From positions 544,148 to 608,147 of the forward strand of contig JBAZUH010000001.1 of the NCBI GenBank assembly GCA_041661545.1: a DNA stretch of 64,000 bases. Reading direction: 5' to 3'. The notes beneath the pieces are model-generated. The model was not told the DNA's origin and searched no databases. It was given only the letters and a program-made list of their open reading frames with translations. Shown piece after piece: positions 1-64,000 of the stretch. The position numbers and the translations under genes were made by a program. Numbering within the stretch: the first letter of the stretch is position 1; every line of letters starts with the position of its first letter. The stretch comes from Candidatus Staskawiczbacteria bacterium (GTDB lineage: Bacteria > Patescibacteriota > Minisyncoccia > Minisyncoccales > Staskawiczbacteraceae).

Positions 1-114
1 TGCCAAACCTACAATTTCAAACCCGGGTAACCCTTTATTAGCTAAATTAATTTCAATATCAACTTTTATTGTTTCTAGCCCCAAACTCACCACCGACGGA
101 ACTTTAATAAGCAT
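1..114 (-). CDS. comM: N-terminal 38 codons of a ComM/YifB-type Mg-chelatase-like ATPase (gene continues past the window start)
   Basis: Own translation of the minus strand from ATG at 114-112 gives MLIKVPSVVSLGLETIKVDIEINLANKGLPGFEIVGLA. This matches the conserved YifB/ComM N-terminus (GLPGFxIVGL). Too short for the ORF track. Confidence 0.55.
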   Translation of the reverse strand, partial: MLIKVPSVVSLGLETIKVDIEINLANKGLPGFEIVGLA

Positions 115-140
115 AATAAAATTTTAAATTAATTATTATT

Positions 141-1070
141 TTAATTTATATAGTATTTACCGTTGTCGGAATTTATAAATCCTTTCAACTGCATTAACGA
201 TAAAGTGGTGCCAAGCTGGGCAACAGGGGTTGAAAAAAGTCGAGCCATTTCGTCAGCTTTCATAGACTCTCTTTTTAATTGTTCAATAATTTTATTCTCT
301 AAGGTGCCACGCTTACCCGCCGACTTGTCCGCCGAAGTTTTAACGAGGGTGGAAGCCTTTTGTGCACTAGGCAATATTTTAAAAAAATCTAAAATTTGTT
401 TGGCCTCAATTATTGGTTCAGCTCCCTCTCTTATCAATTCAATTGTTCCTTTTGAAACTTCGCTAGTAATAGGGCCCGGCACAGCAAAAATTTTTCTATT
501 AAATTTTTTAGCATAATTTGCAGTAATTAAAGAACCCGACTTTAAAGCAGCTTCTGTAACTAAAACTGCCTTACAAAGCCCGGCCACAATTCTATCTCTC
601 TGCACAAAAGAATAATTTGTTGGCTTAAACCCCGGCTCATATTCTGAAATTATTAGACCGTTATTATCTAAAATTTTATGATAAAGTTCTTTTTGCTGTG
701 GAGGAAAAATTATATCCACCCCACATGGCATAACAGCAATTGTTTTTCCACCGCATTTTACAGCAGCAGAATGAGCCGCTTCATCGCCTCCATACATAAA
801 TCCAGAAACAATTGTAATTCCAGATGCAGCAGCTTCTGTTACCAACTGCTCGGTTACTCTTCTGCCATAAGAAGTTAAATGACGCGAGCCTACAACCGCC
901 AAACAATTTTCTCCCGCCGCAGCGGGATCCCGCCTATCGGCGGGAAAAAATGCATTCCAATTTCCTTTATAATACAATTTTTTAGGACCCGAACTTGCAA
1001 CAAGGTTTTTTAACGCCTCTTTTAAAGCTTTAGGATATTTTGAATCTGTAATTTCAACAGCTTCTACCAT
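141..1070 (-). CDS. dprA: DNA processing protein DprA (Smf)
   Basis: 309 aa with DprA core motifs LAVVGSRHLTSYG, IVSGFMYGGDEAAH, FVQRDRIVAGL and LVTEAALKSGSLITA. Lies next to comM. Confidence 0.9.
   Translation of the reverse strand: MVEAVEITDSKYPKALKEALKNLVASSGPKKLYYKGNWNAFFPADRRDPAAAGENCLAVVGSRHLTSYGRRVTEQLVTEAAASGITIVSGFMYGGDEAAHSAAVKCGGKTIAVMPCGVDIIFPPQQKELYHKILDNNGLIISEYEPGFKPTNYSFVQRDRIVAGLCKAVLVTEAALKSGSLITANYAKKFNRKIFAVPGPITSEVSKGTIELIREGAEPIIEAKQILDFFKILPSAQKASTLVKTSADKSAGKRGTLENKIIEQLKRESMKADEMARLFSTPVAQLGTTLSLMQLKGFINSDNGKYYIN
315..355. repeat. GC-rich ACCCGCC-type element inside dprA, in frame
   Basis: ACCCGCCGACTTGTCCGCCGAAGTTTTAACGAGGGTGG stands out from the AT-rich coding context. 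It encodes the linker ..TSADKSAGKRGT.. and shares the ACCCGCC...GGGT termini with the other copies listed below. Confidence 0.5.
912..945. repeat. GGATCC-core double-hairpin element (copy 1), in frame in dprA
   Basis: TCCCGCCGCAGCGGGATCCCGCCTATCGGCGGGA folds as two adjacent hairpins (TCCCGC/GCGGGA and TCCCGCC/GGCGGGA). It encodes FPADRRDPAAAGE just before the conserved AVVGSR motif. Confidence 0.8.
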
Positions 1071-1113
1071 CTTTATTTACATAGTTACTATGTGTTTTTA
1101 AACAACTTATCCA

Positions 1114-2067
1114 CTATTTTATTGTGTTTATCAAAGGATATAGTTGTTTATCAATTGTTCTTGTAAAACAAGCCCTGCCCTCTTGATGATTCCAATTTTG
1201 CTCTATGCCCTTTTCCATATAATAAGCAGGTGTGGGTTGATTTTCTGGCGTTGGAACATTAAATGTTGCACATAGTTCAAAAGACAATTTATTGGCATCT
1301 ATTATTTTATATTCGTATGGTGTTTTTAATTGTGAATCTATTGGTACAATATATCCACTTATAGGATCATCTAGATCTGATAAAGAGTTTGGCAAAACTG
1401 CCTTTCTTTGATAGTAATATACAACTTGACCCTGGATATCTTGTAAGTTATAAATCTTTTGTTGGTCAAACTGGTTGAGCCTTGCAGAATTTGGAGAACC
1501 AATTATAAAAAATGCTCCAATAATTGCCGCTAAAACCAAAGCGCCTGCAACCCAAGCAAAGGGCTTCCCAAGTTTTGACGGAGTTTCTTTTCTTACATCG
1601 TCAAAATAATATCCAAAAACAAAACCTGCTACCAATAAAATAGATAATGCTTTTAAAATAAATCTTACTGTAGTTTCTCCTCCTAAAAGATTGTTTATTA
1701 CAGCTACCAAATCGCCTACAACAACTAGGGCTGCAATAAAAAGAGTTAAGTATAAAAGCCACTTTCTAATTTTAGATTCTCTTACAACTGCTTCTCTTCT
1801 ATAAATTTTATTTAAATACCATGAAACAATTATGAAAAGAGGGAATACAATAAATAACGATGAAACGGTAAAACGTATTAATTCTAAAGAATAACCCGAA
1901 GAATTATATAAGCCTAAATTTTCTGGCAAAATATAATTTATAAATTGCCAAAGCATAGTTGTAAATGTTATTGCCGACCAATAAAGAGTAACAATTGCCA
2001 AAAGATGCAAAAATAAATCTCTTGGAATATTTCGCTTAGGTGTTTGTATTTGAATATTTTCTTCCAT
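1114..2067 (-). CDS. Integral membrane protein, DUF5671-like N-terminus, function unknown
   Basis: 317 aa with several TM helices. LFLHLLAIVTLYWSAITFTTMLWQFINYILPE resembles the DUF5671-type N-terminus (from memory). Soluble C-terminal domain. Confidence 0.55.
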   Translation of the reverse strand: MEENIQIQTPKRNIPRDLFLHLLAIVTLYWSAITFTTMLWQFINYILPENLGLYNSSGYSLELIRFTVSSLFIVFPLFIIVSWYLNKIYRREAVVRESKIRKWLLYLTLFIAALVVVGDLVAVINNLLGGETTVRFILKALSILLVAGFVFGYYFDDVRKETPSKLGKPFAWVAGALVLAAIIGAFFIIGSPNSARLNQFDQQKIYNLQDIQGQVVYYYQRKAVLPNSLSDLDDPISGYIVPIDSQLKTPYEYKIIDANKLSFELCATFNVPTPENQPTPAYYMEKGIEQNWNHQEGRACFTRTIDKQLYPLINTIK

Positions 2068-2103
2068 GTTTTTTAGCGTCTTGCAACAACGCCCTTTAAT
2101 TAT

Positions 2104-2472
2104 TTATTTTTTACTTTTTGATTTAAAAAAATCATAGATTCCATATAAAATTCCTACTCCCAAAAGAGCTATTGCTATAGAAATAAAAAAAGCATTTCCT
2201 AAAAAATCCAACCGCATATTATAAATACTATTTATATAACCCATATAAAGCATTAAGATTCCAGCAAAATACATACTGCCCCCGACTAAACTTAACAAAA
2301 ATATAACACTCGCTACTATAATCGGCAAGCCGAAAAAAAATATAATCCATGGGGCGCTGCAACTATTTCCAAATGGTACGACCTGATGACAAGTGTTACC
2401 TGCAATTGCATTAACTACTATATATATTCCCAACACCATAAGCGTGCTCGCAATTATTTTTTTTGTTTTCAT
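2104..2472 (-). CDS. Small polytopic membrane protein, unknown function
   Basis: 122 aa, about 4 hydrophobic helices, Lys-rich C-terminus. Confidence 0.55.
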   Translation of the reverse strand: MKTKKIIASTLMVLGIYIVVNAIAGNTCHQVVPFGNSCSAPWIIFFFGLPIIVASVIFLLSLVGGSMYFAGILMLYMGYINSIYNMRLDFLGNAFFISIAIALLGVGILYGIYDFFKSKSKK

Positions 2473-2484
2473 AAATAAATTTCT

Positions 2485-2928
2485 TTAATTGTAAATTTTT
2501 TTATTTAAATATGCCTTTATCATTTTGGCGCTAGGGGGGAATACTTTTTCTGGTAGGTTATCTAAATTATACCACTTCCACTCTGTTATTTCATTGGGCT
2601 CCATTATTTGGGGCTCACCTTCAAAATCTTCACATAAAAAACCAACTGTCACATAATGATTATCATATACAATTTCATCAGCAACACTAATAACTTTTAG
2701 CTTGTCCTTATTTATTTTAATACTAGTTTCTTCAAATACTTCTCTGCATATGCCGTCTATTAAGGTTTCTTTAAAATCAAGCTTGCCCCCAGGCATTGTC
2801 CATGTGCCTTCACCATGCAAATCACTTGAAGCCTTTTTGGCATCATCATTTCTTTTTCCGAGCAAAACCCCATCCTTACTTAAAATCATCGCTCCTACGC
2901 CCACTTTTGGCCTTTGTTTTTCTTGCAT
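2485..2928 (-). CDS. NUDIX hydrolase
   Basis: 147 aa with Nudix box GGKLDFKETLIDGICREVFEETSI. Confidence 0.85.
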   Translation of the reverse strand: MQEKQRPKVGVGAMILSKDGVLLGKRNDDAKKASSDLHGEGTWTMPGGKLDFKETLIDGICREVFEETSIKINKDKLKVISVADEIVYDNHYVTVGFLCEDFEGEPQIMEPNEITEWKWYNLDNLPEKVFPPSAKMIKAYLNKKIYN

Positions 2929-2933
2929 AAGTT

Positions 2934-4841
2934 TTAAAAATTAGTCATTTTGGCTTTTATCTGCCCCTGACCTTTTATATCCAAATTATCTTGGTCATCC
3001 TCGTCAATAATCTCATCTATGTCCTCGTCACTTTCAGACCTTAAAAATCCACCTGCTTGTAACTCCCATAATTTTTTATACAAACTATTTTTATTTTTTA
3101 ATAATTCGGAGTGACTTCCTTGCTCAATTATTTTTCCTTGATCAATAACAATAATCCTATCCATTTTTTGAATTGTAGATAACCTATGAGCAATAACAAT
3201 TGTTGTTTTATGTTTCATTAAATTATTCAAAGCATCTTGAATTAAATGTTCTGAATTTGAATCTAAGCTTGAAGTGGCTTCATCTAAAATTAATATTGGA
3301 GCTGATTTTAAAATAGCTCTTGCAATAGCAACTCTTTGTCTTTCGCCACCAGATAATTTTATCCCTCGCTCTCCAACAAAAGTTTCGAAACCATTTGATA
3401 AATTTTTTATAAAATCATCGCAATGAGCTAATTCCGCAGCTTTTTCAATTTGTTCTTTTGTGGCCCCCCTACTGCCATATGCAATATTTTCTGCTAAAGT
3501 TCTATGAAATAAAATTGGATCTTGAGGAACCATTGAAATATTTTTTCTTAAACTTTCTTGAGTAACTTGTGAAATATCTTGCCCATCAATTAAAATCTGC
3601 CCAGAAGTAGCAGCATAAAATCTTAAAAGCAATCTTACAAAAGTTGTTTTACCAGCTCCCGAAGGCCCAATTAAAGCAATTTTTTCTCCAGGCTTAATTG
3701 TTAAATTAATATCTTTTAAAACTTGTTTGCCCTGTCCATATTTAAATTCTAAATCTTTAAATTCAATGCCTCCCTTATCTAATAAAAGCTCTTTAGCAAA
3801 AGTAACGTCTTTTATTTCATGTGGTAAAAGCTTAATTTCAACCATTTCTTTTGAATCAGCATATCCTTGATATAAATCTCTAACCAATCTGGTAAATCCC
3901 CATAATTGATTAATTATTCCTATTACATAAGTTTGTAGCATAACAAAAACACCAATTGTTATTAAACCTTGATCCCAATATTTAATTGCAAAATAAAACA
4001 AAACAAATTCAATTGCAAAACTTAAAAATGACTGCCCGCCTTCAATAATTGCGTCCAAGTTCCATGCAATTGTTGTTGTTTTTACTTGGTCATTTGTAAC
4101 TTTTTTATAACCCTGAGATTCAAACTCAAAACCATTAAAAAGTTGTATTGTATTTTGGTTAGATATTGTATCTGATAAATAGCCTGTAGCCACAGAATCT
4201 ATTTCTGCAACCTTAATATCATATTTTAATTTCCATCTAGAAAAAATAACATTAAATGACAAAAAAACAACCGTCCAAATTAAAATAATATATGCCATCC
4301 ATTTATTTATAAAGAAAACAACAACAAATATTGAAATTACTCTTACCACTAACGGCAACAAATTCCATACCAAATTGTCAGTCAATCTTTCAAATGCTCT
4401 AGAAAATCTATTAATTTTTTGCACCAGTGAACCTGCAAAATTATTAACGAAAAAAGAATATGAATGTTGCATCAAATGATCATAAGATTGCTGTTTTAAA
4501 TTTGCCATAACTATTGGCTCGTAATAATTATTAGCAACTGTGGCAAAGCGATAAAATAGCCAAATAATAGCATTTAAAAATAAAACCCAAAAAACTATTG
4601 AAAAAAGTTGAGGAACAATGATCGATTTATCAGTACCAGCTGATATAACATCAAAAAATTGTTTATAAAAAATAGGAATTATTATAGTTATAATGTTGGC
4701 TGCAACAACAGAAAAAACTAAAACAAAAAAATGTCCTTTTCTGGGCCTCATACCATTCCAAAAAGCTCTAAAAACTTCTTTAAGCCCTACTTTTGGATAT
4801 TTAATACTCTTTTCTTTTTTTGTTATTTTTTCTTTTTCCAT
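2934..4841 (-). CDS. ABC exporter, fused permease/ATPase (MsbA-like type)
   Basis: 635 aa. N-terminal 6-TM domain, Walker A GPSGAGKTT, signature LSGGERQR, Walker B ILILDEATS. Acidic C-terminal tail. Confidence 0.9.
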   Translation of the reverse strand: MEKEKITKKEKSIKYPKVGLKEVFRAFWNGMRPRKGHFFVLVFSVVAANIITIIIPIFYKQFFDVISAGTDKSIIVPQLFSIVFWVLFLNAIIWLFYRFATVANNYYEPIVMANLKQQSYDHLMQHSYSFFVNNFAGSLVQKINRFSRAFERLTDNLVWNLLPLVVRVISIFVVVFFINKWMAYIILIWTVVFLSFNVIFSRWKLKYDIKVAEIDSVATGYLSDTISNQNTIQLFNGFEFESQGYKKVTNDQVKTTTIAWNLDAIIEGGQSFLSFAIEFVLFYFAIKYWDQGLITIGVFVMLQTYVIGIINQLWGFTRLVRDLYQGYADSKEMVEIKLLPHEIKDVTFAKELLLDKGGIEFKDLEFKYGQGKQVLKDINLTIKPGEKIALIGPSGAGKTTFVRLLLRFYAATSGQILIDGQDISQVTQESLRKNISMVPQDPILFHRTLAENIAYGSRGATKEQIEKAAELAHCDDFIKNLSNGFETFVGERGIKLSGGERQRVAIARAILKSAPILILDEATSSLDSNSEHLIQDALNNLMKHKTTIVIAHRLSTIQKMDRIIVIDQGKIIEQGSHSELLKNKNSLYKKLWELQAGGFLRSESDEDIDEIIDEDDQDNLDIKGQGQIKAKMTNF

Positions 4842-4886
4842 AAGTTTACGTAGCGTAGCGATATAAGTTTGTATAGCGTATTATCG

Positions 4887-4957
4887 TGGACCCAGCGAGA
4901 GTCGAACTCGCGTTTCAGCAATGCGAATGCCGCGTCTTACCACTGGACCATGGGCCC
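4887..4957 (-). tRNA. tRNA-Ala (anticodon CGC), no encoded CCA
   Basis: The reverse complement GGGCCCATGGTCCAGTGGTAAGACGCGGCATTCGCATTGCTGAAACGCGAGTTCGACTCTCGCTGGGTCCA folds as a cloverleaf. It has the G3:U70 Ala identity pair and anticodon loop TTCGCAT. Confidence 0.9.
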
Positions 4958-4963
4958 GTTCTT

Positions 4964-5034
4964 TCGGGAGTGAAGGAATCGAACCTTCGTCCTACGGTTC
5001 CGAACCGTAGATTCTACCATTAAACCAACCCCCG
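4964..5034 (-). tRNA. tRNA-Pro (anticodon CGG), no encoded CCA
   Basis: The reverse complement CGGGGGTTGGTTTAATGGTAGAATCTACGGTTCGGAACCGTAGGACGAAGGTTCGATTCCTTCACTCCCGA has the C1:G72 pair typical of bacterial tRNA-Pro and anticodon loop TTCGGAA. Confidence 0.9.
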
Positions 5035-5055
5035 TTTTCTTTTACAAAGTAAATA

Positions 5056-6504
5056 TTATTTTACCCAATATTTTTGTTTTACCGATTCGTCTTCTTTGTT
5101 TTGAACTTCAAATTTATCTTCCTTCGATTTTTCTGCTAATTCTTTTAACTCTTTATCAGATAAGTTTATCAGTTTACTGGCCTCTTTTTCTAAAAATACT
5201 TTTGTATTTTTTTTAGGGTCATCTAAAACATAACTCAAAAGAATATCTAAAATTTGTCCAATTTTTGGCCCAGGTTTTACTTCCAAGGTAGACATCAAAT
5301 CATTTCCATTTATTTTTAACATTTTAACAGAAATAGGGTCTTTTGAAACCTTTTCAACCAAATATTTTAAATGTCTTAATTTATATGGTTCAGCTTTGGG
5401 CACGCCACTTCCAATTCTATCGGCCTGTCTTACTTGCAACAGTTCTTCCATATTTTCAGCACCAACATTTTTTACAAGCCTTCTAACCGAAGCCTCCCCC
5501 ACTTCGTCCACATTATAATAGAAGAGGTGATATCTTACTAACTTTGTAATTTTTTCAATTTCTTTTTTAGAAAATTTTAAACGATTTAAAATTTGAAAAC
5601 ACATTTTAGCTCCAATAATTTCGTGGTTATAAAACGTTGCACTTTCTCCTTGGCCAGCTTTTGACCTGGGCTTGCCAACATCATGAAGTAAAGAGGCTAT
5701 TCTTACATACATATTAAGTTTTTTCTTAGCAGTAAACTCTAAAGCTTTTATTGCATGCATATAGCAGTCATATATATGATGCTTGTTTTGAGCCACTCCA
5801 TAATTTTCTAAAAGCTCTGGCATAATATATTTTAACAAACCCAACTCTCGCAATAACTCAATACCGCCAGCTGCGTTGTCAGCCATAATTATTTTTATAA
5901 ATTCATCTCTAATTCTTTCTTGCGAAATAGCTTCTAACCAAATACTATTTTTTTTAATAGCCTCGGCGGTTTTTTCTTCAATTTTGAAATTAAGGGTTGT
6001 GGCAAATCTTACAGCTCTCAACATTCTTAAAGCATCTTCATTAAATCTTTCTTCTGGATTACCAACGGTTTTAATTATTTTATTTTTTAAATCCTTTTGA
6101 CCATCAAATAAATCTACAATTTTTTTATTTAGGTCCATTGCAAGAGCATTTATAGTAAAATCACGACGACTTAAATCATCTTCTAATTTGTCTGCATATT
6201 TTACTTGGTCAGGATGCCTTTTATCAGAATATTCTGCATCAAGCCTATAAGTTGTAATTTCAATTTCAGCTAACCCAGATTTTTTAGAACCAGTGCGCGC
6301 TGTTACTGTTAAAAAATTATTTTCATAAAAACTGTCGGGGAATACTTTTTGGATTTCTTCTGGCTTGGCATTAGTAGTAATATCCCAGTCTTTTGCTTCA
6401 ATTCCAAGCAAAAAGTCGCGCACGCATCCGCCCACAATATATGCCTCAAATCCAGTTTTTTCCAACTTTTCAATTATATTTTTAACCTCTTTTGGAATTA
6501 TCAT
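5056..6504 (-). CDS. cca: CCA-adding tRNA nucleotidyltransferase with HD domain
   Basis: 482 aa with GGCVRDFLLG..DWDITT head motif and HD motif LLHDVGKP. Adjacent to two tRNA genes that lack an encoded CCA. Confidence 0.85.
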   Translation of the reverse strand: MIIPKEVKNIIEKLEKTGFEAYIVGGCVRDFLLGIEAKDWDITTNAKPEEIQKVFPDSFYENNFLTVTARTGSKKSGLAEIEITTYRLDAEYSDKRHPDQVKYADKLEDDLSRRDFTINALAMDLNKKIVDLFDGQKDLKNKIIKTVGNPEERFNEDALRMLRAVRFATTLNFKIEEKTAEAIKKNSIWLEAISQERIRDEFIKIIMADNAAGGIELLRELGLLKYIMPELLENYGVAQNKHHIYDCYMHAIKALEFTAKKKLNMYVRIASLLHDVGKPRSKAGQGESATFYNHEIIGAKMCFQILNRLKFSKKEIEKITKLVRYHLFYYNVDEVGEASVRRLVKNVGAENMEELLQVRQADRIGSGVPKAEPYKLRHLKYLVEKVSKDPISVKMLKINGNDLMSTLEVKPGPKIGQILDILLSYVLDDPKKNTKVFLEKEASKLINLSDKELKELAEKSKEDKFEVQNKEDESVKQKYWVK

Positions 6505-6528
6505 CGTTTATATATCTTAGCCTAAAAG

Positions 6529-6557
6529 TTGCTTTTTTTCAATTTTTTATGTAAAAT
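6529..6557 (+). promoter_or_regulatory. Putative sigma70-type promoter for the GNAT gene
   Basis: TTGCTT, 17 nt, TAAAAT. It lies inside the 5' extension of the ORF-track model, which argues for the ATG at 6568 as the start. Confidence 0.4.
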
Positions 6558-6567
6558 ATTGGTAAAT

Positions 6568-6906
6568 ATGAATATAAACAAAAAAGAGGTTTCAGTTCAC
6601 GGAATAAAGTTTTTTATTGAGAAAGATGGCAAAGAAGTTGCCCGAGCTTTTTTATATATAATGAACAACAATTTACACAAAGAGCCTTTTGGATTTTTAG
6701 AAGATCTTTTTGTAGATGAAGACTTTAGAGGTCAAGGAATTGGCACAGAACTTTTAAATATAGTTATTAGCGAAGCTAAAACTCAAGGCTGTTATAAATT
6801 AATAGCCAATAGCAGACATGAAAACAAGCTCGTTCATAAAATATATGAAAAAATTGGTTTTAAAAATTTTGGCATAGAATTTAAAATGTATTTAAATGAA
6901 AAATAG
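6568..6906 (+). CDS. GNAT family N-acetyltransferase
   Basis: Acetyl-CoA binding motif FRGQGIGTELLNIVISEAK. Start moved from the TTG at 6529 to the ATG at 6568 (MNINKK). Confidence 0.8.
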   Translation: MNINKKEVSVHGIKFFIEKDGKEVARAFLYIMNNNLHKEPFGFLEDLFVDEDFRGQGIGTELLNIVISEAKTQGCYKLIANSRHENKLVHKIYEKIGFKNFGIEFKMYLNEK

Positions 6907-7870
6907 ACAAAAAATTGTAACTATTGGTGGAGGCTCTGGCAGTTTTATGGTTTTAACAGGATTAAAAAAATATCCCGTAGATTTGTCGGCGGTAGTTAAT
7001 ATGGTTGATGACGGAGGGTCTACTGGTATGTTACGCGACGAAATGGGCGTTCTCCCTCCGGGCGACGTAAGGCAATGCCTAGTCGCTCTCTCGCAAAATA
7101 CTGACGTTTTAAGAGAACTTTTTAATTACAGATACGGCCATGGCGGACTAAATGGGCATAGTTTTGGAAATATTTTTTTATCTACTTTAGAAAAAATAAC
7201 TGGCGGTTTTGATAAAGCTGTAATTGAGGCTAGTAGAATTTTAAGAATAAAAGGTTATGTTTTACCCGTTACGTTAAAAAGCACAAGGCTGGTTGCTGTT
7301 TTAAAAAATGGAAAAGAAATAATTGGCGAAAAGAATATTGAACTACACAAGAGCGGTTTTAAAAAACTTTACTTAAAGCCAAAAGCCGAATTAAATCCTA
7401 AAATTTTTAAAGCAATAAAAGAAGCAGACAAAATTATAATAAACCCTGGCGATTTATACACCAGTTTAATACCAAACTTTTTAGTTAATGGACTATCAAA
7501 GGCTATAGCAAAATCTAAAGCCAAAGTAATATATGTGGTCAATTTGATGACAGAGCCGGGACAAACTGATAATTTTTCTTCAACAGACTATATTGCTACT
7601 TTAGAAAAATATGTTGGAAAAGGAATTATAAAATACGCAATTTTAAATACCGAAACCCCAGACCAAAAACTACTTAAAAAGTATGCAAAAATGGGCGAAA
7701 AACCCGTTATAAAAGGAGACACAGAAAAGTTTCCAGAAATAATATTTTTAGAAAATAAAATATTAAGTCATGCAATCCATAAAATTAATAAAAACGATAA
7801 GCTTGCGTCTGAAAGATCATTAATAAGACACAACCCCGATAAATTAGCAAAAATAATTTACAATTTATGA
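6896..7870 (+). CDS. YvcK/CofD-family protein (gluconeogenesis factor-like, UPF0052)
   Basis: 324 aa with IVTIGGGSGS and VVNMVDDGGSTGMLRDE..PPGDVRQC. Confidence 0.85.
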   Translation: MKNRQKIVTIGGGSGSFMVLTGLKKYPVDLSAVVNMVDDGGSTGMLRDEMGVLPPGDVRQCLVALSQNTDVLRELFNYRYGHGGLNGHSFGNIFLSTLEKITGGFDKAVIEASRILRIKGYVLPVTLKSTRLVAVLKNGKEIIGEKNIELHKSGFKKLYLKPKAELNPKIFKAIKEADKIIINPGDLYTSLIPNFLVNGLSKAIAKSKAKVIYVVNLMTEPGQTDNFSSTDYIATLEKYVGKGIIKYAILNTETPDQKLLKKYAKMGEKPVIKGDTEKFPEIIFLENKILSHAIHKINKNDKLASERSLIRHNPDKLAKIIYNL

Positions 7871-8484
7871 TTTTACTTTTTGATTTAGACCATACTATTT
7901 TAGATGTAGAAAAATTTAAAAAAGAAAAAAGTAAACTTTTTAGATTAACTCCAGAAGAAAACGAAAAGCACGGTTTTGAACTTTTTAAAAAACACGGAAA
8001 AGGGTACAACCCATATCAACATATAAAATTTTTGCGAGATTCAAATCATATACAAACTGACAAAGAAGCTGAAATTATTACCCAACAATTTAATGAAGCA
8101 ATCAAAGATACTGATAAATATTTAATAGATGGGGCCGAAAACACCCTCTCTTACCTAAAAGAAAAGGGGTATAAAATGGTGTTAATGACTTTTGGAGACT
8201 TACAAATGCAAAAACCAAAAGTAGATAATTCAAGAATAAAAAAATATTTTGAAAAAATAATATATTCTGAAAAAGATAAATCAGAAAATGAATTTTTAAA
8301 AGAACTAGCCAACTCAAATGAAGATGTGCTCATTATTAATGATCATGCAGAACAGTCTCTAGCAATGCAAAAAGTTATAGGGCCTAAAGCTAAAATATTT
8401 TTAGTTAAAGGGCCTTATGCTGAAAATACTGATCATAAAGAAACTATACATAACAATATAAATGAGCTCAAAAACATACTCTAA
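7867..8484 (+). CDS. HAD-superfamily hydrolase
   Basis: 205 aa. Motif I is LLFDLDHTILD. The start overlaps the upstream gene by 4 nt. Confidence 0.65.
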   Translation: MILLFDLDHTILDVEKFKKEKSKLFRLTPEENEKHGFELFKKHGKGYNPYQHIKFLRDSNHIQTDKEAEIITQQFNEAIKDTDKYLIDGAENTLSYLKEKGYKMVLMTFGDLQMQKPKVDNSRIKKYFEKIIYSEKDKSENEFLKELANSNEDVLIINDHAEQSLAMQKVIGPKAKIFLVKGPYAENTDHKETIHNNINELKNIL

Positions 8485-8485
8485 A

Positions 8486-8514
8486 TTGTTTTTTAAGGCT
8501 TTTTAGGTTAAAAT
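8486..8514 (+). promoter_or_regulatory. Weak candidate promoter for the tRNA-Arg / pilin / tRNA-Lys unit
   Basis: TTGTTT, 17 nt, TAAAAT, about 18 nt upstream of the tRNA-Arg 5' end. Confidence 0.35.
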
Positions 8515-8531
8515 AACAATAAGTTAATTTT

Positions 8532-8607
8532 GCCCTCGTGGTGAAATCGGATATCACACTTGGCTTCGAACCAAGAATTCCGGGTTCGAGTCCTGGCGAG
8601 GGCACCA
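8532..8607 (+). tRNA. tRNA-Arg (anticodon TCG), CCA encoded
   Basis: GCCCTCG/CGAGGGC acceptor stem, anticodon stem CTTGG/CCAAG with loop CTTCGAA, T-arm CCGGGTTCGAGTCCTGG, 3' ACCA. Confidence 0.9.
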
Positions 8608-8615
8608 CAACAAAC

Positions 8616-8987
8616 ATGAATAAAAAAATACTTTTGTCGGTTATTATATTATCATTAGCCTTGACTCCATTATTAGCCATGGCAGTGGACGAGGGGCTAG
8701 TAAAATGTGGAAATGACGTTAATAATCCATGCGACTTAGATGATTTTATGACAATACTAGATGATATTTACACATTTATAGTTTACACAATAGCCGCTCC
8801 TCTAGCTGTTATTGCTATTATAATTGGTGGCGTATTAATGATGACTTCTGCAGGCAACCCCAATATGATGAGCCTAGGTAAAAAAGTTTTTTGGTCTGCT
8901 ATTATAGGACTAGTTTTAGCTTTTGGGGCAAAAGCCATTATTAATTTTGTTCTTGAAGTTGTCGGGTATAATAAGGAACCAATATAG
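8616..8987 (+). CDS. Free-standing T4SS-type (VirB2/TrbC-like) pilin-module protein
   Basis: MNKKILLSVIILSLALTPLLAMA signal peptide, then two TM helices separated by a short Gly/Lys loop (..IIIGGVLMMTSAGNPNMMSLGKKVFWSAIIGLVLAF..). The start was moved from 8538 because that extension overlaps tRNA-Arg. Confidence 0.6.
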   Translation: MNKKILLSVIILSLALTPLLAMAVDEGLVKCGNDVNNPCDLDDFMTILDDIYTFIVYTIAAPLAVIAIIIGGVLMMTSAGNPNMMSLGKKVFWSAIIGLVLAFGAKAIINFVLEVVGYNKEPI

Positions 8988-9008
8988 TAACCAAAATTAT
9001 AATCATAT

Positions 9009-9084
9009 GCCCCCGTAGCTCAATTGGTAGAGCAGTTCCCTCTTAAGGAATTGGTTCCGAGTTCGAGTCTCGGCAGGGGCACCA
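9009..9084 (+). tRNA. tRNA-Lys (anticodon CTT), CCA encoded
   Basis: GCCCCCGTAGCTCAATTGGTAGAGCAGTTCCCTCTTAAGGAATTGGTTCCGAGTTCGAGTCTCGGCAGGGGCACCA with anticodon loop CTCTTAA. One acceptor-stem mismatch. Confidence 0.88.
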
Positions 9085-9091
9085 TTAACTC

Positions 9092-9120
9092 TTTACAAAA
9101 CCATAAAAATAGAGTATACT
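9092..9120 (+). promoter_or_regulatory. Putative promoter of rpsO
   Basis: TTTACA, 17 nt, TATACT. Confidence 0.5.
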
Positions 9121-9142
9121 AAATTATAAAAATAAACTAATT

Positions 9143-9161
9143 GAAGTGCCGGAAGCACTTC
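9143..9161 (+). promoter_or_regulatory. Leader hairpin in the rpsO 5' UTR
   Basis: GAAGTGC-CGGAA-GCACTTC, a 7-bp GC-containing stem in an otherwise AT-rich leader, 17 nt before the ATG. Confidence 0.4.
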
Positions 9162-9177
9162 CTATTTATAAAAGAAA

Positions 9178-9447
9178 ATGGCATTAAATACAAAGGAAAA
9201 GTCAAAAATTATAAAAGACGTATCAATTGATGAAAAAGATACAGGTTCTGCAGATGTACAAATTGCATTGCTATCAAAACAAATAGATAAGCTAGTTTTG
9301 CATTTAAAAAAACATGCTCAAGATGTTCACTCTAAAAAAGGCCTAATAACAATGGTCATTAAAAGAAAGAAAATGTTAGCTTTTCTTAAAAAAACATCTG
9401 AAAAAAGATATACTGCTATCATCAAAAAAATAGGACTAAAAAAATAG
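9178..9447 (+). CDS. rpsO: 30S ribosomal protein S15
   Basis: 89 aa with GSADVQIALLSKQIDKLVLHLKKH..D.HSKKGL. Confidence 0.92.
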   Translation: MALNTKEKSKIIKDVSIDEKDTGSADVQIALLSKQIDKLVLHLKKHAQDVHSKKGLITMVIKRKKMLAFLKKTSEKRYTAIIKKIGLKK

Positions 9448-9984
9448 ATGCAACCAAAACCAAAAGAGCAGAGAGTAGAGGTGCTAATAGATGTACAAAA
9501 CTTGTACTATTCAGCAAAAAATCTCTATCACTCAAAAGTTAATTTTCAGGAAGTTTTAAAACAAGCAGTGGCAGGCAGAAAGTTTATTAGAGCTTTTGGG
9601 TACGTTGTGCGCACAAAAACTGGCGAAGAAGCGCCATTTTTTGATGCATTAAGTAAAATTGGAATTGAAACAAGAGTTAAAGATTTACAAGAATTTTATG
9701 GTGGAGCCAAAAAAGCCGACTGGGATGTAGGCATTGTAATTGATGCAATTAGAACAGCTCCGGGCGTTGATGTAATTGTGCTAGTTTCTGGCGATGGTGA
9801 TTTTATTGCATTGGTAGAATATTTAAAAAATATGGGCAAGAGAGTAGAGGTGGTTGCCTTTGGCCGTTCAACCTCTGGAAAATTAAAAGAAACAGCAGAT
9901 GAATTTATAGATTTAGATGAAGGATTAAGCAAATTCTTATTATCTAGCGATAACAGAACAAAAGAAAAAATTATTAAAAAATAA
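9448..9984 (+). CDS. NYN/LabA-like (DUF88) domain protein
   Basis: 178 aa with VLIDVQNLYYSAK, DWDVGIVIDAI and VLVSGDGDFIALVEYLK. Starts at the nucleotide after the rpsO stop. Confidence 0.8.
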   Translation: MQPKPKEQRVEVLIDVQNLYYSAKNLYHSKVNFQEVLKQAVAGRKFIRAFGYVVRTKTGEEAPFFDALSKIGIETRVKDLQEFYGGAKKADWDVGIVIDAIRTAPGVDVIVLVSGDGDFIALVEYLKNMGKRVEVVAFGRSTSGKLKETADEFIDLDEGLSKFLLSSDNRTKEKIIKK

Positions 9985-10081
9985 ATAATCGCAGTAGAGA
10001 GAAGAGGTGTGCGGCTATATGAAAGCGTTGAAAATCAACTTTTTCACATATTCGTACAATCATCTCTCGTTGCAAAAATAA

Positions 10082-12241
10082 ATGGCTACGAAAGATACGT
10101 TTGAGATAAAGGTTGGCGAAAAGCCAGTCATAATTGAAACTACAAATTGGACCGAGCAAGCATCGGGCTCTTGTTTAGTTTCTTGCGGAGAAACAAAAGT
10201 TTTAGTAACAGCAGTTCTATCCCCTTTCACAAGAGAGGGCATAGATTATTTTCCACTAACAGTTGAATATGAAGAAAGATTTTATGCTGCAGGAAAAATA
10301 TTTGGTTCAAGATTTGTAAGAAGAGAAGGCCGAGCAACAGATGAAGCAGTTTTAACCGCCCGCATGATTGACCGAGCAATAAGGCCTTTGTTTCCAAAAG
10401 ATTTTATGAAAGAAGTTCAAGTAATTGTTACTTGTTTATCTTGGGATGGCGAAAATGACCCAGATATTTTAGGAATGATTGGCGCTTCATTTGCATTAGC
10501 TACTTCACAAATTCCGTGGAATGGGCCCTTAGGAGCTATTAGAATTACTAAGAATAATGGCGAGTGGGTTTTTAATTCTAATTACGAACAAAGAAAAGAT
10601 TGCGACATGGATTTAACTTTATCAGCCATAGAAAAAGATGGCGACATATTAGTTAACATGATTGAAATGGGAGCAAAAGAAATTTTAGAAAAAGATGTTT
10701 TAGAAGCCTATGAAGTTGCTAAAAAAGAATTGAAAAAAATTATTGATGCACAAATTTTAGCTGTCAAAAAAATTGGCAAAGAAAAAAATGTTTTTGAGCC
10801 AGCAGTTGAATTAGATATTGCTAATGAAATAAAAGAATGGCTGGGAGACAAATTAGAAAAAGCAATAACTAATGCTCCAAAAGGAGAAAAAAATCTTGGT
10901 GCTACTGAAATTTTAAAACAAGAATTAGTAAAATATTTATCAGAAAAATATCCTGAGGGAAGCCTGCCTGCCGGTAGGCAGGGAAAAGCCAGCCAAGTTT
11001 TGTCTTTTTTTGAAAAAGAAATTGAACGAATAATAATTAAAAATATCATTGATAAAAATTACAGACCAGATGGTAGAAAAGATGTTGATATAAGACCATT
11101 ATCTTGCGAAGTAGCAGTTTTACCAAGAGCTCATGGAAGCGCAGTATTTTTTAGAGGATTAACAAGAGTGCTTTCAATTTTAACTTTAGGAGGGCCCGGT
11201 GACTCACAAATTTTAGAAGGAATGGAAATTATTGGTAAAAAAAGATTTATGCATCACTACAATTTTCCTCCATTTTCATCTGGAGAAACAGCTCCAATGA
11301 GAGGGCCAAAAAGAAGAGAAATTGGGCACGGTGCATTAGTTGAAAAAGCTTTATTGCCTGTTTTACCAGAAATAGAAAAATTTCCTTATACAATAAGAAT
11401 TGTTTCTGAGGTGGTTTCTTCAAATGGGTCTACTTCTCAGGCTTCAACTTGTGCAGCTTGCATTGCTTTAATGGACGCAGGAGTACCAATAAAAGAACCT
11501 GTGGCAGGAATTTCTGTTGGATTGGCCAAAGATGAACAAACAGGAAAATATAAAGTGTTAACCGATATTCAGGGCCCAGAAGATCATTATGGAGATATGG
11601 ACTTTAAAGTTGCAGGAACTCGCAACGGAATTACTGCAATTCAAATGGATATTAAAATAGACGGCATTGATAAAAAAATCATGGAAGAAGCTTTAAACAG
11701 AGCAAAAGATGCAAGATTTAAAATACTCGATATAATAAAAAAAGAAATATCCGAACCAAGAAAATCTTTATCGCCTTATGCTCCTAAAATTGCTACCCTA
11801 ACAATAAATCCTTCAAAAATTGGGGAAGTTGTTGGACCAAAGGGCTCGGTTATAAATAAAATAATTGAAGCCTGCGGAGGAGTAGCAATTGACATAGAAG
11901 ATTCTGGATTTGTTTCTGTAACAGGACAAAACCAAGAAGATGTTGATAAAGCTGTTGCCTGGATTAAAGGAATTGTTAGAGAAGTTCAAGTTGGAGAAAC
12001 CTTTCAAGGAAAGGTTGTAAAAATTATGGACTTTGGTGCTTTTGTAGAATTGTTTCCTGGCACCGATGGCATGGTTCATATTTCAAAATTTGTAAAAGAA
12101 AGAATAAATAGCGTTACAGAGGTGGTGCATGAGGGGCAAATAATTCCAGTAAAAGTAATGTCTGTTGATGAGCTAGGCAGAATAAATTTGTCAGCAATTG
12201 ACGCAGGGTTTCATCCAACTCCCAAGAACGAAAAGCACTAA
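10082..12241 (+). CDS. pnp: Polynucleotide phosphorylase
   Basis: 719 aa with two RNase PH domains, KH (GPKGSVINKI) and S1 (GKVVKIMDFGAFVEL). Confidence 0.95.
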   Translation: MATKDTFEIKVGEKPVIIETTNWTEQASGSCLVSCGETKVLVTAVLSPFTREGIDYFPLTVEYEERFYAAGKIFGSRFVRREGRATDEAVLTARMIDRAIRPLFPKDFMKEVQVIVTCLSWDGENDPDILGMIGASFALATSQIPWNGPLGAIRITKNNGEWVFNSNYEQRKDCDMDLTLSAIEKDGDILVNMIEMGAKEILEKDVLEAYEVAKKELKKIIDAQILAVKKIGKEKNVFEPAVELDIANEIKEWLGDKLEKAITNAPKGEKNLGATEILKQELVKYLSEKYPEGSLPAGRQGKASQVLSFFEKEIERIIIKNIIDKNYRPDGRKDVDIRPLSCEVAVLPRAHGSAVFFRGLTRVLSILTLGGPGDSQILEGMEIIGKKRFMHHYNFPPFSSGETAPMRGPKRREIGHGALVEKALLPVLPEIEKFPYTIRIVSEVVSSNGSTSQASTCAACIALMDAGVPIKEPVAGISVGLAKDEQTGKYKVLTDIQGPEDHYGDMDFKVAGTRNGITAIQMDIKIDGIDKKIMEEALNRAKDARFKILDIIKKEISEPRKSLSPYAPKIATLTINPSKIGEVVGPKGSVINKIIEACGGVAIDIEDSGFVSVTGQNQEDVDKAVAWIKGIVREVQVGETFQGKVVKIMDFGAFVELFPGTDGMVHISKFVKERINSVTEVVHEGQIIPVKVMSVDELGRINLSAIDAGFHPTPKNEKH
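10963..10983. repeat. GC-rich hairpin insert in pnp, in frame
   Basis: CCTGCCT-GCCGGT-AGGCAGG, a 7-bp stem encoding ..SLPAGRQGK.. in the variable linker region. Confidence 0.6.
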
Positions 12242-12256
12242 AAAAAATACATAAAA

Positions 12257-12286
12257 AATTCCCTAACTAGTTAGGGAATTTTTTTA
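12257..12286 (+). terminator. Rho-independent terminator of pnp
   Basis: AATTCCCTAAC-TA-GTTAGGGAATT followed by a T-run. Confidence 0.75.
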
Positions 12287-12360
12287 TTATGCGTACCCCG
12301 CTCCCCTCTCCACTTTTAAATTTAATAAATAAGGTTTAAAATAAAGTATAGAAAAAAATT

Positions 12361-13383
12361 ATGGTTACTAAAGACGAAGAAATACAAGCTAAAGAATTTT
12401 TAAAAAGGGCTGAAATTAGAACAATGAAAAAAGACTTAATGGCCCTTCGCGAAACTGATGCTCTAAAAGAAAGAGATAAAATTGTTAAGTTAAAAACGCT
12501 TGAAGAACAATTAACCGAAAAACAAAAAGCTAATGAACTAGCACAAGCAAAAACAGTTGCAGAAAAAATTGGAAGAGAAGAGGTGCTTACAAAAAATGAG
12601 GGCGAAGAAAGAATTGCAGAAAAAGATTTAAAAAATTATGCTGCCGAAGAAGAGCGCCAACAAATATTTTTGCTTGAATCACAACGGCTTGGTTTTGAAA
12701 AACAAGTTGACCAAATAGACCAACAAAAAGATCCTGCATTAAAATTAGAAAAAAATAAATTATTACTACAAAAACGCGAACAAGAAGCTAAATTAAATTC
12801 TGTTTTAGCAGAAGAAAAAAAGCTAGAAGATGAACAAAAGTTTATTGTAGATAAAGAAAAAACAACAACCGTTGATGCAGAAAGAAAGGGCTTAGAACAA
12901 TCAAGGTGGGATTTAGAAGAAAAAATAAAAGATGTAGAAAAAAGAAGGTGGGCAGCAGAAACAGACATAAAAAATACCAACAGCAAGGTAGCAGAAATAG
13001 ATAAATCTTCAGACCAACTTGTTATTGAAAAAAATGGTTTACGTGATAAAATATTAGGAACTGATAAATCATTAAGAGACATTTATTCTGCTGTAATGGC
13101 AAGAGAAGAAGAGCAAAGAAGAGGCTTAGCTGCAGAACAAATAGCAAAAAGAGAGGCTTTAGCTAAAATAAGATCTGTTGAAAAAGAACAAGTTCAACGA
13201 CAACAATGGGGTCACTCAACAGTTACTTCTGGTGGGAGAGCTGGAATACCAATACCTGTACCTCAAAGAAAAAAAGTGATAAAATCATTTGAAGCTGAAG
13301 AAGAAGCAAGAAAACAATTTTTAAAAGATGTTGAGCAAGGAGCTCAATCAGGAAGTCCGCAACAAAAAAGTAATATTAATTAA
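12361..13383 (+). CDS. Lys/Glu-rich coiled-coil protein, unknown function
   Basis: 340 aa, strongly charged heptad-like composition, no recognised motif. Confidence 0.5.
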   Translation: MVTKDEEIQAKEFLKRAEIRTMKKDLMALRETDALKERDKIVKLKTLEEQLTEKQKANELAQAKTVAEKIGREEVLTKNEGEERIAEKDLKNYAAEEERQQIFLLESQRLGFEKQVDQIDQQKDPALKLEKNKLLLQKREQEAKLNSVLAEEKKLEDEQKFIVDKEKTTTVDAERKGLEQSRWDLEEKIKDVEKRRWAAETDIKNTNSKVAEIDKSSDQLVIEKNGLRDKILGTDKSLRDIYSAVMAREEEQRRGLAAEQIAKREALAKIRSVEKEQVQRQQWGHSTVTSGGRAGIPIPVPQRKKVIKSFEAEEEARKQFLKDVEQGAQSGSPQQKSNIN

Positions 13384-13392
13384 ACCAAAAAA

Positions 13393-13749
13393 ATGAATAA
13401 AGAGTTAATTGATAAATTAAAAAAAACCCTAGAAGATCAAAAAGAATCTCTGCAAAAAGAATTAGAAAGTTTTGCTAAAAAAGATCCTAATGTAAAAGAT
13501 AATTGGGATGCAAAATACCCAAACAGAGAAGACACCGACAAAGATGAAGACGCCGATGGTGTTGGAGAATATGAAAACAAAGTTGCACTAGAACGCAACT
13601 TAGAATCAAAATTAAAAGACGTAAATAGCGCCTTAGAAAAAATAGAAAATAACACTTATGGAATATGTGAAGGTTGTGGCAAAAAAATTGACGAAGAAAG
13701 ACTACTCGCCTGCCCTGATGCAAAAACATGCTTGAAGTGCGGAGAATAA
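13393..13749 (+). CDS. DksA/TraR-family C4 zinc-finger protein
   Basis: 118 aa with C-terminal CEGCGKKI..(17)..CLKC. Confidence 0.8.
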   Translation: MNKELIDKLKKTLEDQKESLQKELESFAKKDPNVKDNWDAKYPNREDTDKDEDADGVGEYENKVALERNLESKLKDVNSALEKIENNTYGICEGCGKKIDEERLLACPDAKTCLKCGE

Positions 13750-13765
13750 CATCTAGCATGCAAAT

Positions 13766-13793
13766 AAAAATCCGAGATAAATCTCGGATTTTT
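13766..13793. terminator. Bidirectional terminator between convergent genes
   Basis: AAAAATCCGAGA-TAAA-TCTCGGATTTTT. Confidence 0.75.
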
Positions 13794-13810
13794 ATTTGCT
13801 CAATATTTAT

Positions 13811-14566
13811 TTATATGCCTGTATTTTGATTTTCTTGTGACTCAGTAAAGTTTCCATTTTCAAATTCAACCTCCTCACCCACTTGCGAAGACACACCTTT
13901 TTTTGGCACCTGCAATTGTTTTTGAAGATGGTTAATTTGAGATGATAACAATTGTTTTGTGTTTCTTGCATCGGTTATTATTTTTTCAATTAAACCTTGT
14001 AAGAACTTTTCTCTTTCTACTAATTCATTATCTTTGGCCTTATAATCAATAAGCAATGATTCATATTTCTTAATCCAGTCTTTTTTCTCAGCCCGGTCTT
14101 CTTTTAATATTTCTAAAAACTCTCGGTCAACGGTTATTTGATCGGGCGCATAAGCGGTGGGCTCGGCGCTTCTGCGATTTGGCTTAGGTTCTTCTGACCG
14201 CTTAAGCGGTTCTTCTAACTGACTAGATATTTCACTAGACTGTTCCGGTACCACCGCATAAGCGGTAGGCTCGGCGCTTAAGCGGTTTGGTTCAGGTTCA
14301 TCTGACCGCTTAAGCGCTTCTTCAGACCGCTTAAGCGGTACCGCATAAGCGGTTTCTTTTGCTATAGCTTCTAACTCTTTAACCCAAAAATCTTCTTTTA
14401 AAAGAATAACATTCCCCACTCCTTTGTCATACCTTTCAGTTAAAACTCCCTCTAATTTTTGTGGGTCTACCAATCTATACTTTCTAATTCTTCTTCTAAT
14501 CCTAACATCTGGAACTTCATATTTTTGAATAAATTCTTGTATTGTTAAAAATTCGTTATTATCCAT
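13811..14566 (-). CDS. HTH-like (excisionase/MerR-type N-terminus) protein with an internal tandem repeat and a C-terminal coiled coil
   Basis: 251 aa. N-terminus FLTIQEFIQKYEVPDVRIRRRIRKY. Two repeats of about 36 aa (..LKRS[DE]EP[EK]PNR.SAEPTAYA..). The CDS contains 4 perfect and 3 degenerate copies of the palindrome found upstream. Confidence 0.5.
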   Translation of the reverse strand: MDNNEFLTIQEFIQKYEVPDVRIRRRIRKYRLVDPQKLEGVLTERYDKGVGNVILLKEDFWVKELEAIAKETAYAVPLKRSEEALKRSDEPEPNRLSAEPTAYAVVPEQSSEISSQLEEPLKRSEEPKPNRRSAEPTAYAPDQITVDREFLEILKEDRAEKKDWIKKYESLLIDYKAKDNELVEREKFLQGLIEKIITDARNTKQLLSSQINHLQKQLQVPKKGVSSQVGEEVEFENGNFTESQENQNTGI

Positions 14567-14588
14567 TTTTTTTGTTTTATTTTTATAC

Positions 14589-14724
14589 CGCTTAAGCGGT
14601 AGGGGTGACCGCTTAAGCGCTTTTAGGCACCGCTTAAGCGATACCGCTTAAGCGCTTTTAGGTACCGCTTAAGCGATACCGCTTAAGCGCTTTTAGGTAC
14701 CGCTTAAGCGATACCGCTTAAGCG
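14589..14724. repeat. Array of 8 perfect CGCTTAAGCG palindromes (alternating 21/14-bp spacing)
   Basis: Copies start at 14589, 14610, 14631, 14645, 14666, 14680, 14701 and 14715. The higher-order unit is ACCGCTTAAGCGATACCGCTTAAGCGCTTTTAGGT (35 bp). The array lies directly upstream of the 13811-14566 gene. Confidence 0.95.
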
Positions 14725-14774
14725 ATTATTGATTAATTCTATCAACCAGATAAAGTGATGTCAACCTTAACAAT

Positions 14775-14804
14775 AAAAAAGCCCCGCCAAGGCGGGGCTT
14801 TTTT
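14775..14804 (-). terminator. Terminator of the LysM-M23 peptidase gene
   Basis: AAAAAAGCCCCGCC-AA-GGCGGGGCTTTTTT. Confidence 0.8.
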
Positions 14805-14808
14805 ATTT

Positions 14809-15957
14809 CTATTTATAATTAATTGTTGACCCTCTACTATATCCTGCCAAAGGATTTCTTACCCCCACAACTTGAAAGTGAACGTGACATCCCGTTGATC
14901 TACCAGCACCGGCCATACCCGGCTTGCCACCCATCAAACCAATATTTTGTCCTGTATAAACTTTTTCACCTGGCGAAACTAACACAGTCATTAAGTGTCC
15001 GTAATAGGTAACTGCTCCATTGCTATGTAAAATTGTAACATGGTTTCCCATACCAGAATTATATTTACCATTACCCACAGCTCTTTGAACAACTCCAGCG
15101 GCTGCAGCATAAATTGGAGTTCCACATTTATTGGCAACATCAACAGCATTAAAGTAGTGAAGTCCTTGAGTAATTCGTCCCTGTGTTGGAAAAATAAAGA
15201 AATTATTTGCTACAGGAATTCTAGTATTATTATTCTTTATTGGAGCTGCTTTCTTAGGCATTACTCCTTCTGGCACCACTAAAATATCTCCTATATAAAC
15301 ATCGTTTTGATTAGCCAAGTCATTATAGGCAATTATGTTTTCTGATTTAGATTTATATTGCGAAGCAATAGCTGAAATAGTATCTCCAGATTTTACAACG
15401 TGCAACACTCCATCTGTTGGCAAAATTACTAAACTATCTCCAACTTTAATTTTTGAAGAAGATGTTAAATCGTTTGCCCAGAGTAGGGTATCAAGAGATA
15501 TTTTATGGGCTTGGGCAATAGATTTAAATGTATCACCTGTTTGAACTTCGTAATCAATTATGTCTTTACTCTCTTGATAATTACCTCCAAAAACATCTCC
15601 TAAAACTTTGCCCGAAACAATGCACGGCGTTGATACAGCACAAACTGTATTGTCTTGTATTATTTTTAAATCAGGAGTTTCTAGGGCAATCATATCTGAT
15701 TGGCTAGAGAATAAACTATCTACAATTGCACCATTTGGGTTGTCAAAAGAATTTAAAAATATGCTACGGCTGTGGCCTAAATTGTCTGAAGCTTCGCAAG
15801 ACATATAAATACCAATAAATATAAAAATAGCTATTAAACCGAAAAAAAACAAAGGATTCTTTGATGATCCTCTAAAACCAGCCCCTTTCTTTGAGTTCTT
15901 TGTGGAGGGCCAAACCTTCTTTATCCCTATTAATAATTTGTTAATTATTTTTAACAA
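14809..15957 (-). CDS. LysM-domain M23 family metallopeptidase
   Basis: 382 aa. N-terminal TM, two LysM repeats (YEVQTGDTFKSIAQ.., HVVKSGDTISAIAS..) and M23 motifs HLMT, GCHVHFQV. Confidence 0.9.
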   Translation of the reverse strand: MLKIINKLLIGIKKVWPSTKNSKKGAGFRGSSKNPLFFFGLIAIFIFIGIYMSCEASDNLGHSRSIFLNSFDNPNGAIVDSLFSSQSDMIALETPDLKIIQDNTVCAVSTPCIVSGKVLGDVFGGNYQESKDIIDYEVQTGDTFKSIAQAHKISLDTLLWANDLTSSSKIKVGDSLVILPTDGVLHVVKSGDTISAIASQYKSKSENIIAYNDLANQNDVYIGDILVVPEGVMPKKAAPIKNNNTRIPVANNFFIFPTQGRITQGLHYFNAVDVANKCGTPIYAAAAGVVQRAVGNGKYNSGMGNHVTILHSNGAVTYYGHLMTVLVSPGEKVYTGQNIGLMGGKPGMAGAGRSTGCHVHFQVVGVRNPLAGYSRGSTINYK

Positions 15958-16093
15958 CTTGTTTCTAGCTTAGCATTTTCAAACAAGCTAGTCAAATAGT
16001 TATGCACAATTATTTGTCTGCTATTTTAAGAAAAAATATGTAAAAAAAGAGCGCCATATTTGTGAGATAGACGCATAACAGCAAGAAAGGATT

Positions 16094-17518
16094 TCACGGA
16101 ATGTCCGTAGATTTGGCTATCGCTTGGGCGGGGTTTTGAGCCTTCCATGCGCCCGAATCAGTAGAGCTGTAGACATATCCGCCCATGACCGTCGCAGTCA
16201 TACTGCGAAAGTCTACGGATGCGGACACGTCAGACCAATTCTGCTTGTCGGCAACCGGCTCCCAATCCACCCCGAAATTGCCAGAGGTGTAAAGCGAGCC
16301 TCCAGACTCTGCAGCCAAGAATCGACGACCATCGCCCGAACACTTAATGGCCACCCATTTCCGAACATTGTCGGTTAACCGTGGTTGCCACGTCTGCATA
16401 AAGTCAGTGGAGATGTAGATATATCCACCATTTACAGTGGCGCCCCAAAACTGGGCGTTATAATTGGTTGTTAGGTCCGTCCAATCGCGGGACTCGCCAA
16501 CGGGCTTCCATGTCTGGCCCCCGTTGTAGGACGCATAAAGCCAACTATTGGAGGCTGCTACCCCCCGAAATTGACCACCAAAATCCATCTCGCCAGCCAC
16601 CCAATTCGGGCCAGCAAACCCGGTCGTCTCCCAGCTATCCCCCCAATCATACGTCTGCCAGATGTATCCACCTGGATCAACGGCCATCAGAAGTTGGCCA
16701 TCATCAGAAGTTGCTACGGACCTCCACCGGATTTTCAGGTCGCCCTCATAGGGCAAGTCGTATGCTTTCCAGGTCTGACCATAGTCAGCGGACCCATATA
16801 ACTCTCCATCAAGGGTCCCTATAATCTGGTTTTGGCCATAATAGGACACGGCGACGCAGGAAGGTTTATCTATATCTACGGTCCGCCAAGTGCTCCCGCC
16901 ATCGGCGGAGACATAAACTGGCGCGTTGCCAGCGATAAGCGTCCTATATTTTCCGTCACCAGACATGGAAGCACCGTTCCATGCAAGACTGGGACTGCCC
17001 ACGGCAGGTGAGGGGGGATTGGGTGTGTTACCACCATCGCCACCACCACCATTGCCACCGCCAGGACCTCTGCTCCCATCTCCTCCACCAATGGGGCCGA
17101 AAGAATAAAATGGAACAGATTCCTTGGTCTTATGCCTGATTATGGGGCTCCAATTAGCATAAGCCGTTGGTGTCGTCGCAGGATTAGATGTTGTTGTGCG
17201 CGAACCAAAGTTGGTTCGTGCAATGCTCGCCTGCGGGGCAACAACCTCTGCTCGAGGAATATTCGTGCCAGCTCTCTTTAAACTGACTTGGCCTTCGTTG
17301 TGTCCACTGGATTTCAAATTCCAGGGCTTGTATTTGTTCGCGGTCAAGCCTTGACCCGACCTAAACAATTTCAACGACGGCCTTTCGGGCTCGCTGAGCC
17401 ACACTACAAAAAAGATCGGCACTAGCAGTGCCAGTAGAGTAGCGCCCAGTTTCTTGAGCCCTATCTTCTGCAAAACCGCCGTCGCGGTAGAAATCTTCTC
17501 AAGGCTTTTTGTGTTCAT
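16094..17518 (-). CDS. Membrane-anchored Asp-box (BNR) repeat beta-propeller protein, on a GC-rich island
   Basis: Seven SxDxGxTW-like boxes (SADGGSTW, SADYGQTW, TYDWGDSW, SYNGGQTW, STDFMQTW, TSGNFGVDW, STDSGAW). Gly/Pro linker and TM anchor. ATG at 17518 is preferred over the GTG at 17581 because AAGGAG sits 10 nt upstream. Confidence 0.7.
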   Translation of the reverse strand: MNTKSLEKISTATAVLQKIGLKKLGATLLALLVPIFFVVWLSEPERPSLKLFRSGQGLTANKYKPWNLKSSGHNEGQVSLKRAGTNIPRAEVVAPQASIARTNFGSRTTTSNPATTPTAYANWSPIIRHKTKESVPFYSFGPIGGGDGSRGPGGGNGGGGDGGNTPNPPSPAVGSPSLAWNGASMSGDGKYRTLIAGNAPVYVSADGGSTWRTVDIDKPSCVAVSYYGQNQIIGTLDGELYGSADYGQTWKAYDLPYEGDLKIRWRSVATSDDGQLLMAVDPGGYIWQTYDWGDSWETTGFAGPNWVAGEMDFGGQFRGVAASNSWLYASYNGGQTWKPVGESRDWTDLTTNYNAQFWGATVNGGYIYISTDFMQTWQPRLTDNVRKWVAIKCSGDGRRFLAAESGGSLYTSGNFGVDWEPVADKQNWSDVSASVDFRSMTATVMGGYVYSSTDSGAWKAQNPAQAIAKSTDIP

Positions 17519-17604
17519 GGCTGACTTTCTCCTTTCCAAAAAGTTTTCAATGCTAGAAGTGGTTGACAAAATGTCTTCCACGTTGCTTCTAGCGTGCTAC
17601 TTCA

Positions 17605-17633
17605 ATAATGCTATTTAAAGTGCATCTTGTCAA
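17605..17633 (-). promoter_or_regulatory. Putative promoter of the BNR gene
   Basis: The minus strand reads TTGACA, 17 nt, CATTAT. Confidence 0.45.
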
Positions 17634-17674
17634 GGGTTTTTCACTTGCTTCTATATATATGATATAATACACAA

Positions 17675-18535
17675 ATGAATTTAACTTCTCCAACCATAAT
17701 AAAAGAACTTCTTTCAAAATATAAAACCCGGCCTTCAAAAGGATTGGGGCAAAATTTTTTAATAGATAAAAATGTTTTAAGAAAAATTATTGAAGCTTCA
17801 AATATAAAACCAACAGATATTATTTTAGAAGTGGGGCCGGGCATTGGCATACTAACTCAAGAATTAGCCAAACATGCAAAAAAAGTTATAGCAATTGAAA
17901 AAGATTTTACAATGTGCGAAGTTTTAAAAGAAACTTTGTCTGATCTTAAAAACATTCAAATTGAAAATTGTGATATTTTAAAATTTATTGAAAATTGGAA
18001 ATTGAAAATTGAAAATTATAAGGTAGTTGCCAACATTCCATATTATTTAACTTCGCCATTAATTAGAAAATTTTTAGAAAACCCACCAGGTGGGGAACAG
18101 CCACAAGAAATAATTTTAATGATACAAAAAGAAGTTGCTCAAAGAATTTGTGCAAGCCCGCCAAAAATGAGTTTGCTAGCAGTGTCAGTGCAATTTTATG
18201 CAGAACCTAAAATTATAAGTTATGTTACAAAAAATTGTTTTTGGCCTGCACCCAAAATTGATTCTGCAATAATAAATATCAAGCCCAAAAATAATTTTAA
18301 TAAAGAAATAGATGTTGATGCATTTTTCAAAGTTGTTAAAGCAGGTTTTTCGCAACCAAGAAAACAACTTGTGAATAACTTGACTACCTTAAAATATTTA
18401 GATGGTGTAAAATTAACAAAAGAAGAAATTTCTAATTGGCTTTCTAAAAATAATTTAAAATCTAATCAACGGGCCGAAAGCCTAACAATCAACGATTGGG
18501 AAAATCTAACAAACAGTTTTTTAACTTTAAAATAG
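17675..18535 (+). CDS. rsmA: 16S rRNA (adenine1518/1519-N6)-dimethyltransferase
   Basis: 286 aa with GQNFLIDKNVLRKI, EVGPGIGILT and VVANIPYYLTSP. Confidence 0.92.
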   Translation: MNLTSPTIIKELLSKYKTRPSKGLGQNFLIDKNVLRKIIEASNIKPTDIILEVGPGIGILTQELAKHAKKVIAIEKDFTMCEVLKETLSDLKNIQIENCDILKFIENWKLKIENYKVVANIPYYLTSPLIRKFLENPPGGEQPQEIILMIQKEVAQRICASPPKMSLLAVSVQFYAEPKIISYVTKNCFWPAPKIDSAIINIKPKNNFNKEIDVDAFFKVVKAGFSQPRKQLVNNLTTLKYLDGVKLTKEEISNWLSKNNLKSNQRAESLTINDWENLTNSFLTLK

Positions 18536-18539
18536 AATC

Positions 18540-20525
18540 ATGTTTCAACAATTCTCATTTCTAAAAAATAAATATTTATTTTTCACTCTTTTCTGTTTTA
18601 TTATATTACTAGGAGCATTAATGCCCGTACACGTCTTAGCCGAATCAAATGACAGTGCTGGCTGGGGTAATACAGGAGATAGATCAAAAATAATAAATCT
18701 ATTTACTTCTGCATCTCCTGATTCTTTCTCTCCCGAAGGTGGTTGGGATGCAACAACGTGGCCCAAATATTTAATTGGATATTTATTATTTTCAATCGTA
18801 TGGCTAGCCTTCAAAATAGCTGCTTTAGCACAGTTGTTATTATCTTATGTATTGGGTGTAATTGTAAGCTTATCAATAACCAAAGATCCTAATTGGCTTC
18901 CAATATGGGGCAGCCTTAGAGATTTAGGAAATATGGTTATTGTATTGGGATTCGTAGTAGTAGGCATTGCTACATCTCTAAGATTTAAAGACTATGAAGC
19001 TAAAAAGATCTTGTTGCCTTTGATACTAGTTGCTATTCTAATCAACTTCTCCGGATTAGTTTGTGGATTAATTATAGATGCGTCTAATTTAGTAACTACT
19101 GGATTAATAGAGGGAAGTGAAGCTTCCATGATGCCATATAACGTCTTACAACAAATGATTCTCGTTAGCTCGTGCGTGCATACCACAGGACACGATGCGG
19201 GGCCCGATGCATATGTTGAAGTATCAACGTCAGTAAACACCCCCTCGTGTATTTCAACCGAAAATTATGATAAAGATCTTAAAATATTTATAGCAATATG
19301 TTGTTTATGGATGATTTTGTACTTAGCCATAGGTCTTACATTTTTATATATGGCAGTTTTACTTTTGGCAAGATATGCCATTTTAATAATGTTATTTATA
19401 TTATCTCCTTTAGCTTTCACTTTCTGGGTTTTTCCAATTACTAAAAAATTGTGGCAAGAGTGGTGGAATCATTTTGTAAAATGGTGTTTTGTTGGAGTCT
19501 ATGCATCGTTTACTCTCTACATAGCTACTACCATTATAACAAAAGTGCCCATCGTGGGAGGCACTGCAGACAACCTGAATAGTGACTTATGGCAACTAAC
19601 TCTTGTATATTCTATTGCAATAGTATTTTTGATTGTTGGATTTAAAATGACCGTCAGCAAGGTTGGAGGAGCCGCTGTAACAGCTATTTTGGGACTAGCA
19701 ACTGGTGGCGCGGCTTTGGCCGGTAGAGCAACCCTTGGTGCAACCAAACTTGCTGGAAGAGGAATCGGAGCCGGAGCCAGAGCATTAGATAATAAAGCTA
19801 CTGGCGGAAAGGTTACTTCGGCGATAGGCAACATGGGTAGGAAGGTTGGTAGCAGTACCGGAAGATTTCTGGATGCTATGGCAGGAACTCCTGGTGCTAG
19901 AGCTGGAGGTGTAGCGAAAGAATTCTCAGCAGGCTCTGATAGAATTGGAGATATGGATTTAGCCAGCCAAGTTAAATTAGCTTCAGGCAAAGGAATGGGT
20001 GGCATGGCAAGAACAAAAGAAAGAGCTGAGGCAGTACAAGCCTTGGCAAAAAGCGGAAATCTTTGGAGAATTAGCGATGATATAAATGAACAATCAAGAG
20101 CCGTTAATTTTGCAGATAAATATATGCAAAGCAAAGGGATAGATGCCACTAAATTTAGAGGGGACGTTAGCAAGAATGCTCCTGTGCTAGAAGCATACAA
20201 TCGTCCTATTGTAGAAAAAATTCAACAACAGCATCCAAATTGGAGCCCTGCTCCCGACGCAAGCTTGGGTGGATTAACTCGAGCTCAACATGAAGCGGTT
20301 GTACGTGCAGTAGCGAGAATGCCAGAAGACGGTTTAAATGCCAGCACGGCAAAATCAATGCATCATTCTGCTATAACAGCAGCGGGAGCTAGAATGAACG
20401 ATAGAAAAAAACAAACATGGCAAAAAGCTTCTTATAATGATATGCGCCAAGAGGCGCTGGCTATGAATGCTGGGCCAGAACAAACCGCCTTGGCAGAAAG
20501 AGCAAGAGCAATGTTTGATTTATAA
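18540..20525 (+). CDS. Polytopic membrane protein, TrbL/VirB6-like by architecture
   Basis: 661 aa. Signal peptide (..VHVLAES), at least 6 TM helices, Gly/Ala-rich segment, hydrophilic C-terminal third. No motif-level proof. Confidence 0.5.
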   Translation: MFQQFSFLKNKYLFFTLFCFIILLGALMPVHVLAESNDSAGWGNTGDRSKIINLFTSASPDSFSPEGGWDATTWPKYLIGYLLFSIVWLAFKIAALAQLLLSYVLGVIVSLSITKDPNWLPIWGSLRDLGNMVIVLGFVVVGIATSLRFKDYEAKKILLPLILVAILINFSGLVCGLIIDASNLVTTGLIEGSEASMMPYNVLQQMILVSSCVHTTGHDAGPDAYVEVSTSVNTPSCISTENYDKDLKIFIAICCLWMILYLAIGLTFLYMAVLLLARYAILIMLFILSPLAFTFWVFPITKKLWQEWWNHFVKWCFVGVYASFTLYIATTIITKVPIVGGTADNLNSDLWQLTLVYSIAIVFLIVGFKMTVSKVGGAAVTAILGLATGGAALAGRATLGATKLAGRGIGAGARALDNKATGGKVTSAIGNMGRKVGSSTGRFLDAMAGTPGARAGGVAKEFSAGSDRIGDMDLASQVKLASGKGMGGMARTKERAEAVQALAKSGNLWRISDDINEQSRAVNFADKYMQSKGIDATKFRGDVSKNAPVLEAYNRPIVEKIQQQHPNWSPAPDASLGGLTRAQHEAVVRAVARMPEDGLNASTAKSMHHSAITAAGARMNDRKKQTWQKASYNDMRQEALAMNAGPEQTALAERARAMFDL

Positions 20526-20543
20526 ATATTAATTAATAATATA

Positions 20544-21167
20544 ATGGTAAATAATCAACAAAAAATTATTATTTTTGAGAATCAAGGCTCTAAAAGCATA
20601 TGGGCGATTATTTCAGAAGTTTTAAAAGATAATGGGATGGAAGAAACAGCCATTGATTTTTTCAAAAAAGTGGACGAGAAGAAAATACCATTTTCAAGCA
20701 TAATATATAAATTATCTAGAAAACTTGCTCAAGAAGAAATTACAGAAGAAAATTTTGTTACATCAATCAAAGACCAATTAAAAATTGAGCAACAAGTTGC
20801 TGAAAAAATATTAAAAGATGTAAAAGAAAAAATTTTACCGCTGGCTAGAACGCTTGAAAAAGATGAACTAGTAAAAGATGAAACAATTAGCACTGTGCCA
20901 CAGAGCCTAAAAACAATAAATAAAAATTTCTCACCGGCAACAGAAAAAAATAACATAAATATTTCTGGCTCAGAAATTTTGGCTAATGAGCCAATAGATT
21001 CTTTGCCAAAAAATGAAACTCAAAATATTGCAAACACAATTACTCCTGCGACCATTGAAACACCAACAAAAAGAATTAGAAAACCTTTACCTAAAAAACC
21101 TTTTGTACCAGAAACTCAACCAACACAACCTAGCAAGCCAGATTCTTATAGAGAACCTATAGAGTAA
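20544..21167 (+). CDS. Hypothetical protein with Pro/Thr-rich C-terminus
   Basis: 207 aa, follows the VirB6-like gene on the same strand. Confidence 0.45.
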   Translation: MVNNQQKIIIFENQGSKSIWAIISEVLKDNGMEETAIDFFKKVDEKKIPFSSIIYKLSRKLAQEEITEENFVTSIKDQLKIEQQVAEKILKDVKEKILPLARTLEKDELVKDETISTVPQSLKTINKNFSPATEKNNINISGSEILANEPIDSLPKNETQNIANTITPATIETPTKRIRKPLPKKPFVPETQPTQPSKPDSYREPIE

Positions 21168-21180
21168 AAGCAGTAAACAA

Positions 21181-21209
21181 CCCCACACCAATTTCGGGTG
21201 GGGTTTTTT
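21181..21209 (+). terminator. Terminator after 20544-21167
   Basis: CCCCACACC-AATTTC-GGGTGGGG followed by TTTTTT. Confidence 0.7.
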
Positions 21210-21213
21210 ATTT

Positions 21214-21270
21214 AAAAAAAGGGGCGAGCTTCGTGGTGTCGTGTAAAAAACGACACCATCGAAGCCCGCC
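21214..21270 (-). terminator. Long-stem terminator of the GC-rich SPFH-like gene
   Basis: GGCGAGCTTCGTGGTGTCGT / ACGACACCATCGAAGCCCGCC form an imperfect stem of about 20 bp. The T-run is on the minus strand. Confidence 0.6.
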
Positions 21271-21289
21271 TTTGGGTTATGTTCTGAGG

Positions 21290-22468
21290 TTACAGGCCGT
21301 CCAAATCGTCCGGCCCCAACTCTATCGCTGGCGGAGGCGAACCTCCACCAGGCTGATTGCGTCTGTCACCACGACGATTCCCCCCGTCTCCCCGAGCCAA
21401 TGGCTGAAGAGCATTGCCGAGTTCGCGTGCCAACGTAACACCGGCTGCGAAGTTGGCCTCAATCGGTTGGCCACCGCTGGTGACATCAAACTTGGTGAAT
21501 CCGCGACCAGCGAGCGCCTGCGATCGTAGTTGCTCAAGCGCCTGTTTATGTTGAGCATATTCACCACTTCTTTTCAGCTTGGCAACGAGTTTCTTCATCG
21601 CCACCGAATCCGACGAGTCAACTCCCGCGAGCCTTGCTTCTTCGGTAATCCATTCTTGCATGGCAAGCTGGACCGGGCCAAAAACCCGCGCCTTTTCGCC
21701 TTCAGCCAACAATTGCTGTTTGCTTTTGGCCTCCAAGGCTTCCTGATATCCGGGCTGGTATCCCACATCTTCAACGATGACAGAATTTTCCAGAATCCGA
21801 AGACCCCAGTCATTTTCCATCGTCGTGAAAACAGGAAGCGATCCCTGATTAACCAGGTCTTGCCAAAGCTGGGCGCCATTACCCCTGGCGGCTTGAGCAC
21901 GCTCTTGTGAACCGCCACGAACCCATGCTCGCAACGTTGAATCCATCCGCCGTATAACCTGAGCGCTAACGTCGCGGGGTGCCACAAACAGCCATTTGTA
22001 CAGGTTGACGATTCTCATGACGGAAACGAATTTCACGTCAAGTGGAACGCTCTCAGGAGCTGCCGTTTCTGCTTTAGAGATCATGGGTTCAGGAGCGACG
22101 TTTCCGACGCGGACATGAATGCCCGCACCAAACATGTCGGCACTTCCATTCTGCTGAGCGTATCGAACGGCCGAGACAAACGGCCATAGATAAATCACCC
22201 AGCCCCCAAAACGGCACATAAACCATGACCCCTGGCCATAGCCGTCGGGGTAATCTCCCTCGACAACGTTGCCGTTTTCATCGAAGCCATGCCCCCTGAA
22301 ATTCATCCCTAGGTAGCAGAAGCTACCGAAGCTGAGAAAGGCAATGGCTGTGCCTTCTCGGATGATTGCCACCCTAATAATACGCAACGCCCAGAGGAGG
22401 AAGATTGTGAAAATCATCCACCAAAGGTGATCGCTCAGCCAATCGAACACTGAATATATCGCTTGCAT
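21290..22468 (-). CDS. Membrane-anchored SPFH/band-7-like protein, on a GC-rich island
   Basis: Start taken at MQAIYSVFDW (ATG at 22468). N-terminal TM. The segment IIREGTAIAF...VKFVSVMRIVNLYKWLFVAP.DV resembles an SPFH fold pattern. Coiled-coil and Gly/Arg-rich tail. Confidence 0.45.
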   Translation of the reverse strand: MQAIYSVFDWLSDHLWWMIFTIFLLWALRIIRVAIIREGTAIAFLSFGSFCYLGMNFRGHGFDENGNVVEGDYPDGYGQGSWFMCRFGGWVIYLWPFVSAVRYAQQNGSADMFGAGIHVRVGNVAPEPMISKAETAAPESVPLDVKFVSVMRIVNLYKWLFVAPRDVSAQVIRRMDSTLRAWVRGGSQERAQAARGNGAQLWQDLVNQGSLPVFTTMENDWGLRILENSVIVEDVGYQPGYQEALEAKSKQQLLAEGEKARVFGPVQLAMQEWITEEARLAGVDSSDSVAMKKLVAKLKRSGEYAQHKQALEQLRSQALAGRGFTKFDVTSGGQPIEANFAAGVTLARELGNALQPLARGDGGNRRGDRRNQPGGGSPPPAIELGPDDLDGL

Positions 22469-22609
22469 TTTGGTTGTTGGTTGTTGGTTGTGGTTGGTTG
22501 GTTTTGAACAGTCACTTAACGGTTGGCGCGAGAACACCTCGCTCCACACAGGAATTACCCTGCGTTCATAATGAAAACCGTGTTTGACAATGTTCTTTCA
22601 GATACATTT

Positions 22610-22638
22610 ATTATATCATATTATACGCACCTTGTCAA
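22610..22638 (-). promoter_or_regulatory. Consensus sigma70 promoter of the SPFH-like gene
   Basis: The minus strand reads TTGACA, 17 nt (AGGTGCGTATAATATGA), TATAAT. Confidence 0.6.
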
Positions 22639-22664
22639 TACGTACTCTAACGTGTGAATAACAC

Positions 22665-22695
22665 TTGTATCTACTAATAATTATTATGGTATAAT
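22665..22695 (+). promoter_or_regulatory. Candidate extended -10 promoter of the T4SS-like operon
   Basis: TTGTAT, 19 nt spacer, TGGTATAAT. Confidence 0.4.
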
Positions 22696-22712
22696 AAATG
22701 AAATCAGAAGCA

Positions 22713-22797
22713 CGAAATCCGAAACTCAAAATAAATTCAAATTTTCTAAATTCGAAATATAAAATACGTTTCGAATTTCGATATTCGAATTTCGAAT
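22713..22797. repeat. CGAAT/TTCGAA-rich repeat block in the operon leader
   Basis: CGAAW at 22713, 22720, 22753, 22772, 22779, 22786 and 22793. The last four are 7 bp apart (TTCGAATTTCGATATTCGAATTTCGAATTTC). Four TTCGAA palindromes occur within 50 bp. Confidence 0.7.
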
Positions 22798-22818
22798 TTC
22801 TTTTGCTTCACAAAAGCT

Positions 22819-23226
22819 ATGGAACAATATCCTATACCACAATTTATTGAAGCAGAAAGTAAAATTGCTTTTTTCATATCTTTTAAACAATTTTTCTACT
22901 TAGTAGGGGCGGGGCTTATTTGTTTTTTTCTATATTACATTTTGCCTCGTGCAATTTTTTATGTAGTCGCGTCTATAATTTTTATTGCTGCGGCAATATT
23001 AGCCTTTGCCACCATAAATGGAACTCCTATAATAAACATCATTTTAAATTCAATTGGTTTTTCTATGGGTGGCAAAAACTATACATGGAAGAAAAAAGAA
23101 TCTCCCTATCCATTTAAACCAATTTCAAGAACTAAAATTAAAAAAATAGATGTGGGGCCAGTGTTACAAGCACAAACAAGCCAGCTAAAAAAAACTAAAA
23201 CATTAATAGACTTAAAGACTAAATAA
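22819..23226 (+). CDS. PrgI/VirB3-like small membrane protein
   Basis: 135 aa. YPIPQFIEAESKIAFFISFKQFFYL followed by two TM helices, positioned directly upstream of VirB4. Confidence 0.6.
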   Translation: MEQYPIPQFIEAESKIAFFISFKQFFYLVGAGLICFFLYYILPRAIFYVVASIIFIAAAILAFATINGTPIINIILNSIGFSMGGKNYTWKKKESPYPFKPISRTKIKKIDVGPVLQAQTSQLKKTKTLIDLKTK

Positions 23227-23248
23227 TTTCTAATTAAAAATTAATATT

Positions 23249-23908
23249 ATGGCAGAATCTGCAACACAAGCATTTTTAGAAGTGCAAGATATAAGAGAAG
23301 GAGTTTTGCTTTTAAAAAATAATTCTATTAGAGGAATTTTAATGACTTCTTCTATAAACTTTGCTTTAAAGTCTGAAGAAGAACAAACTGCTACAATATA
23401 TGCCTTTCAAAGTTTTTTAAATTCATTAGACTTTTTTTGCCAAATTGTTATTCAATCAAGAAATATAAACATTACTCCATATTTAGATAGTTTAAAAGAT
23501 TTAGAAAATAAACAAACAAACGAATTATTAAAAAAACAAACTATCTCATACAGAGAGTTTATAAAAGAAATGGTGGTGGGGGATGTAGTTATGACAAAAA
23601 GTTTTTATATAGTTATACCATATAATCTTATGGAAATTTTTGGGTTAAAGGGTGCCCAAAAAAAATTCAACTTTGGAGATGCCTCGGGCGGAGCAAACAA
23701 CAAACCAATGGGTGATGATGATTTTGAAAGATGCAAAACACAACTTTGGCAAAGAATGGAATATGTATCTATGGGGCTAAGAAGATGTGGCCTAGAAGCT
23801 GTTCCATTAACTACGCCAGAACTCATAGAATTATTTTGGTCTATACACCATCCCGATCAAGCAGAGGTGGGGTATTATCCAGAAATATTACCCGAATTAT
23901 TAAAATAA
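23249..23908 (+). CDS. Probable detached N-terminal domain of VirB4 (ICE/Firmicutes type)
   Basis: 219 aa. FLEVQDIREGVLLLKNNSIRGILMTSSINFALKSEEEQTATIYAFQSFLNSLDFFCQIVIQS resembles the N-terminus of Orf16-type VirB4 ATPases (from memory). Confidence 0.4.
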   Translation: MAESATQAFLEVQDIREGVLLLKNNSIRGILMTSSINFALKSEEEQTATIYAFQSFLNSLDFFCQIVIQSRNINITPYLDSLKDLENKQTNELLKKQTISYREFIKEMVVGDVVMTKSFYIVIPYNLMEIFGLKGAQKKFNFGDASGGANNKPMGDDDFERCKTQLWQRMEYVSMGLRRCGLEAVPLTTPELIELFWSIHHPDQAEVGYYPEILPELLK

Positions 23909-23926
23909 TAATTTAAAATTATTGCC

Positions 23927-25732
23927 ATGGATTTTTTTAATAATATTTTTGGAAAAAAAGAGGAAGACTTAACAGAACAAATTTTTAAAGAAGAAGCTTT
24001 TGATGTAAAAGATATTATAGCTCCTCCATATATTGGGGTTCTTCAAGACCATATAAAACTAGGCGAAAGACTTGCTAAATCTTTTTTCGTTTTTTCTTAT
24101 CCTAGATATTTAAATACTGGTTGGTTTTCTCCTGTTATAGATTTAAATACTCCAATGGATATTTCATTTTTTATACATCCTGTTAGTAGTGAATTAATTT
24201 TAAAAAAATTAAGAAAAAAAGTTACAGAGGTTTCTTCAGAACTTTTAGAAAGAGAAGAAAAAGGTTTAATTAGAGACCCTTCTCTAGAAACAGCCTATAA
24301 AGATATTGAAGCGCTACGCGACAATTTAATGACTGCTCAAGAAAAAATGTTTAGGCTTGGTCTTTATATAACAATTTACGAAACCTCTGAAAAAGAATTA
24401 CGAGAAACCGAGCTTACATTAAGATCAATTTTTGAATCTAGATTAATTTATATAAAACCTGCTTTGTTCAAGCAAAAAGAAGGTTTTATTTCTTGCAATC
24501 CTTATGGAATGGATTTATTAGATGTTCACACCCCCATGGACACAGCTCCCTTATCAACTTGTTTTCCATTTATTTGTTTTGACTTAAGCTCTAACGAAGG
24601 AATTTTATATGGCATAAACAGACATAATAATTCTTTAGTTTTATTTGATAGATTTAGTTTAGAAAATGCCAACATGGTAGTGTTTGCAAAATCTGGTTCT
24701 GGAAAATCTTTTGCTATTAAATTAGAAATTTTAAGATATTTAATGCAAGGCATAGACTGCATAATTGTTGACCCAGAAAATGAATATGAGTTTTTAGCCG
24801 ATGCAGTTGGGGGAGCATTTTTAAAAATTTCTTTAACATCTGCAAACCATGTAAATCCTTTTGACTTGCCCGTGCCAGGGCCAGATGACAACCCACAAGA
24901 TATTTTAAGATCTAACGTTATAAACTTGGTGGGACTTTTAAGAATTATGTTAGGAGGCTTAACCCCAGAAGAAGATAGTATTTTAGACGAAGCTCTAACA
25001 GAAACTTATGCAATAAGAGATATAACTGCCGAATCAGATCCAACAACATGGGCTAACAACACTCCATTAATGTCAGACTTTCAAGAAGTTTTACAAAGTA
25101 TGACTGGAACAGAGTCTTTAGTAAAACGTATTGGAAAATTTACCAAAGGAACTTTTTCTGATTTCTTTAACCAACAATCTAATATTACTATGGATAAAAG
25201 TTTGGTTGTTTTTGGAATTAGAGATATGGAAGAGTCGCTAAGACCTATAGCCTTATATATTATTATGAGATATATTTGGAATACTGTAAGACAAAAATTA
25301 AAAAAAAGAATTTTAGTTATTGATGAGGCATGGTGGTTAATGCAGTCAGCTGATGGAGCATCTTTTCTTTTTGGGATAGTAAAAAGAGGAAGAAAATATT
25401 GGCTAGGCGTAACTACAATTACGCAAGATGTGGCCGACTTTATGAAATCAGATTATGGCAAAGCAATTGTTACCAACTCGTCTTTGCAACTTTTAATGAA
25501 GCAATCAACAGCTGACATTGATTCTGTTCAAAAAGTTTTTCAATTAACAGAACAAGAAAAATATTTATTACTAGAAGCCGCGGTGGGCGAGGGGTTGTTT
25601 TTTGCAGGCAAAAAACATGTATTTTTATCTGTAGTTGCAAGTCAAACAGAAAGTCAAATAATTACTACCAACCCTCAAGAAGTTTTAGCAAACAGACAAG
25701 CCAAAAAAGATTTAGAGTCAGCACAAAATTAA
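23927..25732 (+). CDS. VirB4/TrbE/CagE-family T4SS ATPase (C-terminal two thirds)
   Basis: 601 aa with Walker A FAKSGSGKSF, Walker B RILVIDEAWWLM and TTITQD. Confidence 0.85.
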   Translation: MDFFNNIFGKKEEDLTEQIFKEEAFDVKDIIAPPYIGVLQDHIKLGERLAKSFFVFSYPRYLNTGWFSPVIDLNTPMDISFFIHPVSSELILKKLRKKVTEVSSELLEREEKGLIRDPSLETAYKDIEALRDNLMTAQEKMFRLGLYITIYETSEKELRETELTLRSIFESRLIYIKPALFKQKEGFISCNPYGMDLLDVHTPMDTAPLSTCFPFICFDLSSNEGILYGINRHNNSLVLFDRFSLENANMVVFAKSGSGKSFAIKLEILRYLMQGIDCIIVDPENEYEFLADAVGGAFLKISLTSANHVNPFDLPVPGPDDNPQDILRSNVINLVGLLRIMLGGLTPEEDSILDEALTETYAIRDITAESDPTTWANNTPLMSDFQEVLQSMTGTESLVKRIGKFTKGTFSDFFNQQSNITMDKSLVVFGIRDMEESLRPIALYIIMRYIWNTVRQKLKKRILVIDEAWWLMQSADGASFLFGIVKRGRKYWLGVTTITQDVADFMKSDYGKAIVTNSSLQLLMKQSTADIDSVQKVFQLTEQEKYLLLEAAVGEGLFFAGKKHVFLSVVASQTESQIITTNPQEVLANRQAKKDLESAQN

Positions 25733-25759
25733 AATTTAAAAAATCCTATAATTATACAA

Positions 25760-28700
25760 GTGAAATTTTTTTATAAAAAACTTTTTTTCTTTTTTTGTAT
25801 TGCGCTTATTTTCTTGTTTGGTGCAAATTTTGTTTTAGGCTTAGAAGCAAATTATCCAGAATTTTTTGGAAAATCTTTAGATGATGACTCTTCAATAGGC
25901 GACTTTGTTTGTTATTTTTTTAACGCTGGTCTATCTATTGCCATAACTTTATGTGCAATTATAATAGCTTTTGGGGGAATTTATTATTTAGTTTCTTATG
26001 GCCGAGGAAAGTTTACCAGCGAGGCCAAAGACTGGATTAAAGCAGGCATTTTGGGGCTTTTAATAATTGTCTGTTCATCTTTGGTTATATATACAATTAA
26101 TCCCAATATAAGTTCTTGTAAAATTGGGATTTTAGAAGCCTTAAAATCAGTTGTATCTTTGGGCCAGGATTATAACTCATCTGAAGATACCTTAGTGCTC
26201 ACATATGACGAAATCCCAATAGGAGTATTAACTGAAAATCTTTTGACTCGAGCAGGATTTTGCTCTACTTTTGATAGATTTGGAGACCCGCTTCCAGAAA
26301 GTTTGGCGCAATCAACTGGTGGTGGTGTTCAAGCTGATACCAGTGAAGTAATTACTAATGACAGAGTAGATTGTTTAAGAAGACAATGGGAGAGTGCTAT
26401 AAAAAAAACTCAAGTTGTGGCATCTTTGTCCGATGAAATAGTTAAGTTAATGAATACTTGTGATTGCAGTATTAAAGATGCTAACGGTAAAAATAAATGT
26501 GAGCCAGTTTGCAACCCTCTAACTGGGTGCCAAACAACAGGGTCCTGCCCCAACGGTTCTTGCACCGGAAATTGCATAAATGGATTATGCCAACAAGCTA
26601 ATAATTCAACTGACTGTTGCCCCACAGGAGTAAAAGAAAAAATTGAGCACGGCCCAATTTTTGTACCAGCCAGCATTTTTCATAGTACAGCAGAAAACTC
26701 TAATGCTGGGAGCACCGGAACAGGGAGCGACGAAGCTAGCACTTGTTTTTTCACTTGTAATGTAGACAAAGACTGCGGGAATCAAGAAGTTTGCGACCCT
26801 GCAACTCATCAATGTGGAAAAATTTATAAAGGATTAGATGAATTTAGATGTGATGAAGAAAACAAAAGCCCTCACGGTCGCGATCCAACGTTACCAAATG
26901 AGGGAAAAGACCAATGCCATACTATAAGAGATTTAGTTTCCGATGGAACATTCCATGCGGGAACAAGGGGTGGATATGATTTAAGCGAAAAAAAGTGGAA
27001 GCATTTAACTCTACTACAGCAAATGACTTGGTTTGAAGAAAATATTGATTTTTGGGGAAATGATATTTTTGGCATACAACACGATATAATTAATTTAAAA
27101 CAAGCGAAAAATAAATTAAACTCTTGCTATAATCCTGTAAGTGCCATGGATATTGTAGCAAAATATCAAGTTTCAGAACAGAAAAAAACTGTTGTTCTCA
27201 AAGAGCCTACAAGAATTAAAGATTGGCAAAGTAATAAATTAATAGATTCTGGGCAATATTGCAAAGGTTTTAATTATAATAATTCTTCTTGTTTAGAGGT
27301 TTGCAATAATTCTTGTCCAGAAAGCGACAAAAATGCACTAGCAGCCCTGGCTCAATGTGCCGAAAATAGTAATTCTTCAAACTCAGAAAATGGCTCTTCA
27401 AGCGACGATGAAAGTGAAGATGAAAAGAATGAGCTACAAGAATGCGTTAAAAATGCAATGACCTCAAGGTCGTGTCCATATGGAGATGGTTATGGTAATT
27501 TTGAAGACTGCATAAGCTCTTGCCGAGACTCATGTCACGCATCTTGCGTTGCTCAGTTCTCGCCATGCACAGCGGAATTTGGTTTTTGTGCAAGTCAGTG
27601 CGCTAATAACGGACAATGTGTTTTAGATAATTTGGACAAATGTGTGCTTGACAAACGAGCCTCTCAAAATGCTGCTGATTGCGCTGAAGGCGTAACAGGT
27701 GATAGCAATATAAAATATTGCGTTGATAATTCTTTTTTATGCAAGGATGGCTCTCAGCAATATTCAGGTTATTATGATTGTATAAAGCCAGATAAACTAT
27801 CCAAATGCTCGGATGAAGAAAATAATGATTGGGAAGCGTGCCAAGTTTTAGGAGGTACTGGCGGAGGGTGCGTATGGAATGTAGCCAGGTGTGACGGAAC
27901 CCCTTGCGCTTATTTTAGCAAATTACAATGCGGAACAACCGAATTATCAACTTCGTGCGAATGGGATGATGAGGATGATGTTTGCTCGGGTAAATCTTGT
28001 CCTTCAGCAAATGCTCCAGAAGAATGCAATGCTATCCCTCAATGCGAATGGTTTGAGAATAAATGTAAAGAAAAGCCATGCACTTCTTTTTTAACAAAAG
28101 GGGTCTGTAATAGTCTTTCTCCTAGATGTTCATGGATAAAAGAGAGTTGCACTCAAGATTATTCAGCTTCATATTTATATGAAAACAAAGATATACAAAA
28201 ATGTCTTGCCACTGATGACTCTAACTCTAATGCTAAATGCCAAGAAACATATCCAGAAACTTCAAAATGCCCAACAGCTTCCAACTGCCCATATTGCCCT
28301 TGTAACCAATTAGATGAAACATTTAAATTTACTATTCCTAATGGAAGCACAGCTGTTAGCTTAGTTTTTTGCACAGATGATAATGATTGTTTTGAAGATC
28401 AAGTATGTGAGAAGAGCTTTCTCTCAACTTCTGTAGATAATTCAAATACTTCTGTCTGTAAAAAGAAAGAAAACAAAATACTTTGCGACAAAAAAGCTGA
28501 TTGTCACCCAGATCAAACCTGCGTAGAAACATGCTATTGCCCAGATAGCAAAATAGATAAAAAAAATCCTGATGTATGTTTAGTAGAGCGTGTTTGTAAC
28601 AAAATCTGTATGCATACTGGGAAAAATGACAAATCTTGTAACGAAGATGCCGATTGTTCTGATGAAGAAGCAGTTTGTAGCCCACGCGGGTTTTGTATTA

Positions 28701-29725
28701 GCAATGCTGGCCAAGAGGGTTATTCTGTTGCACAGCCTCAAATTGTTGGATATCAAATGGTGGGCCCTCAATGTACTGAATATGCTTATAATGGCGACCC
28801 TTTAACATTTTATTGTCAAAAAGAATTTTGGAATGATCCTCAAAAAGAGCAAGGTAAACCTCCAACGCCCATAGGAAGTGAAAAAAATGTAGATTATAGT
28901 TTAAAATCAGAGATACCAGTAGGTCAAACAGTTGACGATGCTTTGGCTTGGGCTAATAAATTAGTTACTACAAGTACTTATTTGCATAGAGATGTCCAAA
29001 GAATTGTAGAAGATATGAGAATAATGGGTAAGGCTCAGAATAATAAAATTCTAGATAAAAAAAATGAGGAAATTGATAATCCTGCTAAAGATTACTGCAA
29101 ATGTAATGCTAAATTAATAAATGGAGATCCTATTTGTACAGGAAACTGCAAGTATGCTGAAACTTTAATGCCAACATATGATGATCAGGGCACTTATTTG
29201 GGAGAAGAGTGGCAATGTAGCTGTAACTCAGAACCATGCAAGGGAAATCCTTGCCAACAAATGATAAATTATCATTCTCATCTTTGGAATGATTTTAAAA
29301 ATTTTAAAAGAGAATACATAAATTATGATACTTGGATAATTTCTGAACCCAGAAGTGATATTTTAAAAGAATTAACTTATTCTAGACAACAAATAGATAG
29401 TTGTAATGTAAAATCAACTGATTATGGATTATCCAAAGCTAGATTACTGAGTTGCTCAAAAGCCGAAAGAGAACTAGTGCCACCAATAAATACTACCGAA
29501 TATTTAAAAAAACAAGAATTATCTAACATTTTACACATTCCTTTAGAAACCGAAAGGCTTGAAAAACTTATAGATGAAAAAATAGAAGGAGTGTGTTATG
29601 GTCAAAAACTAGGGTTAATAACTGGTGTTGATATAATGGATAATTGGTTTTGTGTAACCCAGTGGGCTGATGACCGCGTTCCTAATAATAATCCAATATA
29701 TAATATAGAAAATAATAATTTTTAA
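25760..29725 (+). CDS. Giant Cys-rich surface protein with an N-terminal pilin-like membrane module
   Basis: 1321 aa with a GTG start. Signal peptide, TM, GG, Lys loop, TM ending YTINPNI. The ectodomain has about 98 Cys by hand count and repeated CxxDxDCxxxxxC and CxWxxxxC motifs. Confidence 0.6.
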   Translation: MKFFYKKLFFFFCIALIFLFGANFVLGLEANYPEFFGKSLDDDSSIGDFVCYFFNAGLSIAITLCAIIIAFGGIYYLVSYGRGKFTSEAKDWIKAGILGLLIIVCSSLVIYTINPNISSCKIGILEALKSVVSLGQDYNSSEDTLVLTYDEIPIGVLTENLLTRAGFCSTFDRFGDPLPESLAQSTGGGVQADTSEVITNDRVDCLRRQWESAIKKTQVVASLSDEIVKLMNTCDCSIKDANGKNKCEPVCNPLTGCQTTGSCPNGSCTGNCINGLCQQANNSTDCCPTGVKEKIEHGPIFVPASIFHSTAENSNAGSTGTGSDEASTCFFTCNVDKDCGNQEVCDPATHQCGKIYKGLDEFRCDEENKSPHGRDPTLPNEGKDQCHTIRDLVSDGTFHAGTRGGYDLSEKKWKHLTLLQQMTWFEENIDFWGNDIFGIQHDIINLKQAKNKLNSCYNPVSAMDIVAKYQVSEQKKTVVLKEPTRIKDWQSNKLIDSGQYCKGFNYNNSSCLEVCNNSCPESDKNALAALAQCAENSNSSNSENGSSSDDESEDEKNELQECVKNAMTSRSCPYGDGYGNFEDCISSCRDSCHASCVAQFSPCTAEFGFCASQCANNGQCVLDNLDKCVLDKRASQNAADCAEGVTGDSNIKYCVDNSFLCKDGSQQYSGYYDCIKPDKLSKCSDEENNDWEACQVLGGTGGGCVWNVARCDGTPCAYFSKLQCGTTELSTSCEWDDEDDVCSGKSCPSANAPEECNAIPQCEWFENKCKEKPCTSFLTKGVCNSLSPRCSWIKESCTQDYSASYLYENKDIQKCLATDDSNSNAKCQETYPETSKCPTASNCPYCPCNQLDETFKFTIPNGSTAVSLVFCTDDNDCFEDQVCEKSFLSTSVDNSNTSVCKKKENKILCDKKADCHPDQTCVETCYCPDSKIDKKNPDVCLVERVCNKICMHTGKNDKSCNEDADCSDEEAVCSPRGFCISNAGQEGYSVAQPQIVGYQMVGPQCTEYAYNGDPLTFYCQKEFWNDPQKEQGKPPTPIGSEKNVDYSLKSEIPVGQTVDDALAWANKLVTTSTYLHRDVQRIVEDMRIMGKAQNNKILDKKNEEIDNPAKDYCKCNAKLINGDPICTGNCKYAETLMPTYDDQGTYLGEEWQCSCNSEPCKGNPCQQMINYHSHLWNDFKNFKREYINYDTWIISEPRSDILKELTYSRQQIDSCNVKSTDYGLSKARLLSCSKAERELVPPINTTEYLKKQELSNILHIPLETERLEKLIDEKIEGVCYGQKLGLITGVDIMDNWFCVTQWADDRVPNNNPIYNIENNNF

Positions 29726-29736
29726 TATTTTATAAT

Positions 29737-30759
29737 ATGTTAAAATTTTTACAAAAAAATAAAGCGTGTCTAATATTATTCTCTACTCTTTTTTTAGGAT
29801 TTGCTAATTTAGCTTCAGCCCTAGAAGTCACCAATGGCCCCTGCTCTAATTCTGATAATTTAGGACAATGCGTAGTAAATATTTTTGATTGGGGAATTGG
29901 CATAGCTGCCATAATAGCCTCGGTGTCATTTGCTATTGGGGCTGTAACATTTATGTTATCTGGAGATAGTGGGGAGAGGTCCTCAAGCGGTAAAGACCGA
30001 ATGAAAGGAGCAGTTTTAGGATTAGTACTGCTGGGCGCTTCTTTCCTTATTATGAAAACAATAAATCCTATCTTAGTTAATCCTGACATTGACTCATTAG
30101 ATGAGGTAGAGCTAGAAACCCCTCCGCGCACCCCAGGTATATATTTTTATCCCGATGCATCTTGCGACAAAACATCTTTATATTATAGCAATACTAGTTT
30201 GGAAAACATTGGTGCCGAAGTTAATGGCATTGAAATTGTAAATGACCTAGGATATAAATATGGCGTTGTGCTACACAAGACTCCGGGACTTGGCGAGGGT
30301 GGAGATTGTCTTGAACCTATATTAGATGAGGGGTGTCACTCAACTGATAATTTTTATGGGGCTATTGATATCTTTTCAATAAATCCAAAACCTATCACGT
30401 CTGGTACTGGTGTAGAGTTTTATAGTGAAGCGCATGGATTGGATAAAGGCTCAAGGGGTGGCCACTATTTAATAAAAGCTGAAGATATGACGGGCGACGA
30501 GGGCACCCCTGGATTAAAAGACTTTGAATGGGATGGATCCATAAATGATATACAAAAACAAGAGTGCCCTGATTTTAAGACTTGTCCAGGATCTATGGAC
30601 GTGAAGGGGAGCTTCTTTGTTGCTGTATATTCTGATTCCAAAGAAGGTGGTCTATATTGTCAAACTTTTACCGATAAAGTTGCGGAGTTTAATGCCGAAC
30701 CAGTAGTACACGATGGCGACTCAGAAATAACTAAAGTTACTATTTTCCCTACTAATTAA
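29737..30759 (+). CDS. Pilin-module fusion protein (paralog A)
   Basis: 340 aa. Same N-terminal module ending KTINPILV, then PGIYFYPDASC.. in a Cys-containing domain. Confidence 0.55.
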   Translation: MLKFLQKNKACLILFSTLFLGFANLASALEVTNGPCSNSDNLGQCVVNIFDWGIGIAAIIASVSFAIGAVTFMLSGDSGERSSSGKDRMKGAVLGLVLLGASFLIMKTINPILVNPDIDSLDEVELETPPRTPGIYFYPDASCDKTSLYYSNTSLENIGAEVNGIEIVNDLGYKYGVVLHKTPGLGEGGDCLEPILDEGCHSTDNFYGAIDIFSINPKPITSGTGVEFYSEAHGLDKGSRGGHYLIKAEDMTGDEGTPGLKDFEWDGSINDIQKQECPDFKTCPGSMDVKGSFFVAVYSDSKEGGLYCQTFTDKVAEFNAEPVVHDGDSEITKVTIFPTN

Positions 30760-30786
30760 TTTTTGTGATATTTCTAATATATATAT

Positions 30787-32085
30787 ATGGAAAATTATAA
30801 AAAGAAACTATACAGATTAATTTTATTAATTATCTTTTTATTAGTTGGTTCTTTTTATTTCCCTATAAATAAAGTTTTTGCTCAATTAGAAGTTAAATAT
30901 CCTGCCCTCCCCACAATAACTGGGGGGACTACTGAACCAGTAAGCGATTTACCAAGCTATGTAAAATATCTGTTTGTGGGAGGAGTATCTATAGGATTTT
31001 TAATTGCTTTGATATCTTTAGTAGTAGCGGGTGTATTATATTTTATATCTCCCATAAATGTTAGCGCAAAAAAAGAAGCTAAAGATAGGATAATGGGTTC
31101 TATTTTAGGGATACTTATCCTTTTATTGTCATATTTAATTATAACAACTATCAACCCACAACTTAATATTTTTACCATAAATAAATTAGAATCTGTTAAA
31201 ACAGAATCGCCCAAAATTAAAAAAGAGCCAGGAGTTTATTTTTATAAAGAAAGCGGAGAAAGTAGGTGTGAGGGGAATACACCCGCTCACACAACAAATA
31301 TTGGAAATTTTGGCGATTTAAAAAATCAAATTAATTCTGTAGATATTGTAAGAGACCCCACATCTGATGTTGCTTATATAGCTATTTTATATGAACATCC
31401 TAATTTTTGGGGAAATTGCCATTATATCAACCCAGATGGGGGATGTGAGTGGCAAAGGCCTTTATATTCATCTGCCTCTATACATAGATATGATTTTAAA
31501 CCAGAGGGCGACGGAATATATTTTTTTCGCAAACCATGCTTCAACACCCAAGAGTACAAAAAAAATAACAACACTGATGACCCCGCAGTCGCGCCCACAT
31601 ATGATTATGACAAACCACTTGATGGAAAAGAATATACTGATATAGAAAAGGTAATTGAATATTGTAAAGAAAATAGTGGTGGTTGGTATCAAATTGAAAA
31701 CTCTGAGGTTACAGGTAAAATTTATACAACCACATTAGATGACTTAAAATTTAAAGATGTTCCAGAAGGGGAAGAAGATTGCATCAAATATGATAAATAT
31801 AACAGATGTACATCTACACAAGCACCATCACTTGGCGGGAAAAATATTTCTTCTATGATAATTGCTGGCGATTATTCAGTAGTTTTTTATAATAAAAAAG
31901 ACCCAAATGAAGGTGGTCGGGATATAGGCAATATTGGATCGGCTGATTGGAGTGCTTGCCAAGAGTTTCCTTCTTCTTATGATATTGATAAATCTGGCAC
32001 ACGACAAATAAAATGGGAAATTGTTATGAATCACAACGGACTCATACTTCCTGATTCTGTGGCTGTTATTCCTATACGTCCATAA
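30787..32085 (+). CDS. Pilin-module fusion protein (paralog B)
   Basis: 432 aa. Same N-terminal module ending TTINPQLN, then PGVYFYKESGESRC.., homologous to paralog A. Confidence 0.55.
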   Translation: MENYKKKLYRLILLIIFLLVGSFYFPINKVFAQLEVKYPALPTITGGTTEPVSDLPSYVKYLFVGGVSIGFLIALISLVVAGVLYFISPINVSAKKEAKDRIMGSILGILILLLSYLIITTINPQLNIFTINKLESVKTESPKIKKEPGVYFYKESGESRCEGNTPAHTTNIGNFGDLKNQINSVDIVRDPTSDVAYIAILYEHPNFWGNCHYINPDGGCEWQRPLYSSASIHRYDFKPEGDGIYFFRKPCFNTQEYKKNNNTDDPAVAPTYDYDKPLDGKEYTDIEKVIEYCKENSGGWYQIENSEVTGKIYTTTLDDLKFKDVPEGEEDCIKYDKYNRCTSTQAPSLGGKNISSMIIAGDYSVVFYNKKDPNEGGRDIGNIGSADWSACQEFPSSYDIDKSGTRQIKWEIVMNHNGLILPDSVAVIPIRP

Positions 32086-32100
32086 TTTATCCTTATAAGC

Positions 32101-32128
32101 AAAAAGCCCCGCTATAGCGGGGCTTTTT
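32101..32128. terminator. Bidirectional terminator (T4SS-like operon / jag)
   Basis: AAAAAGCCCCGC-TATA-GCGGGGCTTTTT. Confidence 0.85.
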
Positions 32129-32136
32129 AAATTAAT

Positions 32137-32643
32137 TTAATTAGGTTTTATAACAATATGTCTTTCTAAGCCTTCCCCTCTACTTTCTGTTACAACATCT
32201 GTTCTTTTAGCAAGCTCTGCGTGCACTATTCTTCTCTCATACGAAGACATGGGGGAGAGCTCTCTCTCCTCTTTATTAAAAGAAACTTGATCTGCATAAT
32301 CTTTAACTAAATATTTCAAATATTCTATTTTCTTTTTTTTATATCCATCTATGTCTAAATTAAGATAAAAATTTTGTTGGAATTTTTTATTTAAAACTGA
32401 CCTTAATAAGCGTTGAAGTTCAAACAATGTTTGCCCCTGTTGTCCAATCAAAATTTGAGGTTCTTCTATTTTAATATCTAAATCAATAATATCTAAATCC
32501 TCTTTAACAGATTCTTGTATATTTATTTGTTTTTTTTCTGCTAAAGAAGCCCCTATGTTTATATCTAAAATAGCTATAGTCATTTTATCAAAAAATTCTA
32601 TTACTGCCTCTTTAATTTTATCTATTTGATCTTGGTCTATCAT
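32137..32643 (-). CDS. jag: Jag-like KH/R3H RNA-binding protein
   Basis: 168 aa with R3H motif SSYERRIVHAELA. Located downstream of yidC. Confidence 0.85.
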   Translation of the reverse strand: MIDQDQIDKIKEAVIEFFDKMTIAILDINIGASLAEKKQINIQESVKEDLDIIDLDIKIEEPQILIGQQGQTLFELQRLLRSVLNKKFQQNFYLNLDIDGYKKKKIEYLKYLVKDYADQVSFNKEERELSPMSSYERRIVHAELAKRTDVVTESRGEGLERHIVIKPN

Positions 32644-32644
32644 A

Positions 32645-33388
32645 TTATTGTTTTATTAACTCTTCTACTTTATTTTTCTTGAAAATAAAATACTGTTGAA
32701 TTATAGAAAATAATCCACTAGCTATCCAATATAAGCCTAGTGCAGATGGCAACCCTATAAGTATTATTACTGTGAATATTGGAAAGAAATAAAGCATCTG
32801 TTTTTGCATTATTTGAGAAATATCAGCTTTTTTATCTTGGCCAGTTATGTTTATTTTGGTTTTGGGCATCAACATCTTTGTTTGAAAATATTGAACTGCA
32901 CCGGCCAAAATAGCTAAAATTATATTTGGTTTTGATAAATTAACTATTTGTAAAAATAATGGATTTATTTGACCTGGGTTTAAAATAAAATTATATAAAA
33001 CAGAAAGTTTTGCTTGGTTAAGACCATCCCAAAAAACTTGATAAAGGGCTATTAATATTGGCACCTGTATCAGCGCTAAAAATATCCCCGAAAAAGGATT
33101 TATTTTTTCTCTTTTATAAAGATCTAAAATTTCTTTGGCTTGTTTTTCTTTATCATTTTTATACTTGTCCTGTATCTCTTTCATTAAGGGTTGTAATTTT
33201 TGAAGAGCTTTCTGAGATTTAACAGCTTTTACCGAGATAGGGTAGAGTATAAGTCTTATAACTATGGTTAAAATTATTATTGCTATACCAAAATCATGTC
33301 CTGGAACAGAATTATATAACCAAACCAAGGAATTAAAAAGTGGCTGATATAGCACTACATAAAAAAAATTTACTACAGATTCAAACAT
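32645..33388 (-). CDS. yidC: Membrane protein insertase YidC (short form)
   Basis: 247 aa. Motifs NPFSGIFLALIQVPILIALY and GLPSALGLYW, plus synteny. Confidence 0.9.
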   Translation of the reverse strand: MFESVVNFFYVVLYQPLFNSLVWLYNSVPGHDFGIAIIILTIVIRLILYPISVKAVKSQKALQKLQPLMKEIQDKYKNDKEKQAKEILDLYKREKINPFSGIFLALIQVPILIALYQVFWDGLNQAKLSVLYNFILNPGQINPLFLQIVNLSKPNIILAILAGAVQYFQTKMLMPKTKINITGQDKKADISQIMQKQMLYFFPIFTVIILIGLPSALGLYWIASGLFSIIQQYFIFKKNKVEELIKQ

Positions 33389-33389
33389 T

Positions 33390-33752
33390 TTATTTTAAAT
33401 ATAATCCTGATTTAATAATAGTATTTTTCACCGCTTCTTCTAAAATGGGGAATTCTTTTTTTTCTATACCCCGCAAAGCTATAATAACCACGTCTTTCCC
33501 ATTTTTAAGTTTTTCTACCTGGTTAGCGCTATTAATTTCTTTTTTTATTATCTCCGCCAACCTTCTTCTAATTTTGTTTCTAATAGTAGCCCTTTTAGAA
33601 ACCTTACTGCTAATTATAAAACCAAATCTATTTATATCTAATTCGTTTTTTGTTATTTTAAAAATAAAGAGGTTATTTTTAAAGCTCTTTGAATTTTTAA
33701 AAATTGACTCAAAATCCTTTTTTTTTCTAATTCTATTGATTTTGGGCAACAT
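33390..33752 (-). CDS. rnpA: Ribonuclease P protein component
   Basis: 120 aa, basic, MLPKINRIRKKKDF. Synteny with rpmH. Confidence 0.85.
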   Translation of the reverse strand: MLPKINRIRKKKDFESIFKNSKSFKNNLFIFKITKNELDINRFGFIISSKVSKRATIRNKIRRRLAEIIKKEINSANQVEKLKNGKDVVIIALRGIEKKEFPILEEAVKNTIIKSGLYLK

Positions 33753-33759
33753 TTTTAGA

Positions 33760-33894
33760 CTATACGGTTATTTTAGCTCTTCCTTTTCTTCTTCTTTTCT
33801 GCATTACTTGTTTACCTGTTTTTGTTTTTTTCCTTCTCAAAAAACCGTGTGTATTGGCTCTTTTTTTCTTTTTTGGTTGATATGTTTTGCTCAT
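33760..33894 (-). CDS. rpmH: 50S ribosomal protein L34
   Basis: Own translation gives MSKTYQPKKKKRANTHGFLRRKKTKTGKQVMQKRRRKGRAKITV (44 aa). Too short for the ORF track. Confidence 0.92.
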   Translation of the reverse strand: MSKTYQPKKKKRANTHGFLRRKKTKTGKQVMQKRRRKGRAKITV

Positions 33895-34050
33895 TATTGT
33901 ATATTTTTTTAGTTAATATATAATATAGCCAGTATATCTTAAAAGTATGTTTTTTACAAGATATTATCTGTTGCGATATTTTGCGATGTTCACAAAGTGA
34001 ATGTTGTAAAATATCTATTGTGCGTCCATTTAAGATACATATAACACACG

Positions 34051-34059
34051 TTATCCACA
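34051..34059 (+). promoter_or_regulatory. Perfect DnaA box TTATCCACA upstream of dnaA
   Basis: Exact 9-mer consensus in the rpmH-dnaA intergenic region. Confidence 0.65.
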
Positions 34060-34148
34060 GTTTAATAACATCTCTATTGTATTTAAGTCTATTTGACAAA
34101 GACTTAATAAAAAGGAAAAATATAACTATTAGAAATAATTCTTCAATT

Positions 34149-35510
34149 ATGATTATGAACAATATAGAACTTTGGCAATCCGTCTTAGCACAGATGCAAT
34201 TTCATATTTCGCGAGCTAATTTTGCAACATGGTTTCAAAATACCGAAATTATATCTAAAGAAAACGAGAAAATAATAATTTCAGTTCCTAATGCTTTTTC
34301 TAAAGAGTGGCTAAGCAATAAATATAATAAATTAATTTTAAAAACACTTCACGATATAGATGACTCTATAAGAGAGTTAGAATTTATTATAAAACCTCAA
34401 CCAATAAAAAGCTCTCAACTTAAAACGCCTACTAATAGTGAAGAGCAAGAAGAGGTTCAATTAAAATTCGAGGAGTTTAAAATAAATAAAGAAACCAACC
34501 TTAACCCAAGATATACATTTAATAGTTTTGTAGTTGGGTCTTTTAATGAATTAGCTCATGCAGCTGCACTGGCTGTAGCTGACAGCCCTGGCCTTACATA
34601 TAATCCTTTATTTATTTATGGCGGTACGGGATTGGGTAAAACCCATTTAATACAAGCTGTTGGAAATAAAATAAACGACGAATTAAAAAAGAAAAAAATA
34701 AAATATATTTCTTCTGAAAAATTTGTTTCTAGTATTGTTTCTGCCATAAGAACCAATACAATGGAAACATTTAAAGCCAGCTTAGCTCCTATAGATGTTT
34801 TGATTTTAGATGATATACAATTTATAGCTGGAAAAAATAAAAGCCAAGAAGAATTTTTCCATATTTTTAACTCTTTATATGAAAAAAATAAACAAATTAT
34901 TCTTTCCTCAGATAGGCCACCAAATGCAATTGCAGAGCTAGAAGACCGCCTAAGATCTAGATTTGAAGGGGGAATGATAGCTGACGTTAGCTTACCAGAC
35001 TATGAAACAAGACTTGTTATTCTAAAAACTAAACTCCAAGAAAAAAATATGGATCTTTCGGAGGAAATTTTAGATTATATAGCTGCAAATGTTAAAAAAA
35101 ATATTCGCGAGCTAGAAGGAGCGCTAAATAAAATATTAGTGCATAGTAAAATAAATCCCGATTTAAATGTTGAAGTTGTAAAAAAATTACTCAGAGGATT
35201 TGTTTTTTCTCCATTTGATGTGGCTAATTATAAAAAAATTATAGAAACTGTTGCTAAGTTTTATAATTTAGAAGAAAAAAATCTATTTGATCCAACAAGG
35301 CGCAAAGAAATTGTAAAACCAAGACAAGTAGCCATGTTTTTATTAAGAAAAGAGTTAAAATATTCTTTTCCAGCTATAGCAAGAAAGTTTGGCGGCAAAG
35401 ATCACACAACTGCAATATATGCATACAAAAAAATTCTACAAGAAAATGAAGAAAATAATAAATTAACCGAGGAATTAAATTTAATAAAACAGAGAATATA
35501 TAGTGGATAA
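34149..35510 (+). CDS. dnaA: Chromosomal replication initiator DnaA
   Basis: Start taken at MIMNNIELWQSVL. Walker A GGTGLGKTHL, ILDDIQF, C-terminal DNA-binding HTTA motif (GGKDHTTAIYA). The ORF-track 5' extension from 33981 was rejected. Confidence 0.95.
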   Translation: MIMNNIELWQSVLAQMQFHISRANFATWFQNTEIISKENEKIIISVPNAFSKEWLSNKYNKLILKTLHDIDDSIRELEFIIKPQPIKSSQLKTPTNSEEQEEVQLKFEEFKINKETNLNPRYTFNSFVVGSFNELAHAAALAVADSPGLTYNPLFIYGGTGLGKTHLIQAVGNKINDELKKKKIKYISSEKFVSSIVSAIRTNTMETFKASLAPIDVLILDDIQFIAGKNKSQEEFFHIFNSLYEKNKQIILSSDRPPNAIAELEDRLRSRFEGGMIADVSLPDYETRLVILKTKLQEKNMDLSEEILDYIAANVKKNIRELEGALNKILVHSKINPDLNVEVVKKLLRGFVFSPFDVANYKKIIETVAKFYNLEEKNLFDPTRRKEIVKPRQVAMFLLRKELKYSFPAIARKFGGKDHTTAIYAYKKILQENEENNKLTEELNLIKQRIYSG

Positions 35511-35722
35511 CTGGTGTTAAAAAGTATAATAAATTTATAGATACAAAAGTTTAACTCTAATTTATATATATTAATCCATTAATTAATACACACCTTTTTC
35601 ACAAAAATATTTTAGACTAAAAAATAATTATTTAAGACTATTTATTTTTTAAAAAAAGAGAAAATTAAAGACACTAATAACAATAAGTTTAATTAATATA
35701 TAATTAAATTATTAATAATAAA
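35511..35722. other. Extremely AT-rich dnaA-dnaN spacer with degenerate DnaA boxes (candidate oriC / unwinding region)
   Basis: AGTGGATAA at 35502-35510 (8/9 match, reverse orientation) and TTTTTCACA at 35595-35603 (7/9 match). Long A/T-only runs. Confidence 0.45.
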
Positions 35723-36853
35723 ATGAAAGTAGAAATATTAAAAGAAAATTTAAAAAATGGATTAAGCGTTGTTGAAAAAATTGTTGGTAAAAATTCTTCT
35801 TTACCAATTTTAGACAATGTTTTAATAGACACAGAAGACAATTTTTTAAGTTTAAGCTCAACAGATTTAGAAACTGCCGTAAAATTATGGATATTAACTA
35901 AAATAGTAAAAAAGGGTAAAGTGGTTATTCCAGCTAAATTTTTTTCAAATTTTGTTTCTTTATTACCTAATGAAAAAGTCACATTAGAAGAAAGTGGCCA
36001 GGGTTTAAAAATAGAGTGTAAAAGTTTTAAAAATCATATACAGGGATTTAATCCAGAAGAATTTCCCTTAATACCAGAATTCAAAAATGAAGAATTTTTG
36101 GAAGTAAATAATAATAAGTTTTGCCAAGGTTTAGCTCAAATAGTTGATATTGCTTCGCCTTCTCAATCTAGGCCAGAAATAGCAGGTATTTATTTTATTT
36201 TTTCAAAAAATTATATTAAAATTGTAGCCACAGATAGTTTTAGATTAGCTGAGAAAAATATAGTTTTAGAAGATTCAATTAAAAGAGATATATCTTTTAT
36301 TCTTCCACAAAAACCAGCAAGAGAATTAATTAATATTTTAAGTGAAAAGGAGGGGAATATAAAAATGTATTTTTCTTCTAGTCAGGCAATGTTTGAACTT
36401 CCTATGAAAGATTCACCTCGTCCACAAATGCAAATTATTTCTAGACTAATAGAGGGCGAATACCCAAACTATGAAGAAATTATTCCCAAAAAATTTAAAA
36501 CACACGTTGTTATCAAAAGAGATGAGTTTTTAAATCAAATTAAAGCAGCTTCTTTATTCTCTGGTAAAGTTAATGAAATAAAAATAAAAATAATTCCCCA
36601 AAATAAAGAAATAGAAATATCTGCTCAAGATGCAGATATAGGAGAAAGTAAATCTACTATATCTGCAAAAATTGAAGGAGAAGAAATGGAAGCGTCGTTC
36701 AATTATAAGTTTTTATCAGATGGATTGTTAAACATAAAAAGCTCAGAAGTAACATTTGATTTAAGTAAAGAAGATGGTCCTTGTATATTAAAACCAGTGG
36801 GAGATAATAGTTATATTTATGTTGTTATGCCCATTAAGTCTACACAAATTTAA
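35723..36853 (+). CDS. dnaN: DNA polymerase III beta sliding clamp
   Basis: 376 aa, three-domain length, synteny after dnaA, ATDSFRLAE motif. Confidence 0.95.
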   Translation: MKVEILKENLKNGLSVVEKIVGKNSSLPILDNVLIDTEDNFLSLSSTDLETAVKLWILTKIVKKGKVVIPAKFFSNFVSLLPNEKVTLEESGQGLKIECKSFKNHIQGFNPEEFPLIPEFKNEEFLEVNNNKFCQGLAQIVDIASPSQSRPEIAGIYFIFSKNYIKIVATDSFRLAEKNIVLEDSIKRDISFILPQKPARELINILSEKEGNIKMYFSSSQAMFELPMKDSPRPQMQIISRLIEGEYPNYEEIIPKKFKTHVVIKRDEFLNQIKAASLFSGKVNEIKIKIIPQNKEIEISAQDADIGESKSTISAKIEGEEMEASFNYKFLSDGLLNIKSSEVTFDLSKEDGPCILKPVGDNSYIYVVMPIKSTQI

Positions 36854-36855
36854 AA

Positions 36856-36887
36856 CAAAAAACACTCCCTATTTTGGGAGTGTTTTT
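36856..36887. terminator. Bidirectional terminator (dnaN / PBP1A)
   Basis: AAAAAACACTCCC-TATTTT-GGGAGTGTTTTTT. Confidence 0.8.
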
Positions 36888-36891
36888 TGTT

Positions 36892-39075
36892 TTATGATTC
36901 ATCCATATTAATAGTTTCGTCTATTGGAGGAAGTGTTTCATCTACAGGGGGTAGTGTTTTAAATAGCCAATTATTTATGCCTGTTTGCCATAAATTATAT
37001 TGTGGATCATTGTAGGGATTTTGAGGCGGGGAACCTAATGGGTCACTTTTATTAACATAATATAAAATAGTATTAGTGTCTCCTGCGGGTAATTGTCCTA
37101 GTAATGCAGAACTTCTATTTTTTATAGCATCTGGTGCAATAAAATTTTCAACAGGAAGTAATGAGATAGATTTTTTCATAACTTTATTCCATATGGGGCC
37201 AGCAACGCCCGCTCCACTGTCTCTCATTGGTTTATTATTGTTATTTCCAGTCCATACACCTATTGCAACAGAGGGGGTATATCCCATTGTCCATCCATCA
37301 ACATATCTTTCAGTCGTTCCAGTTTTAGCTGCTACTTGATACCCCGGTATATGTAATTGAGAATTAGCTCCAAAAATAGAAATTCGGGCGTTGTTGTCAG
37401 ATAATACGCTATTAATTTGGCGGGCTATTTGAGTATCTAAAACTTTTGTTGATTGTTGTTTATTTTCTTCTATAATATTTCCTTGTGCATCTGTTATTTT
37501 TAATATACTTACAGGAGGTATATAATTTCCTTCGGTTGCAAAAACTCCATAAGCAGATGTCATTTCTAATAAATTAACATCTCCTCCTCCTAAAACTAAT
37601 GACAATCCGTAATCTTCAGTTTTTGTTAGAGTTGTTATGCCTAGGGCTTTAGCTGTTTTTAGTGTGTCTTTTACTCCAGCTAAATAAAGAACTTTTACTG
37701 CAGGAATGTTTAAAGAAGATCCAAGCGCTGTTCTAAGAGTTACAGGCCCTCTATTTCCTCCATCATAATCTTGGGGGTTATAACATTTACTGCCGTCTCG
37801 TCCTTTTTGACTGTCTCCACTTGGGTCGCAGGCAGGATTAAATTCAGTTTTAACATCCCATAATATAGTGCTAGGAGTATAACCTTTTTCAAAAGCAGTT
37901 ATATATGCAAATGGCTTAAAAGAAGAGCCTGGTTGCCTATGACCCATTGTGGCTACATCATATTTGGGTTCAAAATAACAACTTCCTGGGCCTTTATCAT
38001 CACATCCTTCGGGGTATGATGGAGCAAAGTAATCTTTAGACCCTATCAAAGCCAAAATTTGACCTGTTTTAGGGTCTAAAACTACCATAGCAGTATTATA
38101 TGCTCCCTTGGCTATATTGTTGCTGTCAGCCTCTTTTATTACTTGTTCAGCATATTCTTGAATTTCCCAATTTAAAGATGTATAAACTCGTAAACCTTTT
38201 TCCTTTAAATAGTCGCCACCATATTTTTCATCTAAATATTTTTTAACATACAACACAAAATCAGGAGCTTTTATAGATTTTGAATTCTTAGCAAAAACCA
38301 GTTTTTCGTCTTTTGCTGTAAGCAATTGTTCATCATTAATATATCCTAATTTTTTCATTCTATCTAAAACTAAATCTTTTCTTTGTAATAGCTCGGCTTT
38401 ATTAGGACCATAAGGAGAATAATAACTTGGTGCTGGTATCATTGCAGCTAGTGCCGCTGCTTCGGCTAAAGTTAGATCGTAAGCTGATTTATTAAAATGA
38501 GTTTGGCTGGCAGCCTCTGCTCCATAAGCATTTTCTCCAAAAGGTATTGCATTTAAATACCAATCAAAGATTTGGTCTTTAGAATATTTACCTTCAAGCT
38601 GTATGCTCAAAACAATTTCTTTGACTTTTCTGGATATACTTTTTTGGTTTGTAAGATATACAGACCTAATAAGTTGTTGAGTTAAAGTAGATCCGCCCTG
38701 TTTTTTTGATTGATGTGTTACATCAACCCATATAGCTCTTGCTATACCTTCTAAATCTATTGCTCCATGTTGATAAAATCTAGAATCTTCCGATGCTAAA
38801 ACAGCTTGTTTTAAATTATTAGAAATTTTATCAAAAGAAACAATTTCTCTTTTTTCTTCGCCATAAATATCATAAAGTATAACCTTGCCAGTGCTGTCGT
38901 AAATTTTAGTTGATTGTATAAAAGGAGTTTCTGTAAATTTTTCTGGTTGGGGGAGATTCCAGGTGTAATAGATAAACAAAACAAAAAGAAGGCCACATCC
39001 TATAAGAAATAAAAAGCCCAGATATTTCCATAAGACTGGTAAAGATTTTTTATTAAAAATATTAAATTTTTTCAT
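36892..39075 (-). CDS. Bifunctional penicillin-binding protein 1A (glycosyltransferase + transpeptidase)
   Basis: 727 aa with GT51 motifs EDSRFYQHGAID and GGSTLTQQL, plus transpeptidase motifs SSFKP and KTGTT. Confidence 0.9.
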   Translation of the reverse strand: MKKFNIFNKKSLPVLWKYLGFLFLIGCGLLFVLFIYYTWNLPQPEKFTETPFIQSTKIYDSTGKVILYDIYGEEKREIVSFDKISNNLKQAVLASEDSRFYQHGAIDLEGIARAIWVDVTHQSKKQGGSTLTQQLIRSVYLTNQKSISRKVKEIVLSIQLEGKYSKDQIFDWYLNAIPFGENAYGAEAASQTHFNKSAYDLTLAEAAALAAMIPAPSYYSPYGPNKAELLQRKDLVLDRMKKLGYINDEQLLTAKDEKLVFAKNSKSIKAPDFVLYVKKYLDEKYGGDYLKEKGLRVYTSLNWEIQEYAEQVIKEADSNNIAKGAYNTAMVVLDPKTGQILALIGSKDYFAPSYPEGCDDKGPGSCYFEPKYDVATMGHRQPGSSFKPFAYITAFEKGYTPSTILWDVKTEFNPACDPSGDSQKGRDGSKCYNPQDYDGGNRGPVTLRTALGSSLNIPAVKVLYLAGVKDTLKTAKALGITTLTKTEDYGLSLVLGGGDVNLLEMTSAYGVFATEGNYIPPVSILKITDAQGNIIEENKQQSTKVLDTQIARQINSVLSDNNARISIFGANSQLHIPGYQVAAKTGTTERYVDGWTMGYTPSVAIGVWTGNNNNKPMRDSGAGVAGPIWNKVMKKSISLLPVENFIAPDAIKNRSSALLGQLPAGDTNTILYYVNKSDPLGSPPQNPYNDPQYNLWQTGINNWLFKTLPPVDETLPPIDETINMDES

Positions 39076-39151
39076 TTTTTATTAAAAATATTAAATTGAG
39101 ATTTATGTATTATACATCTATTGGCTATTTTATAAAAGTGTTTATAGAAAT

Positions 39152-39189
39152 AAAAACTCCACCTATTAAATAGGGGAGTGGAGTTTTTA
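39152..39189 (-). terminator. Terminator after the acidic small ORF
   Basis: AACTCCACCTATT-AA-ATAGG(GGA)GTGGAGTT with flanking A/T runs. Confidence 0.6.
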
Positions 39190-39199
39190 TTTAAAATTT

Positions 39200-39382
39200 T
39201 TATTCTTCTTCTGGCGTAGAAATCTCTTCGCCTTCCTCATCCTCTTCTTCGTCTTCATCTAAGTCTAAATCATCATCTGCATCATCGTCTTTTGATGAAT
39301 CATCCGATGATCCATCATCCCAATTAGTATCTTCAAAGTCATCATCCTCACTTATTAATTTGCTTAAAAATTCCTCTTCCAT
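39200..39382 (-). CDS. Hyper-acidic 60-aa protein
   Basis: MEEEFLSKLISEDDDFEDTNWDDGSSDDSSKDDDADDDLDLDEDEEEDEEGEEISTPEEE. Has its own terminator. Confidence 0.45.
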   Translation of the reverse strand: MEEEFLSKLISEDDDFEDTNWDDGSSDDSSKDDDADDDLDLDEDEEEDEEGEEISTPEEE

Positions 39383-39470
39383 TTTTTTATTTTTTAATAT
39401 TATTTATTATTATATTTTATCTATTATATTTTTTCATGAATTATTGTCAAGTATATTTTCTCCACACACG

Positions 39471-39974
39471 CTAATAATTTTTTAACGCAGCGCAGATTGC
39501 CAAGCCTATAGCATCAAAAGCATCATCTTTTTTTCGATTATTCTTTGATAAATCAAAATTTTCTATATTAACAGTTTTTTTTATCATTTTCTGAACTTGT
39601 TTCTTTTCGGCTCTACCATATCCTGCAATAGCCATTTTCATTTGTAAAGGAGTAAATTCGCAAACACGTAATTTTTTTTCTGCTGCTGCTAATAAAATAA
39701 CTCCTTTAGTTTGGCTTACAGGTATTATAGTTTTAAGATTTTTAAAAAAGAAAAGCCTTTCTATAGACATTACATTGGGGCGATATTTTTCTATTAACTT
39801 AGTTATTTCTTTATGTGTTTGTTTTAAGCCCTCGCCAGTTGTAGAAAATTTATCAGTTATTATGCATCCAAAGTCAATAACATCTAATGACCCAGAGGGT
39901 GCCCCGGCGGTGTTTTTTTTGATAATTGCATATCCTGTAATTACAGAGCCAGGGTCTACTCCGATGATTATCAT
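39471..39974 (-). CDS. ruvC: Holliday junction resolvase RuvC
   Basis: 167 aa with IIGVDPGSVITGYA and DAFDAIGLAI. Confidence 0.9.
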   Translation of the reverse strand: MIIIGVDPGSVITGYAIIKKNTAGAPSGSLDVIDFGCIITDKFSTTGEGLKQTHKEITKLIEKYRPNVMSIERLFFFKNLKTIIPVSQTKGVILLAAAEKKLRVCEFTPLQMKMAIAGYGRAEKKQVQKMIKKTVNIENFDLSKNNRKKDDAFDAIGLAICAALKNY

Positions 39975-39980
39975 AAGAGA

Positions 39981-40709
39981 TTATGAGTTTTTAATGTTTG
40001 AGTAAATATCGTTTACCGCATCATTTTCATCTAAAGCTTCAAAAAGTTTTTCAGCTTGTTCTTTTTCTTTTTCAGACAACTCTACTTCTTCTTTGGCAAC
40101 AAAATCTATAGAAGAAGATTCAATTTTGATTTGCTTTTCTTCTAAAGCTTTTTTTACAGTTTCTAAATCTTCTGGTTTTGTATAAATATCTAAATTATTC
40201 TCGCGTACAGAAACATCATCTGCACCCAGCTCTATGGCAAGTAGTTCCAATTCTTCCTTTGGTTTGTCTTCTATATTTATGGTTATAGATCCTTTTCTTT
40301 CAAACATCCATCTAACTGCGCCCTCTCCCGCCATTTTGCCATTGTTTTGATTTAAAATAGATTTTATTTCGCTTAAGGTTCTATTTGTATTATCAGAAAT
40401 ACCATTAATTATTAAAGCAATTCCTCCTGGGCCAAACCCCTCGTAAGAAACTTCTTCTAGTGCTTCGCCAGCTAATTCTCCAGTACCTTTTTTAATAGCC
40501 CTTTCAATATTTTCTTTAGGCATATTAACTTTTTTGGCCTGCTCTATTATAGCTTTAAGCTTTGAATTTTTTAAAGGATCTCCAGAACCTCCTCCATCTT
40601 TTACGGCAATAGTAATTAATCTTCCATATTTAGAGTATATTTTGCCTTTTTTAGCGTCGTTAGCCATTTTTGTGGCCATAACGGTTTTCGCATGACTATG
40701 TCCTGACAT
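39981..40709 (-). CDS. yebC: YebC/PmpR-family transcriptional regulator
   Basis: 242 aa with MSGHSHAKTV..K.A.DAKKGKIY. Confidence 0.9.
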   Translation of the reverse strand: MSGHSHAKTVMATKMANDAKKGKIYSKYGRLITIAVKDGGGSGDPLKNSKLKAIIEQAKKVNMPKENIERAIKKGTGELAGEALEEVSYEGFGPGGIALIINGISDNTNRTLSEIKSILNQNNGKMAGEGAVRWMFERKGSITINIEDKPKEELELLAIELGADDVSVRENNLDIYTKPEDLETVKKALEEKQIKIESSSIDFVAKEEVELSEKEKEQAEKLFEALDENDAVNDIYSNIKNS

Positions 40710-40724
40710 GTTTGTGTTTGAGAA

Positions 40725-41687
40725 TTAGTCGTCAAATGTTGTTTCTTTTTTTCTTCCTAATCTCAATTTAATGAATAATGTAATTATTGCTAATATTATA
40801 GTTATTATTAAAACTATAAAAAATAAAAACCAAGGGCTTTTTATATTTTTATGTTGATCTGTTGCCAAGCTTTGGCTAATATCTGCTAACCCTATGGTTG
40901 CTAAGTCATTATTAGCAGAATTTTTTGTTTTTGACAAGGTTGTTGCGCCCGTGATAATGTTTTGAGCGCCAGGAGTTAGTGTTTTACTAAATGTCCAGCC
41001 ATTATTTGTTTTATTATATGATTGGCCCGTAGAAGCTTTTGGATATGAAGCAGAGTCTACGATATTCCCATCAGGAGATAATAAATTTATACCATCAGTG
41101 TCATTATTTAACATTATTTTAGTCTCGGGTCTTTTAAAAACTAAAAAGCTGTTTGCCAAAATATTTGTATCTTTAGGAATAGTAAAAGTTTTTGGAGACC
41201 CTTGAGTGTCTTGAATTTGCCAACCTGATAAATCAACATTAAAATTATTAGAATTATATAACTCTATCCATTCATCGATGTCATCAGCACCTTTAGGGCT
41301 AGGTAAAAGTTCATTTATATATATACCGTCAGAGTATGTTGTTGGAGACGGGGTAGGAGTAGGAGCTTCTTCGGATATCGCTGTTTGAGTGTTTGCTTGG
41401 CTCGCTGCAGCCTCGGTGGAGGTGGCGCAACTAACACAGGCAAATCCCTGGTCTTTTATTTTTTGTAAAGTTGAATCACCAATTCCTTTAACTCTGTTTA
41501 AATCGTCAACTGAAGAAAATGGTCGCGCATCTATTATGGCCTGTGCTTTTACTGGGCCTATTCCCGCTAGTTCGTCTAACTGCGATAACGAGGCATTGTT
41601 TATATCTATACTTATAGCTAAAATGTCAGCCACTTGTAGGCAAAAAAATAATATAAAAAATAATAAAAGTGTATATTTTTTAAACAT
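40725..41687 (-). CDS. ComEA-like HhH DNA-binding domain fused to a lamin-tail-like domain, membrane anchored
   Basis: 320 aa. LDELAGIGPVKAQAIIDARPF..LNRVKGIGDSTLQKI (HhH x2). INELLPSPKG..DEWIELYN..LSGWQIQD (LTD-like). C-terminal TM helix. Confidence 0.7.
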   Translation of the reverse strand: MFKKYTLLLFFILFFCLQVADILAISIDINNASLSQLDELAGIGPVKAQAIIDARPFSSVDDLNRVKGIGDSTLQKIKDQGFACVSCATSTEAAASQANTQTAISEEAPTPTPSPTTYSDGIYINELLPSPKGADDIDEWIELYNSNNFNVDLSGWQIQDTQGSPKTFTIPKDTNILANSFLVFKRPETKIMLNNDTDGINLLSPDGNIVDSASYPKASTGQSYNKTNNGWTFSKTLTPGAQNIITGATTLSKTKNSANNDLATIGLADISQSLATDQHKNIKSPWFLFFIVLIITIILAIITLFIKLRLGRKKETTFDD

Positions 41688-41778
41688 TATTGTATTTTAC
41701 AATAAAAAGAGTATATTTAAAATCACCTAAGGTAATTATAAACAAAATATAACAATTATTAAACTAATAAATAATAAT

Positions 41779-42453
41779 ATGAGTAAAAAGCAATTACTGT
41801 TCGCAATAATATTTACTATTTTAGGGCTTTTAGCCTTTCAGATTTCTGTTAGTCAAATTATAGGGTCTGCTCAAAAATTCACTTTATTTGAATTGTTGGG
41901 GCCCATTGGTGGCATGTTTTTAGGTCCAATTTTAGGAGCGGCATCTGTTTTCTTTGTTAGAGCTTTTAATATATTATTTTTTAATCAACCGGTAGATTTT
42001 TTAACAGTTATAAGATTTTTGCCAATGATGGCCGCCGCTGTTTATTTTGGATTAAAAACGAAAAAAACAGCAATTATATTTCCAATATGTATTGCGTTGT
42101 TTTTATTAAATCCAATAGGCAGGCAGGCATGGATGTATTCAGCAATTTGGTTAATTCCTTTTGTAGCTACATTTTTTAAGAAAAAATTAATTTTAAATAG
42201 CTTGGGGGCTACTTTTACAGCGCATGCTATTGGTTCTGTTATTTTTCTTTATTCCTTTGGATTAACTCCAGCAATTTGGATTTCTCTAATTCCCGTTGTA
42301 TTTATAGAAAGAGGATTTTTTACAATAGGAATTTGGTTTAGTTGTTTGGTATTTAATACTGCACTAGATAAACTTACAAATTTTAAATTTGCTTCGGCTT
42401 TAAAACCACTTGTTAAGCCAGAGCTACTTTTTAATGCTAGTAAAAGCAATTAA
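41779..42453 (+). CDS. Polytopic membrane protein, unknown function
   Basis: 224 aa, about 6 TM helices. Confidence 0.5.
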   Translation: MSKKQLLFAIIFTILGLLAFQISVSQIIGSAQKFTLFELLGPIGGMFLGPILGAASVFFVRAFNILFFNQPVDFLTVIRFLPMMAAAVYFGLKTKKTAIIFPICIALFLLNPIGRQAWMYSAIWLIPFVATFFKKKLILNSLGATFTAHAIGSVIFLYSFGLTPAIWISLIPVVFIERGFFTIGIWFSCLVFNTALDKLTNFKFASALKPLVKPELLFNASKSN

Positions 42454-43207
42454 AACACGTCCATTAGTTCCTCCACAAGATAATTTGCTATCTGTTATAA
42501 AGCAAAGCTTTTTAAAATATAAACTAAAAGAAGGGTCTATAATAGTAATTACCTCTAAGGTGGTATCTATCTGGCGCGGAGATTGCATTAAGATAAGCCA
42601 GATAAAAGATAAAGATAGCCTGATAAAGAAAGAAGCTAACTTATATATTGCTAGAAAAAAGGTTTCAAAAGACTGTTCTGTAATGCTAACAATTAAAAAC
42701 AATATTTTAATTCCAACGTCGGGCATAGATGAAAGCAATGCCAATGGGCATTATATTTTGTGGCCCAAAAATCCATTTGGCGATGCTAAAGAAATTTATA
42801 ATTTTATAAAAAAAGAATTTAAATTAAAAAATTTTGGTGTAATAATTTCTGATAGTCATACTACTCCATTAAGAACAGGAATTATAGGAATTGGAATTGC
42901 TTATTATGGGTTTTATCCTTTAAGAGATTATAGAAACAAAAAAGATATTTTTGGCAGAAAATTAAAAATGTCTCAAACAAATATTGTTGATTCTTTGGCT
43001 GTTAGTGCGGTTTACGAAATGGGGGAGGGTGCCGAGCAAACTCCAATTGCCGTTATTGAAAGCCCCGGCAATATAAAATTTGAAACCAAGAGTTACAAAA
43101 AAGACACATTATTAATTAGTATTGATGAAGATATCTATTCGCCATTTTTAAAAAGTGTAAAATGGCAAACCCTTCGACGTGACTCAGGGCGTGCAGACAA
43201 AAAATAG
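42434..43207 (+). CDS. CofE-like gamma-glutamyl ligase family protein
   Basis: Start taken at MLVKAIKT. Motifs GIDESNA, ISDSHTTPLRTG and GEGAEQTPIAVI. GC-rich 3' tail (QTLRRDSGRADKK). Confidence 0.72.
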   Translation: MLVKAIKTRPLVPPQDNLLSVIKQSFLKYKLKEGSIIVITSKVVSIWRGDCIKISQIKDKDSLIKKEANLYIARKKVSKDCSVMLTIKNNILIPTSGIDESNANGHYILWPKNPFGDAKEIYNFIKKEFKLKNFGVIISDSHTTPLRTGIIGIGIAYYGFYPLRDYRNKKDIFGRKLKMSQTNIVDSLAVSAVYEMGEGAEQTPIAVIESPGNIKFETKSYKKDTLLISIDEDIYSPFLKSVKWQTLRRDSGRADKK

Positions 43208-43208
43208 C

Positions 43209-43238
43209 TTGACAGTAGCTACTAGGGGGGGGTAAACT
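43209..43238 (+). promoter_or_regulatory. TTGACA / G-run / TAAACT promoter module (copy 1)
   Basis: TTGACA, 18 nt ending in GGGGGGGG, then TAAACT. Shares about 40 nt with 49177-49238. Confidence 0.5.
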
Positions 43239-43266
43239 AAAATAAAAATAATTAAATATAAAATAT

Positions 43267-44145
43267 ATGGTAAAATCAGAATTAAAAGAAAATCAAGAAA
43301 TAAAAGGGAGTGAAACATATAAACAGCTCGACATAGAAGGTCGCCTTAAACTTCTTGCTGAGCCACCAGAAAATAGGGAGAATTTTCCTGCTATAGACCA
43401 ACAAATCGAAAAATTTGATGAAGCGCATATGGATACGGTGACCAAGCCGCAGACTGAGAAATTTAGAAAAGCCGGTATGCCAGAAAAGGAGGTAGAACAG
43501 CAGCATGCTAATCATAAACAATGGCTAGCTGAGCAAAAAACTAATTTGGAAATGAATTTAACAAATTGTTTAACTAGAGCTCTAGAATTTATGGAAAATA
43601 ATAGATTTTTGGCTAGACCTACAGATAAAACTATTGATCGCTTAACGGGTAGAGAAAATGCTCTTGGAGATCTTAACTCGGTTAAAGGAGCTGACGTTCT
43701 AGAACAAATTCAACAAGCGAGTGAAGGCTTGGTAATTGGAGATATTAGAAAGGGTCTAGAAGGGGGTGATATGCGTGCAGCAAAGATGGCTTTGATATAT
43801 GCTATATCAGGTCTTGAAGTGAATATGCATAGGCTATATGGGATACGGGGCAAGAAAGAAGAAGAAAGTGCTGTAGCTGACATATCTGAAGCCAGGGATC
43901 CAGGACGATTTGAAGCTAAACGAGAAAGAAGCCACGATATGAACGAATTATCAGAAAGAGCGCGATATCTTTCTGCAATAAAGAAACAATATGAAGATTT
44001 ACTTTTTTCTATATCGCAATTGACTGGAGATAAGAGGTCGTTTGATGATCATGCTAAGTTAACAAAAGAAATATCCCCAGATTATGAGGAAAGATCAAAA
44101 GAAGCAATTATTCAAATTATTGATGGCGCCAAGCCAAAGGGATAG
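43267..44145 (+). CDS. Hypothetical soluble protein (orphan)
   Basis: 292 aa, charged and helical, no recognised motif. G+C somewhat above background. Confidence 0.5.
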   Translation: MVKSELKENQEIKGSETYKQLDIEGRLKLLAEPPENRENFPAIDQQIEKFDEAHMDTVTKPQTEKFRKAGMPEKEVEQQHANHKQWLAEQKTNLEMNLTNCLTRALEFMENNRFLARPTDKTIDRLTGRENALGDLNSVKGADVLEQIQQASEGLVIGDIRKGLEGGDMRAAKMALIYAISGLEVNMHRLYGIRGKKEEESAVADISEARDPGRFEAKRERSHDMNELSERARYLSAIKKQYEDLLFSISQLTGDKRSFDDHAKLTKEISPDYEERSKEAIIQIIDGAKPKG

Positions 44146-44156
44146 TTGAAAAATAA

Positions 44157-44180
44157 AAAATCACTCAATTGAGTGATTTT
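44157..44180. terminator. Bidirectional terminator
   Basis: AAAATCACTCAATTGAGTGATTTT (perfect palindrome). Confidence 0.8.
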
Positions 44181-44187
44181 TATTTAG

Positions 44188-45243
44188 TTAGAATAGGCCG
44201 CTTTGCTTGCGGAGATGGCCTAAGCCGAGGTGGTTGTAGGCAAGTGCAGTGGCCATTCGGCCTTTTGGGGTGCGTTCAAGTAAGCCACATTGCATTAAAT
44301 AGGGTTCATAAATATCTAAAATTGTTTCTTCTTCTTCCATAGCAGCTGCTGCTAAAGATTGCAATCCAACTGGGCCTCCTCCAAATTTTTCTATTAAGGC
44401 TAATAAAATATTTCGGTCGCTTGGTTCTAGGCCCATTAAATCTACCTCTAAAGAATTAAGGGCATGTTCGGCAATTGCTTTTGTTATTATTTCAGCATTT
44501 TGAACTTGGGCAAAATCTCTTACTCTTTTTACAAGCCTGTTTGCGACTCTTGGGGTAAACCTTGAGCGCTCGGCAATTGCTGTTATGGCTTCGGGTTCCA
44601 TTTTTATTTTTAAAAGTTTTCCAGATCTTTCAATTATTTTTTTAACATCTTCTATATTATAAAAATTAAGTTGAAAAGTGGCACCAAATCTGTTTCGTAG
44701 GGGAGCAGATAATAACCCAGGGCGAGTGGTGGCTCCAATTAAAGTAAACTTAGGCAATTTTAGCTCCATTGTACGGGCCATGGGCCCTTTGCCCAAAATT
44801 AAATTTAATTTATATTCTTCTAGTGCAGGATATAAATACTCTTCAATAGTTTTGTTAATTCTGTGTATCTCATCTAAAAACAAAACATCACCCTCTGACA
44901 AATTTGTTAAAATTGCAGCTAAATCTCCTGCTCTTTCTAGGGCAGGGCCAGAAGTAGATTTAATTTTTTTACCCATTTCGTTGGCCACTATATAGGCTAG
45001 GGTGGTTTTTCCTAAGCCTGAGTTTCCATAAAGCAATAAATGGTCTGGACTTTGACCTCTTTGTTTGGCTGCAGTAATAATTACTTGTATATTTTCTTTA
45101 ATTTTATCTTGACCAACATAATCATGCCAAGAAGTCGGCCTTAAAGCCGAATCTAGAGTTTCATCCGTTGCCTCGCCAAAGCTTTTAGCGGAGGCGGGTT
45201 CTTTCCTGTTGTTGGTTGGTGTAGGGGTTGACATATGATACAA
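44188..45243 (-). CDS. ruvB: Holliday junction branch-migration helicase RuvB
   Basis: 351 aa with GNSGLGKTTLA, LFLDEIHR and RFG..F.L.FY. Confidence 0.95.
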   Translation of the reverse strand: MYHMSTPTPTNNRKEPASAKSFGEATDETLDSALRPTSWHDYVGQDKIKENIQVIITAAKQRGQSPDHLLLYGNSGLGKTTLAYIVANEMGKKIKSTSGPALERAGDLAAILTNLSEGDVLFLDEIHRINKTIEEYLYPALEEYKLNLILGKGPMARTMELKLPKFTLIGATTRPGLLSAPLRNRFGATFQLNFYNIEDVKKIIERSGKLLKIKMEPEAITAIAERSRFTPRVANRLVKRVRDFAQVQNAEIITKAIAEHALNSLEVDLMGLEPSDRNILLALIEKFGGGPVGLQSLAAAAMEEEETILDIYEPYLMQCGLLERTPKGRMATALAYNHLGLGHLRKQSGLF

Positions 45244-45308
45244 ATAATGATATACTTGAAGATATTTAAGCTATGCGCAAAAAAGCGCTATTATTTCAAC
45301 TAAAAGAC

Positions 45309-45445
45309 TAAGCGGTTTTAGAGTTGGAGGTATTTATTTGGATTTACCTTAGCTTCGGATAATTCTGCTCCGGCTCAATTATTCCTCAGGCAAATCTTTG
45401 TTTATGTCCCAGACATAAGAACACCTCCAGCTCCAAGACCGCTTA
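45309..45445 (+). other. 137-nt element closed by 23-nt imperfect inverted repeats (structured 5' leader RNA or MITE)
   Basis: TAAGCGGTTTTAGAGTTGGAGGT ... ACCTCCAGCTCCAAGACCGCTTA. On the plus strand this gives 20 Watson-Crick pairs, 2 G-U pairs and 1 A-C mismatch. Internal hairpins GGATAATT/AATTATTCC and TTATGTC/GACATAA. Confidence 0.6.
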
Positions 45446-45475
45446 ATAGGTGGCTCCTTTACAACCAATCATGTC

Positions 45476-45895
45476 ATGAAAAAGCCGATAATGTATCTAG
45501 CGATAACCACACTCTCTGCATTACAGCCCATTCGTTTTGTAGCCATAGCAATCTCTCTTGGTATAATCGGGGGTCTTGCACAATATATATGGTTACTTAA
45601 GACACACGGGGCAAAGAAGATTCAGCGAGATGATGATACTGACATAGATGTGAGCGTTAAAAGGCTCATTGTGTTGGAACTCTTTGCATTTGCATCAGCG
45701 ATCACGGTGTTAACATATATTGGGGAGACGCCTTCCAATTGGGAAAGCTTTGTAAGGTCTACCCAATCTCTGTCCTTAACTTGGTTTTTCGGCACATTCG
45801 TTCTTGTGAGTGCCATACGTTTCTGGCATCCTGTAACTCATGACCTGCGGTCTCGGCGAGACTGTGCAAGCGACGAAGATTCTTCAGGCTCTTAG
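45476..45895 (+). CDS. Small 4-TM membrane protein, elevated G+C
   Basis: 139 aa with hydrophobic helices and an acidic, Ser-rich tail. Confidence 0.5.
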   Translation: MKKPIMYLAITTLSALQPIRFVAIAISLGIIGGLAQYIWLLKTHGAKKIQRDDDTDIDVSVKRLIVLELFAFASAITVLTYIGETPSNWESFVRSTQSLSLTWFFGTFVLVSAIRFWHPVTHDLRSRRDCASDEDSSGS

Positions 45896-45939
45896 TAACT
45901 TATAGTGAATAGGGCTTCTTTTTTTGTAAAATTACTTTA

Positions 45940-46290
45940 TTATTTTTGTTCGGGTGGGGGATTTTTGTTTGGATCTTTTCCTCCTTCATGGTGTGCTAAA
46001 TATATTTCAGCCCTTATAATTAGTCCTTCAGCATATTTTTTGTATTCGGGGCCGATATATTCAAGAAGGGGCTTCAATTCATCAACAGTAGCTTTTAGAG
46101 CATCTTCTTGATTTTTATAGCCGTATGCACCACCCAAAAGAGGGTTATCTAAATTTATTTTTCCCTTTTCCACATTTTCCATAAATAAATAAAGTGAAGA
46201 CAATGTTATTGATGCTTGTTGATGTTTATCTATTCCCTCATATTTATCTGGTTTGTCTTCTGATGGGCTTTCGCCTAGTTCTTTTTCCAT
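45940..46290 (-). CDS. Hypothetical protein downstream of the PilB-like ATPase
   Basis: 116 aa, 24 nt after the ATPase stop on the same strand. Confidence 0.45.
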   Translation of the reverse strand: MEKELGESPSEDKPDKYEGIDKHQQASITLSSLYLFMENVEKGKINLDNPLLGGAYGYKNQEDALKATVDELKPLLEYIGPEYKKYAEGLIIRAEIYLAHHEGGKDPNKNPPPEQK

Positions 46291-46314
46291 AATTTAAAAT
46301 TATTTTAATAAAAT

Positions 46315-47643
46315 TTATTCAGATATTTTATTTTCATCTTCTTCAACAACTCTTAAAACTTCTTCCATAGTTGTTTTTCCTTCAACAACATCTATCAACC
46401 CAGATTGATACATCGTTACCATACCTTTTTTAATAGCCAACTCTCTAATAGAAGAAACTGGGGGATTGGTTAAAATAAATTTTTCCATTTCAGAATCAAC
46501 TAAAAATGCTTCAAACAATCCTTGCCTGCCTTTATAGCCTGTAAAATTACAAGCTTCGCATCCATTTTCTTTAGCTTTAGCTATTTTAACAGCATCTAGG
46601 TCAGGGATTTTAATTGTTTTAGATAATGATTTTAATCCTTTTTTTATTTCTGCTAATTCTGTTGTGCTAGGCTCCACTAAGGTAGAGCACTTTTTGCATA
46701 CTTTTCTAAGTAATCTTTGGGCAACAGCCATTTTTAAGCCTGATGCAATAGATGAAGCATCTACGCCAAGATCTACAAGCCTTGGAATGGTTCCAGCTGC
46801 GTCGTTGGTGTGTAATGTAGATAATACTAAGTGGCCGGTTAGGGCTGCTTGCAGGGCTATTTTAGAGGTTTCTAAATCTCTGATTTCACCAACTAAAATA
46901 ACGTCTGGGTCTTGCCTTACAATAGATCTTAATCCATCAGAAAAATCATATCCTTTTTCTGGAGCCACTTGTGTTTGAGAAACTCCTTGTAAATGATACT
47001 CAATTGGATCTTCAATAGTAATAATTTTAATTTCTGGGTCTTGTATCTTTTTTAAAAAAGCATAAAGAGTAGTTGTTTTACCAGAGCCAGTGGGGCCAGT
47101 AACAATTATCATTCCATTGGGTTTTTCAATTTCTTTTTGGAAAGTTTTATAAAGGTCATCCCTTAAACCCAAATCATCTAAAGAAATTAAACTTTTTGGG
47201 TTTAAAATTCTCATAACTATAGATTCACCATATTCTGCTGGTAAGCTAGAAGTTCTAACCTCTATAAGTAAATTATCAACCTCAATTGTATATCTACCAT
47301 CTTGAGGTTTGTCTTTAATATTTAGTTTTAATTTTGAAAGAAGCTTTAATCTAGAAATTAAGTGGCCATATGTGGCGTGGTCAAAGAAAATAACATCTTG
47401 TAATATGCCGTCCAATCTAACTCTTAATCTAGCTTCTTTTTCTTGTGGTTCAATGTGAATATCAGAAACATCAAGTATTATTGATCCATATAAAATAACA
47501 TCTAATAAATCTGTAACACTGGCAACAAGATATTCTTCTATTTTTTTCTTAAATCCACCAATGTCTTTAACTTGGCTTTTGATTTCTTCAATAATTTTGG
47601 GCGAAATTGTTACTAGCCCAAGTAGCTTTTTATTATCTGCCAT
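46315..47643 (-). CDS. PilB/GspE-family secretion ATPase (short form)
   Basis: 442 aa with Walker A GPTGSGKTTT, VGEIRD, His box LSTLHTNDA and C-terminal CKKC..CEAC cluster. Confidence 0.9.
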   Translation of the reverse strand: MADNKKLLGLVTISPKIIEEIKSQVKDIGGFKKKIEEYLVASVTDLLDVILYGSIILDVSDIHIEPQEKEARLRVRLDGILQDVIFFDHATYGHLISRLKLLSKLKLNIKDKPQDGRYTIEVDNLLIEVRTSSLPAEYGESIVMRILNPKSLISLDDLGLRDDLYKTFQKEIEKPNGMIIVTGPTGSGKTTTLYAFLKKIQDPEIKIITIEDPIEYHLQGVSQTQVAPEKGYDFSDGLRSIVRQDPDVILVGEIRDLETSKIALQAALTGHLVLSTLHTNDAAGTIPRLVDLGVDASSIASGLKMAVAQRLLRKVCKKCSTLVEPSTTELAEIKKGLKSLSKTIKIPDLDAVKIAKAKENGCEACNFTGYKGRQGLFEAFLVDSEMEKFILTNPPVSSIRELAIKKGMVTMYQSGLIDVVEGKTTMEEVLRVVEEDENKISE

Positions 47644-47655
47644 ATAATTATAATT

Positions 47656-47720
47656 CGAATGTCATCCGAATAAATCCGAATGCCACGAATACGTATTCGA
47701 ATCATTTGGATAATTCGTAG
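47656..47720. repeat. Helically phased CGAAT repeats upstream of the PilB-like gene
   Basis: CGAAT at 47656, 47667, 47677, 47686 and 47698 (spacing 11, 10, 9, 12), plus a degenerate CGTAG at 47716. Confidence 0.6.
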
Positions 47721-47727
47721 ATTGGGA

Positions 47728-48435
47728 TTATGTTTTTTTGTAAATATTATTTATTATTTCTTTTAGGTCGGCTCCTTTTTTCATTAATGCTGAGGCTAAT
47801 GCAAAAACATCAGCAGTTACTTTATTTTTAAAATTGTCTGTATAGATAACCAGTCCCGTTAATAGGCATTTGCTAGATTCTAATTTTAATTCTTCAAATA
47901 AATTAACAATAATCTCTGAAAGAGACGTGCCTTCTATTAAATTAATTTTACCAAATTTTTGATTATCTTTCGAGTTATCAATGTTTAAGACCGGTGAATC
48001 AAGCAAAAATCCAAAAGAGTCTAATTTTTCAGCAAGCTCTTTTTGATAATCTTTAACCCCAACAGTAATAATTAAATCTGGTTTGGTTTCAGAAAAATAA
48101 AAAGCAATGTTCTCTTTTTTAATATTACCACCATCTAAAGTGAGATGTATTTTTAAAGCTTCATCATTTTTCTCATAATAAATTTGCGATATCTGCGCAA
48201 CTTTATTTGGTATAGATATTACAAAGTTTTTTGGATAAGAAATAAAATCTAAAGAAGGAGACAAAAATTTTAAATTTTCAGGCAAATTGTCTATGAGCAA
48301 GTTTACATTTTTGCCTAAATCTTTTAAAGTATAAAAAAGAGCCAGCGTAGCAACAATTGCTTCAGGCTCTTGCGAAGTTATTAAATAAATATTTTTAGCT
48401 TCGGCTATTAAATTTTTTGCTTCTTGATTTTCCAT
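47728..48435 (-). CDS. DHH-family (NrnA-like) fold protein with degenerate catalytic motifs
   Basis: 235 aa. Layout ..IYLITSQEPEAIVATLAL.., NIDNSKDNQKFG and LLTGLVIYTDNF parallels DHH motifs I-IV, but the Asp/His residues are replaced. Confidence 0.4.
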   Translation of the reverse strand: MENQEAKNLIAEAKNIYLITSQEPEAIVATLALFYTLKDLGKNVNLLIDNLPENLKFLSPSLDFISYPKNFVISIPNKVAQISQIYYEKNDEALKIHLTLDGGNIKKENIAFYFSETKPDLIITVGVKDYQKELAEKLDSFGFLLDSPVLNIDNSKDNQKFGKINLIEGTSLSEIIVNLFEELKLESSKCLLTGLVIYTDNFKNKVTADVFALASALMKKGADLKEIINNIYKKT

Positions 48436-48442
48436 AGGCTTG

Positions 48443-48500
48443 CCCGGTTAAATAATTTTGCTTCACAAAATTAAAATCTAAGAGATTTTATTTAACCGGG
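48443..48500. repeat. AT-rich three-way-junction element B1
   Basis: CCCGGTTAAATA ... TATTTAACCGGG (perfect 12-bp closing stem) enclosing hairpins ATTTTG/CAAAAT and AAATCT/AGATTT. Confidence 0.65.
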
Positions 48501-48534
48501 TGAATTAATATACCCTATAAAATTTTGATAAATA

Positions 48535-49074
48535 ATGCAAGTGGATAAGAAATACACAACAACAAGTTTTAAACAAACACAAAAGCTTGGAAAAGATTTT
48601 GCCCTTCAGCTACATTCGGGGCAAGCCAAAAAAATACCACAAAAAACGGCTACGGTCTTAACATTGCACGGAGATTTAGGTGCAGGCAAGACTACATTTT
48701 TGCAGGGTTTTGCAAAAGGACTGGGTGTTAAAGAAAAAATATTAAGCCCAACATATGTAATTTTGAAACATTACAAAATTACAGAATATGGAATTAAGTA
48801 TTTAGAAGCTAGAATAAATTCTAAATTCAAGATACAAGATACAAGATTCACAGAGCTATACCATTTTGATTGTTATAGACTAAAAAACGAAAAAGATGTT
48901 TTAGAATTAGGTTTTAAAGAAATAATTTCTAATCCTAAAAATATTGTAGCAATTGAATGGCCAGAAAGAATAAAAAAAGTTCTCCCAAAAAATATAATTA
49001 GAATAAATTTTAAAATGGTAGGGGAGAACAAGCGAGAAATTACAATAAAAACTAACCTTAAAATATCAGGTTAA
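48535..49074 (+). CDS. tsaE: tRNA t6A biosynthesis ATPase TsaE
   Basis: 179 aa with LHGDLGAGKTTFLQGFAKGLGV and ..YHFDCYRL... Carries an insert of about 30 aa. Confidence 0.8.
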   Translation: MQVDKKYTTTSFKQTQKLGKDFALQLHSGQAKKIPQKTATVLTLHGDLGAGKTTFLQGFAKGLGVKEKILSPTYVILKHYKITEYGIKYLEARINSKFKIQDTRFTELYHFDCYRLKNEKDVLELGFKEIISNPKNIVAIEWPERIKKVLPKNIIRINFKMVGENKREITIKTNLKISG

Positions 49075-49082
49075 ACATTATT

Positions 49083-49136
49083 AACCTGCATCATAATCTA
49101 CGCTATCGCGTGAAATATGATGTGGGTTATTTTTTT
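49083..49136 (+). terminator. Terminator of tsaE
   Basis: AACCTGCATCATA ... TATGATGTGGGTT (13 bp including 2 G-U pairs) followed by ATTTTTTT. Confidence 0.6.
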
Positions 49137-49176
49137 GGTTACATTGCTCATTTTTGCTATTTTAGTCGCGAGGCGC

Positions 49177-49202
49177 TTGACTTTCTGTTGGGGGGGTAAA
49201 CT
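49177..49202 (+). promoter_or_regulatory. TTGAC / G-run / TAAACT promoter module (copy 2)
   Basis: TTGACT, 14 nt ending in GGGGGG, then TAAACT. The downstream leader is similar to copy 1. Confidence 0.4.
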
Positions 49203-49238
49203 AAAAGAAAATAATATAATTAAATAAAATAAAATAAT

Positions 49239-49592
49239 ATGACAATAGGAGAAAAAAGAGAGCCACAAAGAGAAGAGAGCCCTAAGCCAGTAGAGTTTTG
49301 GATATCTGAGCGCGATGATCTGTCCGCCAGTATTGATAAAGTTTTTACCGCAGAAGAATACAAAGCCTTAAATGATGATGAGAAATATGACCCCGGTACT
49401 GTCTTCCGAAGGATTATTGTAGCAAGCGAAGAGGATAAAAAGAAGTATCTAGAGTTATTATCTGAACAGCTATCTCTTTCATGGGCTTCTAATCAAGGAC
49501 CTGAAGAAATAACGAGCAATAAGCCAAAAATCGCCAGCTTAAAAGAACAGATGAGGACATTAGAAGAAAAAGCTATGGATGTTAAAGAGTAA
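49239..49592 (+). CDS. Hypothetical soluble protein (orphan)
   Basis: 117 aa, acidic, no motif recognised. Confidence 0.45.
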   Translation: MTIGEKREPQREESPKPVEFWISERDDLSASIDKVFTAEEYKALNDDEKYDPGTVFRRIIVASEEDKKKYLELLSEQLSLSWASNQGPEEITSNKPKIASLKEQMRTLEEKAMDVKE

Positions 49593-49604
49593 AGAGGAAT
49601 ATGA

Positions 49605-49635
49605 AAAGACCTGCACTTGTTGTGGGTCTTTTTGT
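49605..49635 (+). terminator. Terminator after 49239-49592
   Basis: GACCTGCA-CTTGT-TGTGGGTC followed by TTTTTG. Confidence 0.65.
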
Positions 49636-49650
49636 TTCTAAAATTTTAAG

Positions 49651-49689
49651 ACCCGCCTGCATCCTTGCGGATTATGGCGAGGCACAGTA
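49651..49689. repeat. ACCCGCCT...GGCGAGGCACAGTA element, intergenic copy
   Basis: ACCCGCCTGCATCCTTGCGGATTATGGCGAGGCACAGTA, 10 nt before the exonuclease ATG. Compare 51785-51819. Confidence 0.65.
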
Positions 49690-49698
49690 GAATAAAGA

Positions 49699-50613
49699 AT
49701 GGAAAAAAATCAGAGGTTAATTATTATAGATTCTAATGCATTGTTGCACAGGTCGTTTCATGCTTTGCCACCGCTAAAAACAAAATCAGGGCAGGAGACT
49801 GGGGCTGTTTATGGATATTTGCTTACACTTTTTAAGGCACTAACTGATTTATGTCCCTCCGGGACATCTCCCGAAGGGAGAAAACCTCTCTATATTGTTG
49901 CTTGTTTTGATACAAAAGGGGCAACATTTCGCCACGAAATGTATAAAGATTATAAAGTGCAAAGGCCAGCAACTCCTAGTGGAATTGTTTCACAAATTCC
50001 TGTGGCAAAAGAAGTTGTTGAAGCCTTGGGCATTCCTATTTTTGCTAAAGAGGGGGTAGAGGCCGATGATTTAATTGCTACTATTTGCACAAAAAATTCA
50101 GAATTAGAAATTTTTATTGTTTCTGGAGATATGGATAATACTCAACTAGTTAATGAAAAGATAAAAGTTTATACTTTGGGCAAAGGGATAAAAGATACAA
50201 TTATTTATGATATTAACAGGGTGCGAGAAAGGTTTGGAGTAGAGCCTTCGCAAATGGTAGATTTTAAAGCTTTAATGGGTGATGCTTCTGATAACATCCC
50301 AGGAGTTGAAGGTATTGGAAAAAAAACAGCAGCAGAAATAATACAAAAATATGGCAGTATAAAAAATCTTTATGAGGAGTTGGCCACAGACACAGCTGTT
50401 TTAAAACCAAAAGTAAAAGAAGCTTTAAAGCAAAACAAAGAATCTGCTTTAATGTCTCTTGAATTAGCACGAATGAAAGCAGATGTTGATATAGATTTTA
50501 AAATTGAAGATTGTAAATTTGGAAATTTTGACAAAAATAAAGTTGCGGAAGTTTTTAATAGTTTAGAATTTTATAGTCTCGTTGACCGCTTGTCACAGTT
50601 GGGCTATAATTAA
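49699..50613 (+). CDS. Stand-alone 5'-3' exonuclease (Pol I N-terminal/FEN-type)
   Basis: 304 aa with IIDSNALLHRSFHALP, GVEADDLIAT and H3TH motif GDASDNIPGVEGIGKKTA. Confidence 0.87.
   Translation: MEKNQRLIIIDSNALLHRSFHALPPLKTKSGQETGAVYGYLLTLFKALTDLCPSGTSPEGRKPLYIVACFDTKGATFRHEMYKDYKVQRPATPSGIVSQIPVAKEVVEALGIPIFAKEGVEADDLIATICTKNSELEIFIVSGDMDNTQLVNEKIKVYTLGKGIKDTIIYDINRVRERFGVEPSQMVDFKALMGDASDNIPGVEGIGKKTAAEIIQKYGSIKNLYEELATDTAVLKPKVKEALKQNKESALMSLELARMKADVDIDFKIEDCKFGNFDKNKVAEVFNSLEFYSLVDRLSQLGYN
49853..49881. repeat. GC-rich double hairpin insert in the exonuclease gene, in frame
   Basis: GTCCC-TCC-GGGAC A TCTCCC-GAA-GGGAGA, encoding LCPSGTSPEGRK between conserved blocks. Confidence 0.7.
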
Positions 50614-50646
50614 TTAATAAATTTAATAAATTGAATATTTTAAAAT

Positions 50647-51243
50647 ATGCAAAAAACTTCATTTAAGGTGGCGCTTCCGGTTATTTTAGCAGGTATGTTT
50701 TCAATAGTTGTTTTTTTAGCACTTAACCCAGAAGGATTAGAGCCTAGTTTTTATATAATTCTTTTTTTATTATCTATTTTTATATTTTTTTATGGTTTGC
50801 ATATTGGGCAATCAGTGGCAATGCCTGTAAAAAAAATATTAAAAAGAGCAATTGATTTAAGTAAAGGAGATTTAAAAACTAGATTTTATTTAGAAACAAA
50901 AGATGAATTTGGTGAGCTAGCTCAAATTTTTAATAAAATAGCAGATGACTTAGAGCAAAGTAGAATGAATGCTGAAAATTCAGAAAAGTCGGTTGGCATA
51001 AAAGTAAAAGCAAAAACCCAAGACTTAGAAGAAACTATTAATGCCCTTGAGCAAAAAGTTAAAAATAGAACCGTAGAAATTGAAAAACTTATGCAAGAAT
51101 CGGCTAGATTGCAAAATCAAATAAAGACCAAAGAAGTAGAAAACACAGATCTTTCTGGAGAAATAAGCAAAATTAAATCCAGTGTTCCTAGCCGTGCTCC
51201 TAAAAAAGAAATCGTTACAAATAGTGATGAAGTGATTAAATAA
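50647..51243 (+). CDS. Membrane protein with HAMP domain and coiled coil
   Basis: 198 aa. Two TM helices, then PVKKILKRAIDLSKGDL..DEFGELAQIFNKIADDL. Confidence 0.6.
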   Translation: MQKTSFKVALPVILAGMFSIVVFLALNPEGLEPSFYIILFLLSIFIFFYGLHIGQSVAMPVKKILKRAIDLSKGDLKTRFYLETKDEFGELAQIFNKIADDLEQSRMNAENSEKSVGIKVKAKTQDLEETINALEQKVKNRTVEIEKLMQESARLQNQIKTKEVENTDLSGEISKIKSSVPSRAPKKEIVTNSDEVIK

Positions 51244-51255
51244 AAAATTTAAAAA

Positions 51256-52167
51256 ATGCCAGAGCTACCCGAAGTAGAAACAACAGTGAAAGGTTTAAAT
51301 GCAAAGGTCCTTAATAGGACCTTTGTTTCTGTTTGGTCTGATTGGAAAAAGTTAGTTAAAAAACCGAAAGATTTTTTGCAATTTGAAAAACAAATAAAAA
51401 ATAAAAAAATTATAAAAATATGGCGTAGAGCCAAAAATATAATATTTGATTTGTCTGGAGGCCTCTCGCTTTTAGTGCATCAAAAAATGACGGGTCATAT
51501 GTTGGTGGGCAAGTGGTCCCGCCACAGCGGGATCCCGCCCGAGGCGGGAAGCATATGGAAACCAATAAAAGAAGGTCCGCTTAATGATCCATATAATAGG
51601 TTTTTGCATTTGATATTTTTTCTTGATAATAAAGAAATGATAGCTCTTTCAGATGCTAGAAAATTTGCAAAAGTTGAGTTATGGGAAAAAAAAGAATTAG
51701 AAAGCGAACTTAAAAAAATAGGGCCTGAGCCCTTGGAAAAATCTTTTACTTTTGAAAAATTTAAAGAAAATTTGTTATGGCAAAACCCGCCTTCGCCAAG
51801 GCTACGGCAGGGCACAGTAAAGCAGATTTTAATGGTGCCAGAAGTGATAGCTGGCATTGGAAATATTTATGCATCAGAAATTTTATGGTGGGCAAAAGTT
51901 CATCCCCAAAAAAGTGTTGCAAAGCTAAATGAAAAAGAGTTAAGGTTAATTTATAAAGCTATAAAAAGCGTTTTACAAAAAGCAGTTAAATTGGGTGGAG
52001 AAAGTTTCTCTGATTATAGAAAGCCAGATGGAACCAAAGGAGATTTTGATACAGAAAGAAGAGTTTATAAAAGAGAGGGGCAAAAGTGTGGCAGGTGTAG
52101 CGTAAAAATTAAAAGAATTAAATTTGGCGGTAGAAGCACCTTTTTCTGCCCCAAATGCCAATCATGA
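51256..52167 (+). CDS. mutM: Formamidopyrimidine-DNA glycosylase
   Basis: 303 aa with MPELPEVET, GIGNIYASE and zinc finger CGRC..CPKC. Confidence 0.92.
   Translation: MPELPEVETTVKGLNAKVLNRTFVSVWSDWKKLVKKPKDFLQFEKQIKNKKIIKIWRRAKNIIFDLSGGLSLLVHQKMTGHMLVGKWSRHSGIPPEAGSIWKPIKEGPLNDPYNRFLHLIFFLDNKEMIALSDARKFAKVELWEKKELESELKKIGPEPLEKSFTFEKFKENLLWQNPPSPRLRQGTVKQILMVPEVIAGIGNIYASEILWWAKVHPQKSVAKLNEKELRLIYKAIKSVLQKAVKLGGESFSDYRKPDGTKGDFDTERRVYKREGQKCGRCSVKIKRIKFGGRSTFFCPKCQS
51517..51549. repeat. GGATCC-core double-hairpin element (copy 2), in frame in mutM
   Basis: TCCCGCCACAGCGGGATCCCGCCCGAGGCGGGA, encoding SRHSGIPPEAG. Confidence 0.85.
51785..51819. repeat. ACCCGCCT...GGCAGGGCACAGTA element, in frame in mutM
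   Basis: ACCCGCCTTCGCCAAGGCTACGGCAGGGCACAGTA, encoding NPPSPRLRQGTV. Confidence 0.7.
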
Positions 52168-53114
52168 TTTATTTTATATACGGCGAAGATTCATACAGGT
52201 CAAAAAAGAAATTAGAAGAAATAGTTTTAAGTTACAAAGAAAAACATAAATCTGGGTTAAACTTAATTTATGTAGATACTCTTACCAACAGCTTTGGCGA
52301 TTTTTATAACAGTTTGAAAATTAATTCCATGTTTGCTGAAAAAAAATTAATAGTTTTGAGAAATTTATTTTTAACTAAGAGCGAATCAGTTTCTGGTTGG
52401 CAAGAAGATTTTTTAGAGAATATAAAAAAAATAGAAGAATTAAAAGACATAGTTGTTGTGTATGAAAGTAGTTTGCCAGATAAAAGAACAAAACTTTTTA
52501 AAGCTTTACAAAAAAATACCAAGTGCCAGGAATTTAACTTATTAACAGATGTTAATTTAAAAAAATGGATAGCTAGTGAGTTTTTATTACAAAAAGTAAA
52601 AATAAATAATGATGCAGTTGATTTGCTTGCCAGCTATATTGGGAGTGATTTGTGGCGAATGGCAAATGAAATAAATAAATTATCAAACTACAAAAAAGGA
52701 ACAATAGTATTAAAAGAAAATGTGGAACTATTAGTAAAGCCTAATATAGATAATGATATTTTTAAAACAATAGATGCCCTAGCTTCTAAAAATAAAAAAT
52801 TAGCCCTTTCTCTTTTGCATAAGCACATGGATGGGGGAGACTTTCCTTTATATTTATTATCTATGATTGCATATCAGTTTAGAAATCTTTTGATAATAAA
52901 AGATTTATCCGCTCAAGGTGGACCAGCCTCGGGTTGGCAAAAAAAATCTGGTTTGCACCCCTTTGTTATTCAAAAAAGTAGTTATTTGTGTAGTCAATTT
53001 TCTATGGTTGAATTGAAAAAAATTTACCAAAAAATTTTTCAAATAGATTTAAATATAAAAACAGGAAAAATTGAAGCAGAAACAGCTATAGACTTATTAA
53101 TTTCTGAAATCTAA
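52155..53114 (+). CDS. holA: DNA polymerase III delta subunit
   Basis: 319 aa. N-terminus IYFIYGEDSYRSKKKLEEI, with length and organisation typical of HolA. Confidence 0.75.
   Translation: MPIMIYFIYGEDSYRSKKKLEEIVLSYKEKHKSGLNLIYVDTLTNSFGDFYNSLKINSMFAEKKLIVLRNLFLTKSESVSGWQEDFLENIKKIEELKDIVVVYESSLPDKRTKLFKALQKNTKCQEFNLLTDVNLKKWIASEFLLQKVKINNDAVDLLASYIGSDLWRMANEINKLSNYKKGTIVLKENVELLVKPNIDNDIFKTIDALASKNKKLALSLLHKHMDGGDFPLYLLSMIAYQFRNLLIIKDLSAQGGPASGWQKKSGLHPFVIQKSSYLCSQFSMVELKKIYQKIFQIDLNIKTGKIEAETAIDLLISEI
52908..52937. repeat. GC-rich double hairpin insert in holA, in frame
   Basis: TCCGC-TCAAG-GTGGA CCAGCC-TCG-GGTTGG, encoding SAQGGPASGW. Confidence 0.55.
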
Positions 53115-53141
53115 AAACCGCCCTGTTGGGCGGCTTTTTTT
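53113..53141. terminator. Bidirectional terminator (holA / rpsT)
   Basis: AAAAACCGCCC-TGTT-GGGCGGCTTTTTTT. Confidence 0.85.
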
Positions 53142-53403
53142 ATTGCTTTTTATCAATTAACTTTGTAAGTCTAGACTTTCTTCTAGAAGCATTATTTTTT
53201 TTGATAACGCCCACTTTAGCAGCTTTATCTAATGCTTTATAAATATCTGGTAAAAGCTTTTTAGCATCTGCAAGTTTCTTTTTAGAAACTAAACTCCGGG
53301 CCTCTTTTACTAGTGCTTTTATTTTGTCTTTATAGACAATATTGCGTTCTTTTCTTCTCGCAGTTTGTCTTATAGCTTTTTTAGCTGATTTTGTTATTGC
53401 CAT
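53140..53403 (-). CDS. rpsT: 30S ribosomal protein S20
   Basis: 87 aa with MAITKSAKKAIRQTARRKERN. Confidence 0.92.
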   Translation of the reverse strand: MAITKSAKKAIRQTARRKERNIVYKDKIKALVKEARSLVSKKKLADAKKLLPDIYKALDKAAKVGVIKKNNASRRKSRLTKLIDKKQ

Positions 53404-53460
53404 ATATTTTATTTAGTAGAGCAATAATAGCATATGATATTGATTTTTGCAAGGGACGCG

Positions 53461-55476
53461 TTATTTGTTATTCAATTTTTTTATTAAATCTCTTATCTCA
53501 GCTGCTCTTTCAAAATCTAAATTTTTTGCCGCTATTTTCATTTCTTTTTCTAAAAGTTTTTGGTCATGTATTGCAAAAAATTCTTCATTAATGCTTTCTT
53601 TATCTGAGTTTGCAGAAGAATCTTTAGAAAATTTCCAATCTCTTATGTTAGAAACAATTGTTGCAGGAGTTATATTATTTTTTTTATTATAATCTTCTTG
53701 TATTTTTCTTCTTCTGTTTATTTCTTTTATAGCATTTTTCATAGACAGAGTTTCTTTATCAGCATACAAAATAACTCGTCCATTTAAATGTCTAGCAGCC
53801 CTTCCCATAGTTTGTATTAATGTTGTTTCGTTTCTCAAAAATCCTTCTTTATCAGCATCCAAAATAGCCACTAAAGAAACTTCTGGTAAATCTATTCCTT
53901 CTCTTAGTAAATTAATTCCTACAAGTACATCATATTTGCCCTCTCTGAGATTTTTTAATATTTCGGGCCTCTCCATAGTTTTGATTTCAGAATGTAGGTA
54001 TTGAGTTTTTATCCCTTTTTCGGTTAAATAATCAGAGATTTCTTCAGCCAGTTTTTTTGTTAAGGTAACAACAATTGTTCGATGTTTTTTATCTACTTGT
54101 TTTTTTATTTCTTCTATTAGGTCTTTAATTTGGTTTTCGGTTTTTTTTATTTCTATAGATGGCTCTAAAAGTCCGGTAGGTCTTATTATTTGCTCAATAA
54201 TATGGCTATTAGCCTTTTGCTTTTCAAAAATAGCGGGGGTGGCCGATACATAAATTGTTTGTTTTTGTCTTTCTTCAAATTCTTTAAAATTTAAAGGTCT
54301 ATTATCAATGGCCGAGGGCAATCTAAACCCAAAATCAATTAGGGTTTGTTTTCTAATTCTGTCTTGTACTGACATGGCCCTAATTTGAGAAATAGAAATA
54401 TGTGACTCATCTATAAAAATTAATGACCCGCCAGGGGCCTGCTCTGAGCCTGCCTGCAGTGAGCTTGTCGAATCTGTCGAAGGGTTAAAATAGTTAAAGT
54501 AATCAACTAAAGAGAAAGGGGCTTGCCCGGGTTTTCTAAACTCCATATGGCTAGAATAATTTTCTATGCCCTGGCATCGGCCAGTTTCAGCCAACATTTC
54601 TAAATCGTAGTTTGTTCTTTGTTCTAATCTTTCTGCTTCTAAGTTTTTGCCTAATTTTTTAAGTTTTATTAGTTGGTTTTTTAATTCTGTTTTTATATTT
54701 TCAATTGCAATTTTAAATTTATCTTGAGGGGCTACCCAAAAAGTAGCGGGGAATAATGTAATTTTATCTCCCGATGATTGGTATTTTTTATCTAAACTTG
54801 GGGTGGACTCAGAAATTTTTTCTATTTTGTTTCCATTAAATTCAATGCGAAATATTTTTTCTCCTGTAACTATATATATTTCAACCATATCTCCTCTAAC
54901 GCGAAAAGTGCCCGGCTTAAAATCAATATCATTTCTTTGATATTGCAAGCCTGTAAGTAAAATCAAAAAATCTTTTCTTGTAATTTTTTCATTTACTTTA
55001 ATTTCTAAAGAAGTGCGTCCATAGTTTTCTGGAGAACCAATATTATAAATACAAGAGACCGAAGCAACTACTATAACATCTTTTCTTGCTATAACATCTT
55101 GAACAGCTGCATGGCGCAACCTATCTATTTCTTCATTAATTTTTGCGTCTTTTTCTATATATGTATCTGAATGCGGTATATATGCTTCTGGTTGATAATA
55201 GTCATAATAAGAAACAAAATAATGAACTGCATTGTTAGGAAAAAATTCTTTAAACTCTTGATATAGTTGAGCAGCCAAAGTTTTATTTGGAGAAATTATT
55301 AGGGTTGGTTTTTGTATTTTTTCAATAACATTTGCTAAAGTAAAAGTTTTTCCCGATCCCGTTACGCCCAAAAGCACCTGGTCTTTTATGCCAGATTCTA
55401 AATTATTGGTCAGTTGTTTTATAGCATTTGGCTGATCTCCTGTGGGTTTAAATTTTGATTTTAGTTTAAATTTCAT
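53461..55476 (-). CDS. uvrB: Excinuclease ABC subunit B
   Basis: 671 aa with GVTGSGKTF, FIDESH, helicase motifs and a C-terminal UVR domain (LDFERAAEIRD). Confidence 0.96.
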   Translation of the reverse strand: MKFKLKSKFKPTGDQPNAIKQLTNNLESGIKDQVLLGVTGSGKTFTLANVIEKIQKPTLIISPNKTLAAQLYQEFKEFFPNNAVHYFVSYYDYYQPEAYIPHSDTYIEKDAKINEEIDRLRHAAVQDVIARKDVIVVASVSCIYNIGSPENYGRTSLEIKVNEKITRKDFLILLTGLQYQRNDIDFKPGTFRVRGDMVEIYIVTGEKIFRIEFNGNKIEKISESTPSLDKKYQSSGDKITLFPATFWVAPQDKFKIAIENIKTELKNQLIKLKKLGKNLEAERLEQRTNYDLEMLAETGRCQGIENYSSHMEFRKPGQAPFSLVDYFNYFNPSTDSTSSLQAGSEQAPGGSLIFIDESHISISQIRAMSVQDRIRKQTLIDFGFRLPSAIDNRPLNFKEFEERQKQTIYVSATPAIFEKQKANSHIIEQIIRPTGLLEPSIEIKKTENQIKDLIEEIKKQVDKKHRTIVVTLTKKLAEEISDYLTEKGIKTQYLHSEIKTMERPEILKNLREGKYDVLVGINLLREGIDLPEVSLVAILDADKEGFLRNETTLIQTMGRAARHLNGRVILYADKETLSMKNAIKEINRRRKIQEDYNKKNNITPATIVSNIRDWKFSKDSSANSDKESINEEFFAIHDQKLLEKEMKIAAKNLDFERAAEIRDLIKKLNNK
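54426..54485. repeat. GC-rich insert of about 60 nt in uvrB, in frame
   Basis: ACCCGCCAGGGGCCTGCTCTGAGCCTGCCTGCAGTGAGCTTGTCGAATCTGTCGAAGGGT. It encodes NPSTDSTSSLQAGSEQAPGG immediately before the DESH box, where E. coli UvrB (from memory) has only ..DYLPADGLLVVDESH. Confidence 0.7.
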
Positions 55477-55498
55477 ATAGAATTACTTTAATACATAT

Positions 55499-56092
55499 AT
55501 GATAGCATTTTTAGAGGGAAAAATTATATTAAAAAAGGAGAAGTTTGTGATTGTTGAAGTGGCCGGCATTGGCTACAAGGTTTTTTTAAACCGCCAAGCC
55601 CTAATAACTTTACCCGCCTCCGCTCCAGAAGAGCTTCGGCAGGGCAAGCCAGAAATTAATTCTGTAAAACTCTTTATATACCATGAGACAAAAGAAGACA
55701 AGTCTGATTTGTATGGATTTCTTACTTATGAGGAATTTGAATTTTTTGAGATATTAATGGACATTAGAGGAGTGGGGCCAAGGTCAGCATTAGATATTTC
55801 AGCTTTAGGTTCTTTAGACAAAATAAAAGATAGAATTTTAAAACAAGACGAAAAAATATTTGAGGGCATTCCAGGAATTGGTTCAAAAAAGGCAATGACT
55901 ATAATTTTAGAGCTTACAGGTAAAATAAACATACTCGGTCAGAAAAAAAGTTCTGGCGACGAAGCAGAAAGCGCTTTGGTTCAGCTTGGGTTTTCAAAGC
56001 AACAAGCCAAAGATGCTTTGAGTCGTGTGCCCGCCTCTATAAAAGATTCAGAAGAGCGCATAAAATTAGCTTTAAAAAATTTAGGCAAATAA
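55499..56092 (+). CDS. ruvA: Holliday junction DNA helicase subunit RuvA
   Basis: 197 aa with VEVAGIGYKV and HhH motifs IRGVGPRSAL and IPGIGSKKA. Confidence 0.9.
   Translation: MIAFLEGKIILKKEKFVIVEVAGIGYKVFLNRQALITLPASAPEELRQGKPEINSVKLFIYHETKEDKSDLYGFLTYEEFEFFEILMDIRGVGPRSALDISALGSLDKIKDRILKQDEKIFEGIPGIGSKKAMTIILELTGKINILGQKKSSGDEAESALVQLGFSKQQAKDALSRVPASIKDSEERIKLALKNLGK
55612..55650. repeat. ACCCGCCT...GGCAGGGCA element, in frame in ruvA
   Basis: ACCCGCCTCCGCTCCAGAAGAGCTTCGGCAGGGCAAGCC, encoding PASAPEELRQGKP in the OB-domain loop. Confidence 0.7.
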
Positions 56093-56093
56093 G

Positions 56094-56522
56094 ATGAAGA
56101 AAGGGGAAGATTTTATTGGAGTTACGGTTGTATATTTCTGTCATGATGGAGATGGAAATTTTTTGTTTAATAAAAGAAGTAAAAATTGCAGAGATGAAGT
56201 TGGAAACTGGGATTGTGGGGGAGGTGGGCTAGAATTTGAAGATACGGTTGAAGATACTTTAAAAAAAGAAATTAAAGAAGAATATTGTGTAGACATTTTA
56301 AATTATGAGTTTTTAGGTTATAGAGATGTGCATAGGAATAGAAATGGAATTAAGAATCATTGGATTGCTTTAGACTTCAAAGTTTTAGTTGATAGAAATA
56401 AAGTAAAAAATGGGGAACCTCATAAATTTGAAGAAATTGGTTGGTTTAAAATAGACAATTTGCCCTCGCCATTGCATTCTCAAATTCCCAATGCTATAAA
56501 ACTTTATAAAGATAAATTATAA
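56094..56522 (+). CDS. NUDIX hydrolase
   Basis: 142 aa with Nudix box GGGLEFEDTVEDTLKKEIKEEYC. Confidence 0.8.
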   Translation: MKKGEDFIGVTVVYFCHDGDGNFLFNKRSKNCRDEVGNWDCGGGGLEFEDTVEDTLKKEIKEEYCVDILNYEFLGYRDVHRNRNGIKNHWIALDFKVLVDRNKVKNGEPHKFEEIGWFKIDNLPSPLHSQIPNAIKLYKDKL

Positions 56523-56525
56523 ACA

Positions 56526-57812
56526 ATGAGCGTTAAAGAAATAATTCACCCGATTAAATACCGCGAAGCGTTGATTTCGTTTTTAACGAAATCATTTAAC
56601 CGGGTAAAAAAATTTATACCGAAATTTTTGATAAGAATTTATCATTATAAATTAGCTTTGTTGGGAGCTGTGGTTTTTGGTTTTCCTGGCCTTAATAAAA
56701 ATATAAAAATAATAGGGGTAACAGGCACCAGTGGGAAATCAACTACAGTAGATTTTGTAACCAGAATTTTTGACGAGGCAAATGAAAAGGTGGCTTCGGT
56801 GTCTTCTATTAGATTTAAAGTTGCAAATAAAGAATGGGAGAATAAATATAAAATGACAATGCCTGGCCGTTTTGTAATTCAAAAACTATTGAGCCAGGCA
56901 AAAAAAGCAGGTTGTAAATATGTTGTTTTAGAGGTTACATCAGAGGGAATAAGACAATTTCGTCATAAATTTATAAATTTTGATTGTGTGGTTTTTACTA
57001 ACTTAACACCCGAACATATTGAAAGTCATGGAGGGTTTGAAAATTATAAAAAAGAAAAATTAAAATTATTTAAAGAAAATAAAAATATACATATTATAAA
57101 TATAGATGACAAAAATTCAAAAGAATTTTTGGATATTCCAGCTAAACAAAAAATTGAATTTTCTATCAAAGATGCAGAAAATATAAAGTTTGATTCCAAC
57201 TTAATTAGTGGGTTTAATATTTATAATGCTTTATCTGCTATTTCTGTTGCAAGAGTTTATGGGATTAGTTTAGATGTTTGTAAAAAAGCTTTAGAAAAAA
57301 TAAAAGTTATTCCAGGAAGAATGGAAGTGGTGTTAGAATTTCCTATTAAAGTTATTGTTGATTATGCGCATACCCCCGACCAACTTGAAGCAGTTTATAA
57401 AACATTTTCCGCCAAAGGCGGATCCGCCTTTGGCGGAAGCCTCGTTTGTGTTTTAGGTTCTTGTGGTGGGGGAAGAGACAAATGGAAAAGGCCTGTTTTA
57501 GGAGAAATAGCAAAAAAATATTGTAAAGAAATTATAATTACCAACGAAGACCCATATGACGAAGATCCACTTTCTATTATGAAAGAAATAGAAAGTGCCC
57601 TGTTGTATGACGGGGCTAATTCTAAGCACCATATGATTTTAGACAGGAAAGAAGCCATAGAAAAGGCAATAAAGCTTGCTAAACCTGGAGATGTGGTTAT
57701 AATTACAGGAAAGGGGTCTGAACCTTGGATGTGTCTAGAAAATGGACGCAAAATACCATGGAACGATAAGCAAATAGCACAAGATGCTGTTAAAAAATTT
57801 TTTACCCCGTAA
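56526..57812 (+). CDS. Mur ligase family protein (MurE-like)
   Basis: 428 aa with IGVTGTSGKSTT, DYAHTPDQLE, GGGRDKWKRP and GKGSE. Confidence 0.8.
   Translation: MSVKEIIHPIKYREALISFLTKSFNRVKKFIPKFLIRIYHYKLALLGAVVFGFPGLNKNIKIIGVTGTSGKSTTVDFVTRIFDEANEKVASVSSIRFKVANKEWENKYKMTMPGRFVIQKLLSQAKKAGCKYVVLEVTSEGIRQFRHKFINFDCVVFTNLTPEHIESHGGFENYKKEKLKLFKENKNIHIINIDDKNSKEFLDIPAKQKIEFSIKDAENIKFDSNLISGFNIYNALSAISVARVYGISLDVCKKALEKIKVIPGRMEVVLEFPIKVIVDYAHTPDQLEAVYKTFSAKGGSAFGGSLVCVLGSCGGGRDKWKRPVLGEIAKKYCKEIIITNEDPYDEDPLSIMKEIESALLYDGANSKHHMILDRKEAIEKAIKLAKPGDVVIITGKGSEPWMCLENGRKIPWNDKQIAQDAVKKFFTP
56548..56605. repeat. AT-rich three-way-junction element B2 (within the annotated 5' end of the Mur ligase gene)
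   Basis: ACCCGATTAAAT ... ATTTAACCGGGT closing stem (1 mismatch) enclosing CGC-GAA-GCG and GATTTCG-TTTTTAA-CGAAATC. Confidence 0.55.
57417..57448. repeat. Perfect 32-nt palindrome with GGATCC core (copy 4, variant), in frame in the Mur ligase gene
   Basis: TTCCGCCAAAGGCGGATCCGCCTTTGGCGGAA, encoding SAKGGSAFGG between DYAHTPD and the GGGRDK block. Confidence 0.85.
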
Positions 57813-57844
57813 AATATTTAAAGATTATTAAAATCAATAACAAT

Positions 57845-58324
57845 ATGCCAGAGCAAGAACCAACAATTGAAAATGCACTAGAAACTAATGCAGAAGGAGT
57901 GTCTACTCCAGAAGGAGCTGTGGGCACTGCCATGTCAGCTCTTGAAAAAGAAGCTGGCGGAGACGAATTTATTTTATCAGAATCTTTAAAGGATTTTGTT
58001 GAATGGGTAAAATCTGGCTCAGATGTTTTAAAATCCAAAATAGGGACCGGCAAAGATGCGGGCAAGGCTCTTGTTGAACAATTTAAAAGAGAACATCCAG
58101 AGGCAACTGAAAATCTAGTTTTAGGGGGCAAGGTAATTGGGAAGACAGCAAAAGTTGGTTGGAATGTTGGAAGAATAGGATTATATGTTGCGTTTAAAAT
58201 GTTGTGGCCTCTTTTAAAATTTGCTGGATTAGCACTCTCTAAAAAAGGAAAGGTTGGATGGAAAGACGGTTGGAAATTAGGTGGGCAAATGTTTGATTAC
58301 AAAGCTAAAAAAGATAACAAATAA
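57845..58324 (+). CDS. Hypothetical protein with a C-terminal amphipathic/hydrophobic segment
   Basis: 159 aa. The 5' part has elevated G+C. Confidence 0.45.
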   Translation: MPEQEPTIENALETNAEGVSTPEGAVGTAMSALEKEAGGDEFILSESLKDFVEWVKSGSDVLKSKIGTGKDAGKALVEQFKREHPEATENLVLGGKVIGKTAKVGWNVGRIGLYVAFKMLWPLLKFAGLALSKKGKVGWKDGWKLGGQMFDYKAKKDNK

Positions 58325-58599
58325 TGGCACAAGATGATTTTTTAAAAAATTTAACTGATCAGCAAGAGAAATTAGGTTTAAGAATTTTTGATTTGATTTT
58401 AGGTAGAATTTTTAAAAAAGTATATGCTAGGTTAGATGAAGCAGGAAAAGACTATATGGGTAAAGTTTTTTTAGTTGGTGATGATAAACAAAAAAATGAG
58501 TTTGTAGAAAAATTTATTTCTGATTTTCAGAAGTTGTTTGAAGAAGAGGCTAAAAACATAGAAGCAGATATTAAAGAAAAAATAGAACAAGTAGTTTAG
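58324..58599 (+). CDS. Hypothetical small helical protein
   Basis: 91 aa. The start overlaps the upstream stop (TAATG). Confidence 0.45.
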   Translation: MAQDDFLKNLTDQQEKLGLRIFDLILGRIFKKVYARLDEAGKDYMGKVFLVGDDKQKNEFVEKFISDFQKLFEEEAKNIEADIKEKIEQVV

Positions 58600-58631
58600 G
58601 TTGTCTTTTAGATAAGTTTATGATAAAGTTT

Positions 58632-58655
58632 AAGACACAAAAAGTGTCTTTTTTA
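58632..58655 (+). terminator. Rho-independent terminator
   Basis: AAGACAC-AAAAA-GTGTCTT followed by TTTT. Confidence 0.75.
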
Positions 58656-58690
58656 AATAAATATTATTAATTTAAAAAAAATATATAATT

Positions 58691-59647
58691 ATGAAAATAC
58701 AAGACATATTTCAATTAGCAATAAAAATGGGCATAGACGCTGATTTTAGAGGCAGAGAAGGTGTAGAGAAATTATTAAAACGTAAAAAAGAGTTTTTTGA
58801 TAATCTTTCACAAAAAGATAAAGAAGAGTTTGACCAAGAAGCTTTGACAAACCCCTATATGGACTCGGGAGTTTATAATATTTCAGAAGACAAAGAGGTC
58901 AAAAAAGTTTTAGTGGGCATTGATATTGAGCCAGCAGAAATATTGCTAGCCAAGCAGTTGGGCGATATTGATTTGGTTATTGCTCACCACCCAGAGGGTA
59001 AAGGGTTGGCACAATTGGCAGATGTTATGCATTTACAAGCAGATGTTTTAAGCCAATATGGAGTGCCAATTAATATTGCAGAATCTTTAATGAAAATTAG
59101 AATTTCTGAAGTAGCCAGAGGAGTTAATGCTATCAACCATCAAAGAACCATTGATACAGCTAGAATTTTAGGAATTAATTTTATGAATTCCCATACGCCA
59201 TGTGATAATTTGGTTGCACGATACTTAAAAAATCTTATAGAAGAAAAAAAACCGGAAACTGTGGGAGAAATTACTTCTTTGTTAAAAGAATTACCAGAAT
59301 ATAAAGAAGCAATGAAAATTGGAGTGGGGCCTAAAATATTTGTAGGAAGCCCAGAAAATAGGGTTGGTAAAATTGCTGTTTCCGAAATTACAGGAGGCAC
59401 AGAAGGCTCAATAAAAATGTATGAAAAAATGTCACAAGCTGGCATTGGCACAGTAATTGCAATGCACACCTCCGAAGAACACAGAAAAGAAGCTGAAGCA
59501 GCTCACCTTAACATTATAATTGCAGGCCACATGTCATCGGATTCTTTAGGAGTTAATTTGCTTATGGATGAATTAGAAAAACAAGGAATTGAAATTGTAC
59601 CATGTTCAGGATTTACTAGATGTTCAAGAGTTCACCCAGTTAAATAA
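58691..59647 (+). CDS. NIF3/YbgI-like (DUF34) dinuclear-metal family protein
   Basis: 318 aa with DLVIAHHPEG, NSHTPCDN and IIAGHMSSDSLG. Confidence 0.55.
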   Translation: MKIQDIFQLAIKMGIDADFRGREGVEKLLKRKKEFFDNLSQKDKEEFDQEALTNPYMDSGVYNISEDKEVKKVLVGIDIEPAEILLAKQLGDIDLVIAHHPEGKGLAQLADVMHLQADVLSQYGVPINIAESLMKIRISEVARGVNAINHQRTIDTARILGINFMNSHTPCDNLVARYLKNLIEEKKPETVGEITSLLKELPEYKEAMKIGVGPKIFVGSPENRVGKIAVSEITGGTEGSIKMYEKMSQAGIGTVIAMHTSEEHRKEAEAAHLNIIIAGHMSSDSLGVNLLMDELEKQGIEIVPCSGFTRCSRVHPVK

Positions 59648-59697
59648 ATTCTGGCTTAGCCAGAATTTAAAATCCGAAGGATTTTATTTAACCGGGG
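59635..59697. repeat. AT-rich three-way-junction element B3 (supplies the stop codon of the NIF3-like gene)
   Basis: CCCAGTTAAATAAA ... TTTATTTAACCGGG closing stem enclosing TTCTGGC-TTA-GCCAGAA and AAAATCC-GAA-GGATTTT. Confidence 0.6.
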
Positions 59698-59731
59698 TAA
59701 ATAAATAATTTTTTGAGGGGATATTTATACA

Positions 59732-59759
59732 TTGACATTGAGTTTTTTTAGAATAAAAT
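59732..59759 (+). promoter_or_regulatory. Promoter of a candidate small RNA
   Basis: TTGACA, 16 nt, TAAAAT. Confidence 0.5.
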
Positions 59760-59764
59760 AGATA

Positions 59765-59936
59765 GTTATGAGGGGGTGCGAGATTCATCTCAAGGACATA
59801 ATATTTTGTAACGAAAGAGGAACAAGTATATACCTAAATTCATTGTCCGAATTAGGCTCGAGAAAAATCCAATATCGTTGCAAATTATTTACCCCCTCCA
59901 CAAAGTCCGCTCCGACGCACGTCGGAGCGGTTTTTG
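59765..59936 (+). ncRNA. Candidate small RNA of about 170 nt, family unknown
   Basis: Bounded by the promoter above and an intrinsic terminator (CCGCTCCGAC-GCAC-GTCGGAGCGG plus TTTTT, 59907-59935). Long-range pairing GAGGGGGT/ACCCCCTC and hairpin CCTAA(A)TT/AATTAGG. Confidence 0.4.
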
Positions 59937-59949
59937 ATTGTTATTTGGC

Positions 59950-59978
59950 TTGACATAATTTGAATTCTATTTTAAGCT
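59950..59978 (+). promoter_or_regulatory. Promoter of the GC-rich membrane protein gene
   Basis: TTGACA, 17 nt, TAAGCT. Confidence 0.5.
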
Positions 59979-60018
59979 GTACGTAGTCCTTTGAATCATG
60001 AACTAAGAAGAGAACAAC

Positions 60019-60651
60019 ATGAAAAAGATAAACAGCATTGCATTAGCCGTTGCATCGGCTTTGATTTTATGTGCCCAAGGCCAAGTCGAGGAGAAGGTAG
60101 AAATAGATCAAAAAGGCAATGTGAGAGTCGTCCCGATAGAACCGGTTTGGCGAGATCTGACTCCAGCCGAGCAGATAGCTCGCAGTCAACCGGGCATGCC
60201 TGTGCCCATTAATCTCGCGACCAGATGGGAGAGGAATTGGAAAGAGGACTTCTTCCATGCAATCGAGGTTGAACTCAGTTCCGAAGTGCTGATCTTTAGC
60301 GAGGACCAGATTAAGCCTATTAGCTCTGAAACACGAAAGGTCCAGAGAAAGAGTTTTTTGTGGAATATTCCACTGACGTTTTTGGCAATCAGTCTGCTGG
60401 CAACTAGCAATGCTTTACGTTGGAAGGGCATGCGCGTCTCCGCCGCTTTCTCCGTTCTCTTCGCTGCCATTAGCACCTTTATCAGTGCTTTCTTCGCTCT
60501 TAGCTCCCTTGCTATCGTAGTTGGCCTTTTGGGCGTTATTGTTGTTGTTCTGGTCACTATCTCTGCTTTCGTCGACGATGATGTGAAAAGTTATAGGATG
60601 TTGAGTATTTTTTCCTATATTCTGCTGTTGGCAAGGCTCTTTGTTCTCTGA
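60019..60651 (+). CDS. Secreted/membrane protein, elevated G+C
   Basis: 210 aa. Signal peptide (..ASALILCAQG), soluble domain of about 90 aa, then 3-4 TM helices. Confidence 0.5.
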   Translation: MKKINSIALAVASALILCAQGQVEEKVEIDQKGNVRVVPIEPVWRDLTPAEQIARSQPGMPVPINLATRWERNWKEDFFHAIEVELSSEVLIFSEDQIKPISSETRKVQRKSFLWNIPLTFLAISLLATSNALRWKGMRVSAAFSVLFAAISTFISAFFALSSLAIVVGLLGVIVVVLVTISAFVDDDVKSYRMLSIFSYILLLARLFVL

Positions 60652-60663
60652 CATTTCTAGTTT

Positions 60664-60697
60664 GCCCCAAGGAATTTTCTTTGCGGGCTCTTTTTTT
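60664..60697 (+). terminator. Terminator of 60019-60651
   Basis: GCCCCAAGGAA ... TTCTTTGCGGGC imperfect stem followed by TCTTTTTTT. Confidence 0.55.
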
Positions 60698-60720
60698 GCA
60701 AAAATATTTTTTTGATTGCT

Positions 60721-60749
60721 TTGAGAGCGTTTTTTTGATAGAGTAAAAT
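60721..60749 (+). promoter_or_regulatory. Candidate promoter for 60780-63330
   Basis: TTGAGA, 17 nt, TAAAAT. Confidence 0.45.
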
Positions 60750-60779
60750 ATAGTAATTATTATTAATTTTTTAAAAATT

Positions 60780-61115
60780 ATGCCTGCAAAAAAGAAAATA
60801 ATAAAAAAAGTTTCTCGAAAAATTAAGTCAAAAATAAAGATTAAAATTAATGTTAAAAGCAAAGCCGAAGGAAAACCTGTTGGTAAAATAACTCATTATT
60901 TTTCTAATATAGATGTAGCGGTTATTAATTTGGTTAGCCCCTTAAAAGTAGGAGAAAAAATAAGAATAATAGGGGGTCAAGAAACTGATTTTGAGCAAAA
61001 AGTAGGGTCTATGCAAGTTGAGCATAAAGATGTAAAAGTTGGCAAAAAAGGAGAGTCTGTTGGAATAAAGATTGAAGAAAAAGTTCATGAAGGTTACAAA
61101 GTTTACAAAGTTTAA
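60780..61115 (+). CDS. Small protein with Lys-rich N-terminus and an EF-Tu domain-2-like beta-barrel
   Basis: 111 aa. GKITHYFSNIDVAVINLVSPLKVGEKIRIIG...VGKKGESVGIKI resembles translation-factor domain II. Confidence 0.45.
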   Translation: MPAKKKIIKKVSRKIKSKIKIKINVKSKAEGKPVGKITHYFSNIDVAVINLVSPLKVGEKIRIIGGQETDFEQKVGSMQVEHKDVKVGKKGESVGIKIEEKVHEGYKVYKV

Positions 61116-61126
61116 AATTTAAAATA

Positions 61127-62098
61127 ATGATAGAAAATATAAAAGAAGAAATTGAAGATAAAATTATAGATTATATTAATTCTAGCGTAACTGGTAGATT
61201 GATAGTTTTTAAGCCCGATAAAAAGGGGATGGATGACTATTTAGTTGTAGAAAGAAGAGGAAAATATAAAGAAGATAAAATATATCTTGAAATTAATAGT
61301 TTAGTTTTGCCAGCCCAAAATAAAAATTTTATAAAAGATTTTTCGCAAGAAAAGTTTAAAGCAGACAAAAACTTTTATTTAATTTTTGCTTACTTTGACG
61401 AAGTTACACAAAAAATAAATGATTATATATGGATTATTCCATCATTAAAGTTTCAAGATATAGCGGAGGTTGTAAAACATTCCAACAACAAGAAGTCTCT
61501 AAGGTTTGAGTCTTCTTCTAATTTTAAAGATAAAAATAAATATTCTGAATTCTTAATAAACATAAAAGATTTAGGAGATATATTATTAGGGGCTTTAAAA
61601 GACAAAAAGCAAGCTAAATTTCAGGCAGTTGATTTTGATGGTAAAAGTTTGATAAATTTAGAAAATTTAAAAGAATTTTTATGTAATGCTCGTCAAAATA
61701 CTTATGCAGCAAACTCATCGGGAATAGATAATCCAAGGCTTTTAGAATCTAAACAGCTAGAATTTCAAAAGGGGGAATATTTTTATAGGGATGTTTATTT
61801 TACTGGTAAAACAAAATTTATAGGCCAAGAAATTATTTATCAAGATTTAAAGCCTATTTGGGGTATGAATTATATAGGAAAAGCTATTGGCAAATTAGAA
61901 ACAAATTTTTTAAAAGAATCTTTAATGGAGTTATCTGATAAATGTCGTCTTGGACAAGAATGTGAATATAATAAAAGAGAATATAAATATAAAGACAAGG
62001 GGGTTGGAGATGTTAGTGAATTTTCTGGTAAAGAGGAAATTCTCTTAAATGAAAAAAGTATTTATAAATTAGATTATCAGGGCGGTTTAATCTCATGA
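61127..62098 (+). CDS. Two-domain protein: unassigned N-terminal domain plus DUF5680-like C-terminal domain
   Basis: 323 aa. The C-terminal part (FLCNARQNTYAA.., PIWGMNYIG, FLKESL, FSGKEEI, YQGGLI) matches my recollection of DUF5680. ATGA overlap with the next gene. Confidence 0.45.
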   Translation: MIENIKEEIEDKIIDYINSSVTGRLIVFKPDKKGMDDYLVVERRGKYKEDKIYLEINSLVLPAQNKNFIKDFSQEKFKADKNFYLIFAYFDEVTQKINDYIWIIPSLKFQDIAEVVKHSNNKKSLRFESSSNFKDKNKYSEFLINIKDLGDILLGALKDKKQAKFQAVDFDGKSLINLENLKEFLCNARQNTYAANSSGIDNPRLLESKQLEFQKGEYFYRDVYFTGKTKFIGQEIIYQDLKPIWGMNYIGKAIGKLETNFLKESLMELSDKCRLGQECEYNKREYKYKDKGVGDVSEFSGKEEILLNEKSIYKLDYQGGLIS

Positions 62099-63330
62099 AG
62101 TTTATAGCAGATTTTCATATACACTCAAAATATTCTAGGGCAGTGTCTCCTTTAATGAATTTAGAAAATTTAGCTAAGTGGGCAGAAATAAAAGGAGTAA
62201 AAGTTTTAGGCACAGGTGATTTTACTCACCCTAAATGGCTTGGCGAAATAAAAAAACAACTAAGCCCCGCAGAGCGGGGTCTTTTTTCCCGCCACAGCGG
62301 GATCCCGCCAAAGACGGGAAAGCTTGGCAGTAAAACTCGTTTTATTCTTACAACTGAGATAAGTTGTATATATAAAAAACTAGGAAAAGTTAGAAAAATT
62401 CATATTATTGTTTTTGCTCCATCAATAGCCACGGTAGAAAAAATAAACTTAGCATTATCTAAAATTGGCAATTTACATTCAGACGGTAGGCCAATTTTGG
62501 GGCTAGATGCAAAAGAGTTAGTAAAGATTGTTTTAAATATAGATAAAAATTGTTTAATAGTGCCAGCTCATGCCTGGACACCATGGTTTTCTATTTTTGG
62601 CTCAAAGTCAGGATTTAATTCTTTAGAGGAGTGTTTTGAAGAATATACAAAATATATTTATGCAATTGAAACTGGGTTGTGTTCAAATCCTGCTATGAAT
62701 TGGAGAATATCTAAACTAGATAAAATTACTTTAATTTCTAACAGTGATGCACACTCTCTTGCTAAAATTGGACGGGAAGCAAATGTTTTTGATACGGAGC
62801 TGAGTTATAAGGGGATTGTTGAGGCCATTAAGTTTCCAGAAAAAAAGTTTTTATATACTATAGAATTTTTTCCTGAAGAAGGTAAATATCATTATGATGG
62901 TCATCGTAATTGTGGTATAAGTTTAGCTCCTCAACAATCTAAAAAGAATAATAATATATGTCCTAAATGCAACAAACCCTTGATAATAGGGGTTTTAAAT
63001 AGGGTAGAAGAATTGGCTGATAGGCCAGAAGGATTTTTGCCTAAAAAAGGAATTCCATTTAAAAGTTTAATTCCTTTAAATGAAATAATAGCTGAATCAA
63101 TTGGCGTTTCAACAGCATCAAAAAAAGTTATAAAATATTATGATAATTTAATAAAAAATTTAGGACCAGAGTTAGAAATATTATTAGAATCAACAGAAAA
63201 AGATATAAAAGAAAAATCTTTACCAGAAATTGCCAAAGGGGTTATAAAAATGCGCAAGGGGCGCGTTTTTATTGAGCCAGGATATGACGGTGTTTATGGA
63301 AAAATTAATATTTTATTTAATAATGGTTGA
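62095..63330 (+). CDS. PHP-domain endonuclease Q-like protein
   Basis: 411 aa with FIADFHIHSKYSRA, PAHAWTPWF, SNSDAHS and Zn-ribbon CPKCNKP. Confidence 0.72.
   Translation: MKFIADFHIHSKYSRAVSPLMNLENLAKWAEIKGVKVLGTGDFTHPKWLGEIKKQLSPAERGLFSRHSGIPPKTGKLGSKTRFILTTEISCIYKKLGKVRKIHIIVFAPSIATVEKINLALSKIGNLHSDGRPILGLDAKELVKIVLNIDKNCLIVPAHAWTPWFSIFGSKSGFNSLEECFEEYTKYIYAIETGLCSNPAMNWRISKLDKITLISNSDAHSLAKIGREANVFDTELSYKGIVEAIKFPEKKFLYTIEFFPEEGKYHYDGHRNCGISLAPQQSKKNNNICPKCNKPLIIGVLNRVEELADRPEGFLPKKGIPFKSLIPLNEIIAESIGVSTASKKVIKYYDNLIKNLGPELEILLESTEKDIKEKSLPEIAKGVIKMRKGRVFIEPGYDGVYGKINILFNNG
62287..62319. repeat. GGATCC-core double-hairpin element (copy 3), in frame in the EndoQ-like gene
   Basis: TCCCGCCACAGCGGGATCCCGCCAAAGACGGGA, encoding SRHSGIPPKTG. 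The first 24 nt are identical to copy 2. Confidence 0.85.
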
Positions 63331-63392
63331 CATTTATAACGTGCTGGAATAATATAATACAATAAAAAGGTTAAATAAAAAGGTTAAATGCG

Positions 63393-63869
63393 ATGGAAGA
63401 TAAAATTTTTTATATAACTAGAGAAAAGTTGCAAGAGTTAAAAAAAGAACATGAACAGCTGGTGGAGTTTGAGCATAAAAAAGCTTTAAGTGAAGAAATG
63501 CCCAAAATTTTTGAATCGGAAGATTTGAATCCCGAATTTGTAAGTTTTCAAGAAGACATAGGTTTTTTAAGGTCTAGGATTGATGAACTAAGGCATATTT
63601 TAGATAATCATAAATTAATAAAAAATCCGGGGAAAAATTTTAAAGATACAGTTGGATTGGGGTCTAAAGTTAAAATAGACGTAAATGGTCAAAAAGATGA
63701 ATTTACAATTGTGGGCACTCTTGAAGCAAATCCAGCTTTAGGAAAAATTAGTAATGAATCTCCAGTTGGTAAGGCTTTATTAGGTCATAAAATTGGAGAC
63801 GAAATTGTTGTTTCTTCACCAGTAAAGACAACATATAAAATTAGAAACGTAAAATACGAATTAAGTTGA
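63393..63869 (+). CDS. greA: Transcription elongation factor GreA
   Basis: 158 aa with an N-terminal coiled coil and C-terminal VGLGSKV...ISNESPVGKALLGHKIGDE. Confidence 0.9.
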   Translation: MEDKIFYITREKLQELKKEHEQLVEFEHKKALSEEMPKIFESEDLNPEFVSFQEDIGFLRSRIDELRHILDNHKLIKNPGKNFKDTVGLGSKVKIDVNGQKDEFTIVGTLEANPALGKISNESPVGKALLGHKIGDEIVVSSPVKTTYKIRNVKYELS

Positions 63870-63885
63870 TTTGTTTATTCTTAAA

Positions 63886-63912
63886 AGAGCGGGCATACAA
63901 TGCCCGTTTTTG
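63886..63912 (+). terminator. Terminator of greA
   Basis: CGGGCA-TACAA-TGCCCG followed by TTTTT. Confidence 0.75.
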
Positions 63913-63951
63913 TTTAATTAAAAAATACGATATGTGGTAAAATATATAAAT

Positions 63952-64000
63952 ATGAGAAATCAAGAATTATCTAAAATATTTTTTACAATCGCAGATTATT
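63952..64000 (+). CDS. First 16 codons of a possible PolX-family protein (truncated by the window end)
   Basis: Own translation gives MRNQELSKIFFTIADY, which resembles PolX N-termini (M.N.EIA..F..IAD). Very short. Confidence 0.35.
   Translation, partial: MRNQELSKIFFTIADY

Follow-up and report, generated by a model that had tools for sequence, protein, structure and literature searches.

How is a pilin gene expressed when it lies between two tRNA genes, 8 nt behind the first and 21 nt ahead of the second? This question is raised by a locus of Candidatus Staskawiczbacteria bacterium, an ultra-small and uncultivated member of the CPR/Patescibacteria (assembly GCA_041661545.1, contig JBAZUH010000001.1), contained in a stretch of 64,000 nucleotides that was analysed as a whole and is referred to here as the window. 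The original prediction described a tRNA-Arg gene, a pilin open reading frame (ORF) and a tRNA-Lys gene, read from a single promoter near 8486–8514, with the pilin mRNA cut out of the precursor by RNase P and RNase Z as in mitochondria.

Organization of the tRNA-pilin-tRNA locus

The predicted order of features and the distances between them were borne out by the sequence itself, by ARAGORN and by Rfam:

8532–8607, + strand: tRNA-Arg (anticodon TCG), body 8532–8604 with the CCA encoded at 8605–8607 (ARAGORN; Rfam RF00005, 64.7 bits)
8608–8615, + strand: 8-nt spacer CAACAAAC from the CCA of tRNA-Arg to the pilin ATG (sequence)
8616–8987, + strand: pilin ORF, 123 aa, VirB2/TrbC-type (T4SS_pilin), stop TAG at 8985–8987 (Pfam)
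8988–9008, + strand: 21-nt spacer from the pilin stop to tRNA-Lys, without a terminator (sequence)
9009–9084, + strand: tRNA-Lys (anticodon CTT), CCA encoded (ARAGORN; Rfam 67.6 bits)

The pilin mRNA is bounded by tRNAs on both sides, at 8 and 21 nt in the window and at 8–13 and 6–22 nt in six relatives, and the body of tRNA-Arg is 100% identical in the related loci L002 and L003. The upstream neighbours are cca and genes for a GNAT acetyltransferase, CofD and a HAD hydrolase, the last of which stops at 8484. A longer ORF of 149 aa (GTG 8538) was rejected as the gene start, being a read-through of the tRNA; the N-termini of the orthologs, which consist of M-x-K-K followed by a signal peptide, all line up with ATG 8616. 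The same read-through artefact accounts for the 191-aa database protein P0006, which spans two tRNA genes and serves as a caution for annotation that gene callers extend this pilin ORF through upstream tRNAs.

Identity and conservation of the pilin gene

The product of the ORF scored above the gathering cut-offs of two Pfam families, PF04956 (TrbC/VirB2; 39.9 bits, cut-off 27.9, E 5.1e-10) and PF18895 (T4SS_pilin; 38.6 bits, cut-off 26.6, E 1.1e-9), and is 100% identical to a database protein named 'MAG: pilin [Candidatus Staskawiczbacteria bacterium]'. VirB2 matches in a PDB profile search with the pilin were all non-significant (E 0.24–0.49), and an NCBIfam search gave a single sub-threshold match, to a Mycoplasma ICE pilin-like family. 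From the protein sequence and the ortholog alignment we read a signal peptide made up of MNKK, a hydrophobic stretch and A-M-A/V (..LAMA/VDE), followed by two hydrophobic helices around residues 52–76 and 90–113; a SAGNP..GKK loop is invariant in the alignment. Length, signal peptide, Cys pair and hydrophobic helices are kept in 15 orthologs, and dN/dS values against 14 orthologs ranged from 0.08 to 0.30, with dS saturated at 1.1–3.6. On this conservation the pilin ORF is a real gene under purifying selection, and the lack of conservation that the original prediction had named as grounds for its own rejection is not what was found.

Cognate type IV secretion machinery was found in the same genome:

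22819–32085, + strand: type IV secretion cluster, separated from the pilin gene by about 14 kb (Pfam, profile matches)
22819–23226, + strand: PrgI/VirB3-like protein (Pfam PrgI)
23927–25732, + strand: VirB4-type ATPase
25760–29725, 29737–30759 and 30787–32085, + strand: three large proteins with pilin-like domains (profile matches)

Pfam domains in 29737–30759 were TraG P-loop/AAA_10 and T4SS_pilin, and the cluster adjoins the origin region with jag, yidC, rnpA, dnaA and dnaN. A survey of type IV secretion in Patescibacteria placed pilin genes near virB4 or in arrays, found VirB4 and PrgI/VirB3 clusters adjacent to dnaA in many genomes, and reported the VirB2-like pilin family as essential in one cultivated relative (PMC12102498). 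The pilin of the window resembles the surveyed VirB2-like pilins in belonging to the PF04956 and PF18895 families and in the presence of a VirB4 and PrgI/VirB3 cluster near dnaA; it differs from them in being a single gene about 14 kb from that cluster, within a housekeeping locus of tRNA genes, rpsO and pnp (PMC12102498). A term search showed that 'tRNA' is absent from the main text of the survey (PMC12102498).

Conservation of the tRNA flanks among pilin orthologs

A metagenome scan for relatives of the pilin, chosen for its breadth since a single-protein genome scan had given 4 loci, recovered 24 loci. All recovered ortholog loci (46–79% amino acid identity) carry tRNA-Arg(TCG) and/or tRNA-Lys(CTT) beside the pilin gene where the contig reaches, including the 12 metagenome loci L010–L021 (46–63% identity), all of which are tRNA-flanked where the contig is long enough. 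Among distant paralog loci (≤39% identity) neither tRNA gene was present (0/12), and paralog locus L022 had only an unrelated tRNA-Ser, far downstream.

The wider gene order cca / GNAT / CofD / HAD / tRNA-Arg / pilin / tRNA-Lys / rpsO / NYN / pnp is syntenic in L001, L002, L003 and L006, in which the pilin is 79% (L001), 54% (L002 and L003) and 55–59% (L006) identical to that of the window. L004 has a shortened form of this order, and tRNA-Arg is inverted in L007 and L014. The downstream part of the order in the window is as follows:

9178–9447, + strand: rpsO (ribosomal protein S15), the next downstream gene (ORF; Ribosomal_S15 syntenic in relatives)
9448–9984: NYN-domain protein
10082–12241: pnp

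Conservation of the arrangement in related genomes had been suggested as a check on the original prediction, and it held for every ortholog locus recovered and for 0/12 paralogs. Because all ortholog loci carry the layout and no distant paralog does, the tRNA flanks are, by their distribution, a trait of this pilin ortholog group and not a product of chance.

Promoters and predicted co-transcription

The following sites were considered for the start and the end of transcription:

8486–8514, + strand: promoter-like element TTGTTT-N17-TAAAAT, putative promoter of the whole unit (sequence, conservation)
8959–8988, + strand: promoter-like site TTGTCG-N18-TATAGT over the last pilin codons (9/12 consensus matches)
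9092–9120, + strand: conserved rpsO promoter TTTACA-N17-TATACT, a few nt past tRNA-Lys (10/12 consensus matches)
9143–9161, + strand: conserved hairpin of the GCGCCGGAAGCGC type, rpsO leader (alignment fold)

The element at 8486–8514 sits in the 47-nt gap past the HAD stop, upstream of tRNA-Arg. A strict pattern for its 29-nt architecture, TTG(C/T)nT...TTTTAGGT(T)AAAAT, matches upstream of tRNA-Arg in 9 of 14 loci, and the remaining loci have recognisable variants of it there; the spacing is invariant at 17 nt across loci, and the 64-kb window contains a single match. The −35 hexamer fits the consensus at only 3/6 positions and the element was therefore left out by the consensus promoter scan, which returned no + strand promoter-like site within 7871–8679.

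In 13 of the 14 loci in which tRNA-Arg and the pilin gene are co-oriented, a search from the tRNA 5' end to the pilin ATG gave no sigma-70-like site; the remaining locus (L016) has a marginal one. In the two loci with an inverted tRNA-Arg (L007 and L014), a TGn-extended −10 promoter lies in front of the pilin gene; that of L014 (TGtTATTAT) ends 6 nt ahead of the ATG and predicts a leaderless pilin mRNA there. The occurrence of own promoters where tRNA-Arg is inverted constitutes the strongest argument that the pilin gene would depend on the tRNA-Arg promoter when co-oriented with it.

No terminator was found inside the tRNA-pilin-tRNA unit. The site at 8959–8988 is similar to the −10 region of rpsO (repeat family D3), has no conserved equivalent in the orthologs and could possibly act as a separate promoter for tRNA-Lys in this genome. 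The rpsO promoter at 9092–9120 is kept in nearly all loci and, by its conserved position, marks the predicted downstream limit of the unit. The hairpin at 9143–9161, which shows compensatory changes in 4 of 7 pairs of the alignment fold, was considered as a terminator of the unit; it lies 3' of the conserved rpsO promoter and so more likely belongs to the rpsO leader, albeit it may have a dual role. A hairpin within the ORF (8919–8935), considered as a protective 3' stem-loop, was also set aside; by eye it results from the codons for AFGAKA, and it is absent in L002.

The proposal of a single transcript from 8486–8514 is thus upheld by a conserved promoter element at that position and by the lack of a promoter between tRNA-Arg and the ATG in 13/14 loci. 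The related claim that there is no room for a promoter of the pilin gene agrees with the absence of a −10-like hexamer in the 84 nt before the ATG, and a transcription start inside tRNA-Arg or the spacer, which the original prediction had regarded as contrary evidence, has no promoter-like site to support it. Co-transcription of tRNA-Arg, the pilin gene and tRNA-Lys is strongly supported at the sequence level, since the tRNA flanks and the flanking promoters are conserved, an internal promoter is absent, and the pilin gene has its own promoter where tRNA-Arg is inverted.

This indicates that a VirB2-like pilin is wired to a putative housekeeping tRNA promoter and not to its secretion cluster, which suggests constitutive expression.

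Spacer length and translation start

The distance from tRNA-Arg to the pilin ATG varied from 8 to 81 nt among orthologs. Short spacers were found in seven loci (window 8, L002 8, L006 9, L021 11, L011 12, L004 13 and L010 13 nt), of which that of L006 is counted from the retained 3' fragment of a disrupted tRNA-Arg. Longer spacers were found in another seven (L018 24, L019/L020 24, L012 26, L016 31, L013 42, L017 56 and L001 81 nt), with L020 a duplicate of L019; the 81-nt spacer of L001 holds a palindromic insert, despite a protein that is 79% identical. On the downstream side, the distance from the pilin stop to tRNA-Lys was 6–27 nt in most orthologs. In a neighbour-joining tree of the pilins, spacers of 8–13 nt fell mostly within one half, so that such tight spacing characterises a subgroup, with no claim made as to the ancestral state. 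As read from these loci, the general feature of the ortholog group is the tRNA-pilin-tRNA order and its predicted co-transcription and not the very short leader. Tight spacing also appears to be dispensable, as L001 has 81 nt and L007 and L014 lack a co-oriented upstream tRNA.

The statement in the original prediction that there is no room for a Shine-Dalgarno (SD) sequence was correct in that the spacer lacks one, and it did not single out this gene, as the whole window lacks SD use. An SD core (GGAG, GAGG or AGGA at −20 to −4) precedes 4 of 54 window genes, or 7% in comparison to 8% for random 17-mers, and the pilin gene is one of these 4, its 'match' being the tRNA acceptor stem. Gene starts in the window have 60–72% A at −6 to −2, a composition that CAACAAAC fits, and folding predictions leave the region around the pilin AUG unpaired whether or not the tRNA is attached. 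The predicted leader is about 5–11 nt depending on the cut site, so that the 'almost leaderless' pilin mRNA of the original prediction would be short-leadered and not leaderless. Our literature searches on SD use in Patescibacteria and on leaderless translation in CPR returned nothing directly relevant.

Comparison with known tRNA-mRNA transcripts

In the secG-leuU co-transcript of E. coli, a single RNase P cut across a 14-nt spacer makes the 3' end of the secG mRNA, which then decays within 30 s through PNPase (Mohanty and Kushner 2008, PMC2241853). Both loci have a protein gene followed by a tRNA on one transcript, with a spacer of 14 nt in E. coli, 21 nt here and 6–27 nt in the relatives. 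They differ in that the E. coli tRNA lies downstream only and secG has its own promoter and leader, whereas here a tRNA also lies 8 nt upstream of the ATG, and the present case is known from sequence alone.

Mixed operons headed by tRNA genes also occur in E. coli, among them thrU-tyrU-glyT-thrT-tufB and metY-rimP-nusA-infB...rpsO-pnp, in which the tRNA promoter serves the downstream protein genes. The 5' end of the mRNA comes from 3' processing of the tRNA, and long spacers hold the SD sequence. A literature search on tufB co-transcription found nothing directly relevant. The pilin locus is similar in having a tRNA at the head of the unit, and its rpsO-pnp neighbourhood recalls the metY region; in contrast to the E. 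coli operons, half of the lineages have a spacer of 8–13 nt, and SD sequences are not used in this genome. Attributes of a mixed operon are present in the form of tRNA and protein genes on the same strand, no conserved promoter or terminator between them and a predicted promoter upstream.

Mitochondrial tRNA punctuation was reportedly described by Ojala et al. in 1981 and has been reviewed (PMC3790967). In mitochondria, excision of tRNAs by RNase P and RNase Z defines mRNA ends as a genome-wide mode, with tRNAs abutting mRNAs at 0 to a few nt. The pilin mRNA is likewise bounded by tRNAs on both sides, and their excision would give a very short leader; in contrast to mitochondria, this concerns one gene only, and the unit is bounded by what appear to be ordinary bacterial promoters. 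The window holds four tRNAs in 64 kb, and about 50 other genes are not tRNA-flanked. The mitochondrial analogy is therefore unnecessary, as secG-leuU in E. coli supplies a precedent and punctuation is not genome-wide here. That bacteria make mixed tRNA-mRNA transcripts cut by RNase P is established (secG-leuU). What is distinct here is the combination of tRNAs on both sides, a distance of 8–13 nt to the AUG in half of the lineages, an SD-less genome, a remote type IV secretion pilin as cargo and conservation of the layout across a CPR lineage.

Proposed processing of the transcript

We consider it about 70% probable that the locus is one conserved unit transcribed from 8486–8514, in which the promoterless pilin gene forms the middle of a tRNA precursor, is freed by tRNA-processing enzymes and is translated from an SD-less start. 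RNase P would cut at 8531/8532, the 5' end of tRNA-Arg, and so remove some 10 nt of leader; its cut at 9008/9009, the 5' end of tRNA-Lys, would leave 21 nt behind the stop codon as the 3' tail of the pilin mRNA. Cleavage past the discriminator of tRNA-Arg by a tRNA 3' endonuclease would free the pilin mRNA with its leader of about 5–11 nt. Cleavage by both enzymes would be in keeping with established tRNA biology. Translation would then start without an SD sequence, as for the other genes of the genome, in an A-rich start region free of predicted structure. In so compact a genome, the arrangement would probably be of use in giving a major structural subunit, whose gene lies about 14 kb from its machinery, the constitutive promoter of a tRNA.

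Genes for two trans-acting enzymes are present in the window:

33390–33752, − strand: rnpA, RNase P protein subunit (Pfam Ribonuclease_P, 5e-20, 72 bits)
5056–6504, − strand: cca, CCA-adding enzyme, a conserved neighbour of the locus (Pfam PolyA_pol, PolyA_pol_RNAbd, tRNA_NucTran2_2 and HD; synteny)

The rnpA product is presumably part of the activity that cleaves both tRNAs at the 5' end. The 64 kb of the window yielded no RNase Z gene. RNase Z would be the natural candidate for the 3' cut in relatives without an encoded CCA (L002, L004, L006 and L010), and in the present genome cleavage would be expected close to the encoded CCA. The CCA-adding enzyme would be needed for CCA-less tRNA genes here and in the relatives, which is consistent with a role for RNase Z there. 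An encoded CCA disfavours or blocks RNase Z in Bacillus-type systems. As the tRNA-Arg of the window encodes its CCA, the exact 5' end of the pilin mRNA is not predictable to the nucleotide.

CPR genomes keep RNase J, RNase III and PNPase (PMC12641178). Processing may shorten the life of the pilin mRNA rather than mature it, because secG mRNA decays after the RNase P cut in E. coli.

A more speculative extension, which we regard as rather unlikely, is that pilin translation is gated by tRNA maturation, with the folded tRNA-Arg hindering the 30S subunit until 3' processing and RNase P at tRNA-Lys setting the lifetime. In the precursor, the folded tRNA-Arg would end 9–12 nt before the AUG and hinder 30S binding, and tRNA 3' processing would expose the very short SD-less leader. 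An early ribosome on this leader would shield the 5'-monophosphate end from RNase J, and cleavage at tRNA-Lys by RNase P would set the lifetime of the pilin mRNA. If true, a structural gene of a CPR lineage would be under the control of a conserved, two-sided tRNA punctuation on a bacterial chromosome.

Alternative explanations of the layout

One objection is that the ORF has no function and is either a chance reading frame between tRNAs or the decaying remnant of an integrated element, as could be suggested by its small size, its distance from the secretion cluster and the many integration scars of this locus in relatives. This is effectively refuted by the two pilin families above their Pfam thresholds and by dN/dS values of 0.08–0.30, together with the length, signal peptide, Cys pair and helices shared by 15 orthologs and the lack of att-like direct repeats around the ORF. 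An integration cassette was likewise rejected for the window, as the sole flanking repeat is T-arm/acceptor sequence common to both tRNAs. It is also very improbable that the pilin gene has its own unrecognised promoter in tRNA-Arg or the spacer, for example with a leaderless start at the ATG, so that the tRNAs are irrelevant to its expression. The sigma factors of CPR are poorly known, and the extended −10 of L014, with the leaderless mRNA that it predicts, makes near-leaderless expression plausible in principle; however, the 84 nt before the ATG consist of a G+C-rich tRNA body and CAACAAAC with no −10-like hexamer, as is the case in 13/14 co-oriented loci, and it is precisely the two loci with an inverted tRNA that have recognisable promoters.

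There remains the explanation that the genes are co-transcribed without regulatory meaning, which we judge to have a low probability, albeit one well above those of the two preceding accounts. The layout would be a by-product of genome compaction and tRNA insertion hotspots kept by inertia. The pilin would be translated mainly from the unprocessed or partly processed precursor, cleavage would start decay, and the flanking tRNAs would at most be structures that protect the RNA ends. The other tRNA cluster of the window is similarly wedged (cca stop, 21 nt, tRNA-Pro, 6 nt, tRNA-Ala, 44 nt, ABC transporter ATG, all on the same strand), spacer length has drifted between 8 and 81 nt, two lineages have an inverted tRNA-Arg, and the tRNA genes of the locus have been hit repeatedly by insertions. 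Rapid decay of secG mRNA once RNase P has cut (PMC2241853), and attack by the RNase J and PNPase of CPR on 5'-monophosphate and unprotected 3' ends (PMC12641178), would also favour such a passive outcome. Against it, the layout persists among orthologs with saturated synonymous sites (dS 1.1–3.6) and never occurs in distant paralogs; judged by established footprints, a folded tRNA 9–12 nt before the AUG would also stand at the edge of the 30S footprint, so that initiation on unprocessed RNA may suffer. Whether processing matures or destabilises the pilin mRNA is the point that divides our preferred reading, in which tRNA enzymes free the pilin mRNA, from this passive co-transcription.

Significance and disruption of the tRNA genes

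To our knowledge, almost nothing is known of how mRNAs are made and processed, or how translation starts without SD sequences, in CPR/Patescibacteria. At about 600 bp, the locus is a compact, conserved and easily cloned test case that could reveal whether tRNA-processing enzymes set mRNA ends in CPR and how short a leader their ribosomes accept.

As a separate observation, the tRNA genes of this locus have been repeatedly disrupted or overwritten in relatives. The disrupting agents are inverted-repeat elements with a substitute tRNA of matching specificity inside them, and a GIY-YIG gene that is associated with a new tRNA-Lys. These elements for tRNA disruption and replacement lie mostly outside the window and may be more novel than the pilin unit itself. 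A 20-nt G+C-rich palindrome was found at several disruption sites and also occurs in-frame inside the pnp gene of the window.

Split and nested tRNA genes in relatives

At the syntenic locus in relatives carrying pilin orthologues, tRNA genes were found split or nested in L004, L001, L006 and L007 (coordinates are those of each locus):

L004, 2949–3140: intact tRNA-Arg copy nested within an older tRNA-Arg, in the latter's D-loop region
L001, 3459–3643: tRNA-Lys nested inside the T-arm of an older tRNA-Lys
L007, 2826–2912: bare hairpin, the L004-type repeat, within a truncated tRNA-Lys
L006, 2312–2489: interrupted tRNA-Arg with the old 5' 15 nt and 3' 18 nt retained at its edges
L006, 2876–3248: GIY-YIG ORF of the homing-endonuclease type (~80 aa), with a truncated tRNA-Lys of the old type on one side and a tRNA-Lys(CTT) of a new type on the other

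The inner tRNA-Arg of L004 was bracketed by a 17-bp inverted repeat (CTTGCCCCCACACCAAAGTTT / AAACTTTGGTGTGGGGG), and the inner tRNA-Lys of L001 carried on its flanks an 18-bp inverted repeat (CTTGCCC...GGGTGAA) whose termini resemble the L004 repeat. Both end pieces of the old tRNA-Arg in L006 were 100% identical to the tRNA-Arg of the window, and a different tRNA-Arg together with two hairpins lay between them. These arrangements look like the work of mobile palindromic cassettes that strike tRNA genes and deliver a substitute copy of the tRNA that is hit.

For tRNA-Lys in L006, the placement of the GIY-YIG ORF between old and new tRNA-Lys, with the new type common to L004, L007 and L016 (97–100% identity), suggests that the gene was replaced through endonuclease action. 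The arrangement is reminiscent of SegB, which is encoded in the phage T4 tRNA cluster.

Palindromic elements in coding sequence and spacers

Two further palindromes were located, one in the window and one in its closest relative:

Window, 10963–10982: 20-nt G+C-rich palindrome, CCTGCCTGCCGGTAGGCAGG, in-frame within the pnp (PNPase) ORF
L001, 2920–3000: 81-nt spacer that separates tRNA-Arg from the pilin ATG

The palindrome in pnp is translated as ..SLPAGRQGK.. and no copy would be expected by chance; exact copies occurred in cca (L004 and L005), in the NYN-pnp gap of L001, and in both the tRNA-Lys remnant and the rpsO leader hairpin of L006. It resembles a very small mobile palindromic element that can enter coding sequence and be tolerated there, as is the case for Rickettsia palindromic elements. 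The L001 spacer holds a nested palindrome (outer CGTAATAAATTT...AAATTTATTACG, inner AATTTAAACG...CGTTTAAATT) that has apparently been inserted into the tRNA-Arg/pilin junction, which is otherwise 8–13 nt long.

Expression signals and neighbouring genes

The following features of the window concern transcription, RNA processing and tRNA context:

9092–9177 (within): rpsO promoter (TTTACA-N17-TATACT) and leader hairpin, conserved in 10 divergent loci
9448–9984: NYN-domain gene, putative ribonuclease (PF01936, 5e-35)
4842–5058, minus strand: tRNA-Pro(CGG) and tRNA-Ala(CGC) cluster, embedded among same-strand genes

The rpsO leader hairpin (GAAGTGCCGGAAGCACTTC, loop CGGAA) showed compensatory changes at four of its seven pairs across the 10 loci, and an Rfam search of the region returned no family match; it could serve in S15 autoregulation or as an attenuator. 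The NYN gene is flanked by rpsO and pnp in the window, in L001–L004 and in the contig of the protein P0004, and is present in two copies in L004. Because it lies in an RNA-metabolism locus and adjoins the tRNA-pilin-tRNA unit, its product is a candidate RNA-processing enzyme.

In the second tRNA cluster, the cca stop is followed by 21 nt, tRNA-Pro(CGG), 6 nt, tRNA-Ala(CGC), 44 nt and the ATG of an ABC transporter gene, and CCA is encoded by neither tRNA. The gap between cca and tRNA-Pro in L004 was only 4 nt. Co-transcription of tRNA and mRNA may be common in these genomes.

A Shine-Dalgarno signal was absent window-wide, the core motif preceding 4 of 54 genes in comparison to a background of 8%, and gene starts in the window were 60–72% A across positions -6 to -2.

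T4SS cluster and G+C-rich islands

Elsewhere in the window the following were recorded:

22819–36853: T4SS cluster and origin gene set, the cluster directly adjoining jag-yidC-rnpA / dnaA-dnaN
16001–18000: G+C-rich island (G+C 0.47 vs ~0.32 elsewhere)
20001–22000: G+C-rich island (G+C 0.43 vs ~0.32 elsewhere)
16094–17581, minus strand: ORF overlapping the first island, weak Sortilin-Vps10 repeat match

The T4SS cluster comprised a PrgI/VirB3-like protein, a VirB4-type ATPase, a 1321-aa protein, and proteins of 340 aa and 432 aa that both have pilin-like domains at the N-terminus. A Pfam search with the ORF overlapping the second island (21290–22549, minus strand) gave no match. Both islands may have been horizontally acquired.

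Follow-up and report, generated by a model that had tools for sequence, protein, structure and literature searches.

A GC-rich single-gene island encoding a membrane-anchored beta-propeller beside a chromosomal T4SS-like locus of Candidatus Staskawiczbacteria is probably a long-resident module in a variable slot

A 64,000-nt stretch, here called the window, of the genome of Candidatus Staskawiczbacteria, an ultra-small CPR bacterium, harbors a GC-rich gene that interrupts an AT-rich background and carries its own promoter and Shine-Dalgarno (SD) sequence. The first-pass annotation took this pattern as a sign of recent horizontal acquisition, possibly from a host. The question raised by this locus is whether such a sharp compositional island does report a recent arrival, and what the product, the expression signals and the distribution of the gene in related genomes suggest about its history and role.

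The gene presented a GC content of 53% (0.527; GC1/2/3 of 0.51/0.53/0.54), against medians of 0.33 and 0.43/0.32/0.22 for the 61 ORFs of the window. In 200-nt windows, GC rose at its 3′ edge from 0.31 (15900-16099) to 0.55 (16100-16299), remained at 0.48-0.60 throughout the gene, and dropped at its 5′ edge to 0.345 and then 0.27 by 17500-17799, confirming an island with sharp limits at both gene ends. The tetranucleotide distance from the window mean (z = 7.7, joint top with a second island), the dinucleotide signature (delta* 0.163, the 98.7th percentile) and a codon usage whose RSCU values correlated at –0.08 with those of the resident pool (0.89-0.97 for genes of that pool) also set the gene apart, making it an outlier in sliding GC, tetranucleotide and codon-usage measures alike. 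The flanks were not GC-enriched, the adjacent ksgA having a GC3 of 0.18; the anomaly is a genuine one and does not extend beyond a single gene. Two candidate accounts of the high GC were rejected. One common donor for the four GC-rich genes of the window found no support in the RSCU correlations among them, of only –0.22 to 0.30, and a constraint at the protein level was contradicted by a propeller homologue encoded on a contig of 32% GC, whose own GC of 0.35 indicates that the fold does not force a high GC content.

The island is placed at the border of a T4SS-like gene cluster (Table 1), and the promoter block of the adjacent M23/LysM gene was kept in all relatives, with or without a cargo gene in the slot. 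A chromosomal T4SS with a nearby KsgA has been described in Patescibacteria (PMC12102498), and the neighborhood of the module, with its VirB1-like M23/LysM hydrolase, agrees with that description. VirB4, VirB3/PrgI, VirB6, VirB2-like pilins and KsgA are likewise shared, but the described system does not include the propeller gene, and neither "GC content" nor "propeller" appears as a term in PMC12102498. Our search of the literature on CPR GC content, horizontal gene transfer and T4SS, and on Staskawiczbacteria, retrieved no description of these islands.

Table 1. Features in and around the propeller gene, with positions in the window
Feature	Position	Strand	Description
LysM + peptidase M23 gene, downstream flank	14809..15957	-	VirB1-like cell-wall hydrolase (Pfam)
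Promoter of M23/LysM gene	15958-16010	-	block TGTGxATAACTxTTTGAC...TGGTAA
Terminator-like element	16042..16074	-	GCGTC ... GGCGC stem, then TCTTTTTTT; read from sequence
Propeller CDS	16094..17518	-	474 aa; same sequence as NCBI WC711_03095 (Ca. Staskawiczbacteria MAG)
Seven-bladed Asp-box (BNR) beta-propeller	16136..16981	-	residues 180-461 (AF2 model)
Disordered stalk	17018..17386	-	residues 45-167; Ser/Thr/Pro/Gly-rich; pLDDT below 50 (AF2)
GGGDGSRGPGGGNGGGGDGG in stalk	17030-17089	-	residues 144-163
N-terminal signal-anchor	17396..17458	-	predicted TM helix, residues 21-41, after a Lys-rich cytoplasmic helix, residues 3-18; both helices in AF2 model
5′ leader, ~85 nt	17519..17604	-	two-tier hairpin, then CATTGAAAAC, then Shine-Dalgarno
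Shine-Dalgarno AAGGAG	17534-17529	-	10 nt ahead of ATG at 17518
Leader two-tier hairpin	17593-17552	-	outer stem GCTAGAAG/CTTCTAGC
Sigma-70-type promoter	17605..17633	-	TTGACA (17633-17628), 17-nt spacer, CATTAT (17610-17605); 10/12 consensus matches
ksgA (RrnaAD), upstream flank, divergent	17675..18535	+	Pfam
VirB6-like gene and rest of T4SS-like cluster	18540-32085		beyond ksgA
Second GC-rich gene	21290-22549		SPFH-like TM protein

The longest ORF begins at GTG 17581; we took the ATG at 17518, which has the SD ahead of it and agrees with the deposited protein, as the likely start. The N-terminal anchor contained a hydrophobic segment at residues 24-42 (hydropathy windows 19-45 above 1.6), inspection by eye revealed no cleavage motif in it, and the KK at residues 22-23 would be consistent with an N-in/C-out topology. 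The stalk was collinear in the alignments of both orthologues described below, its sequence itself being poorly conserved. For the propeller, the AlphaFold2 model placed 28 strands in 7 blades of 4 with a pLDDT of ~90, and seven Asp-box-like motifs were found at residues 204, 243, 289, 330, 370, 412 and 452, with a period of ~40 residues. Only 2 of these 7 motifs followed the strict S-x-D-x-G-x-T-W form, and the consensus of 21 homologues carried SxDxGxTW in every blade. Moreover, the protein matched the Pfam family Sortilin-Vps10 (PF15902; 41.2 bits for a cut-off of 33, E = 1.3e-10), a PDB profile search returned sortilin (1e-32), GH74 and Ycf48, and the top Foldseek matches were Ycf48/HCF136 (E 4e-15), designed seven-bladed propellers, WD40 proteins and GH74. 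The Foldseek probability was 1.00 to Ycf48 and other seven-bladed propellers, with a target-normalised TM-score of 0.60-0.67 in the Ycf48/HCF136 comparison. By motif, profile and fold, the protein is a BNR/Asp-box beta-propeller, and its initial description as a membrane-anchored sevenfold propeller with a linker was borne out by the seven-bladed model, the hydrophobic anchor and the linker listed in Table 1.

The likeness to Ycf48/HCF136 is one of fold only. Repeated Asp-box motifs and a single seven-bladed propeller were shared with Ycf48/HCF136 and with Sortilin-Vps10/BNR proteins, Ycf48 being the best structural match, but sequence identity was only 15-18%; where those proteins carry a lipoprotein or lumenal signal, the window protein bears a type II membrane anchor with a disordered stalk of 120 residues, and it lacks the 10CC module of sortilin. 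Ycf48/HCF136 acts on the D1 protein in photosynthetic organisms, a conserved Arg patch binding the D1 peptide. No photosystem genes were seen among the window ORFs examined, and we know of no phototrophs among CPR bacteria. In GH74 xyloglucanases, the active site is set between two tandem seven-bladed domains; bacterial sialidases (GH33) are built on a six-bladed propeller that bears a catalytic Arg triad and a FRIP motif. Asp-box repeats and significant profile matches related the window protein to both families, but its model displayed a single propeller, of seven blades, the remainder being anchor and disordered stalk. This architecture of one seven-bladed domain makes a catalytic role appear unlikely, and we propose that the propeller serves in binding, for contact with a host or with the envelope, rather than in catalysis.

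The age of the gene in its present location was assessed in syntenic loci gathered by a ksgA scan of GTDB species genomes. The propeller gene was present in only 3 of ~20 related loci, and in most relatives the slot was empty, the gap from M23 to ksgA being just 55-130 nt. The two orthologues, both from other Staskawiczbacteria genomes, in GCA_964998225.1 (L001; 54% amino acid identity, GC 0.52) and in JGI Ga0494704_000014 (L090; 31% identity, GC 0.46, GC3 0.37), occupied the same slot between M23/LysM and ksgA, shared the leader and the domain layout, and were GC-enriched relative to their AT-rich flanks. At conserved four-fold sites, the window gene and the L001 orthologue had an identity of 0.35 for a random expectation of 0.27, which is near saturation. 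As judged from these sequence divergences, the gene is an old resident whose acquisition was not recent, and the proposal of a recent arrival does not stand against orthologues so diverged in the very same slot. In a rough ksgA+M23 tree, every leader-bearing genome fell within one subclade. The three genomes with the propeller gene were not monophyletic in this tree, so that vertical descent with losses and lateral swapping are indistinguishable. Measured against the criteria for recently acquired genomic islands, the gene has an atypical composition, but it is neither absent from close relatives nor little diverged from any donor found, and hallmarks of mobility were not seen in its neighborhood.

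The search for a donor retrieved no relatives above 34% identity elsewhere in GTDB species genomes, metagenomes, phages, plasmids or a profile search, and a donor can therefore not be named. The GTDB species genomes scanned with the propeller protein gave no relative, a metagenome scan with the two-orthologue alignment as query gave only 28%-identity matches, and a three-orthologue profile search gave no closer ones. In tblastn searches, phages yielded nothing and plasmids a single 31% match in a Variovorax replicon, which offers no evidence for a mobile-element origin. The distant homologues (28-34% identity) were carried on contigs of 50-58% GC and had the same composition as their contigs. 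It is plausible that the gene originated outside the resident genome, since the slot is empty in most relatives, these homologues match their GC-rich contigs and the fold does not impose high GC.

Regarding the expression signals, the TTGACA-17-CATTAT promoter noticed at first sight is indeed present and conserved in relatives: a CTTGACA –35 box with a –10 box at 17-18 nt was kept upstream of 7 of 7 leader copies in six genomes. It is this conservation that supports the promoter and not a scan of the region, since promoter-like sites (5) were no more frequent than in shuffled sequences (3.6 ± 1.9). The canonical AAGGAG, 10 nt before the ATG in a genome whose genes mostly lack an SD, was also as described, for among 60 window genes no SD-like motif was found in 58, a 4-mer in one and a 5-mer in the propeller gene only. 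The leader folded with an MFE of –20 kcal/mol (z = –2.2), and six related genomes retained promoter, leader and SD together, at seven sites in all. In an alignment of only 7 sequences, which was fitted to the model, 94.9% of the pair cells of the hairpin were paired, against 33-48% in slid controls, and compensatory changes occurred in 8 of 12 pairs, by which the secondary structure of the leader appears conserved and supported by covariation. A covariance model (R1) found leader copies outside its building set in L090 (E 1e-10), L009 (E 1e-8) and, weakly, L004; the Rfam covariance models, applied to region 15900-17800 with E up to 1, gave no match to the leader. The motif CATTGWMAAA, sought as a feature common to two leader types, was no more frequent than by chance (2 found for 2.4 expected), and the pattern as written misses the leader of the propeller gene. 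Downstream, the putative terminator was missed by a terminator scan, its loop being too long, and GGCGC(T/C)CTTTTTTT was kept after the propeller gene in L001 and L090.

These signals were not exclusive to the propeller gene. In L004, the same promoter, leader and SD preceded a gene for a 291-aa TM protein, whose BLASTP likeness to the propeller protein was weak, non-significant (E = 0.32) and restricted to the N-terminal anchor; in L005, the cargo behind the leader was a lipoprotein and also a small TM protein, and in L009 a small TM protein. The leader was found at two slots, between M23 and ksgA and between ksgA and VirB6, with different cargo, and the conservation ran on into the opening codons, ATGAACAC, of three distinct cargo genes. 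Each cargo gene appears to have its own terminator, those in L004 and L005 ending with stem-plus-T-run elements that would be functionally equivalent. All 7 ORFs behind a leader were GC3-enriched, by 0.11-0.32, and the small accessory ORFs between ksgA and VirB6 in L006-L008 had a resident-like GC3. The gene does possess an SD and a promoter of its own, as first noted, but these were not simply carried in with it, since the same elements precede unrelated cargo in relatives.

Several explanations of these observations have to be weighed. An artefact of assembly or binning, which the abrupt change of composition at the gene ends could suggest, has a negligible probability: a 3,315-nt contig of the independent Logan assembly of SRR18595301 was 100% identical over window positions 14695-18009 and spans both junctions, the arrangement recurred in two assemblies from other samples, and the contig of the window measures 737,971 bp. 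The recent acquisition of a single gene, promoter and SD included, from a donor of higher GC, e.g., a host, is also improbable. It would account for a composition that looks foreign at every codon position and by its dinucleotide signature, for a canonical SD in an otherwise SD-less genome and for distant homologues in GC-rich contigs, but it is largely refuted by the near-saturated orthologues in two other species-level genomes, and promoter, leader and SD are shared by unrelated cargo. Moreover, no close donor was present in any collection searched, the nearest tRNAs lay at 4887-9081, no recombinase or mobility domains were found in the neighboring window ORFs, and no boundary repeats or target-site duplications were revealed when filled and empty slots were compared. 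Site-specific movement of a promoter-carrying cassette between slots and genomes, with the hairpin as an integron-like recombination site, could be evoked by the single leader at two slots, the conservation through the first codons and the separate terminators, and is still less credible: no integrase or recombinase was found beside any copy among the ORFs examined, target-site duplications are absent, only seven copies exist, and the hairpin lies inside a transcribed 5′ leader beside the SD, which suits an RNA role.

A more serious contender, though a minority one in our estimation, is that GC-richness is actively maintained by a local force in long-resident genes equipped with leader and SD, with no need for a foreign origin; such a force could be selection acting on the mRNA (stable, RNase-resistant and strongly expressed, hence the SD) or on the DNA itself, or else GC-biased gene conversion where recombination is frequent. 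In its favor, the second GC-rich gene stood out by its GC3 in no fewer than 14 related loci (13 ksgA-anchored plus L090) despite deep divergence (13-38% amino acid identity across loci, against 74-93% for VirB4). Its GC3 followed that of the resident genome (r = 0.67, p = 0.013) and lay steadily above it, by +0.24 ± 0.06, and nearly all its copies had a consensus extended –10 promoter, a ~100-nt leader and AAGGAG. Likewise, among 361 ORFs of 19 related loci, an SD was present in 16 of 25 GC-rich ORFs and in 24 of 336 others (Fisher p = 2e-11), and three islands of the window that are unrelated to one another had almost equal third-position compositions (A 0.16-0.19, C 0.27, G 0.25-0.29, T 0.26-0.31). 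The propeller gene itself presented no sign of ongoing decay: with synonymous changes polarised by L090 as the outgroup, the predicted 5:1 excess of GC-to-AT changes was not seen, in a parsimony test biased toward AT-to-GC even for equilibrium resident genes. Against maintenance, the flanking genes, where crossovers would fall, were unenriched, the L090 orthologue has drifted in GC3 in a manner that fits slow decay, and the SPFH-like slot gene was incongruent with its neighbors (15% identity between the window and L003, for 90% in VirB4), which better fits replacement. In addition, we know of no mechanism in bacteria that shifts GC3 by 0.25-0.3 in single genes only, the reported effects of gene conversion being of a few percent. 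A broader and rather tentative proposal, which we hold to be unlikely but worth stating, is that the fast-diverging surface and membrane genes near the T4SS form one expression class, with consensus sigma-70 promoter, structured leader and SD, whose ~50% GC at all codon positions would be no fading relic of transfer but actively maintained over long evolutionary times for SD-dependent translation or mRNA stability, and whose leader would serve as a plug-in slot for exchanged host-contact proteins.

In our preferred explanation, which we regard as probable though far from assured, the variable slot holds an accessory surface-protein module that has long been resident and is foreign-like in origin. 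The module would be one self-contained expression unit, comprising promoter, hairpin leader with SD, ORF and terminator, placed between the divergent M23/LysM and ksgA promoters at the edge of the chromosomal T4SS-like locus. Its product would be a type II membrane protein, with a short cytoplasmic helix, one TM helix, a stalk of ~120 residues and a propeller exposed outside the cell. The leader may act as a 5′ mRNA-stabilising hairpin, and the SD would let translation begin on an mRNA that is GC-rich and more structured, in a genome whose remaining genes almost all initiate without an SD. The gene was probably present in the ancestor of the subclade and would then have been kept in the three sampled genomes, replaced behind the same leader by other membrane-protein or lipoprotein genes in two genomes, and absent from others; lateral transfer or cassette swapping would have been its origin. 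A foreign origin is suggested by composition and patchy distribution, with no donor or close outside relative found in the collections searched. Simple amelioration, moreover, fits poorly. An F81-type calculation from resident-gene saturation indicated that each lineage should have shed ~55% of any compositional excess since the window genome and L001 split, which would require a GC4 of ~0.8-1.0 at that split, and some force may be actively holding the propeller gene GC-rich.

The long-resident module resembles in part some known systems. Variable surface-antigen loci, such as the O-antigen rfb cluster between galF and gnd and the pneumococcal cps cluster between dexB and aliA, have an atypical GC content. 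Conserved flanks, varying and fast-diverging cargo, persistently atypical composition and presumably surface-exposed products are shared with them, but here a single gene, GC-richer than the genome, takes the place of an AT-richer biosynthetic cluster, and promoter, leader and SD are retained as the ORF changes. In monoderms, 5′ stem-loops that stabilise mRNA are associated with a strong RBS, as in the Bacillus aprE leader and the ermC leader. Like these, the leader described here places a hairpin within a few nucleotides of its predicted 5′ end and a canonical SD after it, but it is unrelated in sequence, and its SD is exceptional in the genome.

CPR/Patescibacteria live attached to host cells, and to our knowledge the surface molecules by which they choose and hold a host are largely unknown. 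The module is a variable, strongly signalled slot beside the T4SS, occupied by a stalked propeller in some genomes and by other membrane proteins elsewhere, and this variation makes its occupants good candidates for host-specificity factors. In the one organism tested, their chromosomal T4SS-like locus was reported to be essential for epibiotic growth (PMC12102498). From the methodological point of view, the locus warns that a sharp GC-rich single-gene island in very AT-rich genomes need not reflect recent transfer, since such islands are retained in identical positions in different species. Finally, the link between SD and GC-rich coding in an otherwise SD-less genome offers a direct route to the study of translation start and of the special treatment of a few genes in these bacteria.

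The propeller gene was read, with moderate confidence, as belonging to an accessory surface-protein module of long residence, set in a variable slot that is equipped with a leader and adjoins T4SS-like machinery. Its protein, identical to NCBI WC711_03095, is encoded in a Candidatus Staskawiczbacteria MAG (Patescibacteria/CPR), on a contig of 737,971 bp. In 200-nt windows, GC rose at the gene's 3′ end from 0.31 to 0.55, ranged from 0.48 to 0.60 in the interior and dropped to 0.27 just beyond the 5′ end. GC at the three codon positions was 0.51/0.53/0.54, against window medians of 0.43/0.32/0.22, the tetranucleotide distance to the window mean reached z = 7.7, the dinucleotide signature fell at the 98.7th percentile, and codon usage correlated with that of resident genes at r = -0.08, compared with 0.89-0.97 for the resident genes. 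These figures confirmed the GC-rich single-gene island described in the first-pass annotation, and an assembly chimera was excluded, as a Logan assembly of SRR18595301 was 100% identical over window positions 14695-18009 and crossed both junctions. The coding region also holds two G6 homopolymer runs, unusual in a 31% GC genome and too short to serve as an argument for phase variation.

Neighbourhoods anchored on ksgA were taken from 80 genomes, and the gene order was found to be kept across Staskawiczbacteria and beyond: pnp, a coiled-coil protein, a dksA-like gene, an M23/LysM hydrolase gene (reverse strand) and ksgA, followed by genes for VirB6-like, 207-aa, SPFH-like (reverse strand), PrgI and 219-aa proteins, and then by VirB4, a large protein and pilins. 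This order fits the chromosomal Patescibacterial T4SS neighbourhood of PMC12102498, in which KsgA was reported near the T4SS and VirB1-like M23/LysM hydrolases were described in Paceibacteria. A gap of 55-130 nt lies between M23 and ksgA in most relatives, and this short intergenic region contains the ksgA -10 box, the conserved M23 promoter and nothing else. An insert of about 1.0-1.8 kb separates these promoters in the window genome and in the related loci L001 (GCA_964998225.1), L090 (JGI Ga0494704_000014), L004 and L005. GC also rises in the Gly/Ala-rich C-terminal third of the VirB6-like gene, where whole-gene GC3 is only 0.285 and the rise is due to amino-acid content, not synonymous sites. 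The protein encoded between the dksA-like gene and M23 (251 aa) contains one internal segment twice (…AYAVPLKRSEE…PNRLSAEPTAYA…); L005 likewise has GC-rich ORFs between these two genes.

Translation in the window genome appears to start largely without an SD, as 58 of the 60 genes lacked an SD-like motif and upstream regions were A/T-rich; the canonical AAGGAG reported before the propeller ATG is present and is the sole strong SD among the 60. The reported promoter is also present, its support coming from conservation in relatives, since a promoter scan by itself did not rise above chance. The upstream part of the insert was kept in all five genomes, in the order CTTGACA, 17-18 nt spacer, -10 box, leader of about 85 nt, GAAAGGA(G)-type SD and ATG. 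The cargo behind it is the propeller gene in three genomes (window, L001, L090), an unrelated 291-aa TM protein in L004 (BLASTP against the propeller protein, E = 0.32) and a lipoprotein in L005; ATGAACAC forms the start of three different cargo genes, and a stem-plus-T-run closes each cargo gene just ahead of the M23 promoter. A second leader slot, between ksgA and VirB6, holds small TM proteins in L005 and L009. The leader forms a two-tier hairpin beginning about 11 nt past the -10 box, with 94.9% of cells paired (33-48% in slid controls) and 8 of 12 pairs showing compensatory changes; for the window copy the folding energy is -20 kcal/mol (z = -2.2). When four leaders were used to train a covariance model, it recovered the copies of L090, L009 and, weakly, L004, all three absent from the training set, and an Rfam search with the leader gave no match. 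Since leader, promoter and SD precede differing cargo, these signals are real yet not private to the propeller gene: it does carry the SD and promoter ascribed to it, but the same module precedes unrelated cargo in related genomes. Promoter and SD form part of a regulatory module recurring in the subclade, and were not imported with the propeller gene alone.

Coordinates of the features discussed (window positions unless a locus or the protein is named)
Feature	Position	Strand	Details
Propeller gene	16094-17518	minus	
AAGGAG SD	10 nt before propeller ATG		
TTGACA-17-CATTAT promoter	17633-17605		
G6 runs	16559-16564, 16641-16646	minus	
251-aa protein gene	13811-14566	minus	local GC up to 0.46-0.485
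VirB6-like, C-terminal third	19600-20525	plus	GC 0.45-0.53
Second island	21290-22549	minus	GC 0.54, GC3 0.555
CAA-rich run (AACCAACCAACCACAACCAACAACCAACAACCAAA)	22472-22515	minus	
SPFH-like gene, probable ATG	22471		
SPFH-like/PrgI intergenic region	22650-22818		palindromic repeats
GC3 outlier	45476-45895	plus	GC3 0.42
GC3 outlier	60019-60651	plus	GC3 0.51; CTTGACA about 70 nt upstream (59949)
GC-rich ORFs, L005	4810-5647		
Small TM protein, L005	10878-11262		96 aa, GC3 0.41; behind same promoter, hairpin, SD leader
Small TM protein, L009	7485-7768		about 64 aa, GC3 0.49; behind same promoter, hairpin, SD leader
Short helix, propeller protein	residues 3-18		AlphaFold2 model
Transmembrane helix, propeller protein	residues 21-41		AlphaFold2 model
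Disordered segment, propeller protein	residues 45-167		AlphaFold2 model; Gly-rich run noted in the first-pass annotation
Propeller	residues 180-461		AlphaFold2 model; seven four-stranded blades, pLDDT about 90

The proposal of a foreign, recently acquired gene held in part: the propeller gene looks foreign and really does sit at this locus, yet its arrival is not recent and other genes carry the same signals. An orthologue in GCA_964998225.1 (P0002), 52-55% identical at the protein level, lies between ksgA and the M23/LysM gene, with a gene GC of 0.50-0.57 and flanks of 0.30-0.37. A third orthologue (515 aa, 31-34% identity, GC 0.46, GC3 0.37), with the same anchor, stalk and propeller layout, occupies the same slot on a 214,916-bp JGI contig whose VirB4 is 93% identical to that of the window. 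At conserved four-fold sites, the propeller gene and P0002 agreed in 35% (random expectation, 27%) and the resident neighbours in 45% (31% expected), and four-fold-site GC was 0.58 (window) and 0.51 (P0002), against 0.21-0.39 in neighbours. Same-slot orthologues and near-random four-fold sites contradict recent acquisition and point to a gene that has been resident in the slot since before the species-level lineages split and has remained GC-rich. By calculation, simple F81-type decay with resident-gene saturation would have removed about 55% of the GC excess since the split, requiring a propeller-gene GC4 of 0.8-1.0 at that time; such values are possible only with a very GC-rich donor and conflict with the GC1 of 0.51. 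Polarised synonymous changes, a biased count, showed no excess of GC-to-AT changes.

Outside the three orthologues, the closest relatives were 28-34% identical to the propeller protein. The distant homologues that could be placed matched the composition of their contigs, which have 50-58% GC; one of these contigs carries clustered genes for ribosomal protein S2, EF-Ts and RRF. Phage and plasmid searches with the protein found no link. A foreign origin, from an anonymous donor, is plausible. Among the closer homologues, P0005 (32% identity) is carried by a 31-kb, 32% GC contig (L085, Logan SRR24390601) with Radial_spoke_3 and Kelch-repeat proteins among its neighbours, a setting suggestive of a eukaryotic or some other unusual source. 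The three propeller-bearing genomes were not monophyletic within the leader-bearing subclade of a rough ksgA+M23 tree; the gene may have been present ancestrally and later lost and replaced, or may have been swapped laterally through conserved flanks.

The main rival to the accessory-module reading holds that the high GC is upheld actively, the genes making up an expression class of their own. It is the less likely of the two, but the persistence of GC-richness in a second slot makes it a serious possibility. The single gene of the second island lies in this slot, flanked by the 207-aa protein gene and PrgI; its TM-anchored product resembles SPFH/Band-7 proteins (weak Pfam hit, E = 0.01) and has a tail that is Gly-rich and charged. 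In at least 14 related loci (L003-L005, L008-L012, L014-L016, L055, L090, L091) the slot gene was an outlier in GC3; identity among its products was only 13-38%, against 74-93% for VirB4, and its GC3 followed genome GC3 (offset +0.24 ± 0.06, r = 0.67, p = 0.013). Nearly all copies carry TTGACA-17-TATGnTATAAT (consensus extended -10), a structured leader of about 100 nt and AAGGAG. All seven leader-following ORFs were GC3-enriched over their own genomes, by 0.11-0.32, and among 361 ORFs from 19 loci an SD was found in 16 of 25 GC-rich ORFs versus 24 of 336 others (p = 2e-11). High GC does not follow from accessory status by itself, since several small accessory ORFs between ksgA and VirB6 in L006-L008 had resident-like GC3, nor is it forced by the fold, as a homologous propeller is AT-rich in a 32% GC contig. 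In the literature searched, no SD-less CPR genome was described as having persistent GC-rich genes with an SD and a structured leader.

The window SPFH-like gene itself is without the SD of its relatives and shows, ahead of its probable ATG, a CAA-rich run in place of it, with a perfect TTGACA-17-TATAAT promoter further upstream. The region between it and PrgI is full of ATTCGAAAT/TTTCGAATT-like palindromic repeats, and L009 has a very similar array in the same place; the array may be a set of operator or binding sites. Two other GC3 outliers (median 0.22) encode small products with hydrophobic segments, with no significant Pfam family match and no SD in either.

Regarding the propeller protein, hydropathy analysis placed one transmembrane segment at residues 24-42, seven Asp-box-like motifs recur with a period of about 40 residues, and an AlphaFold2 model was built on 21 homologues, all in agreement with the membrane-anchored, seven-fold Asp-box propeller with Gly-rich linker originally described. 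The protein family is already known. The Pfam Sortilin-Vps10 match exceeded threshold, a PDB profile search returned sortilin, GH74 enzymes and Ycf48, and the best structural matches of the model were Ycf48/HCF136 and other seven-bladed propellers. GH74 enzymes have two domains and sialidases six blades, whereas this protein has a single seven-bladed domain. Since its architecture is unlike either, the modelled propeller can be read as a binding module displayed by means of a stalk, with a predicted N-in/C-out anchor; the probable role of the stalked propeller is to contact a host or envelope ligand.

Follow-up and report, generated by a model that had tools for sequence, protein, structure and literature searches.

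[quoted passage not shown] This question is raised by two open reading frames in the window, the whole 64,000-nucleotide stretch of DNA that was analysed, from Candidatus Staskawiczbacteria, an ultra-small (CPR) bacterium. Gene A (positions 29737 to 30759, 340 aa) encodes a two-domain crystallin-type head on a pilin anchor and is named 'pilin' by NCBI. Gene B (30787 to 32085, 432 aa), paralogous to A and conserved as the final gene in the array, is named 'hypothetical protein'. All coordinates refer to the window, and all features given with coordinates lie on the + strand, except for one terminator, to which no strand is assigned. The initial annotation had placed both open reading frames at exactly these positions, and the sequence strings on which it relied (KTINPILV/TTINPQLN, PGIYFY/PGVYFY, YGVVLHKTPG/YIAILYEHPN and GDC/GNC) were all found. 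The start codons used here are based on the aligned N-termini of homologues, and no Shine-Dalgarno sequence was evident upstream of A or B.

Comparison of A with B by BLASTP gave E=7e-14 and 28% identity over 228 residues, a stretch that includes the anchor and reaches halfway through the head. In shuffle tests, the two anchors aligned at z=23, confirming that the N-terminal module is the same in both proteins. The Smith-Waterman score for the two heads was 82, as compared with 35.9 +/- 5.3 for shuffled sequences (n=1000; z=8.65). The initial annotation had proposed that the heads align, and had named an alignment no better than that of shuffled sequences as the result that would speak against it; since 0 of the 1000 shuffled sequences reached 82, the proposal stands. 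Chance or compositional similarity of the heads is ruled out by the same shuffles together with the composition adjustment applied in BLASTP. A multiple alignment further showed that A matches the B family over the entire head, with invariant columns that include six Cys residues. The dN/dS ratios were 0.12 for A (compared with its orthologue in the related locus L001), 0.15 for B, and 0.04 for VirB4, with dS in these comparisons being ~1 and hence close to saturation. A and B are real genes under constraint.

All related Candidatus Staskawiczbacteria loci with a full array have the same gene order (a giant protein gene, one or two A-type genes, and one B-type gene) and adjoin jag-yidC-rnpA-dnaA. 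B has at least 48 homologues of about 370–500 aa in length, and B itself matches the N-module and head hidden Markov models (HMMs) at 8e-46 and 5.5e-106, respectively. With the A head as query, a word-indexed search for homologues yielded a single relative; the A-type relatives surfaced via synteny and HMM scans of the loci. Orthologues of both the A and the B type match one profile, at 1e-9 to 1e-113. A-type heads diverge fastest, with 22–40% identity versus 36–50% in B heads. Given the fixed gene order and the occurrence of A- and B-type orthologues across related loci, the sequences indicate that the two paralogues separated long ago, and the same distribution rules out a recent local duplication. 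Thus, the earlier description of a locally duplicated family holds in that the two genes are paralogous neighbours, but not if it is taken to mean a recent event. Copy number does vary between related genomes, as had been raised for checking, but only at the A-type position, which holds one or two copies.

Sequence evidence places the anchor common to A, B, and the giant protein among the type IV secretion pilin modules of the VirB2/TrbC type (Pfam PF18895). A matches T4SS_pilin PF18895 over aa 42–106 at 8e-7 and 29.5 bits, above the cut-off of 26.6 bits. B (1.1e-3, 19.5 bits) and the N-terminal 140 aa of the giant protein (0.019, 15.5 bits) fall under that cut-off, and all three proteins match the N-module HMM with E=1e-25 to 1e-46. 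B and the giant protein are missed by public annotation, as neither reaches the Pfam cut-off for any family. When the full-length profile was searched against PDB sequences, no solved VirB2 relative of the anchor was found.

The anchors of A and B have the same layout, in which signal-peptide cleavage and membrane topology are read from motifs rather than from a dedicated predictor. In A, a predicted Sec signal peptide (29737 to 29820; aa 1–28) would be cleaved between LASA and LEV; it is hydrophobic at aa 10–31 and was modelled by AlphaFold2 (AF2) as a helix at 2–30. The alanine and the LEV motif that follows it each occupy one alignment column in 56–62 of 65 homologues. The VirB2-like pilin module (29821 to 30075; aa 29–113) includes two hydrophobic helices (42–74 and 79–109 in the AF2 model, in agreement with the hydropathy windows), a basic GKDR loop, and a terminal invariant TINP. 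It is followed by a poorly conserved flexible linker (30076 to 30132; aa 114–132) that is without secondary structure in the AF2 model (pLDDT 62–67). In B, the predicted Sec signal peptide (30787 to 30882; aa 1–32) would be cleaved between KVFA and QLEV, within a conserved A-x-LEVxYP motif, with hydropathy at aa 7–32 and an AF2 helix at 2–30. The B module (30883 to 31164; aa 33–126) has hydrophobic helices at 55–86 and 92–122 (hydropathy at 57–94 and 100–126), an AKDR loop, and an invariant INP-x-L; the linker (31165 to 31227; aa 127–147) has pLDDT 58–67 and shows no regular structure past aa 127. Among 65 sequences, the loop residues K99, D100, and R101 are conserved in 57, 62, and 64, respectively, and the exit residues N123, P124, and L126 in all 65.

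The initial annotation had spoken of pilin-module proteins. A pilin module is indeed present, but it is of the VirB2/TrbC T4SS type and not that of a type IV pilus (T4P) pilin. Assignment to the T4P pilins was rejected because the class III signal (G followed, after the cleavage site, by F/M-x-x-x-E) is absent and the Pfam match is to T4SS_pilin. Both N-termini (MLKFLQKNKACLILF... and MENYKKKLYRLILL...) are without the class III motif and lead into proteins with three hydrophobic segments, and no T4P family was found in the Pfam scan.

The same anchor precedes a different head in the first gene of the pilin array, which encodes the giant protein (25760 to 29725; 1321 aa) with an unrelated head containing 98 Cys residues. 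The giant anchor aligned with those of A and B at z=21–24, and the giant protein matched the N-module HMM at 2e-25. It had no match to the head HMM, and the entire protein matched no Pfam family. The A and B heads compared with the giant head gave z=-0.97 and 0.51, respectively, i.e. no similarity. A relationship between the giant head and those of A and B was therefore rejected, with z<1 and no head-HMM match, and the ectodomain shared by A and B is distinct from that of the giant protein, as first proposed. The accompanying suggestion of one anchor with several heads is likewise borne out, the three anchors being related at z>20, with A and B carrying one head family and the giant protein another.

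The array closes a PrgI(VirB3)-VirB4 operon near dnaA. The operon includes a PrgI (VirB3-like) T4SS membrane protein gene (22819 to 23226; Pfam PrgI at 1.7e-7, above cut-off), a gene for a 219-aa protein with no Pfam match (23249 to 23908), and, directly upstream of the array, the gene for a VirB4/TraC-type T4SS ATPase (23927 to 25732; Pfam P-loop_TraG at 3.4e-28 and AAA_10 at 1.5e-13). The positional counterparts of the 219-aa gene in the related loci L002 and L004 are PF26593 TraC-like. The genes from PrgI through VirB4 to the array share a strand and are separated by gaps of 11–27 bp, an arrangement that is also conserved in related loci. Downstream of B, and before the convergent jag (R3H) gene, a strong hairpin terminator (32101 to 32128) closes the operon; its 12-bp stem contains 7 G-C pairs and is flanked on either side by T/A runs. 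The operon contained no identifiable protease or cyclase partner. A free-standing, headless TrbC/VirB2 pilin of 123 aa (8616 to 8987) is encoded about 17 kb upstream of the array; it matches, above the respective cut-offs, PF04956 (5.1e-10) and PF18895 (1.1e-9), is matched by the N-module HMM, and is related to A-type anchors at 1e-4 to 1e-8 by phmmer. This bare pilin is a candidate for the major pilin.

The head shared by A and B consists of two tandem beta-gamma-crystallin-type domains, as indicated by Foldseek comparison, profile match, and the YxxxxFxG motif. In A, the first domain (D1; 30133 to 30396; aa 133–220) matches the D1 HMM with E=1.3e-22 and has seven beta strands with pLDDT about 90, and the second, more divergent crystallin-type domain (D2; 30403 to 30756; aa 223–340) matches the D2 HMM with E=6e-16. 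In B, D1 (31228 to 31506; aa 148–240; D1 HMM 1.3e-37; pLDDT 90–96) includes the Greek-key signature YEHPNFWG, and the crystallin-like D2 (31507 to 32082; aa 241–432; D2 HMM 1.8e-62) includes a variable insertion at about aa 254–296, which has low pLDDT and is found in only part of the family. The extra ~90 residues in longer A-type relatives matched neither the D1 nor the D2 HMM. The initial annotation had not recognised this fold.

The AF2 models of A and B had mean pLDDT values of 81.2 and 82.0, respectively. For the A model, the best Foldseek match in the PDB was gammaS crystallin (E=1.8e-4, probability 1.00, 215 columns), and further top matches were betaB2 crystallin, Flavollin, Nitrollin, and IPSE; alignments with two-domain crystallins extended over 215–225 columns, approximately the length of the whole head. 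D1 of A matched gammaS crystallin, betaB2 crystallin, Flavollin, and Nitrollin. For the B model, the top two matches were crystallin domains with probability 0.85–0.91, at weak E values of 0.16–0.30. The predicted heads thus display a double Greek-key fold similar to that of solved beta-gamma-crystallin members. At the profile level, the head profile matched Flavollin 3hzb in the PDB over the B D1 stretch (E=0.0055). When 1.84e9 proteins were searched, it also matched, at 3.5e-14, a protein that contains six Pfam Crystall repeats and itself matches PF00030 at 1.1e-34. Crystall PF00030 was also matched by 5 of 25 family members (best 1.9e-4); A and B themselves gave no match to it at E<=0.1. 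Comparison of D1 with D2 by hhalign weakly supported an internal repeat (E=8.8e-4, probability 23%).

The Y-x4-F/L-x-G motif in the second Greek key of D1 is conserved in nearly all of 65 sequences (Y202 in 62, F/L207 in 63, and G209 in 64). The full signature is present in one of the four keys; the first key of D2 (F-RKPC-F-N) keeps the aromatic spacing without the Gly, and the other two are degenerate. Ser residues near the ends of the first three keys are also conserved (S184 in 47/65, S231 in 63/65, S355 in 63/65, and S356 in 65/65), S356 being part of a GENISS-type motif in D2 of B. The Ca-binding motif N/D-N/D-x-x-S/T-S is absent, the respective positions reading K-N-x-V-N-S, F-A-S-S-A-S, and G-E-N-I-S-S, and Ca binding by the heads therefore should not be assumed. 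Because this motif is degenerate and only one key in four has the full signature, the biochemistry of studied crystallins may not transfer to these heads.

Taken together, A and B are judged somewhat more probably than otherwise to be T4SS surface proteins, i.e. minor or tip pilins or T4SS-linked adhesins with putative host-binding heads. After Sec export and signal-peptide cleavage, the anchor would form a helical hairpin in the membrane with the basic loop in the cytoplasm and the C-terminal head outside. The VirB2-like module may then allow docking into the T4SS, or extraction by it, as for ordinary pilins, so that a short pilus, composed mainly of the 123-aa bare pilin, would present the heads at its tip or base, or they would be displayed directly on the T4SS channel. 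The crystallin-type heads may serve as stable modules that bind the host-cell surface, and the fast evolution of the A-type head may tune specificity. With a VirB2 anchor and a crystallin head that would face outward, A and B are good candidates to fill the role of the T4SS's missing host-attachment proteins.

The main alternative reads the hairpin as an anchor only, which would tether the heads as envelope proteins with no handling by the T4SS and no polymerisation, operon linkage then reflecting co-expression. The heads could in that case stabilise the envelope, form a wall- or S-layer-like coat, or take part in Ca-dependent matrix assembly as Protein S does, this being a beta-gamma-crystallin example of a structural surface or secreted module. 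In its favour, microbial beta-gamma-crystallin domains typically serve as stable structural units in proteins that are secreted or sit at the surface (PMC3551895), the packing of a VirB2-type helical filament would be sterically difficult with a head on each subunit, and a T4SS pilus in Patescibacteria is itself described as a possibility (PMC12857230). However, the related loci all place one anchor on three unrelated or divergent heads immediately after virB4; this anchor is homologous to a genuine TrbC/VirB2 pilin encoded in the same genome, and its KDR loop and TINP-x-L exit are conserved beyond the needs of a plain membrane tether. Tethering alone is considered rather unlikely.

The invariant exit residues lie exactly at the module boundary and are followed by the disordered linker, which would also suit a pro-protein that is cut at T-I-N-P-x-L to give a short pilin and a soluble double-crystallin effector or toxin acting on the host envelope, on the model of the small disulfide-rich crystallin-fold killer toxins WmKT and SKLP. 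C-terminal processing is known for the TrbC/VirB2 pilins of the RP4 and Ti systems, and the heads have conserved cysteines. Yet the operon offers no identified enzyme for such a cut, the killer toxins are absent from the 50 best Foldseek matches of either model, and T-I-N-P-x-L could equally be a helix-capping or membrane-exit feature, of which the bare pilin carries a weak version (AIINF). Processing of this kind is improbable. Far less credible still is the proposition that A and B are T4P pilins or that their heads resemble each other by chance or composition. It draws on the word 'pilin', on the hydrophobic N-termini, and on the AT-rich contig (about 32% GC), which can inflate weak similarity, but it is opposed by the Sec-type signal with two more hydrophobic helices in place of a class III signal, by the T4SS_pilin match, and by head similarity that survives shuffling and composition adjustment and extends to the orthologues through a single profile.

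Assignment of A and B to T4SS surface proteins, if correct, bears on how these bacteria attach to their hosts. The only Patescibacterium that is genetically tractable cannot live as an epibiont without its T4SS and pilin genes (PMC10633639), and epibiotic growth of Southlakia requires both the pilins and the T4SS (PMC10633639, PMC12857230). Arrays of VirB2-like pilins close to virB4 and dnaA occur widely across Patescibacteria, and in the phylum-wide survey 'no adhesins such as PrgB were detected' (PMC12102498); VirB2 modules with large heads in a conserved order are concrete candidates for host recognition. A broader reading, tentative and with the chances rather against it, is that in Staskawiczbacteria, and probably in other CPR bacteria of the Paceibacteria type, the T4SS pilus or channel cap consists of a short VirB2 pilin plus a fixed set of three or four pilin-adhesin fusions whose heads recognise the host. 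The fusion set would comprise giant Cys-rich heads, fast-evolving A-type crystallin heads, and conserved B-type crystallin heads. If true, the VirB2 module would be a general handle for export and display of extracellular domains, and a new route to tip adhesins. The pilin-crystallin fusions in A and B add to the domain partners known for the VirB2 pilin family and for the bacterial beta-gamma-crystallin superfamily.

We know of no characterised precedent for a VirB2 module with a head of 200–1200 residues. In the literature searched, no large pilin-crystallin fusions were found, and combinations of crystallin with Patescibacteria, betagamma-crystallin with pilin, and Staskawiczbacteria with pilin returned nothing relevant. 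VirB2/TrbC/TraA pilins (PF04956, PF18895) have in common with the array proteins a cleavable signal (predicted in A and B), two helices, a short basic loop, and virB4/virB3 neighbours. The known pilins are small, and the bare pilin of the window, a small module-only protein, ends about 10 residues past the second helix. Unlike these, A, B, and the giant protein carry folded, presumably extracellular heads of about 210, 290, and 1200 residues, and A (340 aa) and B (432 aa) are neither small nor confined to the module.

VirB2-like pilin arrays of Patescibacteria have already been published. They include two to eleven tandem genes near virB4 with a mean identity of 25% (PMC12102498), lie within a relaxase-less MPF-FATA-like T4SS locus (Wang 2023 PMC10633639; Quinonero-Coronel 2025 PMC12102498), and encode small proteins (10.1101/258137; PMC12102498). 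As in Southlakia epibionticum ML1 and Nanosynbacter TM7x, where tandem divergent genes are found near dnaA, dnaN, and rnpA, the array described here has three tandem genes directly after virB4, with A and B being 28% identical. The published accounts (PMC10633639, PMC12102498) differ in that they describe no heads, head folds, or fixed giant/A/B order.

The heads share tandem double Greek keys with the microbial beta-gamma-crystallins (Flavollin 3HZB, Nitrollin 3ENT, Protein S, and vibrillin) and the two-domain lens crystallins, as well as Y-x4-F-x-G, the conserved Ser, profile-level links, and, as predicted for these heads, a secreted or surface setting. The signature of the superfamily is Y/F-x-x-x-x-Y/F-x-G per Greek key (PMC3551895). 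The A and B heads depart from it in having three of four signatures degenerate, and from the superfamily in having no canonical Ca motif, insertions in D2, and six invariant Cys.

A comparison by analogy can be made with FimH and PapG of chaperone-usher pili and VirB5 of T-pilus tips, in which a fibre-incorporation module is joined to a receptor-binding head and a small number of specialised subunits are encoded beside the machinery. The functional logic is similar, with no sequence or fold relation, and the incorporation module in A and B is a membrane-helical VirB2-type hairpin instead of an Ig-like pilin domain or the VirB5 helical bundle. In function, A and B would thus resemble two-domain tip adhesins built on a VirB2 scaffold.

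The two genes are open reading frames on the forward strand at 29737-30759 (protein A, 340 aa, named 'pilin' at NCBI) and 30787-32085 (protein B, 432 aa, 'hypothetical protein'). Both products are 100% identical to proteins of a Candidatus Staskawiczbacteria (CPR/Patescibacteria) MAG. The initial annotation, which described A and B as paralogous pilin-module proteins, was correct in their coordinates and in every motif quoted. BLASTP aligned A with B at E = 7e-14 (28% identity over 228 residues), from the N-terminal module (the anchor) into the C-terminal ectodomain (the head). For a head-only comparison, the proteins were cut 5 residues upstream of the PG[IV]YFY motif and aligned by Smith-Waterman, with 1000 shuffles as the reference. 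The heads scored 82, as compared with 35.9 ± 5.3 for the shuffled sequences (z = 8.65), and none of the 1000 equalled this score; chance similarity is thus refuted. The same shuffle test gave z = 23 for the two anchors, in agreement with the shared N-terminal module proposed, and z = 21-24 for these anchors and the N-terminus of the 1321-aa giant protein encoded immediately upstream. The A and B heads showed no similarity to that of the giant (z = -0.97 and 0.51, respectively), and the view that they form a distinct ectodomain family therefore holds.

The anchor of A matches the Pfam family T4SS_pilin (PF18895) at residues 42-106 with 29.5 bits, over the curated cut-off of 26.6 bits, and those of B (19.5 bits) and of the first 140 residues of the giant (15.5 bits) score under it. 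An anchor HMM built on the N-terminal regions of 65 homologues matches A, B and the giant at 1e-25 to 1e-46, plus one more ORF in the window. Hydropathy and predicted structure (AF2) models revealed a signal-like helix at residues 2-30, followed by two long hydrophobic helices (42-74 and 79-109 in A; 55-86 and 92-122 in B) that are separated by a loop with a conserved A-K-D-R motif. The helices close with T-I-N-P-x-L, in which N123, P124 and L126 are each present in 65/65 sequences. A conserved Ala and then L-E-V-x-Y-P follow the first helix, and this sequence would fit a signal peptidase I site. Given the absence of a class III (type IV pilus) signal from A and B, together with the PF18895 match, the HMM matches and the helices, the module is that of a VirB2-type pilin of a type IV secretion system (T4SS), and assignment of A and B as type IV pilus pilins is refuted.

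The further ORF matched by the anchor HMM encodes a free-standing, headless pilin of the classical short type (123 aa; 8616-8987, + strand), flanked by genes for tRNA-Arg (8532-8607) and tRNA-Lys (9009-9084). The ATG at 8616 is its likely start, as the GTG start in the ORF list falls inside a tRNA gene. The protein matches TrbC/VirB2 (PF04956, 5.1e-10) and PF18895 (1.1e-9), both over the cut-offs, is linked to A-type anchors at 1e-4 to 1e-8 by phmmer, and includes a CGNDVNNPC loop resembling the A-type N-terminus. Located ~17 kb upstream of the pilin array and ~15 kb from virB4, it is a candidate major pilin.

The T4SS genes from PrgI to B lie on the + strand. A PrgI (VirB3-like) gene (22819-23226; Pfam 1.7e-7) is followed by a gene for a 219-aa protein, counterparts of which bear a TraC-like mark in relatives, and then by genes for a VirB4/TraC-type ATPase (23927-25732; P-loop_TraG 3.4e-28), the giant with the same pilin anchor (25760-29725), A and B. 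The gaps between the last four genes are 27, 11 and 27 bp. A hairpin terminator with a 12-bp stem (32101-32128) lies 3' of B, and past it are convergent jag, yidC and rnpA, then dnaA and dnaN. The T4SS of Patescibacteria are MPF-FATA-like, usually lack a relaxase, frequently adjoin dnaA, dnaN, rnpA and ksgA, and include VirB2-like pilin arrays of 2-11 divergent genes with a mean identity of 25% (PMC12102498). The locus in the window represents this published context.

Several other features were seen nearby. A protein with LysM and M23 peptidase domains (14809-15957, - strand) is a candidate for the enzyme that opens the wall for the T4SS, as a published survey records that VirB1 homologues and proteins standing in for VirB1 in Patescibacteria carry such domains. 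A 661-aa protein encoded upstream of PrgI-VirB4 (18540-20525, + strand), with several long hydrophobic stretches, a Gly/Ala-rich tail and no Pfam match, may be an analogue of VirB6/PrgH and has a 624-aa equivalent at the corresponding position of the related locus L004. Two islands of ~49-54% GC (16000-17500 and 21000-22500) in a contig of ~32% GC each coincide with a single ORF, the first for a Sortilin/BNR-like protein of 495 aa (16094-17581, - strand) and the second for a 419-aa protein without a Pfam match (21290-22549, - strand). The second island lies among the T4SS-locus genes, and L004 has no gene at that position, a pattern that suggests either recently inserted foreign DNA or a chimeric assembly.

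In an alignment of A, one close relative of A and 24-63 B-type homologues, A aligned over the entire head. Among the invariant positions were G134/G149 (in PG-V-Y-F-Y), six Cys, a C-Q-x-F motif and the C-terminal Pro. The segment ILYEHPNFWG resembles the Greek keys of βγ-crystallins, and therefore the crystallin fold was assessed by four tests. The best match of the head profile to PDB sequences was the crystallin domain 3hzb of Flavobacterium johnsoniae (E = 0.0055), and a circularly permuted βB2 crystallin was found at E = 1. Pfam Crystall (PF00030) was detected in 5/25 family members (best 1.9e-4) and Crystall_3 in 2/25, with no Crystall match in A or B themselves. The profile was also searched exhaustively against 1.84e9 representative proteins, and of the 395 matches at E<=1e-3, 212 reached E<=1e-10 and 89 reached E<=1e-30; in nearly all, the head starts at residue 125-245, i.e. 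behind an anchor. The sole clearly non-pilin architecture among the 150 best matches was a metagenomic protein of 1125 aa (P0206, 3.5e-14), in which an M23 peptidase domain precedes six canonical Crystall repeats with Ca motifs (PF00030 1.1e-34) and which has no pilin anchor. At the level of sequence, P0206 bridges the heads and classical crystallins.

The AF2 models from 65-sequence alignments had a mean pLDDT of 81.2 (A) and 82.0 (B), with ~90-97 in the head cores. Using Foldseek against PDB, the four best matches of A were two-domain crystallins, including βB2 1bd7 and γS 1zwm, the best being γS 9z75 (E = 1.8e-4, probability 1.00, 215 columns), and Flavollin, Nitrollin and IPSE were next. 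The two best for B were single crystallin domains (5z6e and 4aka) with a probability of 0.85-0.91, but E = 0.16-0.30. When D1 was compared with D2 (the two domains of the head), hhalign gave a weak alignment, in the register expected, at E = 8.8e-4 and a probability of 23%. As judged by comparison with published crystallin signatures (PMC3551895), Y-x4-F/Y-x-G is fully conserved in one Greek key only, the second of D1, and the conserved Ser occurs in three Greek keys. The Ca-binding motif N/D-N/D-x-x-S/T-S is canonical nowhere in the head, reading KNxVNS, ASSAS and GENISS. D1 is firmly assigned as a βγ-crystallin-type domain, and D2 with moderate confidence. Hence the head is described as two tandem βγ-crystallin-type domains, a label that implies no claim of Ca binding.

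Contigs of three B homologues and 15 GTDB species-representative loci (10 labelled Candidatus Staskawiczbacteria) were compared, every ORF being scanned with the anchor and head HMMs. Each locus holding the whole region has the order VirB4, giant, one or two A-type genes, one B-type gene and convergent jag. The giants, anchor proteins of 850-1320 aa without a crystallin head, are always first in the array. A-type proteins (340-523 aa) match the B-dominated head profile at E = 1e-5 to 1e-43, or 1e-5 to 1e-28 when A and its 81%-identical orthologue are excluded; B-type proteins (349-449 aa) match at 1e-56 to 1e-113. As both types occur in the same order in every such locus, A and B are old paralogues with separate orthologue lineages. 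Copy number does vary between related genomes, in the A slot only, with two copies in L004/L005 and L012.

Identity to the heads in the window is lowest for the A type (22-40%, closest relative excluded) and 36-50% for B, and anchors share 28-54%. Against the closest relative (L001), dN/dS was 0.12 for A, 0.15 for B, 0.15 for the giant and 0.04 for VirB4, rough values because dS is ~0.9-1.1, near saturation. All four genes are under purifying selection, and by this measure the array evolves ~3-4 times faster than the ATPase. The heads are mosaic, as some distant A-type relatives include Cys-rich inserts within D2 or have, C-terminal to the anchor, an additional domain of ~90 residues; modules seem to be acquired by, or exchanged between, head domains. 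The inserts in two metagenomic A-type relatives (P0160 and P0170), with a weak DUF7107 match, are similar to the Cys-rich repeats found in the giant, a protein with 98 cysteines (7.4%) and without a match to any Pfam family. In the longer A-type proteins (L002/L010, 472 aa; L012, 494 and 449 aa; L013-L015, L017 and L020), the ~90 extra residues between anchor and D1 match neither the D1 nor the D2 HMM and may be a third, more diverged domain.

Beyond what the analysis shows, namely the domain architecture, the VirB2/TrbC homology of the anchor, the crystallin-type fold of the head and the position and conservation of the operon, a mechanism can be proposed. A and B would be exported by Sec and their signals cleaved, leaving a hairpin that places the basic loop on the inner side and the head on the outer side; this topology is in keeping with the conserved Cys and with the positive-inside rule. 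The VirB2-like module would be handled by the T4SS, and the heads displayed as minor or tip pilins or as channel-associated adhesins, with the 123-aa pilin as the bulk subunit of any filament. It is possible, though rather unlikely, that the hairpin does no more than tether envelope proteins to the membrane, and improbable that T-I-N-P is a processing site from which a soluble crystallin-fold effector is released. As displayed T4SS components, the heads may bind to the surface of host cells, with a constant specificity conferred by the conserved B head and a variable one by the variable A head. Such a role fits the essential pilins of Southlakia (PMC10633639), a Patescibacteria T4SS pilus that is so far only hypothesised (PMC12857230) and a survey of these systems that detected no adhesins (PMC12102498).

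It was already known that Patescibacteria have VirB2-like pilin arrays, that these lie near dnaA and that they are divergent; earlier array descriptions are of small proteins (10.1101/258137). A structure-clustering preprint includes many freshwater-specific structural clusters with PF18895, in which the heads are not described, and no paper linking crystallin-type domains to T4SS pilins or to Staskawiczbacteria was found in the open-access literature searched. The present finding is a conserved set of 3-4 genes for VirB2-module fusions, two with double βγ-crystallin-type heads. The set would be somewhat unexpected for T4SS specialists, and it supplies concrete candidates for a presumed function in host contact.
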